NCBI GenBank assembly: GCA_963773065.1
Contig: CAVYZN010000015.1
Span: forward strand, 1 to 49,280
Length of the DNA stretch: 49,280 bases
Reading direction: 5' to 3'
Source: an uncultured Gammaproteobacteria bacterium
Lineage (GTDB): Bacteria > Pseudomonadota > Gammaproteobacteria > UBA9214
Part shown: positions 1 through 49,280 of the stretch, piece after piece
How positions within the stretch are numbered: the stretch's first letter is position 1
Layout of the letters: each line of letters begins with the position of its first letter
The notes under the pieces: generated by a model
Told to the model about the DNA's origin: nothing
What the model saw: only the letters and a program-made list of their open reading frames with translations
Databases searched by the model: none
Program-made: the position numbers and the translations under genes

Positions 1-40
1 ATGGCCTGTCCGGGCACTGCATGCGGACATGCGCTCAGAG

Positions 41-239
41 CTACCCCATCCGGGTTCACCGTATCCGGCAATTCCGGATGGGGTAGTCGCAGGGCATTCC
101 TGCCCAAATCACAGAATAGTCTGGCTGTTGCTGTCGATCAGATCGGTGGGGAGAATTCGTCGTACGGAAGCGATACGTGCGCAGGTGTCTGCGGCAAACC
201 ACTTACGGTCCGACCGTATCCGGCAAATCCGTAGGTGGT
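41..239. repeat. Two stem-loops (41-86, 198-239) with different stems but 20-nt loops sharing the core ACCGTATCCGGCAA
   Basis: CTACCCCATCCGG/CCGGATGGGGTAG and ACCACTTACGG/CCGTAGGTGGT arms; core at 58-71 and 213-226. Confidence 0.85.
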
Positions 240-251
240 CGTCATCACCTG

Positions 252-277
252 AAAAAAAGCCCCGCACATGGCGGGGC
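252..277 (-). terminator. Intrinsic terminator after the 289-951 gene
   Basis: GCCCCGC-catgt-GCGGGGC followed by T7 on the minus strand. Confidence 0.8.
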
Positions 278-288
278 GTTGTAATTGA

Positions 289-951
289 CTACGACTCGAT
301 GGGCCGGAATACCTCATCCAGATCGATGCGGGCCGGCTCGATATACGGCTCGACGACCCGTGCTTTTGCCTGCCTGCCATCGGATTGCGTGATGTGGCAC
401 AGATCCTCCGGCTCATAGCCATCGACGTCGTAATCGACGACGGCGACCGCCGGGGCGGCTTCGGGTTGATCGGTGATCACTGATCGCACGATGCCGCCTT
501 CCAACACGACGGCCAGGCGCGAACACCGCTTGCCGGTTTTGATGCGTGGCGGATCTTCATTGTTGCAGGCTGCCTGAAGTGCGGCCTGGTAGGCCAGATC
601 CAGTTCATCCCAGTCGATGCTGCCGCCGCGTGCTTCGCCACGACGGTATGCCTCGATCAGCAGCTTTCCCACCTGAAACGCCGCCTCACGCTGGTGATGT
701 GTGTTGACGTTCCCATACGGTTCTGGCCAGGGCTCATCCTCCGCCAGCTCCTGCTCGACGGTAACGTGCAGCGGGCTGTCGCCCTCCTCACAGTCATCGA
801 GCAGCAACGGTACCTCCTCGCTGTCCTGCATGATGTCGCCCTGGTCGAACAAGGCCTCGGCCTTCCTGATGGCTTCATCCGAGCTGGCGGCCTCGATGCC
901 GACCCTGACCCGCTGCACGTAAGGCAATGTGTATTGAACAACGTATTTCAT
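289..951 (-). CDS. ICE hypothetical protein
   Basis: 220-aa acidic ORF, AAGGAG RBS, downstream terminator. Confidence 0.75.
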   Translation of the reverse strand: MKYVVQYTLPYVQRVRVGIEAASSDEAIRKAEALFDQGDIMQDSEEVPLLLDDCEEGDSPLHVTVEQELAEDEPWPEPYGNVNTHHQREAAFQVGKLLIEAYRRGEARGGSIDWDELDLAYQAALQAACNNEDPPRIKTGKRCSRLAVVLEGGIVRSVITDQPEAAPAVAVVDYDVDGYEPEDLCHITQSDGRQAKARVVEPYIEPARIDLDEVFRPIES

Positions 952-984
952 AATGATCTCCTTGTGGTTGGTGAATTGGAGAGA

Positions 985-1025
985 CCATCACCCACCGGGG
1001 AGAGAGTCTCCCCGATGGGTGATGG
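985..1025 (-). promoter_or_regulatory. Leader hairpin, copy A (similar copies at ~1554-1587, ~2156-2191, ~2680-2707)
   Basis: CCATCACCCA-CGGGGAGA...TCTCCCCG-TGGGTGATGG inverted repeat; related hairpins precede four consecutive ICE genes. Confidence 0.65.
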
Positions 1026-1081
1026 CGATGCACTCAAGTCATCGACTTGATGCGCTGAAAGAACGGCACGGGAACCTTGCT

Positions 1082-1510
1082 TCAGTCCTCATGCGGCAGC
1101 AGGATGGTGAGCACCGGCTCGCCGGCATCACCCGGTCCGACGATGAGTTTCAACGTGACCAGCACCGCTTCTGTCGAATGCCCGTCACGCGGCACCCGGT
1201 AGAGCTGGAACAACAGCCGGTCACCGGACTCCTTGCTGCTCCGAATGGCGTGAGAGGCCATGTAGAGCACATCCCACAACCGCCCGGATTGATCCTGAGG
1301 GACCTGGTGATCACTGTCGTCCTCGGACCAGGCCACGCAATCGGCCCAGGCGGCGGTGGTCAGAGCAACCGGCCATTTGAAACCGGCCTCCCTGGCCATG
1401 GTACCCGCGTCGATCAGGACACCGTCCTCGATGGCCTGAGCACGGGTGTAGGTGGAAATGACGTTACCGAAAAAGGATTCGGCAGCGTGTTCATTTGAGG
1501 CATTACACAT
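1082..1510 (-). CDS. ICE/plasmid conserved protein (DUF6573-like)
   Basis: YTRAQAIEDGVLID...QDQSGRLWDVL...GPGDAGEPVLTILLPHED; AAGGAG RBS before ATG at 1510. Confidence 0.75.
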   Translation of the reverse strand: MCNASNEHAAESFFGNVISTYTRAQAIEDGVLIDAGTMAREAGFKWPVALTTAAWADCVAWSEDDSDHQVPQDQSGRLWDVLYMASHAIRSSKESGDRLLFQLYRVPRDGHSTEAVLVTLKLIVGPGDAGEPVLTILLPHED

Positions 1511-1610
1511 GGTGGTTCTCCTTTGTGGAAATGACACCGGGTCACACCTCCTTCCCTGTCGGGGAAGAAACGGCTTCCCCGGCAGGGTGGGTAAAAAGAA
1601 TCGACGACGG

Positions 1611-2127
1611 TCAGAGCAAGTCCCCGTTCGGCGAACGACACAGACTCGCCGCCCGAGACCACGAAGTGGTCGAGCACCCGCACATCGACCAGCGCGAGGG
1701 CATCGCGCAACCGGCGGGTGAGCATCTCATCCGCGCGGCTGGGCTCCGCAACCCCCGAGGGGTGGTTGTGGAAGAACACCAGGGCGGCGGCGTTCACCTC
1801 CAGGGCCTGTTGCACCACGACCCGCGGATGGACCGAGGCGCCGTCGATGGTGCCCTGGAACAGCTCGCGCATGACGATGATCCGGTGCCGGTTGTCGAGA
1901 AACAGACTGCCGAACACTTCGTTGCGGTAGTCTGCCAGCTTCAACCGCAGGTAGGTTCGCGTCTCGTCCGGATTGCTAAAGACACACCCGGCGCGAAACT
2001 TGAACGCCAGCACCTTGGTCGCCAGGGTCACGATGGAACGCTTCTCCCGTTCGTTGAGTTCCGAGGGCTTCAGACCGGTGAACCGGTCCTCCGCCTCCGT
2101 TACGTTGACTGCTTCCTCTTGCTTCAT
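1611..2127 (-). CDS. radC: RadC/JAB-domain protein; a probable 1-bp indel just before the natural stop makes the ORF track read through to 1414
   Basis: ELFQGTIDGASVHPR, HNHPSGVAEPSRAD, VLDHFVV, SFAERGL; TGA one base out of frame at 1611-1613. Confidence 0.88.
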
Positions 2128-2231
2128 GACTGATCTCCTCAAAGTAACGTGGGAGACCAGTCCCCCGGGGGATGATCCCCCGTTGGGTTGGAAGGTGGCC
2201 GGGTAACTGGGTTACCCGGCCGGTGGTGGAG

Positions 2232-2636
2232 TTACGCCGCGTCGTCTTGCGCGGTATAGAACGGCTGCCCGTCGACCTTGGCCCAGGCAATGCGCAGGAG
2301 CCGAGCCTTCAGGCTGACACCGGTCTCGCCGGCCTTGTCACCGCTCTTGAAGGTGAAGGCTTCCGCATAGAGATCACTCAACGTGAACCCGAGCAGCACC
2401 TTCGCTTTGCCCTCGACGGCAGGCTTCAGCTGACGCACGACCTCCTGCGCCTGCTTGCCGGACACGCGACACTCGAACGGCGTGTACTGGGCGTTGTCGA
2501 CGCTGCCCCGCAGGGCCGCGAGGGTGACACTCAGAAACGGTTTCCCGTCCTTGGGCGTCACCTGCCGGATACGGTTGAGATAACCGAGTCCGGTGGTGTG
2601 AAGATCGAAATACTTGGTGGTTTCGTTCGTTGACAT
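2232..2636 (-). CDS. DUF3577 / STY4534-family ICE protein
   Basis: KYFDLHTTGLGYLNRIR...SLKARLLRI. Confidence 0.8.
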   Translation of the reverse strand: MSTNETTKYFDLHTTGLGYLNRIRQVTPKDGKPFLSVTLAALRGSVDNAQYTPFECRVSGKQAQEVVRQLKPAVEGKAKVLLGFTLSDLYAEAFTFKSGDKAGETGVSLKARLLRIAWAKVDGQPFYTAQDDAA

Positions 2637-2860
2637 AGCGCTTGCTCCTTCAGGTTGAGGTCAACCGGAGCAAGCGCTTCCCTGGCGGGAGGGCTTCCCC
2701 GGCAGGGTGATCGGAAGGGAAACGGGTTCCCGTCCGTTGAAGATGGACCGACGGCAATTGATTGAGAACTTGCCGCTGTGCACCGATTGCACGGTCCGAC
2801 GGTGCCTCGATTGTCACTGAACCGCAGTGACCACGGATAAAACCGGTAGGGTTGATGCGT

Positions 2861-3884
2861 TCAGGCCGCATCGGAGGCCTCGCAGACATAGCGCAGGTAT
2901 TTCAGCATGCCGCGGGCATTGGCGAAGGCCGGGTGGGCGGCGATGGCCTGATGCGGGAACCAGTTGGCGATATGCTCGGCCAGGGCGACGGTCCCGCCGC
3001 CCACGAACAGCACGCGATCCAGTTCCACGCCGAGACCCAACTGCCGGCGGGTTTCCGCGTGGATGCGTTCCACCACCTCGCGCTTGGCGGCCTCGACCAG
3101 GGCCGCGATGTCATGGTCCTTGCCGCGCAGCCGCACGATTTTGCTCTCAACGGCCTGGGCGACGAGCTGTTCGCTCACGACCTCCAGATCGAAGCGTTCC
3201 TGGATGCCGTTGGTGACGATGTGTTTCACGTCCAGCATGCCGCACTGCAGGGAACCGGACGAGCCATGCAGGATGCCCTGGTTCTTGACCACCACGTAAT
3301 CCGTGGTGCGTCCGCCGATATCGACGATCGCGACCGGCACGGCGACACGGTCCGCCTCCAGGGTGACGCCATCGCCCTGTTCGACGATCACATCGTCATA
3401 CCAGGCGGCCAGCGCCTCCGGGATCACCTCATGGAAGGCGATGCCGGCCGGCAGCGCACCCGACAGCGGTCGAACCGCCTGCTTGAGGCTGTCGCGCTTT
3501 TTGGCAATGGTTTCCTGCCGGTGTTCGCCGCTCTTGCGGTAGAAGGCGCTGACCGGCAGGCCGGAGACGGCATGCACGGTCCGGCCCGCGAGGCCGGCCT
3601 GTTGCAGCGCGTGTTGCACGATGGCGCGGTTGAGACCCGACCACGGGATAGCCCTCGAAATGGGTCGGTGCGCCATCGACGGCGCCGACCGCGTACACCG
3701 CCTCTTCCGTCTCGTACTCGAAGATGCGCTGCTGGCTCGGGTCAATCCAGGTCACCCCGGACTGCCCAATGCGGGCGCGCGAGGGAATGACGATCAGCCG
3801 TCCGTCCGGGAGCGCCACCTTGGTGTAGGCATAGCCATCATCGAGGCCCACCGGGACGGGGGTCATGGAGGAAGCGTCGGTCAT
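2861..3884 (-). CDS. ParM/StbA-family actin-like partition ATPase, frameshift near 3650
   Basis: VGLDDGYAYTKV in one frame; SGLP, PEALAA, VDIGGRTTD, VLFVGGG, FANARG in the other. Confidence 0.85.
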
Positions 3885-4048
3885 GTGTGTTGGGTCCTCT
3901 GGTTCGTTCGTTTCGATCACGTCGCCGGGCTGCCCTACCCGATCACCTTGCCCAGGGCGGCGAAGGGTTTGCTGGTCGTCGTGGCGTGCGCGCATTCCGT
4001 CAGTACAGAGCGTCCCGGCGCGGCTCAGCAGTCGACGGTTTTTGTGCC

Positions 4049-4282
4049 TTACCCGTCCTGCCAGTTTGGTGAATGCCATTGTCGGGCGGCGTGCTTTGCC
4101 TTATCCGGCGCACCGCGCAATGCCTGACACTCGGCACGAAACCCCTGCACCAGCAGTCCGCGCAGCCACTCTTGCCGGCGGCTCAATGGAATACGTTCCA
4201 GCCGGTTCAGGAGGATCGCCTCCAGTGCCACGCGGGGATCGAGTTGTATAACGACTCGGTACCCGGGTTTCGTCTTAGCCAT
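4049..4282 (-). CDS. Small protein upstream of ParM, possible ParR-like adaptor; the 3' end may be frameshifted
   Basis: Position and RRQEWLRGLLVQGF helix; function inferred. Confidence 0.45.
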   Translation of the reverse strand: MAKTKPGYRVVIQLDPRVALEAILLNRLERIPLSRRQEWLRGLLVQGFRAECQALRGAPDKAKHAARQWHSPNWQDG

Positions 4283-4363
4283 CGACGTGTGGTCTCATTG
4301 GCAGCAGACTTGGAAATGGATTATGCGAACGGTGTGACGACTCGCCAGCGAAAACCCGACACC

Positions 4364-5164
4364 CTAGCCGTCGGGGTTTTCGACTTCGGAGGTCTTCATC
4401 TGGGTTGCCGGTGATGTGGGATGCAATCCGACGTGCCCGGTAACCGCAGATGGGAATTTCACCTTGCGTGGTACCAGGGGCGCCTGGCGTTCGCCGCTCA
4501 GGATAGCCTCGGGCACCTCGCCCATGGCCTGGCGGGCCTCGTGACTTTTGCCTGATTGCTTGCGCACCGCTTCCCGATCAATCTTCAGCAACCGGTAGCC
4601 TTGGGGGAGCATGAAGAGTGCGCGCAGCTTACGTGCGCACGCCTGCTGCACCTGCACGTACGCCGCGCCATCCAGCAGCCCGATGTGGCGGGCCGTCAGT
4701 GCCGTGCAGACCAGCTGGTCGTAGCTGGCCACGAGCTGGGCAGCGCGGTAGGCATACGGGTTGGCAAATTGCAGTTGAACCCGGTAGGGGTGCTGCGACG
4801 CCGCCACATTCACCTCCATGCCGGTCATCTGTTCCAGGTGTTTGTCCAGTTCCACCTGTCGGTGGCGGATAAACGTCTCGTTGGCCTCGATGGCCTCATG
4901 AACCTTGATGAGCCACCAGTCCGCATAGGGATCATCACGCCGCGCCGCCAGCCAGATCACCCGCAGCCGATCGGCAAAGCCGATCAGGCCGATGATGGCG
5001 GGTTTATCGGGGGTGCCCGCACGACCGTGAATGAGTTGCTGCGCCTGGCTTGTCTGGACGGTTAACCAGACCTGACCACTGGAGTGCGCCGGGCTTCTCC
5101 GGCTGGCCTGGATCGCTCGACAAGATTCGTGGGCGTTTGGATCAGCAAAGGGATCTGTCTGCAT
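4364..5164 (-). CDS. PFL_4669/TIGR03761 (AcaB-like) ICE protein
   Basis: IIGLIGF...DDPYADWWL...FANPYAYRAAQLVASYD. Confidence 0.8.
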   Translation of the reverse strand: MQTDPFADPNAHESCRAIQASRRSPAHSSGQVWLTVQTSQAQQLIHGRAGTPDKPAIIGLIGFADRLRVIWLAARRDDPYADWWLIKVHEAIEANETFIRHRQVELDKHLEQMTGMEVNVAASQHPYRVQLQFANPYAYRAAQLVASYDQLVCTALTARHIGLLDGAAYVQVQQACARKLRALFMLPQGYRLLKIDREAVRKQSGKSHEARQAMGEVPEAILSGERQAPLVPRKVKFPSAVTGHVGLHPTSPATQMKTSEVENPDG

Positions 5165-5370
5165 TCATGGCGCTATTGAGCCCATGGCCTGTGGCACTGC
5201 CAAGTGACAATCCCTTCTCGTAACCGTCGTCGTTTTCAGCGCGCAGCACGAGGTATTACGCGTGCTTGAGGTGTTGATGTGTCGTAGCAGTGCTCAACCC
5301 GTGGGGTGTCGATATTCGACACCCTCGCGCATCCTGTCGGGGTGCTGCCCCGGGCAGCACCCTATCGGGA

Positions 5371-6650
5371 TTAACTTTCGTCGGTAATGCCTTGATTTTC
5401 CGTTGGCGCCCTCATACCCAGCAGCTTCCGCATGTTGGCAATCTCTGCCTGGCTGACCGCCGTTCGCCGTTGCCGCTGCGCAGCGGTCTGCCGCTCGGGT
5501 GGTGACACGTTCGGCGCAAGCCCTTTTGGATCCGGCGTTTCCTCTCCACGGCGTCCCTCTCGTACGTTGATCCCCAGGTTGGGCTGAAATTTCCCATGCC
5601 GCATCTGCTTACAGAGCGAGTGCAGGAAGCTGATCGCGTCATACACCGGCTGCATGCCCTTCGCTTCCGCCCGCAAGCGGCCTTCCAGCTCATCGAGGAC
5701 GGGTTGGCGCTGTTCCGGGGCCAGCGTGCTGAGATAGCGAGCGGCGATTTCACGGTGGTTGTCGCTAGAGCCGTGCCGGGTAGACCAGGGGCTGCTGGTT
5801 TTCCCCGGTGAGTACAAAATTCGACAGCTCCCCGCTTGGGGTTGTAGTAGTAGTTTTATTTATATAACTACTACTACTCGGTGTCGATTTTTGCGCGCTC
5901 GAATTTTGCACACGGCTTTCCACCGTGTTCGAATTTTGGTCATGGTGAAGGCCACCTTTCTGGCTGCCGCGTGCGTCAGTGCGCAACTGCTTGACCACCT
6001 TGTGGGTGAAGGAGAAGAAACGCCGCGGCCGCTCGCCGCGCTCGGCCACCAGGCTTTGCACCCGCCGCTCGATCGGGTGGGGTTGCGCACACAAGGTCCT
6101 CGCCGTCCTGAAGGTCCTCAGCGATGGAATCGAGCACACCCTGGGCAACGGCACGGACCCGGGCATGGCCATGACCCGTCGCCTGCCCCAGGAACGCCAT
6201 ATAGTGGGCATCGAGATGCAACGCATCGGCGAGCGGCAGGGGTTCGTCATGCAGGGCATAGACGTGACCGTGAAACCGGCCACCGGCTCCGCGTACCTGG
6301 GCGCACAGGGTCAGCCAGCGGGTGGCGCGCAGGATGGCGATGGCCCGGGCGATGGTGGAGCGGGAGGACACATTGGCCAGCCGGCCGATGGCGTCGTGGC
6401 CGGGAAACGCCGTATTGCCACCGGTCTCGCCGGCCGCGAGCATAATGACCATCCACACCAGCTTGTCGACCGGTTCGAGCACCGGGTCTTTGACCATCGC
6501 GGTCGGAAACGCCTGGTGCCGGTTCCCGAGGAAGACCATGCGGTCCGTCGGACCCTGGCCGGCGGAGGCCTCGGTCCTGGCGATGACCGCCCGGATCAGG
6601 GTATCGAGGGCGAGCGTCTCCGAGCGCAGGGGGACGGGGACTTCATTCAT
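5371..6650 (-). CDS. STY4528-family HTH replication protein split by about two frameshifts
   Basis: FLGNRHQAFP...DPVLEPVDK, ILRATRWLTLC, YALHDEPLPLADALHLD, Ser/Thr-rich linker, C-terminal QRQPVLDELEGR spread over three ORFs. Confidence 0.75.
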
Positions 6651-7258
6651 GGGTTCCCGGAGGGCACAGCCTCCTCATCGAGCGGACCGTTCAGGTTGCC
6701 GTACTGCGCCCAGCGTTGCGTCAGGCCCCAGATGGCGCGCAGCGACAGGCCGGTTTCCGCCTGGATCGCCAGATACTGTTCCGGTGTCAGTAACCCGGAT
6801 TCCTCACCGTCTACTCGACTGGACCAGGCGTCCCAGAGCCGGTGCGAACTCGCCTCGTCCAGTTCGGGTGGCCGGCCAATGGAGGGATCGACTAACAGGA
6901 GGCGGCGCAACCGGGTGTAGTCACGCGGATTGAGCCCAAACAAGACCTGCATCATCTCCTGGGGGGCATCGGCCACGATCAGCGTCTGCAGCGTGTCTTC
7001 CAGCGCGCGCTGCTCGCTCAGATGTTCGATCATGGGCCAGTACACCTGCCGGTTGAGTGCAATCTCCAGGCAGTGCGCACGCAGGGATTCGATCCGGTAG
7101 AGATCCGCGACCCGCATCTCACGCAGGGCCTCGATTTCTTTGATGCCGAAGTTCATGTGACGTAACGCCGCCTGGTCACCCTCGGCCAGACAGCGCATGG
7201 CGTACATCAGTACCGCCGTGATCAGGTCGGCTTCCTTGGTCCCCTCCATCGCCGTCAC
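6647..7258 (-). CDS. DUF2857 (STY4526/YPO1902-like) ICE protein
   Basis: CLAEGDQAALRHMNF, MMQVLFGL...RLRRLL...GRPP. Confidence 0.78.
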   Translation of the reverse strand: MTAMEGTKEADLITAVLMYAMRCLAEGDQAALRHMNFGIKEIEALREMRVADLYRIESLRAHCLEIALNRQVYWPMIEHLSEQRALEDTLQTLIVADAPQEMMQVLFGLNPRDYTRLRRLLLVDPSIGRPPELDEASSHRLWDAWSSRVDGEESGLLTPEQYLAIQAETGLSLRAIWGLTQRWAQYGNLNGPLDEEAVPSGNP

Positions 7259-8848
7259 TCCCAGATGGCCGTACCGGTTTCGGCGGCCAGGTGACGGATA
7301 CGCCGGTAGGTATCCATGAGCGTGAGCAGATCACGCCAGTCCCGGTCAGGGAGTGGACGCCACAGACGATAGCCGGTGTGACCGGGATCCAGCGTCCAGA
7401 TACTGCTGAAGAGCAGTTCGGCATCCTCCTCTTCCAGGGCACGGCGGAGCACGGAATCGGCCGGCAGCAGCGGGCACGATGGCTGCAAGCGGTGCATACG
7501 TCATTTCCGAACACGCGGCGAGCTGCCACCAGAGCATGCAGACCTGGGCCAGCGCCTCCTCGTCGAGCTGATCCGCCAAGACGGGGTCGGGTACGTCACG
7601 CAACACAAAACCGAGTCCCTTGCCCGACAACGGCACGACCAGATCCCCGATGCCATTGCGTTGCGCCAGGCGTGCCGCCAAGGTCCAGGCTCTGCCCGCG
7701 CAAGGACTTCAGGTCCGTCGGTGCGGAATGGCCGGCGTCAATCAGGGATTCGGGAACATCGGCAACGGGGTCATTCCCGATGGCTCCTGTGGTTGAGTGA
7801 GTGTGGGTCGCGGGTCTACGGGCGCTGCATCCGCCCGGTTGAACCCGGTTCATCCGCTCATGGTAGTGAACCATCCTCCGTCATCGGCTCGTCATCGGTA
7901 TGACCCTTCGTCCGATGTCACCGAGCGCTCTCCGTCGACCGTCATTGACGTCGTTCGGGATCGGGGTGGTTCTTTGATCGGCACGAACTCCGGGATAACC
8001 ACTTCCCGTCCTTTCATCTCGGTCTCGAGCGCCACGCGGATGGTATGCACGCTGGTCTCGGCTTCCTCGGCAATCTCCGTCTCGATGGCAACCTGCAAGA
8101 GATCGGTATCCCACTCCGGTCCGTCGTAACGGCGGCACAACGCAGCGAACACCTCATCGAACGCACTGTCACCGCCCGAACAATCGGCGTGCCAAAGCGA
8201 CCTGGCCGCCCGTTCCAGCGCCCGCATCCGCTCGATCTGCCGCCTTCCCATGCCCGCTTCGAGCGCCTGTGGAATCAACTCCAGCAACCTCTCAACGGCA
8301 TATTCCATGAGACAGAGGCTGGTATTGCTGATGCGGTATCCCGCTTTTCCAAGCTCGGTCTCGAGCCTTCTGCAGGGATATCATTGAGCACCCAGCTCCG
8401 TGGCGAACACGTGCCTTGCATCGAGGACCGCCCGCGCCTTGTCGATAAAGGTGAGATTGCCGCGCAGGTCGTTTTCCCGCAGATGGGCGAGCAGCACATC
8501 CGATTCACGACGCCAGGGCCTGAACACACACGTGAATCCGCGCGAACCGTTCATCACCGGTTTCCTCATACAGTTCTTTCAGAATCAGCAGGCGCGTATT
8601 GCCGCCGGCATGCACGATATAGTCGGTGGCGCCGGGCCGTTGCGTAATCACCAACGGTTGATCCAAACCCTGGCTGCGGATCGAATCCTTGATCCGGTCG
8701 TATTCGGGATTGCGGCCCTGCCGCGGGTTGCGTTCGTAGGGCTGGATGCGGGCGATGTCGACGCTGCGGGGAGCGGACGCTGCACTGTCTTCAACCATGC
8801 GGCGGTACCGACGACAGCGGTGGGTGGTAGCGGTGCTTTCCGGGCCAT
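7255..8848 (-). CDS. parB: PFGI-1-class ParB-family protein (TIGR03764-like) fragmented by several frameshifts
   Basis: PYERNPR..RNPEYDRIKDSIRSQGLDQP...ITQRPG...GGNTRL; HLRENDLRGNLTFIDKA; MEYAVERLL...GMGRRQIE across successive ORFs. Confidence 0.78.
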
Positions 8849-8851
8849 CGA

Positions 8852-9103
8852 TTAGCCTCCGAGGAGTCCGGCGAAAATTTCGGGATGGCGCACGAGGCTT
8901 TCCCGCGGCACGAGTTCCAGCCGTCCCCCGGAGTGGGCCGCCACCTGCCGGCTGACCTGCTCGATGCGGGTCGCCAGCTGGGGGCTGGCGTGGCGATGCT
9001 GGCCGGCAAGCTGATAGAGGTAGGCGACGGAGTGGTTGCAGACGCTCGCCAGCTCGGTGCGTTCGCGCTTGGTGGCGCGTTTCAAGAAGGTCCTTAGCTT
9101 CAT
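8852..9103 (-). CDS. Cro/YdaS-like HTH regulator
   Basis: ELASVCNHSVAYLYQLAGQHRHASPQLATRIE; divergent from the cI-like gene. Confidence 0.8.
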   Translation of the reverse strand: MKLRTFLKRATKRERTELASVCNHSVAYLYQLAGQHRHASPQLATRIEQVSRQVAAHSGGRLELVPRESLVRHPEIFAGLLGG

Positions 9104-9159
9104 GCGGGCGCACCTTAGCAGCGCGCATCCATGCCATCAAGCAAATCTACCAACAATTT

Positions 9160-9177
9160 ATTTATCCATGTGCTAAA
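9160..9177. promoter_or_regulatory. Candidate CI operator ATTTATCCATGTGCTAAA; second copy at 9999-10016
   Basis: 17/18 identical imperfect palindrome at both sites. Confidence 0.6.
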
Positions 9178-9198
9178 TTATCTGCTATAGTCAACGCC

Positions 9199-9888
9199 AT
9201 GACACGCCTCCCGGAGCAAATCCGCCTGAATAACCTCGAACTTCTCATTGCCGAGGCCGGTTCGGCCGTCAAATTGGCGCGCCGTGTCGGCACCAACAGT
9301 TCCTATCTCAGCCAGGTCCGGCGCCGGATGCCGACCCAACGGGGCACACCCCGCGGCATCGGTGACGATCTGGCCGGGAAACTGGAACAGGGGATGGGCA
9401 AGACCGCGGGCTGGATGGATGAACCCCATCGGGCGGAATGGAGCCAAGCGAACCTCGCCGCAAAGGACGCCAACGTGCACCTTGGCCCGGATCTTCGCAG
9501 CCTCCACCCGGTCATCTCCTGGGTGCAAGCGGGTGCCTGGAGGGACATCGCCGACGGTTACCAGCCGCAGGCCGGCGATGAGTGGCTTCCCTGCCCGGTA
9601 ACCTGCAGCCAGGACACCTATGTCCTGCGGGTGCATGGCATCAGCATGGAGCCCAAGTTCCACGACGGTGACTTGATCTTCGTCGACCCCCAAGTCGAGC
9701 CGGTCAGCGGTAAGTACGTGGTCGTCATGCTGGAAGATACCGCGGAGGCGACCTTCAAACAGCTGATCATCGAGGGCGGGCATCAGTATCTCAAGGCCCT
9801 GAATCCCGAGTGGCCGAACCGCATCATCGAGGTCAAGCAGAACGCCCGGATCTGTGGCGTCGTGGTATTCAAGGGCGAGATGGTTTAG
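9199..9888 (+). CDS. CI/LexA-like repressor with S24 autopeptidase domain
   Basis: N-terminal HTH, VQAG cleavage motif, LRVHGISMEP, EATFKQL. Confidence 0.92.
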   Translation: MTRLPEQIRLNNLELLIAEAGSAVKLARRVGTNSSYLSQVRRRMPTQRGTPRGIGDDLAGKLEQGMGKTAGWMDEPHRAEWSQANLAAKDANVHLGPDLRSLHPVISWVQAGAWRDIADGYQPQAGDEWLPCPVTCSQDTYVLRVHGISMEPKFHDGDLIFVDPQVEPVSGKYVVVMLEDTAEATFKQLIIEGGHQYLKALNPEWPNRIIEVKQNARICGVVVFKGEMV

Positions 9889-10129
9889 ACGTATAACTAC
9901 ATAATCGTAATAACTAACTGCTTGTTTCAAGATCATCCCATCAATGCAGGGGCAACCTTCCCCGACTCGTTTATTAAAGCAACCATAGTTCATCAGGGAT
10001 TTATCCATCTGCTAAACATTTTCTTTTGCGTGGCAAATTTTCGATGTGGTAATGTTTTTAGCGCGAAGCAGATTAACTGTATCCAAAACACTCGCAGTAA
10101 TGAGGTATGAAGGCTGCCGGCCGTGCATC

Positions 10130-10348
10130 ATGATCTTGACGTCTGAACAACTTGCTGACTTGACAGATAAAAAAAGGTCAGGTGATCAAATAGCCTGGCT
10201 GGTTGAACATGGCTACCGATTCGAGATAAGCGCCGCGGGGCGCCCCAAAGTGCTGTTGAAGGAAGTCGAAGGAAAGATGTTAAGCCCTGAATGCAAAACG
10301 AGAACAAGGAAATCGGCACCTGACTTTGCAGTAATAAACACAAATTGA
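10130..10348 (+). CDS. DUF4224 excisionase-like protein
   Basis: LTSEQLADLT..KR...QIAWL..HGYRF....AGRPKV, directly before the integrase. Confidence 0.78.
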   Translation: MILTSEQLADLTDKKRSGDQIAWLVEHGYRFEISAAGRPKVLLKEVEGKMLSPECKTRTRKSAPDFAVINTN

Positions 10349-10358
10349 GTATGCTTCG

Positions 10359-11354
10359 GTGATGGGACGACCAAGGAAAAACAAAAAGCACCTGCCGCCA
10401 CGAATGCAAGAAAAGCGTGGCGTGTACTACCACACACTTTTCATTGACGGGAAAGTAAAGTGGATTCGCCTCGCTGATAACTATGCGGATGCACTCAGAA
10501 TCTGGGCTGAACGCGAAGGCGCCTCACAGAAGACAGGGTCCACAGCCAACCACATGATTGACCGGTATGTGCTTGAGATACTGCCTAAGCTCGCCCTAAA
10601 GACCCAGGATGAACGGACCCGGCAGAGTAAGAAACTCAAGCAGGTGTTTGGACCCGTGCTCCTATCTGACGTCGAACCTCACCACATTGCCGCGTATCTT
10701 GATCAGCGGGAAAGCAAGGTAGCGGCGAATCGGGAAATCACCTTCCTGTCATCGATGTTCAGCTATGCCATGCGCTGGGGTTGGTGCAAATTCAACCCTT
10801 GTACCGGTGTTCGCAGAAATACCGAGAAGAAACGCACCCGGTATATTACTGACGAGGAACTGAAGTTATTAATGAGTGAGGCCAGCGAGCAAATGGCCTG
10901 CATTATCGAACTGGCATATCTGACTGCCATAAGGAAAAGCGACCTGCTTAAAATCCGGGTAAACGACCTACAAGCCGACGGTTTGCATGTGTTACCCACA
11001 AAGACACAAGACAGTACCGGACAGGTAATGATATTCAGCAACACACCGAGGCTGCTGGAGGTACTGAACCGTTCCAGGAAGTTACGTAGACGTGCATCGA
11101 GTATGTATCTCTTTGCCACCCAAGATGGCACGCCACATTCGACCAGCGGATTCAATTCAGCGTGGAAACGATTGAAGAATAAGGTGGGCCTTAGCGATAT
11201 CCACTTCCATGACATTCGGGCCAAGGCACTGACCGATGCCAAGCGAATGGCTGGATCAGATTATGCCCAAGCACTTGGAAATCATGCCTCAGTAGAGACA
11301 ACGGAAATCTATATAAAAACCCGCGAAGTGAACACTGTCAGGCCGTTATTTTAG
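10359..11354 (+). CDS. int: Tyrosine recombinase/phage integrase
   Basis: AYLTAIRKSDLL, HFHDIRAKA, LGNH...TTEIY catalytic residues. Confidence 0.95.
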   Translation: MMGRPRKNKKHLPPRMQEKRGVYYHTLFIDGKVKWIRLADNYADALRIWAEREGASQKTGSTANHMIDRYVLEILPKLALKTQDERTRQSKKLKQVFGPVLLSDVEPHHIAAYLDQRESKVAANREITFLSSMFSYAMRWGWCKFNPCTGVRRNTEKKRTRYITDEELKLLMSEASEQMACIIELAYLTAIRKSDLLKIRVNDLQADGLHVLPTKTQDSTGQVMIFSNTPRLLEVLNRSRKLRRRASSMYLFATQDGTPHSTSGFNSAWKRLKNKVGLSDIHFHDIRAKALTDAKRMAGSDYAQALGNHASVETTEIYIKTREVNTVRPLF

Positions 11355-11375
11355 ACAACGCGATTATTTTAGACA
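11346..11375. repeat. TTATTTTAGACA direct repeat, probable integrase arm sites
   Basis: Copies at 11346-11357 and 11364-11375. Confidence 0.55.
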
Positions 11376-11379
11376 GGAA

Positions 11380-12125
11380 TTAAAAGTAGTTGTGTGTATT
11401 TTTTGATTTGATGTTTTGGTTTTAAGGTGTAATTGTGTGATGGATAGTTTATATGAATGAGAAAGTTTTGTGAAGAATGTAAGAAAATGAGTATTGAATA
11501 ATGGGGGAGGAGCGGAAGAGGGAGTTTAGAGGAGTAGAAATTGAATTTGGGAAAACGTAGGAGGTGTGATAAAGTACGTGAGCGTGCAGAACGGAGGGGG
11601 GCGAGAAGGAGCGTAAGCGGAGGGAGGTGATGCTGGTAGGGTAGGGAAAGTGGGGGGAGTGCGCAAGAGGCGGAGTAGGAAGAAGGTGGGGGGAGTGTGA
11701 ACAGCAACGGGTAAAGGGAAGAAAAAGCAAAAAGGGAGCAACGGGGAAAAGGAGGAAAGAGGGGGGGGTAGGGGGGGAGAGAGCGGAGGGAAGGGAGAAG
11801 AGAGGCGAGCGGAAAAGAGGGGGGGGGGAAGGGGGAGGGGGGAGCGAAGGGGAAAGAGGGGGCGAGAAAGGGGGAGGGAAGAACGGGAGGGGGAGGGAGG
11901 GAGGGGGCGAAAGAAGAGGGGGGAGAGGAGCGGGAGAAGCGGAGGGAAGGAGGGAAGAGAAAAAGAGGAAAAGAGCGGGGGAAGGGGGGGGGGAGGCGAG
12001 GAGAAGCGGGGGTAAGAGGAAGAAAGAGGAGGAGGCAGGGAAGAGAGGGGGAGCGAGGGCGGAGAGGCGAGAAGGGGCGGGAGGGGGGGAGGGAGACGAA
12101 CAGAAAGAGGAGAGAAAATTATAAA
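11380..12125. other. C-depleted then almost purely G/A low-complexity tract
   Basis: Direct composition; non-periodic; no credible ORF. Confidence 0.9.
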
Positions 12126-12183
12126 GTTAAAAAATTAGATGTGTAGTGAAAAATCTAAAAATATTTCTAAGTGATTGATTAAA

Positions 12184-12260
<77 letters not shown>

Positions 12261-12309
12261 TTCAGAAAAGCTCGTGGATTATATACCCTTAATGCGGATG
12301 TTGCCTGTG

Positions 12310-12666
12310 CTACCGTTTGAGAAGCTGCAGGACATCCTCAAGCTCAAGGCGAACCTGGTGTACGATTTGCTGGCTCTGGGTGACATCTTCCTTAGCATCC
12401 TGTCCGGACATCTTCTGTCTGGCGCCACCAATCGTAAAACCCTGCTCATAGAGCAGGCTGCGAATCTGCCTTATCATCAGGACATCCTGACGCTGATAAT
12501 ATCGCCGGTTACCGCGCCGCTTGACGGGTTTTAGCTGTGGAAATTCCTGTTCCCAGTAACGCAGAACATGAGGTTTAACGCCGCATAGCTCGCTAACTTC
12601 ACCGATGGTGAAATAGCGCTTGCCGGGAATGACGGGGAGTTCGTTGTTATTGCTCGCTTCCAGCAT
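12310..12666 (-). CDS. MerR-family regulator (conserved after ihfA)
   Basis: [27 protein letters not shown]. Confidence 0.95.
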
Positions 12667-12946
12667 AGGCCTCTACTCTAGCTTTAAGTTTCTGACCAGA
12701 CCTGAAAGTCACTACACGGCGTGCAGAAATGGGGATTTCTTCGCCGGTTTTAGGGTTACGACCCGGGCGCTGGTTCTTTTCGCGCAGGTCGAAATTTCCG
12801 AAACCGGACAATTTGACTTGCTGCCCGTTTTCAAGTGCGTAGCGGATTTCCTCGAAGAAAAGCTCCACCAGTTCCTTGGCTTCACGTTTATTAAGTCCAA
12901 GTTCGTCAAACAATTTTTCTGCCATGTCGGCTTTTGTTAGCGCCAT
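12647..12946 (-). CDS. ihfA: Integration host factor alpha
   Basis: [10 protein letters not shown]...VKLSGFGNF...[11 protein letters not shown]. Confidence 0.98.
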
Positions 12947-12949
12947 CAC

Positions 12950-15328
12950 TTACTCCCTCAAAGCTGCCCCGAACTTCTTATTGAGACCGTCTGTTACCCG
13001 GCTTACAATCAGTTCAACATCATCATCCGTTAGTGTGCGTGAAGAATCCTGTAGAATCAAGCCAAAAGCGATACTTTTTCGCCCAGTTTCTATACCTACC
13101 CCCTGATAGACATCGAATATGACCAGCCCCTTCAGACGTTCACCCGCCGCCCGTTGTATTTCCCGTTTCAACTTCACTGCCGACACATCCACATCGACCA
13201 CAACCGCAAGGTCACGGCGTATCGAAGGATAGCGGGACAATTCCTGGAATTGCACGAGCACCCCCTCCCGCACTGCCGCATACTCGAACTCATAAAGATA
13301 GGTATTGAGATCCAGCTCATATTGACCGGCAATTACCGGGTGAATCCTGCCCAGCCAGCCGATGTCACAGTCATCCCGCCGGATGAGCGCGGTTTGTCCC
13401 GGATGCAAGGCGGGATGTTCACCGCTGACAAACTGATACTCATCCGCCCGGCCCGAGAATGACAGGATAGTTTCGATATCATGCCGTACATCATAAAAAT
13501 CCACCGGGCCGCTCCTCCCATCCCAGTGCTCGGGATAGCAGTTGCCTGTCAGCACGCCGCCAAATACATAATCCTGTTTTATAACATCATCTTGCAAAAA
13601 GAATCTGAGACCATGCTCGAATAGGCGCAGACGGGTTGCCTGGCGATTGAGATTATAAAGCGCAGCCCTTAACAATCCAGGCCAGAGGCTGGTACGCATG
13701 ACCGACATTTCAGATGAGATCGGGTTTTCCAGTGCTATCGGCCGCAGGACAGGGTTCAATGCCCGCTGAAACTCCGGTTCGACGAAGCTGTAGGTGATCG
13801 CCTCCTGATACCCGAGATCCACCAGCACCTCGGCGATTCGGTCGATGGTAATGCCTGCCTCCGAACAGGCATGCATTTCCAACTCACCCACAGGCGCCCG
13901 TGACGGCAACCTGTCATAGCCATAAACACGACCGATTTCCTCAATCAGATCCGCTTCGAGTGCGATATCAAAACGGAAGGATGGTGGCGTAACCTGCCAG
14001 CCATCCGCGTAGCTGCTGACCTCCATCCCCAGCCTTCCAAGAATATCCATCACCGTACTCGCATCCGGTAACAGTCCCAGCACACGGTCAATGCGGTCTT
14101 TTCTCAGCGATATCGGCGTACGCTGCGGCAGATACTGTGGCGCAACAGCCTCGCTGACCGGCCCGGCCTTCCCGCCCGCAAGCTCCAGCAGCAATCCCGT
14201 GGCGCGCTGCACCGCACGAAACTGCAAACTGTAGTCCACACCACGTTCGAAGCGGTATGCCGAATCGGTATGCATGGCATATTTCCTGGCGCGCCCGGCA
14301 ATCACCTCGGGGGAGAAATACGCACACTCCAGAAATATGTCAGTGGTCGTATCCCGCACACCCGAATGGATACCACCCATGACACCGGCGATCGCGAGCG
14401 GTTTCTCATGGTCAGCGATAACCAACGTTTCAACATCCAGCGGCACTGTCCTCTCATCCAGCAAGGTCAGGTGTTCGCCTTCATACGCATAACGCACACA
14501 CACCCCGCCCGCAAGCTGCGCCAGGTCAAAGGCATGCATAGGTTGCCCCAGCTCCAGCAGGACATAATTGGTCACATCCACCACGGGGCCGATGCTGCGC
14601 AGACCGCTGCGCCGCAGACGTTCTTGCATCCACAGCGGGGTCGTTGCATGCGGATCGATGCCGCGGATAACGCGACCCAGGTAGCGCGGACAGGCCCCGG
14701 GCGCCCGCACTTCAATGGGGAGACTGTCCGGGATCGATGGCGGCACATCGACGATATCAACGGCCGTGACCGGGCTACGCGTGAGCGTACCAACCTCGCG
14801 TGCGAGCCCTTCAATGCCCAGGCAGTCGCCGCGGTTGGGGGTAAGGTCGATTTCAATCAGGGTATCATCCAGACCAAGCAAGGCCTTGATATCTTCGCCT
14901 GTCGGGGTTTCTGCGGGCAGTTCCATCAACCCCTGCTGATCATCACCCAGTCCAAGTTCACGGGCCGAACACAGCATGCCGTGTGATTCCACGCCCCGCA
15001 GCCTGGATTTCCTGATAGTGAGACCGCCCGGCAACCGGGCACCGACCAGCGCTAGCGGATACTTGCCGCCGACACGTACGTTGGGGGCACCGCAGACAAT
15101 TGGCAGCGCTTCGCCGCGTCCGGCATCTACCCTGCAAACACGCAGCTTGTCGGCATCGGGGTGCGCTTCAACAGACAAGACCTCTCCCACGACCAAACCC
15201 TCGATTCCGCAAACCACTGGCTCAACCGAATCGACTTCCAGACCCGACATGGTCAACTGTTCCACCAACTCTACAGTAGAAAGCGGTGGATCAACCCATT
15301 CGCGCAGCCATTTTTCGCTGAATTTCAT
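12950..15328 (-). CDS. pheT: Phenylalanyl-tRNA synthetase beta subunit
   Basis: MKFSEKWLREWV, LTPNRGDCL, RFERGVD; 792 aa. Confidence 0.99.
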   Translation of the reverse strand: MKFSEKWLREWVDPPLSTVELVEQLTMSGLEVDSVEPVVCGIEGLVVGEVLSVEAHPDADKLRVCRVDAGRGEALPIVCGAPNVRVGGKYPLALVGARLPGGLTIRKSRLRGVESHGMLCSARELGLGDDQQGLMELPAETPTGEDIKALLGLDDTLIEIDLTPNRGDCLGIEGLAREVGTLTRSPVTAVDIVDVPPSIPDSLPIEVRAPGACPRYLGRVIRGIDPHATTPLWMQERLRRSGLRSIGPVVDVTNYVLLELGQPMHAFDLAQLAGGVCVRYAYEGEHLTLLDERTVPLDVETLVIADHEKPLAIAGVMGGIHSGVRDTTTDIFLECAYFSPEVIAGRARKYAMHTDSAYRFERGVDYSLQFRAVQRATGLLLELAGGKAGPVSEAVAPQYLPQRTPISLRKDRIDRVLGLLPDASTVMDILGRLGMEVSSYADGWQVTPPSFRFDIALEADLIEEIGRVYGYDRLPSRAPVGELEMHACSEAGITIDRIAEVLVDLGYQEAITYSFVEPEFQRALNPVLRPIALENPISSEMSVMRTSLWPGLLRAALYNLNRQATRLRLFEHGLRFFLQDDVIKQDYVFGGVLTGNCYPEHWDGRSGPVDFYDVRHDIETILSFSGRADEYQFVSGEHPALHPGQTALIRRDDCDIGWLGRIHPVIAGQYELDLNTYLYEFEYAAVREGVLVQFQELSRYPSIRRDLAVVVDVDVSAVKLKREIQRAAGERLKGLVIFDVYQGVGIETGRKSIAFGLILQDSSRTLTDDDVELIVSRVTDGLNKKFGAALRE

Positions 15329-15375
15329 AAAGCCCCAGGTACGATTACAGCCAGTGCGTATGCTTCATATACATA

Positions 15376-15501
15376 CACCGCAGAGAAACACAGATTTCTG
15401 ATCAACTGATAACTGAATTCTCCGCGGTTTTTGTTAGTGGCCTTTATCATGGCGAGTCTTTTATCGCTTTTTAACACTGCGTCCTTTGCGTGTCGGCGGT
15501 G
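15376..15501. repeat. Degenerate CACCGCA...GCGGTG REP-like element between pheS and pheT
   Basis: Arms resemble those at 24.86/25.1 kb and 33.9-34.0 kb. Confidence 0.45.
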
Positions 15502-15514
15502 AAAAATATCCGGC

Positions 15515-16537
<1,023 letters not shown>

Positions 16538-16597
16538 TTATTCGCTCCTGATTCCTAACCCGGCAAAGATTTGGCGACCAACTCGGCAACTGCAACG

Positions 16598-16627
16598 AAA
16601 AGGGGAAAGGCATCCACCTTTCCCCTT
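16598..16627 (-). terminator. Terminator hairpin between rplT and pheS
   Basis: AAGGGGAAAGG/CCTTTCCCCTT stem with a short T run. Confidence 0.65.
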
Positions 16628-16670
16628 GTCTCTCTGGCCAGATTGACTGTTTGTCGTATACGGAAAGGTT

Positions 16671-17030
16671 TTATACCGATAGACCGGTTTTGGCCCTTGC
16701 AGCCAGTGCGCTGAACCCGGCCCTGTCAAAAACGGCGAGGTCGGCAAGCACCTTCCTGTCGATTCCGATTTTCGCCTTGTTGAGGCCATCGATCATGCGG
16801 CTGTAGGACAAACCGTTCGCGCGCGCGGCCGCGTTGATACGCGCAATCCACAGCGCCCGAAACTGGCGTTTGCGCTGGCGCCGGTCACGATAGGCATATT
16901 GCCCCGCCTTGATAACGGCCTGCTTGGCGACGCGATACACCCTGCGGCGCGCCGCATAGTAACCTTTTGCCTTGCCTAGTACCTTTTTGTGGCGGGCGCG
17001 GGCGGTGACGCCACGTTTTACTCTGGACAT
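16671..17030 (-). CDS. rplT: 50S ribosomal protein L20
   Basis: [16 protein letters not shown]...[12 protein letters not shown]. Confidence 0.99.
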
Positions 17031-17056
17031 TGCTTATTACTCCCGGATGAAACTGA

Positions 17057-17251
17057 TCAGCTGAAAGGCAGCATGCGGCGCACGGCGGCGACATCAGAGG
17101 CATGCACCTGTGCCGGAGAAACCAGCTGACGCTTACGCTTGCTGCTCTTCTTCGTCAGGATATGACGGTGATGCGACTGGCCGCGCTTGAAGCCACCGGC
17201 CGTCTTGGTGAAGCGCTTTGCCGCACCGCGATTGGATTTTAACTTTGGCAT
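17057..17251 (-). CDS. rpmI: 50S ribosomal protein L35
   Basis: [14 protein letters not shown]...HILTKK. Confidence 0.98.
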
Positions 17252-17299
17252 TTCTCTTTCTTCCCAAAAAAGTAATCTGTCATGTAGCTACAGGTCCTG

Positions 17300-17824
17300 T
17301 CACCTGCGTTTTTTCGGCGCCATCACCATGACCATCATACGTCCTTCCGACTTCGGTTCCTGCTCAACGACACCGAATTCATCGAGATCATGTTTCACAC
17401 GCTGCAGGAGTTCCATTCCCAGTTCCTGATGCGCCATCTCCCTGCCCCGAAATCGCAGGGTAACCTTGACCCTGTCACCTTCATCCAGAAATTCGGTCAA
17501 CTTGCGCAGCTTGATCCGGTAATCGCCGATATCCGTGCCCGGACGGAACTTGATCTCCTTGACCTGGATCTGCTTCTGTTTCTTCTTGGCTTGCTGAAGC
17601 TTTTTGCCTTCCTCAAATCGGAACTTGCCATAGTCCATGATCCGGCATACGGGCGGCTCGGCATTGGGCGCGATCTCGACTAGATCGAGCTTGGCCTCCT
17701 CGGCCAGACTGTTCGCCTTCTCAATGGAAACAATACCAAGTTGTTCACCGTCATAATTGACAACCCGTACCTCGGGCGCAGTAATGGTCTCGTTGACGCG
17801 ATGTTGCGGTTTTCTGGCAGTGAT
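17300..17824 (-). CDS. infC: Translation initiation factor IF-3, non-canonical ATC start
   Basis: Frame open upstream of MDYGKF ([13 protein letters not shown]...[17 protein letters not shown]); GGAGG then ATC at 17824. Confidence 0.93.
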
Positions 17825-17827
17825 GCT

Positions 17828-19756
17828 CTAGCCCTCCAAAACAGTACGGCCGCGGCTCGCGATCTCGGCATCGAGCCCCTCACACAGCCTTTCCTGCTTC
17901 AGGGAGCCGAGGTCCTTACCCTCTCGCGTGCGCACGGCCACAGTACCGGTTTCCGTTTCCCGATCGCCAACCACCAGCAGATAGGGAACCCGTTGAATTG
18001 TGTGCTCGCGGATTTTAAAGCCGATCTTCTCATTTCTCAAGTCTGATTTGACGCGCAGACCCTTATTTATCAAGGAATCTTCAACTTCCCTTGCATATCC
18101 GGCCTGCCGGTCGGTGATATTGAGGACCACCGCCTGCACCGGGGAGAGCCACAGCGGGAGCGCCCCGGCATAATGCTCGATCAGGATACCGATAAAGCGC
18201 TCCAGTGAGCCGAGTATCGCACGGTGCAGCATGACCGGTACCTGTTTGCTGCCGTACTCATCGATGTAATGGGCCCCCAGCCGTCCCGGCATGGAGAAAT
18301 CCAGCTGTATGGTGCCCAGCTGCCAGACCCGGGCCAGGCAATCCCTGAGGTTGAATTCGATCTTGGGCCCGTAGAAGGCGCCTTCGCCCGGCTGCAGCTC
18401 CCACACCAATCCCTTGTGGTCCAGCGCCTCCTGCAGGGCCTTCTCGGCCTTGTCCCAAAGCACCTCCTCGCCCACGCGCTGCGCCGGACGTGTCGAGAGT
18501 TTCACGCTGATATCCGTGAATCCGAAGTCGGCATAAACCTCGAACAGCAGGTCGATGAAATCGGACACCTCGCCGAGGATCTGGCTTTCAGAACAGAATA
18601 TATGCGCGTCATCCTGCACAAAATTCCTTACCCGCATAAGCCCGTGCAGCGTGCCCGAGGGTTCGTTGCGGTGGCAGGAACCGAATTCCGCCAGGCGCAG
18701 GGGCAGATCGCGGTAGCTCTTCAGACCCTGGTTGTAGATCTGGATGTGGGCCGGGCAGTTCATGGGCTTGATGGCGAAATCACGGTGTTCGGAGTGGGTC
18801 GTGAAGATCATGTCGCCAAACTTGTCCCAGTGTCCCGATTTCTCCCACAGGCTGCGGTCAAGCACCTGCGGCGTGTGCACCTCCTGGTAGCCATGGCGTT
18901 TCAACATGCCACGAATGTAGTCCTGGATAACCAGATAGATCCGCCAGCCGTTGTCGTGCCAGAACACCATGCCCGGGGCTTCATCCTGGGTATGGAACAG
19001 GTCCATCGACTTGCCCAGTTTGCGGTGATCGCGCTTTTCAGCCTCTTGCAGGCGGTGCAGATACTCGTCCAGCTCCTTCTTGTCACGCCAGGCGGTACCG
19101 TAGATACGCTGCAGCATGGCGTTCCTGGAATCCCCCCGCCAGTAAGCTCCGGCCAGTTTCATCAGCTTGAACCCCTTGCCCAGCCTGCCAGTGCTCGGCA
19201 GGTGCGGCCCGCGGCACACATCGAACCACTCGCCCTGGCGGTAGACCGAGATGGCCTCGCCCTCCGGAATGGCCTTGATGATTTCCACCTTGTAATCCTC
19301 GCCGATTCCGGCAAAGACCCTGATTGCCTCATCCCGGCTCCAGACCTCGCGCCGGATGGGAAGATCGCGCTTGACGATCTCGTGCATGCGTTCCTCGATC
19401 ATCTTCAGGTCCTCGGGCGTGAACGGTTCCTCGCGGGCAAAATCGTAGTAGAAACCATCCTCGATGGCAGGACCGATCGTTACCTGGGTACCCGGGTAGA
19501 GTTCCTGCACGGCCTGGGCCATGACATGGGCGGCATCGTGGCGCATCAATTCGAGCGCCTCGTCATCCCGGGCGGTGATAATGGCAAGCCTGGCATCGGT
19601 GTCGATCACGAAACTACTATCGACTAGCGTCCCGTTGACCTTGCCGGCCAGGGCGGACCTGACGAGACCAGGGCCGATGGAAGCAGCGACGTCATGCACG
19701 CTAACGGGCCGACCGAACTCGCGGCGGCTGCCGTCCGGAAGGGTGATCGTGGGCAT
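17828..19756 (-). CDS. thrS: Threonyl-tRNA synthetase
   Basis: [16 protein letters not shown]-like [33 protein letters not shown]. Confidence 0.99.
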
Positions 19757-19804
19757 GATGCGGGTCTCCAGTGGTGACCGATACGAGGGGCCACTTGTCA
19801 AAAC

Positions 19805-19830
19805 AAAAAAGCATCGTTGGACGATGCTTT
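19805..19830 (-). terminator. Terminator of the former tRNA-Val
   Basis: AAAGCATCGT-cca-ACGATGCTTTTTT. Confidence 0.7.
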
Positions 19831-19845
19831 AAGGAAATGAGTCGT

Positions 19846-19887
19846 TAGGCGCGATTGGATTCGAACCAACGACCCCCACCATGTCAA
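19846..19887 (-). pseudogene. 3' half of tRNA-Val(GAC), att-site scar
   Basis: TTGACATGGTGGGGGTCGTTGGTTCGAATCCAATCGCGCCTA: anticodon loop, T arm and acceptor 3' strand; 5' half and CCA absent. Confidence 0.85.
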
Positions 19888-20106
19888 TCTAAAGGGCAGC
19901 ATTTTACCCCGTAAAAAAACATAACACAAACCGGCAGTATTCCCGTATTCCCGCAGTTTCATGCCAATAATGAACCCCACCCTCGCTTCCACCTGTAACA
20001 GCGAATAACATCATACATTGCGTAGGGATAATTATTAGCTCTGGGAGGGGGAACTCGTGTTGGAGGAAAATGGACGTGTGTCCCATACTCGGGTAGCAGC
20101 GGATTC

Positions 20107-20646
20107 ATGATCGTCCTGTTCAACAAGCCCTACCGGGTGCTGTCGCAGTTCACGACCGAGAGCGACAAGGCCGTGCTCGCGGACTATATCGATATCCCCG
20201 GCGTTTATTGCGCCGGCCGGCTGGATTATGACAGCGAGGGACTGCTGATCCTGACGGACGACGGCAGATTGCAGCAACGCATCGCCCATCCGGAATACGA
20301 CAAAGAGAAGGGATACTGGGTACAGGTCGAGGGTGTACCCGATGAACGCGATCTGGTAAAACTGCGCAAGGGAATTCTGCTCAAGGACGGAGTGACCCGT
20401 CCCGCCAGGGTCGAATTGATTCCCCCGCCCGAAATTTGGGCGCGTGAACCGCCGATCCGTGTACGCAGGAACATCCCAACCCGTTGGCTGGATCTGACCC
20501 TCACCGAGGGCCGCAACCGGCAGGTGCGACGCATGACGGCGCACATCGGTTACCCCACGCTGCGGTTGATACGTTACCGGGTGGGTGAATGGTCGCTGGA
20601 GGGCATTCCCGTCGGTGCCTGCCGGATCCTGGGGGCCGCCGGTTAA
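20107..20646 (+). CDS. rluE: rRNA pseudouridine synthase (RluE-like)
   Basis: FNKPYRVLSQF, AGRLDYDSEGL, EGRNRQVRRMTA. Confidence 0.9.
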   Translation: MIVLFNKPYRVLSQFTTESDKAVLADYIDIPGVYCAGRLDYDSEGLLILTDDGRLQQRIAHPEYDKEKGYWVQVEGVPDERDLVKLRKGILLKDGVTRPARVELIPPPEIWAREPPIRVRRNIPTRWLDLTLTEGRNRQVRRMTAHIGYPTLRLIRYRVGEWSLEGIPVGACRILGAAG

Positions 20647-20897
20647 AGAAAACAAGGAGGGAAACGTGAATAGTTTACTTTTTCCTGGTACGGTGAGGAC
20701 AGCCTGATGACCGGACACACCCTATGGACGGTAGAATAGCCCTTTGTTCCCGTCAGTTACCGGCAGACGGGAACAATGACCGATGTCATCCGGTCTTAAT
20801 GCACTGAGATTAGAATTCCTCATGAGTTAATATACTGCCTGTCCCGTCGAGGGACGGGGGACGCAAGGCGGATCCCAACGCGGAATTCAAGGAGTCG

Positions 20898-21836
20898 GTG
20901 ATGGCACTTTCATGGAAAGACAGTATCTATGTGCAGCGCGAGGAATTGGCGCACATCCTGCGTGAACCGCTGGCGCAACTGGCCGGAAAATGCGCGCCGG
21001 TCTGGGGTGACCGCAGCAAGCTGGACGAAGTCCTCCTGGAGGGTTTTGAGGACATTCCCCATTGCGCCGTCCTGTACGTTCTTGGGACGAACGGGGTGCA
21101 GATCTGCGACAACGTGGGAGCTTCCGGGCTGATGCCAGAGCACTTCGGACGCGACCGTTCCCAGCGCCCCTATATGAAAGAGGCGATTCCGCCCTGGGGT
21201 TTCCTGCTCTCGGATGCCTACATCAGCCTATACAATCAGCGGCCCTCGCTCACCGCGCTGCAGGTCGTACATTCGGATAACGGCGCACTGGGTTATCTCG
21301 GCGCGGATTTCGACCTGCGCAACCTGCCGGTGACCTCGGAGCTCTACGAGGAACCCGGCTACTGGCGACAGGTGAAGGGCGATCCGGCCATCCGGGGCGG
21401 ACTGTTCCAGCAGACCCGGGTCGAGAGCCCGATGGACCGCAACATCGAGAAGGCGCTGTCCATCCTGGAGGAATTACTGACGCAACGCGGCATCTTCCAG
21501 TGCCAGATCCACTTCTCCAGCAGTCAGGCGACGATCTGGGTGGCGGACGATCCGTTCCGCTATCGCATCCTCGATCCCGAAGCGTTGACGGACCCGGATA
21601 TCTGCCTGGTCTACCCCTTGCAGCCCTACCCGGACACTGCGCTGATCCCGCACGAGGACATCGGCGCGATCCTGGACACCATGCGTTCGCTGCGCATGAC
21701 CGACAATACCATCTATCTGCGCACCGCCTCGATCAATATCTTCAACGGCATGATCAGCCTTACCTTCTCCTGCGACGGTTCGCACTACATGCCCTATCTG
21801 GAGTTCCTGCTCAAGGACACCACCTTCTGGTTCTAG
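20898..21836 (+). CDS. Conserved protein with PDC/Cache-like N-terminal domain
   Basis: GRDRSQRPY, LSDAYIS...PSLTA, GYLGADFDL; AAGGAG RBS. Confidence 0.65.
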   Translation: MMALSWKDSIYVQREELAHILREPLAQLAGKCAPVWGDRSKLDEVLLEGFEDIPHCAVLYVLGTNGVQICDNVGASGLMPEHFGRDRSQRPYMKEAIPPWGFLLSDAYISLYNQRPSLTALQVVHSDNGALGYLGADFDLRNLPVTSELYEEPGYWRQVKGDPAIRGGLFQQTRVESPMDRNIEKALSILEELLTQRGIFQCQIHFSSSQATIWVADDPFRYRILDPEALTDPDICLVYPLQPYPDTALIPHEDIGAILDTMRSLRMTDNTIYLRTASINIFNGMISLTFSCDGSHYMPYLEFLLKDTTFWF

Positions 21837-21893
21837 CCCGCACCCGACGGGATGGCCCGGGCTGGCAGGCACCCGTGTACAAAGAGCAAAGGC

Positions 21894-23783
21894 TCACTTC
21901 CAATCGCCGCGCAACGCGGCCACGCGTTCCTGCAGCCCCGCGGCGCTGACCTCGGCGGCCGGCACCGGCGGGCCGAGCGCCATGGCGATTTTGTAGAACA
22001 GCGGCCTCGGCAGCTTGCCCTTCATCGCCGCCCCGCCCTTGCGGCTGAAAAAGCTTCCCCACAGCCCGCGCAACGCCATCGGGATGACGGGCACGGGATT
22101 GCGCCGGATGATCTGCTCGATCCCCGGGCGGAAGGTTCTCAGTTCGCCGTCGCCGGTGAGCCCGCCTTCGGGGAAGATGCAAACGAGCTCGCCTTCATCC
22201 AGATACCGGGATATCAGGTCGAAGGCGCGCGCGAGCATCTCCGGGTCCTCTTTGGCCGGGGCGATGGGAATGGCCCCGGCGGTGCGGAAAACGAAGTTCA
22301 GCACCGGCACCTTGTAAATCCGGTGATCGATCACGAAGCGGGTGGGACGCCGGACGCAGCCCGCGATCACCAGCGCATCGACGAAGCTCACATGGTTGCA
22401 GACGAGCACCGCGGGCCCCGCCTCCGGAATGTGTTCGAGACCCTCCTTGCGGATGCGATACACGGTGTGGATGAGCAACCACACGATGAAACGCATGAGG
22501 AATTCCGGGACCAGCGTATAGATATACACGGCCACCGCGGCATTCATCACCGCGATCACCAGGAACAGTTGCGGAATGCTGATACCCGAATTGAGGAGCA
22601 CGATCGCCATGACCGCGGAGAACACCATGAACAGGGCGTTGATGATGTTGTTGGCGGCGATGACGCGCGAGCGGTGGCTGGGCTCGCTGCGCTGCTGCAC
22701 CAGCGCATACAGCGGCACGATGTAAAAGCCGCCGAACAGGCCCAGCAGGAGGATATCCAGCAGCACGCGCGCGTGGCCCGGCGAGCGCAGGAAGCCCATG
22801 GCATCCAGCGCGGCTCCGGTGACGTGATTTTCCGAAACGGCCAGAGACAGATCGATGCCGAAAACAGTCAGTCCGATCGAACCGAAGGGCACGAGCCCCA
22901 GTTCCACCTGGCGGCCCGAGAGGCGCTCGCACAATAGCGACCCGGCCCCGATGCCCAGGGAGAAGAGCGTCAGCAGCAGCGTCACGACCTGCTCGTTGCC
23001 TCCCAGGGTCACCTTGGTGAAGTTCGGCAACTGGGCGAGATAGGTCGCGCCGAGCAGCCAGAACCAGGAGATGCCCAGGATGGAGAGGAACACGGTCCGG
23101 TTGGTGCGAGCGAAATCGAGGTTGCGCCAGGTTTCGGTGAACGGGTTCCAGTTAATCCGCAGCTCGGGGGCCGCCGCGGCCGCGGTCGGGATGCCCAGGC
23201 TGCTGAGATAGCCGAGGCAGGCAAGCGCGATGACCGTGACGGACACCATGACGACGCCGTTGCCGGGCAATCCGATCAGCACGCCGCCGGTGAGGGTGCC
23301 GAGCAGGATCGCCAGGAAGGTCCCCATCTCCACCATGCCGTTGCCGCCGACCAGCTCATCTTCCCGGAGATGCTGCGGCAGGATGCCGTATTTCACCGGC
23401 CCGAACAGCGTCGCCTGCGTACCCAGCAGGAACAGCACGCCGATCAGCATCGGGATGCTGCCGAGGTGGAAGGCCGCAACCGCGAAGCTCATGATGGCGA
23501 TCTCCAGCAACTTCACCCGCCGGATGAGCCGGGATTTCTCGTACTTGTCCGCCAGTTGGCCGGCCGTGGCGGAAAACAGGAAAAACGGCAGGATGAACAG
23601 GCCGGCGCTCAGGTTGATCAGCGTATTGGAATCGCCCAGGCCCCGGCCCGCGGCCTGAAAGGCGAGGAGGATGATCAGCGCGTTCTTGTAGACGTTGTCG
23701 TTGAAGGCGCCGAAGAACTGGGTCAGAAAAAACGGGCCGAAACGCCGCTGCCGCAACAGCGAGAACTGGTTGGTTGACGCCAT
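21894..23783 (-). CDS. MFS transporter-acyltransferase fusion (LplT/PlsC-like)
   Basis: TQFFGAFNDN, FGPVKY, NHVSFVD, IFPEG. Confidence 0.92.
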   Translation of the reverse strand: MASTNQFSLLRQRRFGPFFLTQFFGAFNDNVYKNALIILLAFQAAGRGLGDSNTLINLSAGLFILPFFLFSATAGQLADKYEKSRLIRRVKLLEIAIMSFAVAAFHLGSIPMLIGVLFLLGTQATLFGPVKYGILPQHLREDELVGGNGMVEMGTFLAILLGTLTGGVLIGLPGNGVVMVSVTVIALACLGYLSSLGIPTAAAAAPELRINWNPFTETWRNLDFARTNRTVFLSILGISWFWLLGATYLAQLPNFTKVTLGGNEQVVTLLLTLFSLGIGAGSLLCERLSGRQVELGLVPFGSIGLTVFGIDLSLAVSENHVTGAALDAMGFLRSPGHARVLLDILLLGLFGGFYIVPLYALVQQRSEPSHRSRVIAANNIINALFMVFSAVMAIVLLNSGISIPQLFLVIAVMNAAVAVYIYTLVPEFLMRFIVWLLIHTVYRIRKEGLEHIPEAGPAVLVCNHVSFVDALVIAGCVRRPTRFVIDHRIYKVPVLNFVFRTAGAIPIAPAKEDPEMLARAFDLISRYLDEGELVCIFPEGGLTGDGELRTFRPGIEQIIRRNPVPVIPMALRGLWGSFFSRKGGAAMKGKLPRPLFYKIAMALGPPVPAAEVSAAGLQERVAALRGDWK

Positions 23784-23822
23784 GTCACTCGCCTGCTTCC
23801 AGGTCATGGGAGCCCTTACAGG

Positions 23823-24800
23823 CTATTCCATCTTCATGGTATTGACCGGCAGTTTTTTCAGGGTCCACTCCTGCATGGAACCCGCGTAAAGCCTGACGTC
23901 CCTGTTGCCGAGCAGTTCGCTCAGTATGAACCATCCCTCCGATGCCGTCTGGCCGCTGTTGCAATAGGTGATGGCAGCGGCCTCATCGCGGATATGCATG
24001 GCCTGCAGCAACTGCCGCAGTTCATCCACCGGCAGAAATTTCGCGGGCAGCCGCTCGCTGCCCATCAGTTCACCGGGGAACACCCTGGCGCCGGGTATAT
24101 GGCCGTTCGCTTTCACGTTGGTCTTGCTCTGGATACCCAGGTATTCGCCGAGCGAGCGGTTGTCCACCAACTGAGCCGATCCGGTCTTCATCGCCCCCAT
24201 GACATCCGCCGCACTGGCCAGGATCGTGCCACGTTCCGCGGTGGCCTGCCAGTTGCCGGTCGACGGTTCAGCGGCCGTCATGACGATCTTTCTTCCATCG
24301 ACCAGCCATTGGGCGAGGCCGCCGTTCAGGATTCCCATGTTGTCATGCCCGTAATACTTGAGTTCCCAGTACAGGAGTGTGGCCATGGCCAGGTCCTCGT
24401 TACCCTTGCCCTCGGACATGATCACGACGGCGCTGTCCCGGTTGACGCCGGACTTTTGCATCAGTTTCTCGAATTCGGCCTTTTCCGGAATCGGGTGCAT
24501 TACCTTATCGCCCTCGATCTCGCGCGCGGCATGCACATGCTTGTAATTGACCGGCGCCGCCCCCGCGATGTGTCCGCCGGTCTTCTGAAGCTGCCGCTTG
24601 CCGGTTTTCTTGTCCGTTTTGAATACCGGTCCCTCCGTAAAAGTTTTGGTGTCCTTGCGGACATCCAGGATCACGACTTCCCCCTGGTGCTTGTCCAGCC
24701 AATCCGTCTCCACCAGCGGCCCCGGCACCTGGATGGCGTGGACCAGAGTGCTGCAGGACAGCATGAACAGGGTTGCGAGTAATCGTTCAAGTCTTTTCAT
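23823..24800 (-). CDS. Exported tandem rhodanese/sulfurtransferase
   Basis: Signal peptide, LVETDWL, GHIPGA, YCNSG, LYAGSMQEW. Confidence 0.88.
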   Translation of the reverse strand: MKRLERLLATLFMLSCSTLVHAIQVPGPLVETDWLDKHQGEVVILDVRKDTKTFTEGPVFKTDKKTGKRQLQKTGGHIAGAAPVNYKHVHAAREIEGDKVMHPIPEKAEFEKLMQKSGVNRDSAVVIMSEGKGNEDLAMATLLYWELKYYGHDNMGILNGGLAQWLVDGRKIVMTAAEPSTGNWQATAERGTILASAADVMGAMKTGSAQLVDNRSLGEYLGIQSKTNVKANGHIPGARVFPGELMGSERLPAKFLPVDELRQLLQAMHIRDEAAAITYCNSGQTASEGWFILSELLGNRDVRLYAGSMQEWTLKKLPVNTMKME

Positions 24801-24837
24801 CAATTCACTCCTGGTCGATAAATCACCCGGCTTCGTA

Positions 24838-25103
24838 TCTTTCCATAAACATCCGTTTTCACCGCAAAGGCGCAAAGAACGCAAAGGGATTCTTTGACTC
24901 AAACCAGTGCTGTCCCGTTAATTCCCTCTCTCATGGAGCTAACGGGATAGTAGTGAACTGAAACAATAAAAACACTTTGCGAACTTTCGGCAATTGTTCC
25001 CTACATTGCTCTACCTCCTGCAGTCGCTATGGGCATCCTGCCCTCTCGCGACACTTGCACTTCCCTGTGCATCGTCCCTGCAGTCGAGCGTCTTTGCGGT
25101 GAA
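24838..25103. repeat. CACCGCAAAG-type REP-like arms
   Basis: TCACCGCAAAGGCGCAAAG at ~24860 and GCGTCTTTGCGGTGAA at ~25090. Confidence 0.55.
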
Positions 25104-25163
25104 TGGATTTCTTTTCTGCGAGAACCACCCTGATCGAGACGGCACAGGGTTAGGCAGCCCATT

Positions 25164-25186
25164 GTAGGAGCGGGCTTGCCCGCGAA
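25164..25186 (+). repeat. GTAG-family REP
   Basis: GTAGGAGCGGGCTTGCCCGCGAA. Confidence 0.65.
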
Positions 25187-25238
25187 CAAGCCGCTGTCTG
25201 AAATGGCGTGATCGCAAGGAATCCGCGCCTGCCGCGCG

Positions 25239-27149
25239 TCAATTGCCACCCTGCTGCGCCTCCAGTCGTTCGCAGGCCTCCAGCCAGTCCCGTTCGAGAC
25301 CCTCGCACTCCCGGTCGACGTCCGCCTTCTCCCGCAGCACGCCGTTCAGTTCGGTCTTGTTTTCCGGCCGGTAGAGCCTGGGTTCGGCGAGACGCTGTTC
25401 CAGGTCGTGTTGCCGGGCATGCACGCCGGCGAGCGCGGCTTCCGCCGTCGTGATTCTCTGACGCAGCGGCTGCAATTGCCGGCGCTGTTCCGCCTCCTGG
25501 CGCTTTCTTTCCTTGCGCACGGCGGCGCCGCTCGCGGCGTCGGTGTTCGCTGGCGCGGCCCGGCTCTGCCGGTTCTGCTCGCTCAGCCATTGCGGGTAAT
25601 CGTCCAGGCTGTCCGGGAAATCATCCACCCACCCGGCGTGCACCAGCACCAGCCGGTCACAGGTGACGCGCAGCAGATGGCGGTCATGCGATACCAGCAC
25701 CATGGCGCCGGCGAAATCCTGCAGCGCCAGGGCCAGCGCCTGGCGCATTTCCAGGTCCAGGTGGTTGGTGGGCTCATCGAGCAGCAGCAGGTTGGGTCGT
25801 TGATACACCAGCAGCGCCAGCACCAGGCGCGATTTCTCCCCGCCCGAGAACGGACCGGTCGGTGCCAGCGCCTGCTCGGCGGAAAAACCGAAACCGCCGA
25901 GGTAATCGCGCAGCGCCTGCTCGCGCGCCTTCGGGTCGAGCCGCAACAGGTGCTGCAGCGGCGAGCGTTGCGCATCGAGCTGCTCCAGTTGGTGCTGGGC
26001 GAAGTAGCCGATGCGCAGATCCTGCGCGGGCTCGCGTTGGCCCTGCCGCGGCGCCAGCACACCGGCCAGCAGCTTGATCAGGGTGGATTTGCCGGCGCCG
26101 TTGGGACCGAGCAGGCCGATGCGCTCGCCCGGCGACAGGCTGAGGTTCACGCCGCTGATAACGGCCGTCTCGGCGTAGCCGGCGGCGACCGCGCGCAGGC
26201 GCAGCAGCGGATCCGGGATCTTCTCGGGCGGGCGCAGACTGAAATGAAACGGCGAGTCCACATGCGCCGGTGCGATCAGTTCCATGCGCTGCAGGGCCTT
26301 CAGGCGGCTCTGGGCCTGGCGCGCCTTGGATGCCTTGGCGCGGAAACGCTCGACATAGGAATGGATGTGGGCGATCTCGCGTTGCTGCTGCTCGTATTGC
26401 GCCTGCTGGCCGGCCAGGTGTTCCGCGCGCAGGCGCTCGAACGCCGAATAGTTGCCGCTGTAGAGCGTGAGCCGCTGGCGTTCGATGTGCGCGATATGGC
26501 TCGCCACGCTGTCGAGAAAATCACGGTCGTGCGAGATCAGCAGCAGCGTTCCCGCGTAGGCGCGCAGCCAGTTTTCCAGCCAGATCACCGCATCCAGGTC
26601 CAGGTGGTTGGTGGGCTCGTCGAGCAAGAGCAAATCCGAGCGGCACATGAGGGCCTGCGCCAGGTTGAGACGCATGCGCCAGCCGCCCGAGAAATCGCCG
26701 ACCGGGCGGTCTTCGTCGGCGCGGCTGAATCCCAGGCCATGCAGCAACTGCGCGGCGCGGCTGCGCGCCGTGTAGCCGCCGATCACCTCGAACTGCCCGT
26801 GCAGCGCGGCAAGATGTTCACCGTCATGCCGCGTTTCCGCCTCGGCGAGGGCGGCCTCCACGGCGCGCAGGCCGGCATCGCCGTCCAGCACATACTCGAT
26901 GGCCGCGCGCGGGTCGGCCGGCGTCTCCTGCGCCACATGGGCGATCACCCAGTCCGCCGGATACCGGCACGCGCCGCCATCGGCGTGCAGTTCATCCCGG
27001 ATGAGGGCAAACAGGCTCGACTTGCCGGTGCCGTTGGCGCCGGTGACGCCGAGCTTCCAGCCCGGGTGGATCTGCAGGCTGGCGTTCTCGAACAGCAGCC
27101 GTGGACCGCGCCTCAGGGTGAGATTGTCGAATTGCAGCATGGACGCCAT
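25239..27149 (-). CDS. ABC-F family ATPase (YheS-like)
   Basis: Two Walker A motifs, FSGGWRMR, two LDEPTNHLD motifs, C-terminal coiled coil. Confidence 0.93.
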   Translation of the reverse strand: MASMLQFDNLTLRRGPRLLFENASLQIHPGWKLGVTGANGTGKSSLFALIRDELHADGGACRYPADWVIAHVAQETPADPRAAIEYVLDGDAGLRAVEAALAEAETRHDGEHLAALHGQFEVIGGYTARSRAAQLLHGLGFSRADEDRPVGDFSGGWRMRLNLAQALMCRSDLLLLDEPTNHLDLDAVIWLENWLRAYAGTLLLISHDRDFLDSVASHIAHIERQRLTLYSGNYSAFERLRAEHLAGQQAQYEQQQREIAHIHSYVERFRAKASKARQAQSRLKALQRMELIAPAHVDSPFHFSLRPPEKIPDPLLRLRAVAAGYAETAVISGVNLSLSPGERIGLLGPNGAGKSTLIKLLAGVLAPRQGQREPAQDLRIGYFAQHQLEQLDAQRSPLQHLLRLDPKAREQALRDYLGGFGFSAEQALAPTGPFSGGEKSRLVLALLVYQRPNLLLLDEPTNHLDLEMRQALALALQDFAGAMVLVSHDRHLLRVTCDRLVLVHAGWVDDFPDSLDDYPQWLSEQNRQSRAAPANTDAASGAAVRKERKRQEAEQRRQLQPLRQRITTAEAALAGVHARQHDLEQRLAEPRLYRPENKTELNGVLREKADVDRECEGLERDWLEACERLEAQQGGN

Positions 27150-27229
27150 TGTAGCGTCTCGGACGAAAAATGGCTGGCATGACATCACCCCATTTATAAT
27201 GCACGGCCAGAATCCGCACGGCGGTAACC

Positions 27230-28063
27230 ATGACACTGTTCAGCCATCTCCATCCCCGTGGCTTTGTCGCGGCGCTCGCGGCGATCGATGCCGAGGCGCG
27301 CGCCGAGCGCGCCCGGCATCCCGCCGGCGAGCGGCGCGCGGCGGTGGCGCTACTCAGCGTGGCCATCTGCCTGTTGATGATCCATTACCTGAAATTCGAG
27401 ACCAGCTTCGAGGCGGTATTGGCGTGGTTCGGCCGGCAGACGGGCGATGCCGGTTTCCTTAGCGCGGTAAGGTACGGCCGCTACTACGCACTTTACACCG
27501 AACTCTGGTGGGGCGCGGTGCATCTCCTGGGTTATGTGGTGCTTCCCGCGCTGGTGATCCGGTTCATCCTGCGCGAGCGGGTGCGCGACTTCGGCCTGCG
27601 CTGGGGCGACACCGCGCGCTATGCCCGGCTGGTATGTGCTGCTGGCCGCGCCGATCATCGGCTTCGCCTTCCTGGTGAGTCACCGGCAGGACTTCCTCGA
27701 TCACTATCCGTTTTACCGGTTGGCATTTCGCAGCGGCTTCGATCTGCTCGCCTGGGAGGTGATCTACCTGCTGCAGTTCGCCTTCCTGGAGTTTTTTTTC
27801 CGCGGCTTCTTCCTGCACGCCTGCAAGCCGGCCTTCGGCGCCAACGCCGTGTTCGTCATGGTGGTGCCCTACCTGATGATCCATTTCGCCAAGCCCTGGC
27901 TGGAGGCGAGCGGCGCCATCCTCTTCGGCCTGTTTCTGGGGTGCTGGCGCTGCGCTCGCGCTCCATCTGGGGAGGCACGCTGGTGCACATGAGCGTCGCG
28001 CTCAGCATGGATCTGCTGGCGCTGCTGCAGACCGGACACCTCCCGGGGCGCTGGTGGCCGTAA
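27230..28063 (+). CDS. CPBP/CAAX intramembrane protease, two frameshifts (~27620, ~27940)
   Basis: LEFFFRGF, HFAKPWLE, GVLALRSRSIWGGTLVH across frames. Confidence 0.78.
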   Translation: MTLFSHLHPRGFVAALAAIDAEARAERARHPAGERRAAVALLSVAICLLMIHYLKFETSFEAVLAWFGRQTGDAGFLSAVRYGRYYALYTELWWGAVHLLGYVVLPALVIRFILRERVRDFGLRWGDTARYARLVCAAGRADHRLRLPGESPAGLPRSLSVLPVGISQRLRSARLGGDLPAAVRLPGVFFPRLLPARLQAGLRRQRRVRHGGALPDDPFRQALAGGERRHPLRPVSGVLALRSRSIWGGTLVHMSVALSMDLLALLQTGHLPGRWWP

Positions 28064-28813
28064 CGACTCCCGAGGCCGTATCCGCGGCGCATCACCGTTA
28101 CCGGAGCCTGCTCTGGGTGGCGGTGCTGCTGGCCTCGCTGCCTGCCGCGCTGCTGGTGAGCTGGCAGTTGCTGGCGAGCGCCGACTTTCTCTACCCGCTG
28201 TGGTACGACGTGATCGGCATCGACCAGACCATCGCGGAGTACGGACCGAAAAACCGTTACCGCGAACACTTCGAGGATACCACGCGGGAAGAACGCCGCC
28301 GGCTGTTCGCGGCCATCGTCGCGGCGGTTCATGACGGCGGGCAGGGACTGGAGACACTCGCCTACCACGATGCCCGGGGCCAGTGCGGTCGCCCCGCTGC
28401 TGCGGCCCCCGGAAATCACCCACTTGCGCGACGTGTCCCGGCTAGTCGATGGGCTGTATCGCCTCGGCGAGGGCGCCGTCGTGATCTGGATCCTCGCGCT
28501 CGTGTGGCTGCGCCGGTTGCGGTTGCCGCCCCCGCCGCTGGGGCGTTACCTGGCGGGCCTCGGACTTACCGCCGCCGTGCTGGCGCTCGGCGTCATCGCC
28601 GTCGGGACAAAAAAGGTTTTCTATACCGCCCATACCCTCATCTTTCCAACCGGACACCAGTGGTTCTTCTACTACGAGGAGTCCTTGATGACCATGCTCA
28701 TGAAGGCGCCGGATCTCTTCGCCGCCATCGCCGCGGAGTGGCTGCTGCTGACGGCCTTGTGCTACTCGCTGGGCATCTGGCTGTCGCGCCGATTCATCTC
28801 CCGCGCCGGTTGA
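28054..28813 (+). CDS. DUF1461/Lit-like membrane protein, frameshift ~28380
   Basis: EITHLRDV, FYTAHTLIFP..HQWFF....SLMTMLMKAPDLF. Confidence 0.72.
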
Positions 28814-29047
28814 GCGGTAGGAGCGGCCTTGGCGGCAACAAAGCCTCATGCCGGGGAAGTCCTGTAGTGACCGTCGGCCGCAGGGACGATGCACATGGAT
28901 GTACAAGTGTCGCGTGAGGGCAGGATGCCCGGAGCAACTGCGGCCGTCGAGCGTACAGGGACGATTCACCGCGTGTCACGCAAGGATTTACCCGGCATCG
29001 CTACCTATAGAAGGCGAAGTTAGCGTTTAGTAACTACCTTTCGCGTT

Positions 29048-32000
29048 CTACAGCAGCACCCGCTCGATGCCGCCGCTGCGGGCGCGGGCGACGAATTGCG
29101 TTTCCCAGTCCTTGCCGAGCAGGTGGTTGGCGAGTTCCACCACGATGTAGTCGGTTTCAGCCCGGTATCATCGGCATAGCGGGCGAGCCCCTGCTGGCAG
29201 GAGGGACAGGAGGTCAGCAGCTTCACGTTGCCCGCGACGGCGCGCGGTTCGCCCGTCAGCGCCTCGATCCCGGCGGCGAGCTGCTCCTGCTTGCGAAAGC
29301 GCAACTGGGTGGCGATGTCGGGGCGCGACAGGGCGAAGGTGCCGGCCTCGCCGCAGCAGCGGTCGGAGAGCGTCACCGGCTGGCCCATCAGGGTCGAGGC
29401 GACCTGGATCGGATTGTGGGTCTTCATCGGCGTGTGGCAGGGGTCATGGTAGAGGTATTGCACGCCATCCGCGGCATCGAGATGCACCCCCTGCTCCAGC
29501 AGGTACTCATGGATATCCAGCAGGCGGCAGCCCGGGAATATCTTGTCGAACTGGTACTCCAGCAACTGGTCCATGCAGGTCCCGCAGGAAACGATGACGG
29601 TGCGGATGTCGAGGTAGTTGAGGGTGTTGGCGACGCGATGAAACAGCACCCGGTTGTCGGTGGTGATCTGTTGGCCGCGGGCGGCATCGCCGCCGGATTT
29701 CTGCGGATAACCGCAGCACAGGTACCCCGGCGGCAGCACCGTCTGGGCGCCCGCTTCATAGAGCATGGCGAGCGTCGCCAGACCGATCTGGCTGAACAGG
29801 CGCTCCGAACCGCAGCCCGGGAAATAGAACACGGCATCCGAGGCCTCCGACACCTTTTGCGGATCGCGCAGGATCGGCACCAGGCGGCTATCCTCCAGCC
29901 CCAGCAGCGCGCGCATGGTCTGGCGCGGCACGCGCGAGGGCAGCGGTTTCTTCACGAAATGCACGAGCTGGGAACGCACCGTCAGCGGACCGCCGGTCGC
30001 ATCCGGCAAGCCGCCGCCCTGCGCGGGCAGCAGGCGGCGCGCCAGGCGCACCGCGAGCCGCTGGCTCTTGTAGCCCCAGTCGATCATCAGCTTGCGCATC
30101 AGCTTGATGGTCGCGGGGTCGGTGACGTTGAGAAAAGTCATCGCCGCCCAGGTGACCGGGCTGTAGTGCTTATGGCCGCGCTCGCGCAGGAGTTTGCGCA
30201 TGCGCATGGAGACCTCGCCGAAATCGATGTTCACCGGGCAGGGGTTGAGGCATTTGTGACAGACCGTGCAGTGGTCCGCGACGTCGTTCATTTCCTTGAA
30301 ATGTCGCGACGAGACGCCGCGCCGCGTCTGCTCCTCGTAGAGGAAGGCCTCGATGATCAGGCCGGTGGCGAGGATCTTGTTGCGCGGCGAGTACAGCAGG
30401 TTGGCGCGCGGAATGTGCGTATTGCACACCGGTTTGCATTTGCCGCAGCGCAGGCAACTGCGGATGTCGTCGTTGAGCGCGCCGAGTTCGCTCGCCTCCA
30501 GCAGCAGCGCCTCCTGCTGCACCAGGCGCAGCGACGGCGTATAGGCGCTGCCGAGTCCGGAACCGGGCAGCAGCTTGCCGCGGTTGAAATGCCCGTCGGG
30601 GTCGACGTCCCGCTTGTAGCGCTCGAAGGCGGCGATCACCTGCGGGTCCAGGTACTGGAACTTGGTGAGGCCGATGCCGTGCTCGCCCGAGATCACACCG
30701 CCCAGCGAGGTGGCGAGTTTCATCACGCGGGCGACGATCCGGTCCGCCTCGTGCAGCATGCCATAGTCGGAGGAGTTGACCGGGATGTTGGTGTGCACGT
30801 TGCCGTCCCCGGCGTGCATATGGGTGGCGACGAACAGGCGGCTGGTGCGCCGCCCGACATGGATGGCCGCGAGTTTTTCCAGCAAGCGGGCCCACTCATG
30901 CCCGCTGAAAATCTCCGTCAACGGCCGCTCCACCTCCTTGCGGTAGGAGATGCGCAGATCCCGGCGCAGCAGCAGGTCCAGCACCCGGTCACCCGGCTGG
31001 AGCTTCGCCCGCACCGGCGCATCCAGCAGCTCCGCCTGCTCCGCCGCCGGGTCATCCAGGTGTTCGAGCAGTCCCGACCAGCGCGCATGCCGGGACCTGA
31101 GCAGCTCCCGGGCGGCGTCCTGCTTGGCCTGCGCGATGGCCCGGTTCTCCTCGCTGTAGGTAAATTCCCCGTCGCGATGCAGCGCCGCCAGGTCGCCGGA
31201 AATGAATTCCAGCACGGACTCGACGATGGCCAGTTTGTTGCGCGTCGAATACTCGATGTTGATGCGCTCGATGCCGGCGCTGTATTCATCCAGGCGCGAG
31301 AGCGGGATGACCACGTCCTCGTTGACCTTGAAGGCGTTGGTGTGGGCGGCGATCGCCGCGGTGCGCGAGCGTTCCGCCCAGAACTGCCGGCGCGCCTCGG
31401 GACTGACGGCGACGAAGCCCTCGGCGCCGCGCTGGTTGGCCATGCGCACCACCGTCGAGGCGGCGTCGGCGACGGCCGCTTCGTCATCCCCGGCCACATC
31501 GATCAGCAGCACCATCTTGGGCAGGTCGCGCCGCGCCGCCTTGCTGCTGTAATTGACGGCCCGGACATAGCGTTCGTCCATGTGTTCCATGCCGGCCAGC
31601 AGCACATCCGGCCGGGCATCCAGGTAGTGCTTGGTTTCCACGATGGCCGGTACCGCCAGACGCAGGTCGGTGCCGAAAAACTCGAGGCAGAGGGTGCGCG
31701 TGAATTCCGGCATGCGGTGCAGGATGAATTCCGCCGAGGTGATCAGGCCGTCGCAGCCCTCCTTCTGGATGCCCGGGATCCCGGCGAGGAACTTGTCCGT
31801 GACATCCTTGCCGAGACCCGGCTTGCGCAGGGAACGCCCTGGCACGCGGATGATCTGCGGCTCGCGCAGGGGCTGGCCGGGAAGGTTGTGATAGCGGGTC
31901 ACCCGGAATTCGACCTGCTCCTGCTCATGGATCTTGCCCAGGTTGTGATTGAGCCGCTCGACTTCCAGCCAGTCGCCGTCGGGTGCCACCATGCGCCAGG

Positions 32001-32889
32001 AAACCAGATTATCGAGCGCCGTGCCCCACAGCACCGCCTTCTTGCCGCCGGCGTTCATGGAGACGTTGCCGCCGATGGTCGAGGCATCCTGGGAGGTCGG
32101 ATCCACCGCGAACACGTAGCCGTTGCGCTCGGCGCATTCCCCCACCCGCCGCGTCACCACACCGGCGCCGGCGCGCAGCGTCGCCACCGGCCCGTTCACG
32201 CCGGGCAGCTCCTTCACGTGGATTTCACTCAGGGATTCGAGCTTTTCCGTATTGATCACGGCACTGTCGCCGTGCAGCGGCACCGCTCCGCCGTGGTAGC
32301 CGGTCCCGCCGCCGCGCGGAATGATCGTGAGCCCAAGCGCGATGCAGGCCCGCACGATATCGCGGGTCTCCTCTTCCGTGTCCGGGCTGATCACCACGCA
32401 GGGCATCTCCACGCGCCAGTCGGTGGCGTCGGTGGCATGGGAGACGCGCGCCAGGCCGCTGAAGTCGATGTTGTCGCGGCGCGTGATGCGTCCCAGGCGC
32501 TGGCGAATCCGTTTACGCAACTCCCGGGTGCGCGGATACCAGGCGGAAAAATTATCGACGGCCCGACGCGCCGCCGCCGCGAGCCGCAGCGCGTCGGTAT
32601 TGCCCGCGGCGCGGGCGACGACCTGATCGAGGCGATGGTGCATCGCCCCGATCAGCGCCTCCAGGCGTTTTCCGCTCGACAGCAGGTCGTCCTGGATATA
32701 GGGGTTGCGGTCCACCACCCACAGATCGCCCAGCACCTCGAACAGCATGCGCGCCGAACGCCCGGTCACCCGGGAGGCGCGCAGCGTGTTGAGCAGCTCC
32801 CACATCGCCTCCCCGAGGTAGCGGATGACGATTTCCCGGTCGGAAAAGGAGGTGTAGTTATAGGGTATTTCACGGATACGTTCGGACAT
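29048..32889 (-). CDS. DUF3683 FAD-linked oxidase / 4Fe-4S oxidoreductase, frameshift ~29155
   Basis: [44 protein letters not shown] domains; GGIERVLL* end in an alternate frame. Confidence 0.9.
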
Positions 32890-32971
32890 GGCTATGATGG
32901 GTCCTGCTGGACAAACCAAGGATCGTGGTGGCGGTATATTACCACCCCATCATGGATTTAATTCCGTCACG

Positions 32972-33892
32972 TCAGTGTTGATTACCGGTGGCCGGGCGCT
33001 TGGTGCGCGTGACACGGCGGCGGAGCCGGGCAATTCCCCCTGAGGCCATCTGCGCGATGAAGGACAGCGGCGACAGCAGGACCACGATCACTTCGCCCGG
33101 GCGCATCAATTCCGACAGAAACCATTCCCGGTATCTCGAGTGCGTGACGATGTGCTTGAGCTTGGTGTTCTTCTTGTGGCTGACGGCGAAGTTGTCGCTC
33201 CGGCTGATGCTCTGGGTGGCGATCATGGGAAACAGTGCGTAGGTGGCGGGAAGCATCGCGTAGGCCGAATCGAGCGCCTTGCCGATGAGCCGGCGCTTCT
33301 CGATGCCGGGGGTGCCCCAGGGATGCTCGTGCAACCAGCACAGCAGGCGCGGGCTGACGATGTAGGCATGGGCGCAGCCCGAACTGGTGCGCAAAACATT
33401 CGGGCGCACGAAGTAGGCCCACAACGGCCAGTGGCCCAGGAAGAAAATCATCCAGTCCGGCGGCAGCCGCTCGATGGCGCGTCCGATGGCGCGCACGGAG
33501 CGCGGGCTGAGGCGGCGCACGAACTGCACGTCGTCCTCGAAGATCAGCGTGGTTTTATACCCGCGCTCCCTGGCGTGCCCGGCCACCGCGCGGTGCGATT
33601 CCCAACTGCCGATATAGCCGCGTCCCGGATAGCGCAGCGGACGATAGAACAGCACCTTCCGGCACAGGCCCACTTTGTGAAACTGGACGGCGACATTGAT
33701 CACCCGGTCTTCCCGGCTCTGAAGCGAGATGCAATAGACGCCATCGAGGAACGACCAGTCCAGCGCCTCGGCGTCCCCGATGGTGGCGTTGCAGTACGGA
33801 CAGGACGGATCGGTCGGACAGGCGTGAAACACCGGCTCCTCGCGTGCCTGCGTTACGCATTCCGGTTTGACTTGTGCTTTCAGGCTGTTCAT
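32972..33892 (-). CDS. Glycosyltransferase family 25-like protein
   Basis: VYCISL..REDR, GSWESH, LIFEDD, W..FFLG, AHAYIVS. Confidence 0.7.
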   Translation of the reverse strand: MNSLKAQVKPECVTQAREEPVFHACPTDPSCPYCNATIGDAEALDWSFLDGVYCISLQSREDRVINVAVQFHKVGLCRKVLFYRPLRYPGRGYIGSWESHRAVAGHARERGYKTTLIFEDDVQFVRRLSPRSVRAIGRAIERLPPDWMIFFLGHWPLWAYFVRPNVLRTSSGCAHAYIVSPRLLCWLHEHPWGTPGIEKRRLIGKALDSAYAMLPATYALFPMIATQSISRSDNFAVSHKKNTKLKHIVTHSRYREWFLSELMRPGEVIVVLLSPLSFIAQMASGGIARLRRRVTRTKRPATGNQH

Positions 33893-33931
33893 ACCATCAG
33901 TTGGCCAGGTTCCATTCCTAAAGAAACAACA

Positions 33932-34029
33932 TCACCGCAAAGATGCAAAGCTGTTTAAGTCGTCGTTTGATGAAGACTTCCTCTGCGATCTTTGCGTCTT
34001 TGCGGTGAAAACGGATGTTTATGAAAGGA
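33932..34029. repeat. CACCGCAAAG-type REP-like hairpin
   Basis: TCACCGCAAAGATGCAAAG...CTTTGCGTCTTTGCGGTGA. Confidence 0.65.
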
Positions 34030-34091
34030 CCTGGTTGGTTTAATAACGGTTGACGCCTACAACGCCGCAGACGGATTTAAAAGCCCGCATT

Positions 34092-35405
34092 TTACCCATT
34101 TCCGAAGTCACGGAAACTGTTTCCCGCGATAAATCCGTCCCGGATGGAGTCGGCGATCCCCTGGAAGATCCAGCGGCCGTAGCGCCCTACCTGGTAGATG
34201 CCGGCCTGCTCCAACGCCTGCATGGCCTGCTGTTTCCAGTGCGAACCGGGCCAGGACCAGGTATAGGCGACGTCGACCCAGGTCGGGTGCACGACCTCCG
34301 CCGCGCCGATGAAACCCCACCCCTGAAGTTCCTCGACCACCTTGGCGCAGTAAGCGGCGACGGTAGCCGCATCCGGTTGCTCACCGGCGGCAAAGGCGCG
34401 CTCGACATAGATGCCGACCCGGTCACCCGACGGGCGCGCCACCGCGGGCAGGAACCCGCGGTCGACGTTGCTGTAGAAACCCACCCGGTGGAAACCGGAT
34501 TCGGAAAACGGGATATACAACCAGTGATCATCGGGGCAGTGGGCGCCCCGGATCGCGCCGATGTTGACCACCAGCACCGCGGTGCAGGGGTCCGGCCGCG
34601 CGGGCGTGGTCAGGCCCGCCATTTCCATCACCTGATTCAGGGGCAGCGTCGAGAGAATTCTGTCGTACGGTCTCGCGCTGCCATCGGCAAAGCGGATTTT
34701 CCGTGCCTCGACATCCAGCCCGACCACGCGCCGTCCATACTCGATGCGGCACTGCCCGGCCATGCTCCGGGCCAGCAGGTTGAGGCCGCCCTCGGGGTAG
34801 ATGAAGGTGGTGTTGTAACCCACCGCGGGGGCGTCGCTGAAAGCGCCCTGCAGCGCCAGCGAGAGGTTCACCGGTGATTTGTAACCGTCCTGCGGCGCGA
34901 TCCGCCGGTACAGGCCGGCCGTGTACAGATCGTGGAAGGGGTTGAAAAACAGGCCGGCCAGGGTGCCGCCGAAGCAGCCCGTGAGCCACTCCTCCATGGT
35001 CGAGCCGGGACCGGCCGGTCGCGCCATTTCATCCAGCGCGGCCAGCGCCACCCGGCTGTCGAGAAAACGCAAGTGGTTCTGGATCGGGTAAGGAACGTAT
35101 CGGCGGGTATCCGGGAAAAACACGGATGAGCGCCTGGCATAACGGCGCACCGGCACGAAGCGGTTGATGAAGTGCAGCACCGCGGGATCGCCGCCGAATA
35201 TCCAGTGCCCGCCCCCGTTCTCGAAACGATAGGCCGCGCCGTCCTCGGGACAGTCGAAGAGCGGTTGCTCGCCGCCCGGACGCAGGTAATACGAGAGGCA
35301 GATACCACCCGGATTCCCCGTCGCCTCGATCACCGGCAGCCCCGATGCCAGGCCGGCGGCAAGCCCGGTCATGCCGGCGCCCAGGATTAGCGTTTTCTCA
35401 GTCAT
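34092..35405 (-). CDS. FAD-dependent oxidoreductase (protoporphyrinogen oxidase / UDP-galactopyranose mutase-like)
   Basis: ILGAGMTGL, GGHWIF, FIYPEGG, GRYGRW. Confidence 0.82.
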   Translation of the reverse strand: MTEKTLILGAGMTGLAAGLASGLPVIEATGNPGGICLSYYLRPGGEQPLFDCPEDGAAYRFENGGGHWIFGGDPAVLHFINRFVPVRRYARRSSVFFPDTRRYVPYPIQNHLRFLDSRVALAALDEMARPAGPGSTMEEWLTGCFGGTLAGLFFNPFHDLYTAGLYRRIAPQDGYKSPVNLSLALQGAFSDAPAVGYNTTFIYPEGGLNLLARSMAGQCRIEYGRRVVGLDVEARKIRFADGSARPYDRILSTLPLNQVMEMAGLTTPARPDPCTAVLVVNIGAIRGAHCPDDHWLYIPFSESGFHRVGFYSNVDRGFLPAVARPSGDRVGIYVERAFAAGEQPDAATVAAYCAKVVEELQGWGFIGAAEVVHPTWVDVAYTWSWPGSHWKQQAMQALEQAGIYQVGRYGRWIFQGIADSIRDGFIAGNSFRDFGNG

Positions 35406-35587
35406 CTGGCGGAAAATACAGGTCTTGTTCTTGAAAGGCGGCACATGATAGCGCACTTCGTCGATCATTGACCTTGTCCGGCATTAACAGTTCATTACCC
35501 ATGAACCGCGACCGCCGATGTCGGCGCACACGAGATTGGCTATGATAGCGGGCCATCCAGACAACCTGACAGTGCCCGCACCCACCC

Positions 35588-36513
35588 ATGAACGCCAGTC
35601 ATCAGCCCATCTTCCAGCGCCGTTTCCTGCGGCCCCGCTACTGGCCGCACTGGTGCATCATGCTGCTGTGCTGCATCCTGGCCCTGTTGCCCGGCGGGGT
35701 GCGGGCCGACTCGGGGATGCGGCGGGTCTGCTGCTCTCCCGCATCGATTCCAAAGCCGGACGCATCGCGCGGACGAACCTGTCGCTCTGCTACCCGCGGT
35801 TGACGGAGGTGGAGAAACGCCGCCTGCTCCGGGAACACTTCCGCACCACCGCGCATATCCTGCTCGGTTATGGCCAGTTGCTGGTGCGCTCGCCGCGACA
35901 CCTGCGCGAGCAGTTAGACATTCATGGCCTGGAGCGCGTCGAGAAGATCGCCGCCGATGGTAACAGCATCATTCTGCTCTCGCCGCACTTCCTGGCCATC
36001 GAGTACACCGGACAATGCCTGTCACGCATACACCCCATGGTCAGCATGGTGCGGCTGCACAGCAATCCGCTCATGGACTGGATCGTGACGCGTATCCGCA
36101 CCCGCTACGGCGGCGAGGTCTACAGCCACAAGGCCAGCCTCTTCCCCCTGGTGAAGGCCACTCGCGGCGGCAAATGGCTTTGTTATTTTCCGGACGAGGA
36201 CCGGGGCGCGGAGAACAGCTTGTTCATCCCGTTCTGCGGGGTCCCCAAGGCGACCATGCCGCTGCTGGGAAGACTGGCCGCAAGTTGCCGCGCGATTGTC
36301 ATTCCCACGCTGAGCTTCTACTCGCCCGAGCGGCGCCGGTTTACCATCGAGTTCCTGGAGCCGATGAAGGATTTCCCGAGCGGGGACATCCAGCGCGATG
36401 CGCAGCGGATGAACCGGCTCATCGAAGACATGGTGAACCGGAATCCCGCGCAATACCTGTGGACGGCCAAGATCTTCCGGACCCGCCCGCCGGGCGAACC
36501 GGGATTCTATTAA
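35588..36513 (+). CDS. Lipid A lauroyl/myristoyl acyltransferase (LpxL/LpxM family), frameshift ~35700
   Basis: FLRPRYWPHW N-terminus, ARTNLSLCYP, PHFLAIE, PDED, QYLW..KIFRTRP. Confidence 0.85.
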
Positions 36514-36575
36514 CTCGTCTGACCCGAACCCGCCTGGCGGCAAAGCGGCAGACTGGAACGCCTTGCCGGGCGGCA

Positions 36576-37139
36576 CTACCGACAATATTCGGTGAGCAGT
36601 TCATTGACTGCTTTGATGTCATATGCGGCGGGATCGAAATCATCCCCAATCCATTCTTTACAGTCTTCGTGTTCCGGGTGATCCGGATCATTCAACGCTT
36701 CCAATAAATTGGCGTATCCCCATATGCCACCCACATCCTCCGGTGGACACGCACCTTTGGCATTGATACATCGCGGCAGGCCGGCTCCCGGCTCGAAGGT
36801 CAGGATTTTTTCCAGCGTTATTTGATGTTCCCAACTATCCCCGAAATCGTATTCATAAATTATCGATTCCTTTTCCTTCTTCAGCAGTTGATTGAGCCTG
36901 AACATTTTCTCATCGAGGATTTCCGGGAAATCGAGATCAGGATCCAACACTCCATAAAGTCGGCCATTGGCAATAAATTGATGTAAATGGGAGTCCGTCC
37001 AACCCATGACGATTTGTATCGCCACATGGAATTTTGGAAGCCCCACGGAATCGTCTATGAGTAACCGACGCCAGATAGGGGGTTTCGCACCCTTCAGGCT
37101 GATCTTCAACTGATACGTTTTTCGCAGTGCTTGTGGCAA
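36576..37139 (-). CDS. pRiA4b ORF-3 (TnpR-like) family protein
   Basis: PPIWRR, MGWTDSHLHQF, YEYDFGDSWEH, CPPEDVGG. Confidence 0.9.
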   Translation of the reverse strand: MPQALRKTYQLKISLKGAKPPIWRRLLIDDSVGLPKFHVAIQIVMGWTDSHLHQFIANGRLYGVLDPDLDFPEILDEKMFRLNQLLKKEKESIIYEYDFGDSWEHQITLEKILTFEPGAGLPRCINAKGACPPEDVGGIWGYANLLEALNDPDHPEHEDCKEWIGDDFDPAAYDIKAVNELLTEYCR

Positions 37140-37161
37140 TGCATATTCCTCCGTCTATGGT

Positions 37162-37227
37162 ACGCAACGAGTTGGCTGACGCGGGGCCGGCGAAGTAGGT
37201 CGTCGCCACTCCGGCGACTGGTTATGC
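37162..37227 (-). mobile_element. Degenerate integron attC site
   Basis: GCATAAC...GTTGCGT on the minus strand with partial internal complementarity, just before the RBS of the next gene. Confidence 0.5.
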
Positions 37228-37250
37228 CACATCAGGATATCCCTGAACAC

Positions 37251-37348
37251 GTCATCCCCGCGAAAGCGGGGATCCAGTAACCCACTGATCCTGAGCAGGC
37301 TGAAGTGTCGCTCCCCGCTTTCGGGGGGACAAGCTTCGCGGGAATGAC
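37251..37348. repeat. GTCATCCCCGCGAAAGCGGGGATCCAG...CGCGGGAATGAC palindromic repeat
   Basis: Characteristic arms. Confidence 0.7.
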
Positions 37349-37378
37349 AGGCTTAATCAGAGCCTTCTTGGTCTTTCT

Positions 37379-37759
37379 TCAGTGTATCTTTTCACCGGTC
37401 CACCGATCCCGCCCTTTCCAGAAAGGGCATTGCGGACATTCCTCACCCTCCGGGTAATCGATGCCCTCTTCATGGGGACAGCCAATGATTCTGTCCGGCA
37501 TCACTACAGAAACGGCTCCATTGCTGGAGAGAAATTCCTTAACCTCTCGCAATATATTTTCGTCATTTCTGACATCTTCTTCCGAGAACCACTTTTTCAT
37601 GGGTTCCGGTTCGACGCCTTCATAGGCCACGATACTGACAACCACCTTGGTTGCTTTCTTGTCATCTGGTCCGTAGTGAGCAATTGATGCGATAGGATAG
37701 CCGCGAAACCCTTTCTTCGCCTTTTTTTGGAGAGATTTACTTGTCTTCTTAATGGGCAT
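37379..37759 (-). CDS. Cassette-type hypothetical protein
   Basis: GFRGYPIASIAHYGPD, IIGCPHEEGIDYPEGEECPQCPFW; lower GC. Confidence 0.8.
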   Translation of the reverse strand: MPIKKTSKSLQKKAKKGFRGYPIASIAHYGPDDKKATKVVVSIVAYEGVEPEPMKKWFSEEDVRNDENILREVKEFLSSNGAVSVVMPDRIIGCPHEEGIDYPEGEECPQCPFWKGRDRWTGEKIH

Positions 37760-37779
37760 TGTCTTTAGATCTGATTGCG

Positions 37780-37850
37780 GAATAACGCCGCGCTTCACCG
37801 GCCGAAGCATGCATAGCGCGCGAAGATCCGGTGCAAGCGCTTCGTTAGCG
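37780..37850 (-). mobile_element. Integron attC site
   Basis: CGCTAAC-gaagcgcttgcaccgg...ccggtgaagcgcggc-GTTATTC. Confidence 0.7.
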
Positions 37851-37888
37851 CGTCACACTGACGACGAACCTTCACCGCGCGCCACCCA

Positions 37889-37992
37889 CTACGCTTTAAG
37901 ATCAACCGCAGCCCGATAGCTCCCATCCATGTAGAAAGGCACCGACGAGTGATCGTGGACGATGCGCCATCGCCCACTTGCCTTCCGGTCAA
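37889..37992 (-). pseudogene. 3' fragment of an NTF2/SnoaL-like (YybH-type) gene
   Basis: GRWRIVHDHSSVPFYMDGSYRAAVDLKA*, cut upstream by hairpin element 1. Confidence 0.7.
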
Positions 37993-38076
37993 GGAAATAG
38001 GGACATTCTGGTTTACCATCCGTGGTGCCGAAAGGCACGTATGGATATCGAAAAAACCAGAATGTCCCCATTATTC
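37993..38076. repeat. Hairpin element copy 1
   Basis: GGGACATTCTGGTTT...AAACCAGAATGTCCCC. Confidence 0.95.
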
Positions 38077-38814
38077 CTATCGGGCCACGCGAACCACAAC
38101 GAAGATAAAGGCCGCCCCCAGGCACGTAAGCCCGATGAGGCTGCCGGTAATGGCCGAGCGGTTCTGAGAGTGCGCCTCGGGCAGAATGTCGGATGCCCCG
38201 ATATACAAGAGGAACCCGGCGAAGAACCCTAAATAGAGCATCAGCATGGCGGTGGGGACCCGAAAAAGCAACGTAGAGGCCGCGCCTAAAACGGGAGCGA
38301 GCGCATCCAACACAAGCATCGCAAACGAACGCAGTGTCGTGTTGCGATGAACGAGCATCAAGCTGACCGTGTTGAGGCCATCACAAAAGTCGTGCGCAAT
38401 CACAGCAATGGCCACGATAATCCCGACCGCTTCCGAGGCTTGAAACGCCAGACCAATCGCGACTCCATCCATGAGGCTGTGCCCGGCCAGGGCAAGGGCC
38501 GAGAGGACGCCTACCTGCGGGTGATGATGCGCGGCGTACTCGGCCTCGTGGACATGGTGGACCAATACGAACTTCTCGAGGCTGTGAAAGAGAAGAAAGC
38601 CGACAACGAGTGCAATCATTGCCCCGGTGGCGTCAATCCCTTGCTCGCGGGCCAGCTCGAAAATCTCGGGCAAAATGTCAAAACTCACGACGCCCAAGAG
38701 CACGCCGGCTGTGAAGCTGAGAATAAAGTGCAGCCGGTCGCGGAACTTGAGGGCAAACAGTCCACCGGCAAAGGTCGAGAAGAATGCCGCAAGCGACAGT
38801 AATACAGCGCTCAT
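38077..38814 (-). CDS. ZIP-family metal transporter
   Basis: FTAGVLL, His-rich loop, HSLMDG, HDFCDG. Confidence 0.92.
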   Translation of the reverse strand: MSAVLLSLAAFFSTFAGGLFALKFRDRLHFILSFTAGVLLGVVSFDILPEIFELAREQGIDATGAMIALVVGFLLFHSLEKFVLVHHVHEAEYAAHHHPQVGVLSALALAGHSLMDGVAIGLAFQASEAVGIIVAIAVIAHDFCDGLNTVSLMLVHRNTTLRSFAMLVLDALAPVLGAASTLLFRVPTAMLMLYLGFFAGFLLYIGASDILPEAHSQNRSAITGSLIGLTCLGAAFIFVVVRVAR

Positions 38815-39027
38815 AGACCCCTCAGGTGTAGTAGTAGTTGACCTTTCTCGTTTCGCACGCGACGTCTGCTACGCATCGAGAACTCGAAGAATATCATATG
38901 TCCAGGAGCCAATAGACCGTATTACCCGATATGACATGCTGGACAGGTAAGTGACACAAGGAGTTGCCCGAATTGCGGATAAATACCCTGTGTGGCGCGA
39001 CAGGGTCGAAGACCACACTTAGGCCCG

Positions 39028-39138
39028 CAATCATGCGCATTTACAACGAACAGATTGTTCGACTATGATTCGCCGGCATGATATCGCCATCCCCGCTGGC
39101 CTTTTCCTACCAAGAGATTTTTGGTGGGAGCAGTCAAA
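39028..39138 (+). promoter_or_regulatory. ~110-bp duplicated promoter module, copy 1
   Basis: TTTACA-N18-TATGAT with CGAACA-gat-TGTTCG in the spacer; near-identical to 42249-42359. Confidence 0.7.
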
Positions 39139-39214
39139 TTCACCAAGAAGCTTGATTATCTTTCTGAGACCGTCCATGACGGTCACCATCAAGCCATATC
39201 AGCAAAGTAGATCC

Positions 39215-41926
39215 ATGAGACCAAAAGCGCTGCGCCTCACGACAACTGTCGTATCCAAACCCGGTCGCTGCCGTTTCGCCGCCATGCTGGCCGCGACCCT
39301 CGCCATGAGCCTCGGGGCGCGGGCGGATGCGTCGGCGCCGGACGCGGGCGTGCTGCGCGCGACGCTGGAAAACGGGCTGCGCCTGGTCATCGTCCGCAAC
39401 GACCTGGCGCCGGTGGTATCCGTGGAAGTCAACTACCTCGCGGGCTCGGATGAGGCGCCGGATGGCTTTCCGGGCATGGCACACGCCCAGGAGCACATGA
39501 TGTTTCGCGGCAGCCCCGGCCTCACGGGCGATCAGCTTGCCTACCTCGACGCGGTGCTAGGTGGCATGGCCAACGCGGGCACCCAGCAGGGCGTGACCCA
39601 GTACTCGAATACGGTGCCGGCCAAGGACCTCGGATTGGCCCTGCGGATCGAGTCGATCCGCATGCGCGGTGTCTCCGACAGTCAGGACGCTTGGGTCAAG
39701 GAACGCGGGGCGATCGAACAGGAGGTCGCTCGGGACCTCTCCGAGCCCGAGTATGTCCTCTATACGCAGCTCCTCGAGACCCTGTTCGAGGGCACGCCCT
39801 ATGCGCACGACGCCCTGGGGACCCATGCGTCCTTCGAGCAGACGACCGGGGCGATGCTGAAGGACTACTACAACCGCTGGTACGCCCCGAACAACGCGAT
39901 CCTCGTGATCGCCGGGGACGTGCAGCCGGAGTCCGTGCTGGACCAGGTCAAGGCGCTGTTCGGCGACATTCCCAAGAAGGAGATACCCGCCCGACCCGAG
40001 GTGCGACTCGCCAAACTGCATCCGCGGACCATCCGGGGCCAGACGGACAAGGCCAACGGCATGGTTCTGGCGGCCTTCCGTGTACCCGGCTCCGACAGCC
40101 CCGATCATGCGGCCGTGTCGCTGCTCGCGGATGTGCTCGGCAGCCAGCGCGGCGACCTCTATGCCTTGGCCGCGGACGGCAAGGCCCTGACGACGGAAGC
40201 CCAGGTGGACCTGCTGCCCCAGGCCGGACTCGCCTATGTGGCTGCAGAGTTCCCTAAGGGACGGGACCCGTCGGTCCTGATGGATCAGCTCAAGGCGGTC
40301 GTCGCGAATGACGCCGAGCACGGCTTCCCGCCGGACCTCGTGGAGGCCGCGAAGCGGCGCGAGCTCATGGAGCTGGAGCTCAAGAAAAACTCGATCCCCG
40401 AGCTGGCGGGCGCCTGGTCCCAGGCCTTGGCCGTCGAGGGGCGCAGCTCGCCCGAGGACGACATCGTCGCCATGAGTCGGGTCACGGCAGCCGACGTGGA
40501 TCGGGTTGCCCGGGAGTATCTACGGCTCGACCAGGCGGTGTTCGCGGTCCTGACCTCCGAGGCATCAGGCAAGCCGACGGCGGGCAAGGGGTTCGGCGGC
40601 GCCGAGTCCTTTGCACCCGAGCACCCGGGTGCAGTCGAGCCGCCGGACTGGGCGCGGCAGGCCCTGGAGTCCCCGTCCGTGCCGGAGTCCCGGGTCCGCC
40701 CGATCGACGAGACCCTGCCGAACGGATTGCGGCTGATCATCCAGCCGGTCTCCGCGAGCGACACCGTAAGCGTTTTCGGGCGCGTGCGCACCGAGCCGGG
40801 GATGCAGGCCCCAACCGGCGAGGAAGGTGTCGATCGGGTTCTGGAGCGATCCTTCGACTATGGCACCCAGACTCTGGATCGACTCGCGTTCCAGCGCGCC
40901 CTCGACGAGATCGGCGCGGACGAGTCCGCGGGGGCCAGCTTTTCGGTCCAATCCCTGGCCGCACAAATCGACCGTGGCGTGGAGCTGCTCGCGGACCACG
41001 AGCTGCATCCGGCCTTCAAGCAGGACGACTTCGAAATCGTCCGGACCCAGGTCGCCGAGGAGGTCGCCGGGGAGTTGGAGAGCCCGGCTTACCTGACACA
41101 GCACGCGCTGCTGAACGCGATCTATCCGAAAGGGGACCCGAAGCAGCGCCACGCGACCCCTCAGAGCGTCGCGGGCCTGACGCTTGCGGATATGGAAGGC
41201 TACTATCGGCAGGTCTTTCGACCCGATATGACCACGATCGTCGTGATCGGCAAGATCGACCCGGACCGAGCCAAGGCCCTGGTCGTGCGGTACTTCGGGG
41301 ACTGGAAGGCCGAGGGGCCGAAGCCGGCCATCGACCTGCCTCGGGTGCCGCCCAACCCACCTTCGACGACCGCGGTCCCCGACAGGAGCCGAGTCCAGGA
41401 CCAGGTCATCCTGTCCCAGACCTTAGGTATGGACAGGTTCGATCCGGACTATTACCCCGTGGAACTCGGCAACCATGTCCTTGGGGGCGGCTTCTATGCG
41501 ACCCGTCTGTATCGCGACTTGCGCGAGCGCAACGGGCTCGTCTACAGCGTCGGCGCCTCCATCACCGCGAAGAGGACCCGGGCCGTCTATCTGATCGAGT
41601 ATGCCTGTGACCCGAAGGATGTCTCCCGGGCGCGGGCGATTGTGGAGCGGGATCTCCGGGAGATGCAGACCGATCCCGTGGACGCCGCGTCGCTGCTCCA
41701 GGCCAAGTCACTGCTGATGACCGAGACCGCCCTCGAGGAGGCGAGCGTCAGCGACATTTCAGACGGGCTGCTGGACCGGGCGACCCTGGGCCTGCCCCTC
41801 GACGAGCCGGTCCGGGCCGCGCGCCGCTACCTCGCGCTCGACGCGCAGCAGGTCGAGGCGGCGTTCGCGCGCCGCCTGCGGCTCAAGGACCTGGCGCAGG
41901 TCACGCAAGGGCCGGAACCGCATTGA
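39215..41926 (+). CDS. M16 (pitrilysin-family) zinc protease; start uncertain
   Basis: LENGL, HAQEH (HxxEH), WYAPNNA, second half with LGGG..TRLYRDLRE..GLVY. Confidence 0.92.
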   Translation: MRPKALRLTTTVVSKPGRCRFAAMLAATLAMSLGARADASAPDAGVLRATLENGLRLVIVRNDLAPVVSVEVNYLAGSDEAPDGFPGMAHAQEHMMFRGSPGLTGDQLAYLDAVLGGMANAGTQQGVTQYSNTVPAKDLGLALRIESIRMRGVSDSQDAWVKERGAIEQEVARDLSEPEYVLYTQLLETLFEGTPYAHDALGTHASFEQTTGAMLKDYYNRWYAPNNAILVIAGDVQPESVLDQVKALFGDIPKKEIPARPEVRLAKLHPRTIRGQTDKANGMVLAAFRVPGSDSPDHAAVSLLADVLGSQRGDLYALAADGKALTTEAQVDLLPQAGLAYVAAEFPKGRDPSVLMDQLKAVVANDAEHGFPPDLVEAAKRRELMELELKKNSIPELAGAWSQALAVEGRSSPEDDIVAMSRVTAADVDRVAREYLRLDQAVFAVLTSEASGKPTAGKGFGGAESFAPEHPGAVEPPDWARQALESPSVPESRVRPIDETLPNGLRLIIQPVSASDTVSVFGRVRTEPGMQAPTGEEGVDRVLERSFDYGTQTLDRLAFQRALDEIGADESAGASFSVQSLAAQIDRGVELLADHELHPAFKQDDFEIVRTQVAEEVAGELESPAYLTQHALLNAIYPKGDPKQRHATPQSVAGLTLADMEGYYRQVFRPDMTTIVVIGKIDPDRAKALVVRYFGDWKAEGPKPAIDLPRVPPNPPSTTAVPDRSRVQDQVILSQTLGMDRFDPDYYPVELGNHVLGGGFYATRLYRDLRERNGLVYSVGASITAKRTRAVYLIEYACDPKDVSRARAIVERDLREMQTDPVDAASLLQAKSLLMTETALEEASVSDISDGLLDRATLGLPLDEPVRAARRYLALDAQQVEAAFARRLRLKDLAQVTQGPEPH

Positions 41927-41949
41927 ACCATCCGGAATCCTCAGAGAAC

Positions 41950-42045
41950 GAGAAATGGGGACATTCTGGTTTACCATCTTTAACCATCGATGGTGCCGAC
42001 AGGCGCCTATGGATATCGAAAAAAACCAGAATGTCCCCATTATTC
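41950..42045. repeat. Hairpin element copy 2
   Basis: 96 bp, identical to copy 3. Confidence 0.97.
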
Positions 42046-42248
42046 CACCGGAATCCTAACCACCGCATACGCGGGCAAGCCATCTGATCAAAAAGGCAGG
42101 GCTGACGCACAGCACACACCGGAGCCGTTACGCTGATCAAACGTCTCTGCACATGCGCTGAATCTGCATAAGTGTGCGTCAAGGGTTTGCATAAATAATT
42201 TCAGATAACGGACCATAAGTCTGCGATATGGTCGAAGAGCACTTACTT

Positions 42249-42359
42249 CAATCATGCGCATTTACAACGACCAGATTGTTCGACTATGATTCGCCGGCAT
42301 GATATCGCCATTCCCGCTGGCCTTTTCCTGCCAAGAAATTTTTGGTGGGAGCAGTCAAA
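42249..42359 (+). promoter_or_regulatory. ~110-bp duplicated promoter module, copy 2
   Basis: As copy 1, with a few substitutions. Confidence 0.7.
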
Positions 42360-42377
42360 GTTACTGCATAAAGGACT

Positions 42378-42713
42378 GTGCCCAACATGCAATTGACGTC
42401 GCGAGTCATGAGTAGCAGAGCCTCCGCGTCGCGCTTTCACCGCGCCATGAGATGGTGTCTTATCGTCACGCTCTGTATCCAGCTCATCGCGCTCACCCAG
42501 CACCGCCATGATTTAACGGCGCATCCCGATGACTGCGAGGCGTGCTACCTCACGGCATTAACATCGGGCGGAAGTACCCCTCCTCTCGATCCGGCCATGT
42601 TGGCGCTGCCGTTCTTCCAGACATTCTGGATTGCCGTGCATCGCGTTTATGTCATCCATGCCGCCTTCCGGGATTTTATCCGTCCGCTGCCTCAAGCACC
42701 TCCCCAAATTTAG
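42378..42713 (+). CDS. DUF2946-like small His/CxxC protein; start uncertain
   Basis: TM helix, HRH...H..DCEAC, C-terminal QAPP. Confidence 0.6.
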   Translation: MPNMQLTSRVMSSRASASRFHRAMRWCLIVTLCIQLIALTQHRHDLTAHPDDCEACYLTALTSGGSTPPLDPAMLALPFFQTFWIAVHRVYVIHAAFRDFIRPLPQAPPQI

Positions 42714-42830
42714 CTCGCCAGTCCAGTTTCACTGATTGATGCCGTTGCTTTCTTGACTCACGAGCAGCGCTCATGGGTTCGCCATTGATTATTGGCGAGT
42801 TAAATCAAAATCCGTTTGAGGTGAATAATT

Positions 42831-43487
42831 ATGACCTTCATCGAATCGAAAGGCATTATTGTTCGGCGGCCGGGGGCGCAGGCCCTGCATTTTGCCGACC
42901 TGTCTATCCATAAGAGAGATTCCGTGCTACTGCTCGGCCCTTCAGGATCGGGCAAGACAACGCTGCTCTCCGTTCTGGCAGGATTGTTGCCGCCTGGCAC
43001 GGGTCGGGTACTGGTTGAAAACCAGGACATCTATGCCCTGCATTCGCGTATACGCGATCATCTGCGCGGACAACAATTCGGTTTCGTATTCCAAACGTTG
43101 CATCTGCTGCCGTCGCTGACCTTGAGGCAGAACATTGCCTTGGCCGCCGACATGCTGGGCCTTAAGGTGGAAGAGGGACGGCTTGACTATCTTCTCGGCA
43201 CGCTGGGCCTTGCCGACAAGGCGCACCGCAGGCCCGATGCCTTAAGCCAGGGTGAACAGCAGCGCGCTGCCATCGCCCGTGCGGTTCTCAATCGTCCTTC
43301 CATCATCATCGCGGACGAGCCAACCTCGGCGTTGGATGATGCCAATGCCCGTAAAGTCATGGATTTGCTGGAACATCAGGCGCAGGAAACAGGGGCGGCA
43401 TTGCTGATCGCCACCCATGACACCCGCATCATCAACCGGTTTGAAAATGTCATTCATCTGAATAACGAGATGAAGGAGGTCGCATGA
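42831..43487 (+). CDS. ABC transporter ATP-binding protein (LolD/ZrgB-like)
   Basis: GPSGSGKT, LSQGEQQR, ADEPTSALD. Confidence 0.93.
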   Translation: MTFIESKGIIVRRPGAQALHFADLSIHKRDSVLLLGPSGSGKTTLLSVLAGLLPPGTGRVLVENQDIYALHSRIRDHLRGQQFGFVFQTLHLLPSLTLRQNIALAADMLGLKVEEGRLDYLLGTLGLADKAHRRPDALSQGEQQRAAIARAVLNRPSIIIADEPTSALDDANARKVMDLLEHQAQETGAALLIATHDTRIINRFENVIHLNNEMKEVA

Positions 43488-44689
43488 ATGCCGTAACGCT
43501 TGCGCTCGCCGCGGTCAGATCGCGCCCGCTGCATTCCGCGCTCAGCGTGATGGCGGCGGCGGCGGGTATTGCCCTGTTGTGCGCCATTTTCCTGCTGTCA
43601 CAGGCGATTGATGAAGGCTTGTCGCGTAATGCGCGTGGAATAGATGTCGTCGCCGGCGCGAAGGGAAGTCCTATCCAACTGGTGCTCTCCGCCATCTACC
43701 ATGTAGATGTGCCGAACGGGAATATCGAAATGGAGGATTACCAGCACCTCGCCCACAATCCGCAGGTGAAGCAGGCCATTCCCCTGGCGCTGGGCGATAA
43801 TTACAAAGGCTGGCGGGTGGTCGGCACCACGCCGGACTATCTCTCGCTCTACCATGCGCAGGTCGCGGAAGGTCGGGTCTTCAGTCAACCCTTCGAGGCT
43901 GTCGCCGGTGCCTTGACCGGCTTACCGATCGGCTCGAAATTCGCGGCGTTGCACGGTTTCGCCGCCGACAGCACTGATGTTCACAACTTCCACCTCTATA
44001 CCATCACCGGCGTGCTGAAACCGACGGGAACCGTACTGGACAGGCTGATCACCACCCCCGTCGAAAGCGTGCAGCAGTTGCACAGCCACCCGGACGCCGA
44101 CGATCCCGACGCGGCGGAAGAGCTTAAGCTCGGCCATCAGATCACGGCGGTGTTGATCAAGGTCAAAAGCCCGGTGGCGATAATGAATCTGCCGCGCGAG
44201 ATCAATCGCTCCACCAACATCCTTGCCGCCAGCCCCAGCTATCAGATGGCGCGCCTCTCGCAAAGTCTCGGCTTCGGACGGGATGTGCTGACCGCACTGG
44301 GCATCGGTATTGTCATTCTCTCGATGCTGATGCTGCTCTCCACGCTGGCTTCCAGCCTCACCGCCCGCCGCTACGATCTCGCGGTACTGCGAGTGCTTGG
44401 CGCCTCGCCGCAGAAACTCTCGGCCACCGTCATCGCCGAAGGTCTGCTGTTGAGCGGCGTCGGGTCAGTAACGGGGTTGATCGCTGGACATATTATCGCT
44501 TATGTCATGGCCTCAATGATCGGCAGCCTCAGTGGGGTCGTCTTGCCCGTGACGCTGCTGGCGCCGCAGCCATGGGATGCCGGTTTTCTGATGATCGGTC
44601 TGGGCGCCGGTCTGTTGGCGGGGCTGGTTCCGGCCCTGTCAGCGGCACAGACCGACATCGCCGGGCTTCTGGCCAGGGGGCGGGCATGA
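43484..44689 (+). CDS. FtsX-like ABC permease (ZrgC-like)
   Basis: GAKGSPIQLVLS, PLALGDNYKG, RRYDLAVLRVLGAS. Confidence 0.88.
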   Translation: MNAVTLALAAVRSRPLHSALSVMAAAAGIALLCAIFLLSQAIDEGLSRNARGIDVVAGAKGSPIQLVLSAIYHVDVPNGNIEMEDYQHLAHNPQVKQAIPLALGDNYKGWRVVGTTPDYLSLYHAQVAEGRVFSQPFEAVAGALTGLPIGSKFAALHGFAADSTDVHNFHLYTITGVLKPTGTVLDRLITTPVESVQQLHSHPDADDPDAAEELKLGHQITAVLIKVKSPVAIMNLPREINRSTNILAASPSYQMARLSQSLGFGRDVLTALGIGIVILSMLMLLSTLASSLTARRYDLAVLRVLGASPQKLSATVIAEGLLLSGVGSVTGLIAGHIIAYVMASMIGSLSGVVLPVTLLAPQPWDAGFLMIGLGAGLLAGLVPALSAAQTDIAGLLARGRA

Positions 44690-45210
44690 AATACCTGCTG
44701 GTTTTATGCGCGCTGCTGTTTATTGCCCCACCCCTCCTGGCTTCGACTCTCGAGAAAGGCGCTGACGCGCCGACCCGTACTCTCGAGGACTACATCAAAG
44801 ACTATGTCGATGTTCCCCCAGGGGCGACCGACTGGAAAGTCTTCGGCAAGACGAAGCAAATCGATATCAGGGGCAAAACCAAAGATGGCTATGACTTAGA
44901 ATATTACAAGCCCAAATTTACACCCGAAGTCACGGCCCTCGACGGCAAGCAAATAACCATCAAGGGTTTCATGTTTCCACTGAATGAAACGGAAGAGCAG
45001 ACGTTGTTTCTGATCGGCCCGTTCCCTATCAACTGCCCGTTCCAATACCATGTCGGCCCTTCGTTGGTCATTGAAGTACACACCGACAAGCATCCGGTAA
45101 AATTTTCCTACGATCCCATTGTGATTACGGGCACATTGCAATTGGTCGCCAAAGATCCTGAAAACAATACCTTCTATCGACTACTGGATGCAAAACAGGT
45201 GAGTCAATGA
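44686..45210 (+). CDS. DUF3299-family exported protein
   Basis: LDGKQITIKGFMFPL...CPF...VIEV; ATGA overlap with the permease. Confidence 0.75.
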   Translation: MKYLLVLCALLFIAPPLLASTLEKGADAPTRTLEDYIKDYVDVPPGATDWKVFGKTKQIDIRGKTKDGYDLEYYKPKFTPEVTALDGKQITIKGFMFPLNETEEQTLFLIGPFPINCPFQYHVGPSLVIEVHTDKHPVKFSYDPIVITGTLQLVAKDPENNTFYRLLDAKQVSQ

Positions 45211-45336
45211 AATCTTTTGAACAAGGTAATGCGGGTTGTGTCAACCAGCGGCAGGACGCTTTGTTCGTTGTTGAGTAACAGCAACTAAACGAAGTGCCAG
45301 ATAAATGGGAGTAGGTAAATGTCCGGATTCCAATGG

Positions 45337-45537
45337 TTAGTTGCCGTAATACTGGTAATACTGTGCAACCGGTGACTTGTCGTCATCCATATAAAACTGG
45401 GGGCTGGAAAGACGCGGGTCGTTGAGACTCGTTGGTGCTGGCGTATAACTGTACCCATTGATTGAGGACGTAAACACTGGTGTGGATGAACACGCGCACA
45501 GCAACAGAACCGAAACCACGCTTAGCAATATCTTCAC
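45337..45537 (-). CDS. Small lipoprotein
   Basis: LLLCAC lipobox, GGAGGT RBS. Confidence 0.7.
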   Translation of the reverse strand: MKILLSVVSVLLLCACSSTPVFTSSINGYSYTPAPTSLNDPRLSSPQFYMDDDKSPVAQYYQYYGN

Positions 45538-45685
45538 GGTGACCTCCTGCCTACTCCACTATGGAGTATACAAAAATACTCTCAGCGCTTTACCAGTGTC
45601 AATGACATTCGGGACAAACCACGTTTTCGTATGATCGCTGAAATTCGTATTGCCACAAGTGGCAGTCACATCAACGCTGTGGGAG

Positions 45686-45781
45686 GAGAAATGGGGACAT
45701 TCTGGTTTACCATCTTTAACCATCGATGGTGCCGACAGGCGCCTATGGATATCGAAAAAAACCAGAATGTCCCCATTATTC
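45686..45781. repeat. Hairpin element copy 3
   Basis: Identical to copy 2. Confidence 0.97.
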
Positions 45782-45853
45782 TCGCTTTTCATAGCCAAGC
45801 TTGGCCAAGACCGATGCAACTTCCCGGCCGGAGACCCGAGGAAGAAGGCTCAC
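45776..45853 (-). pseudogene. hicA: HicA toxin truncated after about 24 codons
   Basis: GTG-SLLPRVSGREVASVLAKLGYE; overlaps the hicB stop; the TAA is supplied by element 3. Confidence 0.8.
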
Positions 45854-46062
45854 ACCGCTACTTCGACAATTTCTTCGCTGATCGAGGGAGGGACAGGCTC
45901 GTCGTGCGCTTTCAAGCTCTCCAGATAAGCCTCTATCGCTTCTTGAATATTCTTCAACGCCTCCGCCCTTGTTTCTCCTTGTGAGATACATCCCGGTAAG
46001 GCTGGAACCTCCGCGACGAAGACACCGTCTTCGTCCTGCTCGATAATCACTCGATATTTCAT
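45850..46062 (-). CDS. hicB: HicB-family antitoxin
   Basis: YRVIIEQDEDGVFVAEVPALPGCISQGET..EAL.NI.EAI. Confidence 0.92.
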   Translation of the reverse strand: MKYRVIIEQDEDGVFVAEVPALPGCISQGETRAEALKNIQEAIEAYLESLKAHDEPVPPSISEEIVEVAV

Positions 46063-46132
46063 CTTGCCCTCCTTACTTGAGATCGGTGGTACGAGCATGG
46101 AAAAGTATAGTTGGGCCTGTGGGCTGTCAAGG

Positions 46133-46224
46133 GAGAAATGGGACATTCTGGTTTACCATCCTTACCATCCATGGTGCCGACAGGCGCGTATGGATATCGA
46201 AAAAACCAGAATGTCCCCTTTATT
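46133..46224. repeat. Hairpin element copy 4
   Basis: Same arms, variant interior. Confidence 0.95.
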
Positions 46225-46264
46225 AACGCTGCCCTTGCGTTCATAAAAATACCGATCCGGTTCA

Positions 46265-46950
46265 TCAACCGGACCCGAAGGTGTCACAACTGCCGATGTC
46301 GCCGTGCTCGATGCCGCGTTTGAACCACTCAACGCGCTGCCGGGAGGTTCCGTGGGTGAAGGTTTCGGGCACCACGTAGCCGCTGCCCTGCTTCTGCAGG
46401 CGGTCATCGCCGATGGCGCTGGCCGCGTTGAGCGCCTCCTCGATATCGCCTGCTTCCAGCACTTGGCGGCTGCGATCGGCGTGATTACCCCAGACCCCGG
46501 CGAAGCAGTCCGCCTGCAGTTCCAGCTTGACCGAGAGTGCATTGACCTCCGCCTTGCCGATACCACGCTGCGCTGATTGGACCCGATCGCTGATACCCAA
46601 CAGGTTCTGCACATGATGGCCCACCTCGTGGGCGATGACGTAGGCCTGCGCGAAATCCCCGGGCGCCCCGTGCGTGCGCCTGAGTTCATCGAAGAACGCG
46701 AGATCGATGTAGACTTTCCGGTCGCCGGGACAGTAGAACGGACCCATGGCGGCACTGCCCGTGCCGCAGGCGGACTGTACGGCGCCGCTGTAGAGCACCA
46801 GGTTCGGTTCCTGGTAAGTTTTCCCCGACTGCCGGAAAATTTCCGTCCAGGTGTCCTCGGTATCGGCCAGCACCACCGACACGAAATCCGCCATCTGTTC
46901 CTCCTCCGGTGAGGGCTGCCGGTCGGTCTGGCTGACATCGGTCCCCGTGG
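46265..46950 (-). pseudogene. ypfJ: 5'-truncated neutral zinc metallopeptidase copy
   Basis: GPFYCP, AHEVGHH, ELQADC; N-terminal TM region replaced by element 5. Confidence 0.85.
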
Positions 46951-46954
46951 TGAG

Positions 46955-47054
46955 GAGAAATGGGGACATTCTGGTTTACGATCTTTAACGATCGATGGTG
47001 CTCGAAACAGGCGCCTATGGATATCGAAAAAACCAGAATTACTCCCCATCATTC
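46955..47054. repeat. Hairpin element copy 5 (degenerate right arm)
   Basis: GAGAAATGGGGACATTCTGGTTT...AAACCAGAATTACTCCCC. Confidence 0.92.
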
Positions 47055-47067
47055 CCCCTGACTTGCC

Positions 47068-47129
47068 GCATCACGCCGACGTTCACGCGTGCATATTTAC
47101 CATCTGGCTGTGCAACAGCTTTGTTGGCC
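47068..47129 (-). mobile_element. Degenerate attC after mrr
   Basis: GGCCAAC-aaagctgttgcac...gtgaacgtcggc-GTGATGC (GTT changed to GTG). Confidence 0.5.
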
Positions 47130-47135
47130 GTCATC

Positions 47136-48014
47136 TCATATTGTTCGAAGAATTCTTGGCTTTAGCTCATAATCCTTTTTCGGGCGCTGCCCCATGTTGA
47201 GTTCCTCGAACATTTCGACCATTTTGTCGCCGTCAACGAGTTCTATCGGAGTGGCCCCGTCGCGTATCGCTTCTCGTTTGGCATCAGTCGTGAACGTTCC
47301 AGTGGTCAGAATGATGCCTTTGTCGGCACGACCTTGGAGCGCACCTCGGAAATCACGAACGGCCGAGACAGCCACTGCCCCTTGGTACCGTTTGCATTGG
47401 AACAAGACTTTGAAGGACACAAGGGGGTTAATTTGCAAGATGCCGTGCCCATCGATTCCGCCGTCGCCGGATCGTCCAGTGACGGCAACTTGCTGGATGT
47501 TCCGATTCACGAAGAAGTCGCTGGCAGACATGTTCGAAATGCCGCCGAGGAGGGGGCGTTTGTAGTGTCGATAGAAGGCCGGTTTTGTAGTCCACAACGA
47601 TGCGCCAGAGATCCGGCATTGGCGTCATCCTCCGTAACAGTCGGTTCAGCTCCCTTGCGAAGTTTGCGCTCTGCTCCATACTTTTGATGGACGTCCCGGA
47701 AAAGTTTGAGGATGGAGACTCCTCATCAATCTTAGTATCACGGCCCTTTCCGGTGAGCCCCCAAACTCCGCGCTGAGAAGAACTGAGCAATCCCGCTTTG
47801 ACCATGTAGAATCTTGCCCATGCAATCTGGTTGCGAATGCGGGACCCGCCGTTCTTGTTAGTGATCTTCCTGCTCCGCTTCGGGAATGTTCATGCGCTCG
47901 ATAACAATATCGGTCACCTCGGCAGGGCGGCCAGAGCCGCCGAGTTCTCGAAGAACCTCAACAATCGGCATACAGAACCGAAGGGAATTCCTTAGGTCCT
48001 TTACGTTTGGGCAT
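47136..48014 (-). pseudogene. mrr: Mrr-family type IV restriction endonuclease with multiple frameshifts
   Basis: LRELGGSGR, NQIAWARFYM, RGVW.LT, SGDGGIDG, QCKRY, ILTTGTFT..A, IELVDG. Confidence 0.85.
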
Positions 48015-48089
48015 ATTTCCTTTCCTATCCTCTCTTCTCAGTGACCTACAATACGCCGCTCCCGCATTCATCATGACGCCAATGGCTGA

Positions 48090-48937
48090 TCAGCCGGACC
48101 CGAAGGTGTCGCAACTGCCGATGTCGCCGCGCTCGATGCCGCGTTTGAACCATTCGACGCGCTGCCGGGAGGTCCCGTGGGTGAAGGTCTCGGGGACCAC
48201 GTAGCCCCTGCCCTGCTTCTGCAGGCGGTCATCGCCGATGGCGCTGGCCGCGTTGAGCGCCTCCTCGATATCGCCTTCTTCCAGCACCTGGCGGCTGCGT
48301 CGGCGTGATTGCCCCAGAGTCCGGCGAAGCAGTCCGCCTGCAGCTCCAGCTTGACCGAGAGCGCATTGGTCTCCGCCTTGCCGAGACCACGCTGCGCGGA
48401 TTGGACCCGATCGCTGATACCCAGCAGGTTCTGCACGTGATGGCCCACCTCGTGGGCGATGACGTAGGCCTGCGCGAAATCCCCGGGTGCGCCGTGCGTG
48501 CGCCTGAGTTCATCAAAGAATGCGAGATCGATGTAGACTTTCCGGTCGCCGGGACAGTAGAACGGACCCATGGCGGCGCTGCCCGTGCCGCAGGCGGACT
48601 GTACGGCGCCGCTGTAGAGCACCAGGTTGGGTTCCTGGTAGGTTTTTCCCGACTGCCGGAAAATTTCCTTCCAGGTGTCCTCGGTATCGGCCAGCACCAC
48701 CGATACGAAATCCGCCATCTGTTCCTCTTCCGGTGAGTGCTGCCGGTCGGTCTGATTGACATCGGTGCCCGTGCCGGTCTGCATCATCAGGATATCCAGG
48801 GGGTTGATGCCGAGAAAATAGCTGGCGGCTAGCACCAGCACGATGGTGCCGATGCCGCCCTTGAAGGCGACGGGTCCGGCGCGCCGGCCGCGCTGGTCCT
48901 CGATATTGCTACTCCGGCGGCCGGTTTTCCAGCGCAT
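48090..48937 (-). CDS. ypfJ: Neutral zinc metallopeptidase (YpfJ family), frameshift ~48292
   Basis: [32 protein letters not shown]. Confidence 0.9.
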
Positions 48938-49244
48938 GGGGGTCTCCTTTCTGGAATAGGAAAACGGAATCCGGGATCATGTTACACCCGGCAGGCGCAT
49001 GAGGTCGCGCCGCCCGTCGATCATACCCGCTTGCGGACGAGCCGAAAAGCAGCTTGAGCGAGAGCAGCAGCAGCGGTGCGCCGTGCAGGATCAGGTCGAA
49101 GATATCGATCGGTCTGACCAGCGTTCCCGAGACCAGCATCTTCAGCTTCTGCCACAGGTGCGGTTCCGGGACGAACGGCGCCAGCGCCATCACCACGGCG
49201 AGCGGCAGCAGCAGGGAAAGCGGAATTCTGTCGAGCCATTTCAT
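48909..49244 (-). CDS. Small conserved membrane protein; 3' end uncertain
   Basis: LAPFVPEPHLWQKLKML..G.L.RPIDIFDL..H. Confidence 0.65.
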   Translation of the reverse strand: MKWLDRIPLSLLLPLAVVMALAPFVPEPHLWQKLKMLVSGTLVRPIDIFDLILHGAPLLLLSLKLLFGSSASGYDRRAARPHAPAGCNMIPDSVFLFQKGDPHALENRPPE

Positions 49245-49280
49245 GGTTTACAGCCGAGATTGGTTGTACCAAAAGGGCGA

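Follow-up and report, generated by a model that had tools for sequence, protein, structure and literature searches.

The closest described systems are the REPINs (defined in PMC3116915) and the REPtrons (defined in PMC6006769). In Pseudomonas fluorescens SBW25, as reported in PMC3116915, REPINs are dispersed, extragenic sequences of several subfamilies that fold as single-stranded DNA hairpins, in which conserved inverted arms surround a less conserved, still pairing spacer, and each repeat family has a single repeat-flanked gene for a Y1 transposase (RAYT). In the REP/BIME system of E. coli (PMC3333891, PMC3479197, PMC6006769) the transposase, TnpA-REP (RayT), combines an HUH motif with a Y---N signature; according to PMC6006769, inverted repeats that are also found in intergenic DNA stand on both sides of the gene, an arrangement called a REPtron, and the protein is presumed to act on folded single-stranded DNA without producing target duplications. 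The same source documents a replication-tied strand bias for IS608 and ISDra2, which are relevant to the IS200/IS605 group (class 1 Y1 transposases) considered below.

The window, i.e. the whole stretch of 49,280 nt that was analysed, comes from an uncultured gammaproteobacterial lineage and contains five hairpin elements, each 84-100 nt long and all in the same orientation. These are very probably REPIN-type repeats of a family of some 25 copies, with the single RAYT of contig C11 as the most likely cognate enzyme and with local insertion as the origin of the array. The locus therefore most likely harbors a known kind of element and not a new gene-capture system. The elements are:

37993..38078, + strand: REPIN copy 1, a short form without the 10-nt TTTAACCATC-type insertion found in copies 2-5
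41950..42045, + strand: REPIN copy 2, located 24 nt past the stop of the M16 gene
45686..45781, + strand: REPIN copy 3, identical to copy 2 at 96 of 96 positions
46133..46226, + strand: REPIN copy 4, ~91-93% identical to copies 2 and 3
46955..~47054, + strand: REPIN copy 5, whose right arm is degenerate (AAACCAGAATTACTCCCC)

Repeat search and sequence agree with the preliminary description regarding these five positions, the common orientation of the cores and the identity of copies 2 and 3, and also regarding its remark that the element occurs nowhere else in the window. Allowing for up to two mismatches, the 15-nt arm GGGACATTCTGGTTT has nine matches there, namely five left and four right arms, all within 38000-46977, where 0.06 would be expected (none of 100 shuffles gave nine). 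Every element consists of two inverted arms of ~25 nt, with the consensus GGGGAAATGGGGACATTCTGGTTT, around a variable spacer that also pairs; the terminal inverted repeats measure 23-25 nt and a single arm has no palindrome of its own. The insertion of copies 2-5 is private to them. As single-stranded DNA the elements fold into hairpins of -23.5 kcal/mol (copy 1, z -6.7), -27.4 kcal/mol (copy 2, z -7.2), -20.9 kcal/mol (copy 4, z -4.4) and -18.8 kcal/mol (copy 5, z -3.7), and in five folds (these four copies and one reverse strand) not one of 200 shuffles folded as well as the real element. The consensus hairpin over 12 copies contains 29 pairs, of which only two show double changes, which amounts to weak covariation support.

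The element is not unique to this locus of the source genome (33 contigs, 90.9% complete, 6.3% contaminated). The genome contains 54 arm matches with at most two mismatches, on 11 contigs, and about 25 paired inverted-arm elements on 10 of the 33 contigs; with at most one mismatch 41 matches are left, and a reversed-pattern control gave none in all 41 genomes searched. The family avoids coding sequence: stop-free frames of at least 200 codons enclose six of the 25 copies, versus 379 of 500 random sites, and among the nine copies listed any that falls within such a long frame sits near a frame end. It is also clustered (14 pairs are less than 5 kb apart, versus 0.77 expected; none of 5000 simulations gave 14) and co-oriented (10 of 11 neighbouring pairs), and the clusters have their own subfamilies, with a core identity of 0.83 within C15 and 0.92 within C6, versus 0.66 between the two. 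Similar clusters are found on five other contigs, and elsewhere in the genome the copies mostly stand alone or lie beside an IS. The preliminary description had set its array against a picture of many randomly oriented copies with target duplications and rejoinable flanks: the family is indeed dispersed, but its orientation is non-random, and a direct repeat of at least 8 nt flanks just one of the 25 entries. In the window, the absence of an abutting target duplication holds for four of the five copies and fails for copy 2, which has the 10-nt direct repeat CCGGAATCCT on both sides (41933-41942 and 42049-42058).

The only long arm-bounded unit of the genome encodes a Y1 transposase. This unit (C11:147769-148652, 884 bp) is flanked by single arms rather than full REPINs, namely a left arm GGGACATTCTGGTTT (147769, + strand) and an inverted right arm AAAGTAGAATGTCCC with two mismatches (148638, - strand), and contains an ORF of 222 aa (C11:147967-148635) that matches Pfam Y1_Tnp with 63.6 bits (cut-off 23). 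Its best NCBIfam match is REP_Tyr_transpos (NF047646, E 1.7e-20), at 73.4 bits and hence under the curated cut-off of 80; the NCBIfam IS200 model yields 24.4 bits (cut-off 55), and a phmmer search for PDB relatives at E 0.01 found none. H60, H62 and R119/V121/E122/N124 are invariant in six of six homologues and Y120 is present in five of six; by PMC6006769, the Y---N spacing of the protein is of the class-2 (TnpA-REP) type. Arms stand on both sides of only one of the ten Y1_Tnp matches in this genome, whose 90.9% completeness leaves room for a second copy; near one other Y1_Tnp gene, on C28, a single match with three mismatches lies 1.3 kb off, and the IS200-type genes (127-143 bits to Y1_Tnp, ~160 aa) have no flanking arms. 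The placement of the RAYT gene between one left and one right arm is a REPtron-like layout, and the guess in the preliminary description that a trans-acting HUH/Y1 RAYT-like nuclease is involved is borne out to the extent that a RAYT-like gene, bracketed by inverted element arms, resides on another contig.

The linkage between arm and transposase is found in three genomes. In a second genus (G015) a left arm and a right arm enclose the pieces of a broken homologue, 52-62% identical and with stops, and a Gammaproteobacteria MAG (L158) encodes a homologue of full length, 65% identical over 220 aa, with short hairpins of the same arms on both sides. Relatives from the own genus have no close RAYT homologue (best identity 31-35%) and 0-6 arm matches, versus 4-28 arm matches in a sister genus with broken or missing RAYTs, a contrast that bears on how long REPIN populations outlive their transposase. 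Exact arms are also present in a Skermanella and a Pirellulales record. We observed, as an aside, that the 15-mer arm is conserved around transposases of only 52-65% identity.

The dispersal of the family, the arm-bracketed RAYT, its recurrence in two other genomes, the single-stranded hairpin, the extragenic bias and the lack of target duplications together argue strongly for REPIN-type elements with a cognate RAYT. We infer that the RAYT of C11 mobilises them. On the model of E. coli TnpA-REP and IS200/IS605, this transposase would recognise the arms when they are folded in single-stranded DNA, probably at the replication fork, would cut and rejoin them through a 5'-phosphotyrosine link (with H60, H62 and Y120 as candidate residues), and would copy or move the hairpin into other non-coding sites without making a target duplication. 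The array would then have arisen as one local subfamily inserted repeatedly, at short range and on the same strand, into the spacers of a gene island, and later deletions and rearrangements would have produced the gene stumps (ypfJ' and possibly hicA') that are found beside some copies. The genes and other repeats of this island are:

38077..38814, - strand: gene for a ZIP-family zinc transporter (Pfam PF02535, E 7.6e-17)
38997..39138, + strand: direct repeat D6, copy 1, ahead of the M16 ORF and in its nominal 5' end
39065..41926, + strand: gene for an M16 (insulinase-type) zinc protease (Pfam PF05193, PF00675)
42223..42359, + strand: direct repeat D6, copy 2, ahead of the Zrg-like operon
42831..45210, + strand: putative zinc uptake operon, ZrgC/ZrgB/ZrgE-like (Pfam; PMC9817125 Table 1)
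42831-43487, + strand: ABC ATPase of this operon (Pfam)
43484-44689, + strand: FtsX/MacB-type permease (Pfam)
44572-45210, + strand: DUF3299 protein (Pfam)
45853..46062, - strand: gene for a hicB-type antitoxin of 70 aa, apparently intact (Pfam PF15919, E 4.4e-13)
46264..46949, - strand: ypfJ', a paralogue of the Zn_peptidase gene that is truncated at its 5' end (it covers profile positions 71-290 of 290)
47136..47805, - strand: mrr-type restriction endonuclease gene, split in two frames (Mrr_cat 47136-47597; Mrr_N piece 47428-47805)
48071..48937, - strand: ypfJ (Zn_peptidase), full-length at its 5' end and frameshifted

Pfam supports most of the gene content that had been proposed, namely ZIP, M16, ABC/FtsX/DUF3299, HicB and a 5'-truncated YpfJ-type Zn_peptidase, but not hicA': the 34-aa piece next to hicB matches none of the Pfam families and is a possible 5' remnant of hicA. 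The frame downstream of hicB reaches into copy 3, and truncated genes adjoin copy 5 and perhaps copy 3. The description of the segments as unrelated is doubtful in view of the fact that the intact genes are all zinc-linked (ZIP, M16, the ZrgC/ZrgB/ZrgE-like ABC system and YpfJ; PMC9817125 Table 1). The genes between the copies lie on both strands and have their own upstream regions. The ypfJ frameshift corresponds to a base missing after 48299 relative to ypfJ', and contigs of the related metagenome strain X2 have an extra A there. The locus is best read as an accessory, pseudogene-rich and decaying gene island with a zinc theme.

The headline of the preliminary description was a non-integron gene-capture array, and in its current form this explanation holds that the hairpins are sites where DNA modules are joined, deleted or moved, either by the RAYT or through homologous recombination between co-oriented copies, such that hairpin pairs bracket mobilisable units like the Zrg-like operon or the ypfJ' fragment. 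Several observations speak in its favor: the 3.6-kb Zrg-like operon is enclosed by the identical copies 2 and 3, ypfJ' starts 37 nt from copy 4 and is truncated 5 nt from copy 5, neighbouring copies are mostly co-oriented and mostly devoid of target duplications, and the RAYT gene itself can be seen as 'cargo' between two arms. In addition, homology with relatives breaks at or near element edges. In the relatives G001 and L049 it stops at 41940, 10 nt ahead of copy 2, and the match with a contig of the metagenome strain X1 ends at 45679, 7 nt ahead of copy 3. Another joint in X1 consists of a ypfJ-like piece (to 48169), 28 other letters and then 38075, the right edge of copy 1; here a rearrangement breakpoint coincides with an element edge, and a ypfJ-like piece stands beside the ZIP stop in place of copy 1 and its left flank.

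Other observations speak against it. Contigs of X1 and X2 join 41944 to 42060, i.e. copy 2 alone is missing and its flanks are joined in two runs, although the sides of this joint measure 28 and 29 nt, under the 30-nt caution level, and the contigs are 90-95% alike. The flanks of copy 2 are rejoinable to that extent, whereas those of copy 1 are not rejoined in X1. Because copy 2 is the only one with a 10-nt flanking direct repeat, this presence/absence polymorphism could reflect a deletion between these repeats rather than the state before insertion, and in the same-genus genomes we found no clean empty site. Neither an excised product nor a circle nor any activity of the enzyme was observed. 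The only unit-sized gain or loss, in a contig of strain X3 that joins 39099 to 42322 and lacks M16 together with copy 2 (3222 nt), ends in the 142-nt D6 repeat (38997-39138 versus 42223-42359, 90% identity over 142 nt) and not in hairpins. The M16 nucleotide homology to relatives is confined to 39199/39259-41940, and G001 has two M16 and three ZIP copies without hairpins. The ypfJ' fragment is 94.5% identical to 48089-48773, with homology that begins exactly at the stop codon and runs to 5 nt short of copy 5, as expected of a decayed paralogue and not of a randomly captured piece, and an arm search of the window found no arm near the source ypfJ. No segment of the source genome was found to be duplicated along with its bracketing hairpins, and the solitary or IS-adjacent position of most other copies fits poorly as well. 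With a dispersed family, a copy 2 that is lost alone, a unit loss at D6 and genes on both strands with upstream regions of their own, the gene-capture headline is not supported, and the module-joining explanation is quite unlikely.

A combined scheme, unlikely as well, if somewhat less so, would have the RAYT copy hairpins over a short range onto one replication strand, after which pairs of hairpins would delimit larger modules that can be moved or deleted (the Zrg-like operon, or ypfJ' between copies 4 and 5). If true, REPIN arrays would remodel and occasionally capture accessory genes, a role that is not attributed to REPIN-RAYT systems in the literature considered.

Two further explanations are both very improbable. 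The first is that of an ordinary MITE, i.e. a deletion derivative of a DDE-type IS that is moved by the corresponding transposase via its terminal inverted repeats. The length of these repeats, the element size of 84-100 nt, the dispersal and the direct repeat around copy 2 would all suit a MITE, but the other 24 entries do not have such a repeat, the one long arm-bounded unit specifies a Y1 and not a DDE enzyme, and the 1.53-kb multi-copy repeat inside the C6 and C2 clusters is not arm-bounded. The second is that the hairpins have a host function, as mRNA 3'-end stabilisers, terminators or protein-binding sites, and are kept by selection at gene ends, their mobility being incidental. REPs have been credited with such roles (PMC3479197, PMC3733652) and copies 1 and 2 come right after stop codons, the right end of copy 1 even abutting that of ZIP (38077-38079). 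Yet the region sequences of copies 1 and 2 show no T-run behind the hairpin, a single orientation is found behind genes of opposite strands (ZIP -, M16 +), an Rfam search of the elements up to E 1 returned nothing, some copies are neighbours of gene stumps, and the linkage to a transposase is left unexplained. A host function is compatible with the REPIN explanation as a secondary role.

That the order of the segments is an assembly artefact, the metagenome-assembled genome having been joined wrongly at a repeated 96-nt sequence, is extremely unlikely: the genome has 33 contigs and is 6.3% contaminated, copies 2 and 3 are identical and among the contigs listed none bridges any of the five filled junctions, which leaves the array assembly without independent confirmation, but the copies otherwise differ mutually, 96 nt is shorter than common read lengths, repeats usually break rather than join assemblies, and like clusters exist on the five other contigs. 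An integron cassette array was rejected, given an arm consensus without attC core sites (R''/R') and genes on both strands with upstream regions.

In this uncultured gammaproteobacterial lineage, what appeared to be a new gene-capture system thus becomes a REPIN-RAYT pair of a recognisable kind, and the case cautions against over-reading hairpin arrays in metagenome-assembled genomes. Unusual here are the kb-scale clustering with cluster-specific subfamilies and the co-orientation of neighbours, which together are the product expected of short-range, strand-specific, replication-coupled transposition.

In terms of known systems, the elements share with the SBW25 REPINs and their RAYT (PMC3116915) the arm-and-spacer design, the single-stranded hairpin, the extragenic and dispersed distribution over several subfamilies and the single repeat-flanked Y1 transposase gene. 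They differ in number (hundreds of copies there, only ~25 here), in their arm, which is unrelated in sequence and not palindromic in itself, in the flanks of the RAYT gene (single arms here, a REPIN cluster there), and in their co-oriented clusters of 1-5 kb with cluster-specific subfamilies, whereas in SBW25 distances above 200-400 bp fit a random model (PMC3116915). With the E. coli REPtron (PMC6006769) they have in common the HUH and Y---N signatures, a gene placed between inverted repeats of a kind also found in intergenic DNA, and a presumed action on folded single-stranded DNA without target duplication. The arms (GGGGAAATGGGGACATTCTGGTTT), however, do not carry the canonical 5' GT[AG]G tag at the foot of the hairpin (PMC6006769), and the protein scores under the NCBIfam equivalog cut-off, has no PDB relative by phmmer and possesses a C-terminal extension of ~85 aa. 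The missing tag bars the term 'canonical REP' and not the term 'REPtron-like', since tag-less atypical repeats are described for subclass 2.6 and class 3 (PMC6006769). The IS200/IS605 elements resemble the present system in their Y1 HUH fold, hairpin recognition and lack of target duplication, but the RAYT unit has inverted instead of asymmetric ends and is present in a single copy. Finally, the resemblance to integron attC sites lies in palindromes that are imperfect, vary in length and combine conserved ends with a variable middle, in the folding of single-stranded DNA and in the co-oriented array between genes. The arms lack the RYYYAAC/GTTRRRY ends of attC, as had been noted from the start and as the arm consensus confirms; moreover, unlike integron cassettes, the genes between the copies are encoded on either strand and have upstream regions of their own, the elements are spread over the whole genome, and the enzyme linked to them belongs to the Y1 HUH transposases and not to the tyrosine recombinases.

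The five hairpin elements of the window very probably belong to a REPIN-RAYT system with atypical, tag-less arms. The preliminary description had reported five related, co-oriented hairpins, and the repeat search of the window, the count of the arm against shuffled sequence and the predicted folds all confirm them at the following positions, where each element consists of two inverted arms around a spacer (the core):

37993-38078: hairpin copy 1 (repeat search of the window)
41950-42045: hairpin copy 2 (repeat search of the window)
45686-45781: hairpin copy 3 (repeat search of the window)
46133-46226: hairpin copy 4 (repeat search of the window)
46955 to about 47054: hairpin copy 5 (repeat search of the window)

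The core has the same orientation in 5 of 5 copies. Copies 2 and 3 are identical at 96 of 96 positions and have perfectly complementary 19-nt arms, and the right arm of copy 5 is degenerate. When up to two mismatches are allowed, the 15-nt arm GGGACATTCTGGTTT matches the window nine times, always within 38000-46977, as against 0.06 matches expected from shuffling. Folded as single-stranded DNA, the copies form long hairpins (-18.8 to -27.4 kcal/mol, z -3.7 to -7.2); a cmscan search of 37000-49280 yielded no Rfam match at E-values up to 1.

The window (49,280 bp) is contig C15 in full, and the genome under study comprises 3.84 Mb on 33 contigs with a G+C content of approximately 60%. Genome-wide, the arm (up to two mismatches) has 54 matches on 11 contigs; left and right arms pair into 25 elements, which lie on 10 contigs (C2, C6, C8, C11, C14, C15, C16, C18, C23 and C32). 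The conserved part consists of the arms and about 10 nt outward (consensus GGGGAAATGGGGACATTCTGGTTT ... AAACCAGAATGTCCCCATTATTCC), and the spacers vary between loci, with lengths from 12 nt (C11:28116) to 52 nt; when the 12 main-subfamily copies are aligned, the consensus hairpin has 29 pairs and shows little covariation. The family avoids coding sequence: a stop-free frame of at least 200 codons surrounds 6 of the 25 copies versus 379 of 500 random sites, and, of nine copies inspected, any that lies in such a frame sits close to one of its ends. It is also devoid of target-site duplications, in that a flanking direct repeat of at least 8 nt is found for one entry of the 25, namely window copy 2, where the repeat measures 10 nt. 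Twelve- and 13-mers of the arm had no match in work on bacterial repeats among the main texts of the literature; by title, the matching papers dealt with DNA-replication enzymes, a synthetic nucleic-acid machine and human or animal genes.

The trans-acting, RAYT-like nuclease that had been postulated outside the window does exist in the genome, as a Y1 gene bracketed by the same arms. At C11:147769-148652 an arm pair 884 bp apart encloses an ORF of 222 aa, which matches the Pfam family Y1_Tnp (IS200-like transposase) with 63.6 bits (cut-off 23), and for which the best NCBIfam model is 'REP-associated tyrosine transposase' (73.4 bits, just below the cut-off of 80), the IS200 model of NCBIfam scoring 24.4 bits. 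Ten Y1_Tnp matches are found in the genome, and only the C11 unit has arms on both sides. Comparison of the ORF with five homologues shows that H60 and H62 (the HUH motif) and R119, V121, E122 and N124 are kept in all six sequences and Y120 in five; the Y---N spacing is that described for the TnpA-REP class in PMC6006769. A phmmer search of the PDB (E 0.01) retrieved no relative.

The genome further encodes five RAYT-like Y1 proteins (C17:85844-86311, C8:39961-40512, C28:46591-47025, C26:19620-19946 and C11:253712-253963), which are 30-38% identical to the C11 RAYT where compared, as well as three of the IS200 type, and the studied arm flanks none of these eight genes. A second, unrelated family of short G+C-rich, GTCATCCCCGCGAAAGCGGGGATCC-like hairpins is present in the window at 37243-37290 and 37335-37362, with 17 more matches on seven other contigs of the genome; its depth summed over the metagenome contigs is very high. 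These hairpins are probably a further REP family and may be linked to one of the remaining RAYT-like genes.

The link between arm and enzyme recurs elsewhere. Among 40 relatives searched, the arm (up to one mismatch) is frequent only in the genome under study (41 matches) and throughout a second genus (five of five genomes, 4-28 matches), and a reversed-pattern control gave 0 matches in every genome searched. One genome of the second genus (G015) has, between a left and a right arm, broken pieces of a RAYT homologue, which contain stop codons and are 52-62% identical. When one genome per species was scanned, exact paired arms turned up in 10 stretches, from MAGs labelled Ectothiorhodospiraceae or Gammaproteobacteria, one Skermanella stibiiresistens contig and one Pirellulales MAG; one of these stretches (L158) encodes a full-length RAYT homologue (65% identity over 220 aa) with short same-arm hairpins on both sides. 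In the window's own genus, the other four species show 0-6 arm matches and no close RAYT homologue (best identity 31-35%). Two of the stretches, from the alphaproteobacterium S. stibiiresistens SB22 (contig41, 4527-4591) and the planctomycete MAG (3809-3879), carry both exact 15-nt arms around unrelated spacers in hosts far from the gammaproteobacterial lineages that hold most copies; horizontal spread, bin contamination and convergence are all possible explanations.

Within the genome the elements are strongly clustered, with 14 pairs within 5 kb versus 0.77 expected (0 of 5000 simulations reached 14). The spacer subfamily is specific to each cluster (core identity 0.83 in C15, 0.92 in C6 and 0.66 between C15 and C6), copies 2-5 of the window have a private 10-nt insertion, and 10 of 11 neighbouring pairs are co-oriented (binomial probability 0.006, the pairs not being independent). 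Clustering, prevalent co-orientation and linkage to a Y1 gene, for which the preliminary description had proposed checks, are present; the family is also dispersed over the genome. The '+' copies of the main subfamily lie in negative GC skew on C6 and C15; on C23 the skew flips with window size (+0.007 at +/-10 kb, negative at +/-25 and +/-50 kb), on C14 it is about zero, and the single '-' copy, on C11, lies in positive skew. These five loci with weak skews give no more than a hint that main-subfamily orientation tracks whether the local skew is positive or negative. Clustering, subfamilies and co-orientation would fit short-range, strand-specific copying, as we would expect from a Y1 enzyme that works on the lagging-strand template, an action documented for IS608 and ISDra2 (PMC6006769). 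Permissive 'junk' regions may add to the clustering, because the C6 and C2 clusters enclose copies of the same multi-copy repeat of 1.53 kb. This repeat, probably an insertion sequence, occurs in at least four copies at 99% identity (C6:123993-125522, C2:93016-94543, C32:29923-31454 and C4:30446-31699). Also on C6, a compound element (C6:123602-123739) has left arms at 123602, 123627 and 123672 in tandem, then one right arm, with a second full copy 84 nt further on, and resembles the short tandem REPIN clusters of P. fluorescens.

The preliminary description had interpreted the hairpins as a candidate non-integron gene-capture system, with sites at which a trans-acting enzyme adds or shuffles DNA fragments in tandem. 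Even in its broadest form we consider this interpretation improbable. Contigs of four public metagenome runs with related strains were compared over 36500-49280; they are mostly 90-95% alike to the window and therefore derive from relatives and not from the window's strain, the share of sampled words being 0.25 in the best run and at most 0.15 in the rest. Parts that were uncovered in some runs (e.g. 46748-48028 in run X1) were not counted as absence, and joints from 465xx to 484xx were discarded as cross-mapping between the two ypfJ copies. In each of runs X1 and X2, position 41944 is followed directly by 42060 on a contig; the missing 115 nt comprise copy 2 and a few flanking bases, so that the M16 flank adjoins the downstream flank with no hairpin between them. 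This is a real-looking presence/absence polymorphism of copy 2, which may reflect either an insertion or a deletion, given that the sides of the joint are short (28 and 29 nt) and a direct repeat flanks the copy. A contig of run X3 joins 39099 to 42322 (side 110 nt) and lacks 3222 nt with the M16 gene and copy 2; the ends of this joint fall in a 142-nt direct repeat (38997-39138 and 42223-42359), and the one unit-sized difference is therefore bounded by that repeat, not by hairpins. No run contig listed for the four runs bridges any filled hairpin junction of the array. The genes between the copies, moreover, lie on both strands, are not promoterless cassettes and have a zinc theme in common (the ZIP transporter, the M16 protease, a Zrg-like ABC trio described below and peptidases of the YpfJ type), all of which speaks against a gene-capture device. 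The 11.6-kb locus is not syntenic in the 40 relatives, where matches are limited to the M16, ZIP and ypfJ genes, and the two M16 loci of relative G001 and the best metagenome locus (L049) have nothing in common with it downstream of 41940. Of the 80 metagenome loci retrieved by their match to M16, just 4 reach at least 67% identity, and a single arm-like match (up to two mismatches) was found in the set, in L058. The flanks of the C14, C11 and C6 copies had no clean empty site in four same-genus genomes.

The 142-nt repeat, the two copies of which are 90% identical, precedes both the M16 gene and an operon for an ABC ATPase, an FtsX permease and a DUF3299 protein, a trio that resembles ZrgC/ZrgB/ZrgE from the zinc importer of Vibrio, which is under Zur control (Table 1 of PMC9817125). 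The repeat may serve a zinc-regulated island as a common promoter or leader. It has no Rfam match, and since a search by eye gave no defensible Zur box in it, zinc co-regulation of the locus is a thematic observation only. The X3 contig, which joins both repeat copies, is hence without M16.

Part of the capture idea is kept alive by the observation that element edges often coincide with points of rearrangement or truncation. In X1 the DNA beside the ZIP stop is a ypfJ-like piece, joined via 28 other letters to 38075, the exact right edge of copy 1, and a contig match ends at 45679, 7 nt before copy 3. In G001 and L049, homology to M16 extends only as far as 41940, 10 nt short of copy 2; the truncated ypfJ paralogue (Zn_peptidase profile positions 71-290 of 290) breaks off at a distance of 5 nt from copy 5. 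The frame that follows hicB extends into copy 3, reading ...VSGREVASVLAKLGYEKRE up to it; it looks HicA-like but has no Pfam match at E-values up to 5. In the plainest account, the region is accessory and decaying; REPINs would have inserted into its spacers and dispensable genes, and deletions would then have removed DNA between copies, possibly via recombination between co-oriented copies. The region contains:

36576-37139: PRiA4_ORF3 (plasmid pRiA4b ORF-3-like) gene, just upstream of the array
46264-46949: truncated ypfJ paralogue
47136-47805: mrr-type restriction endonuclease gene, split over two frames (Mrr_cat 47136-47597; weak Mrr_N piece 47428-47805)
48071-48937: frameshifted ypfJ

The homology of the truncated paralogue begins exactly at the stop codon, as would be expected for a decayed paralogue, and G001 has multiple M16 and ZIP copies without hairpins. 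The two ypfJ copies are 94.5% identical over 686 nt and both apparently defective: the upstream one misses about 55 N-terminal codons, and the full-length one lacks a base after 48299, shifting the frame after ...GNHAD. Contigs of X2 have an extra A at this position. The frameshift may be genuine, which would make the gene a pseudogene, or may stem from an error in the consensus. The G+C content of parts of 36-48 kb falls from about 65% to 48-59%, which, like the PRiA4_ORF3 gene, is consistent with an accessory or acquired region.

By the published definitions, a REPIN consists of two inverted REPs and a spacer that form a hairpin in single-stranded DNA, and is extragenic and associated with a RAYT that has this repeat on its flanks (PMC3116915, PMC6006769); by these definitions the elements are of the REPIN type and the C11 unit is REPtron-like. 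Classical REPs carry a 5' GT[AG]G tag, which is absent from the arms of the present family, and tag-less, atypical repeats are described for some subclasses in PMC6006769.
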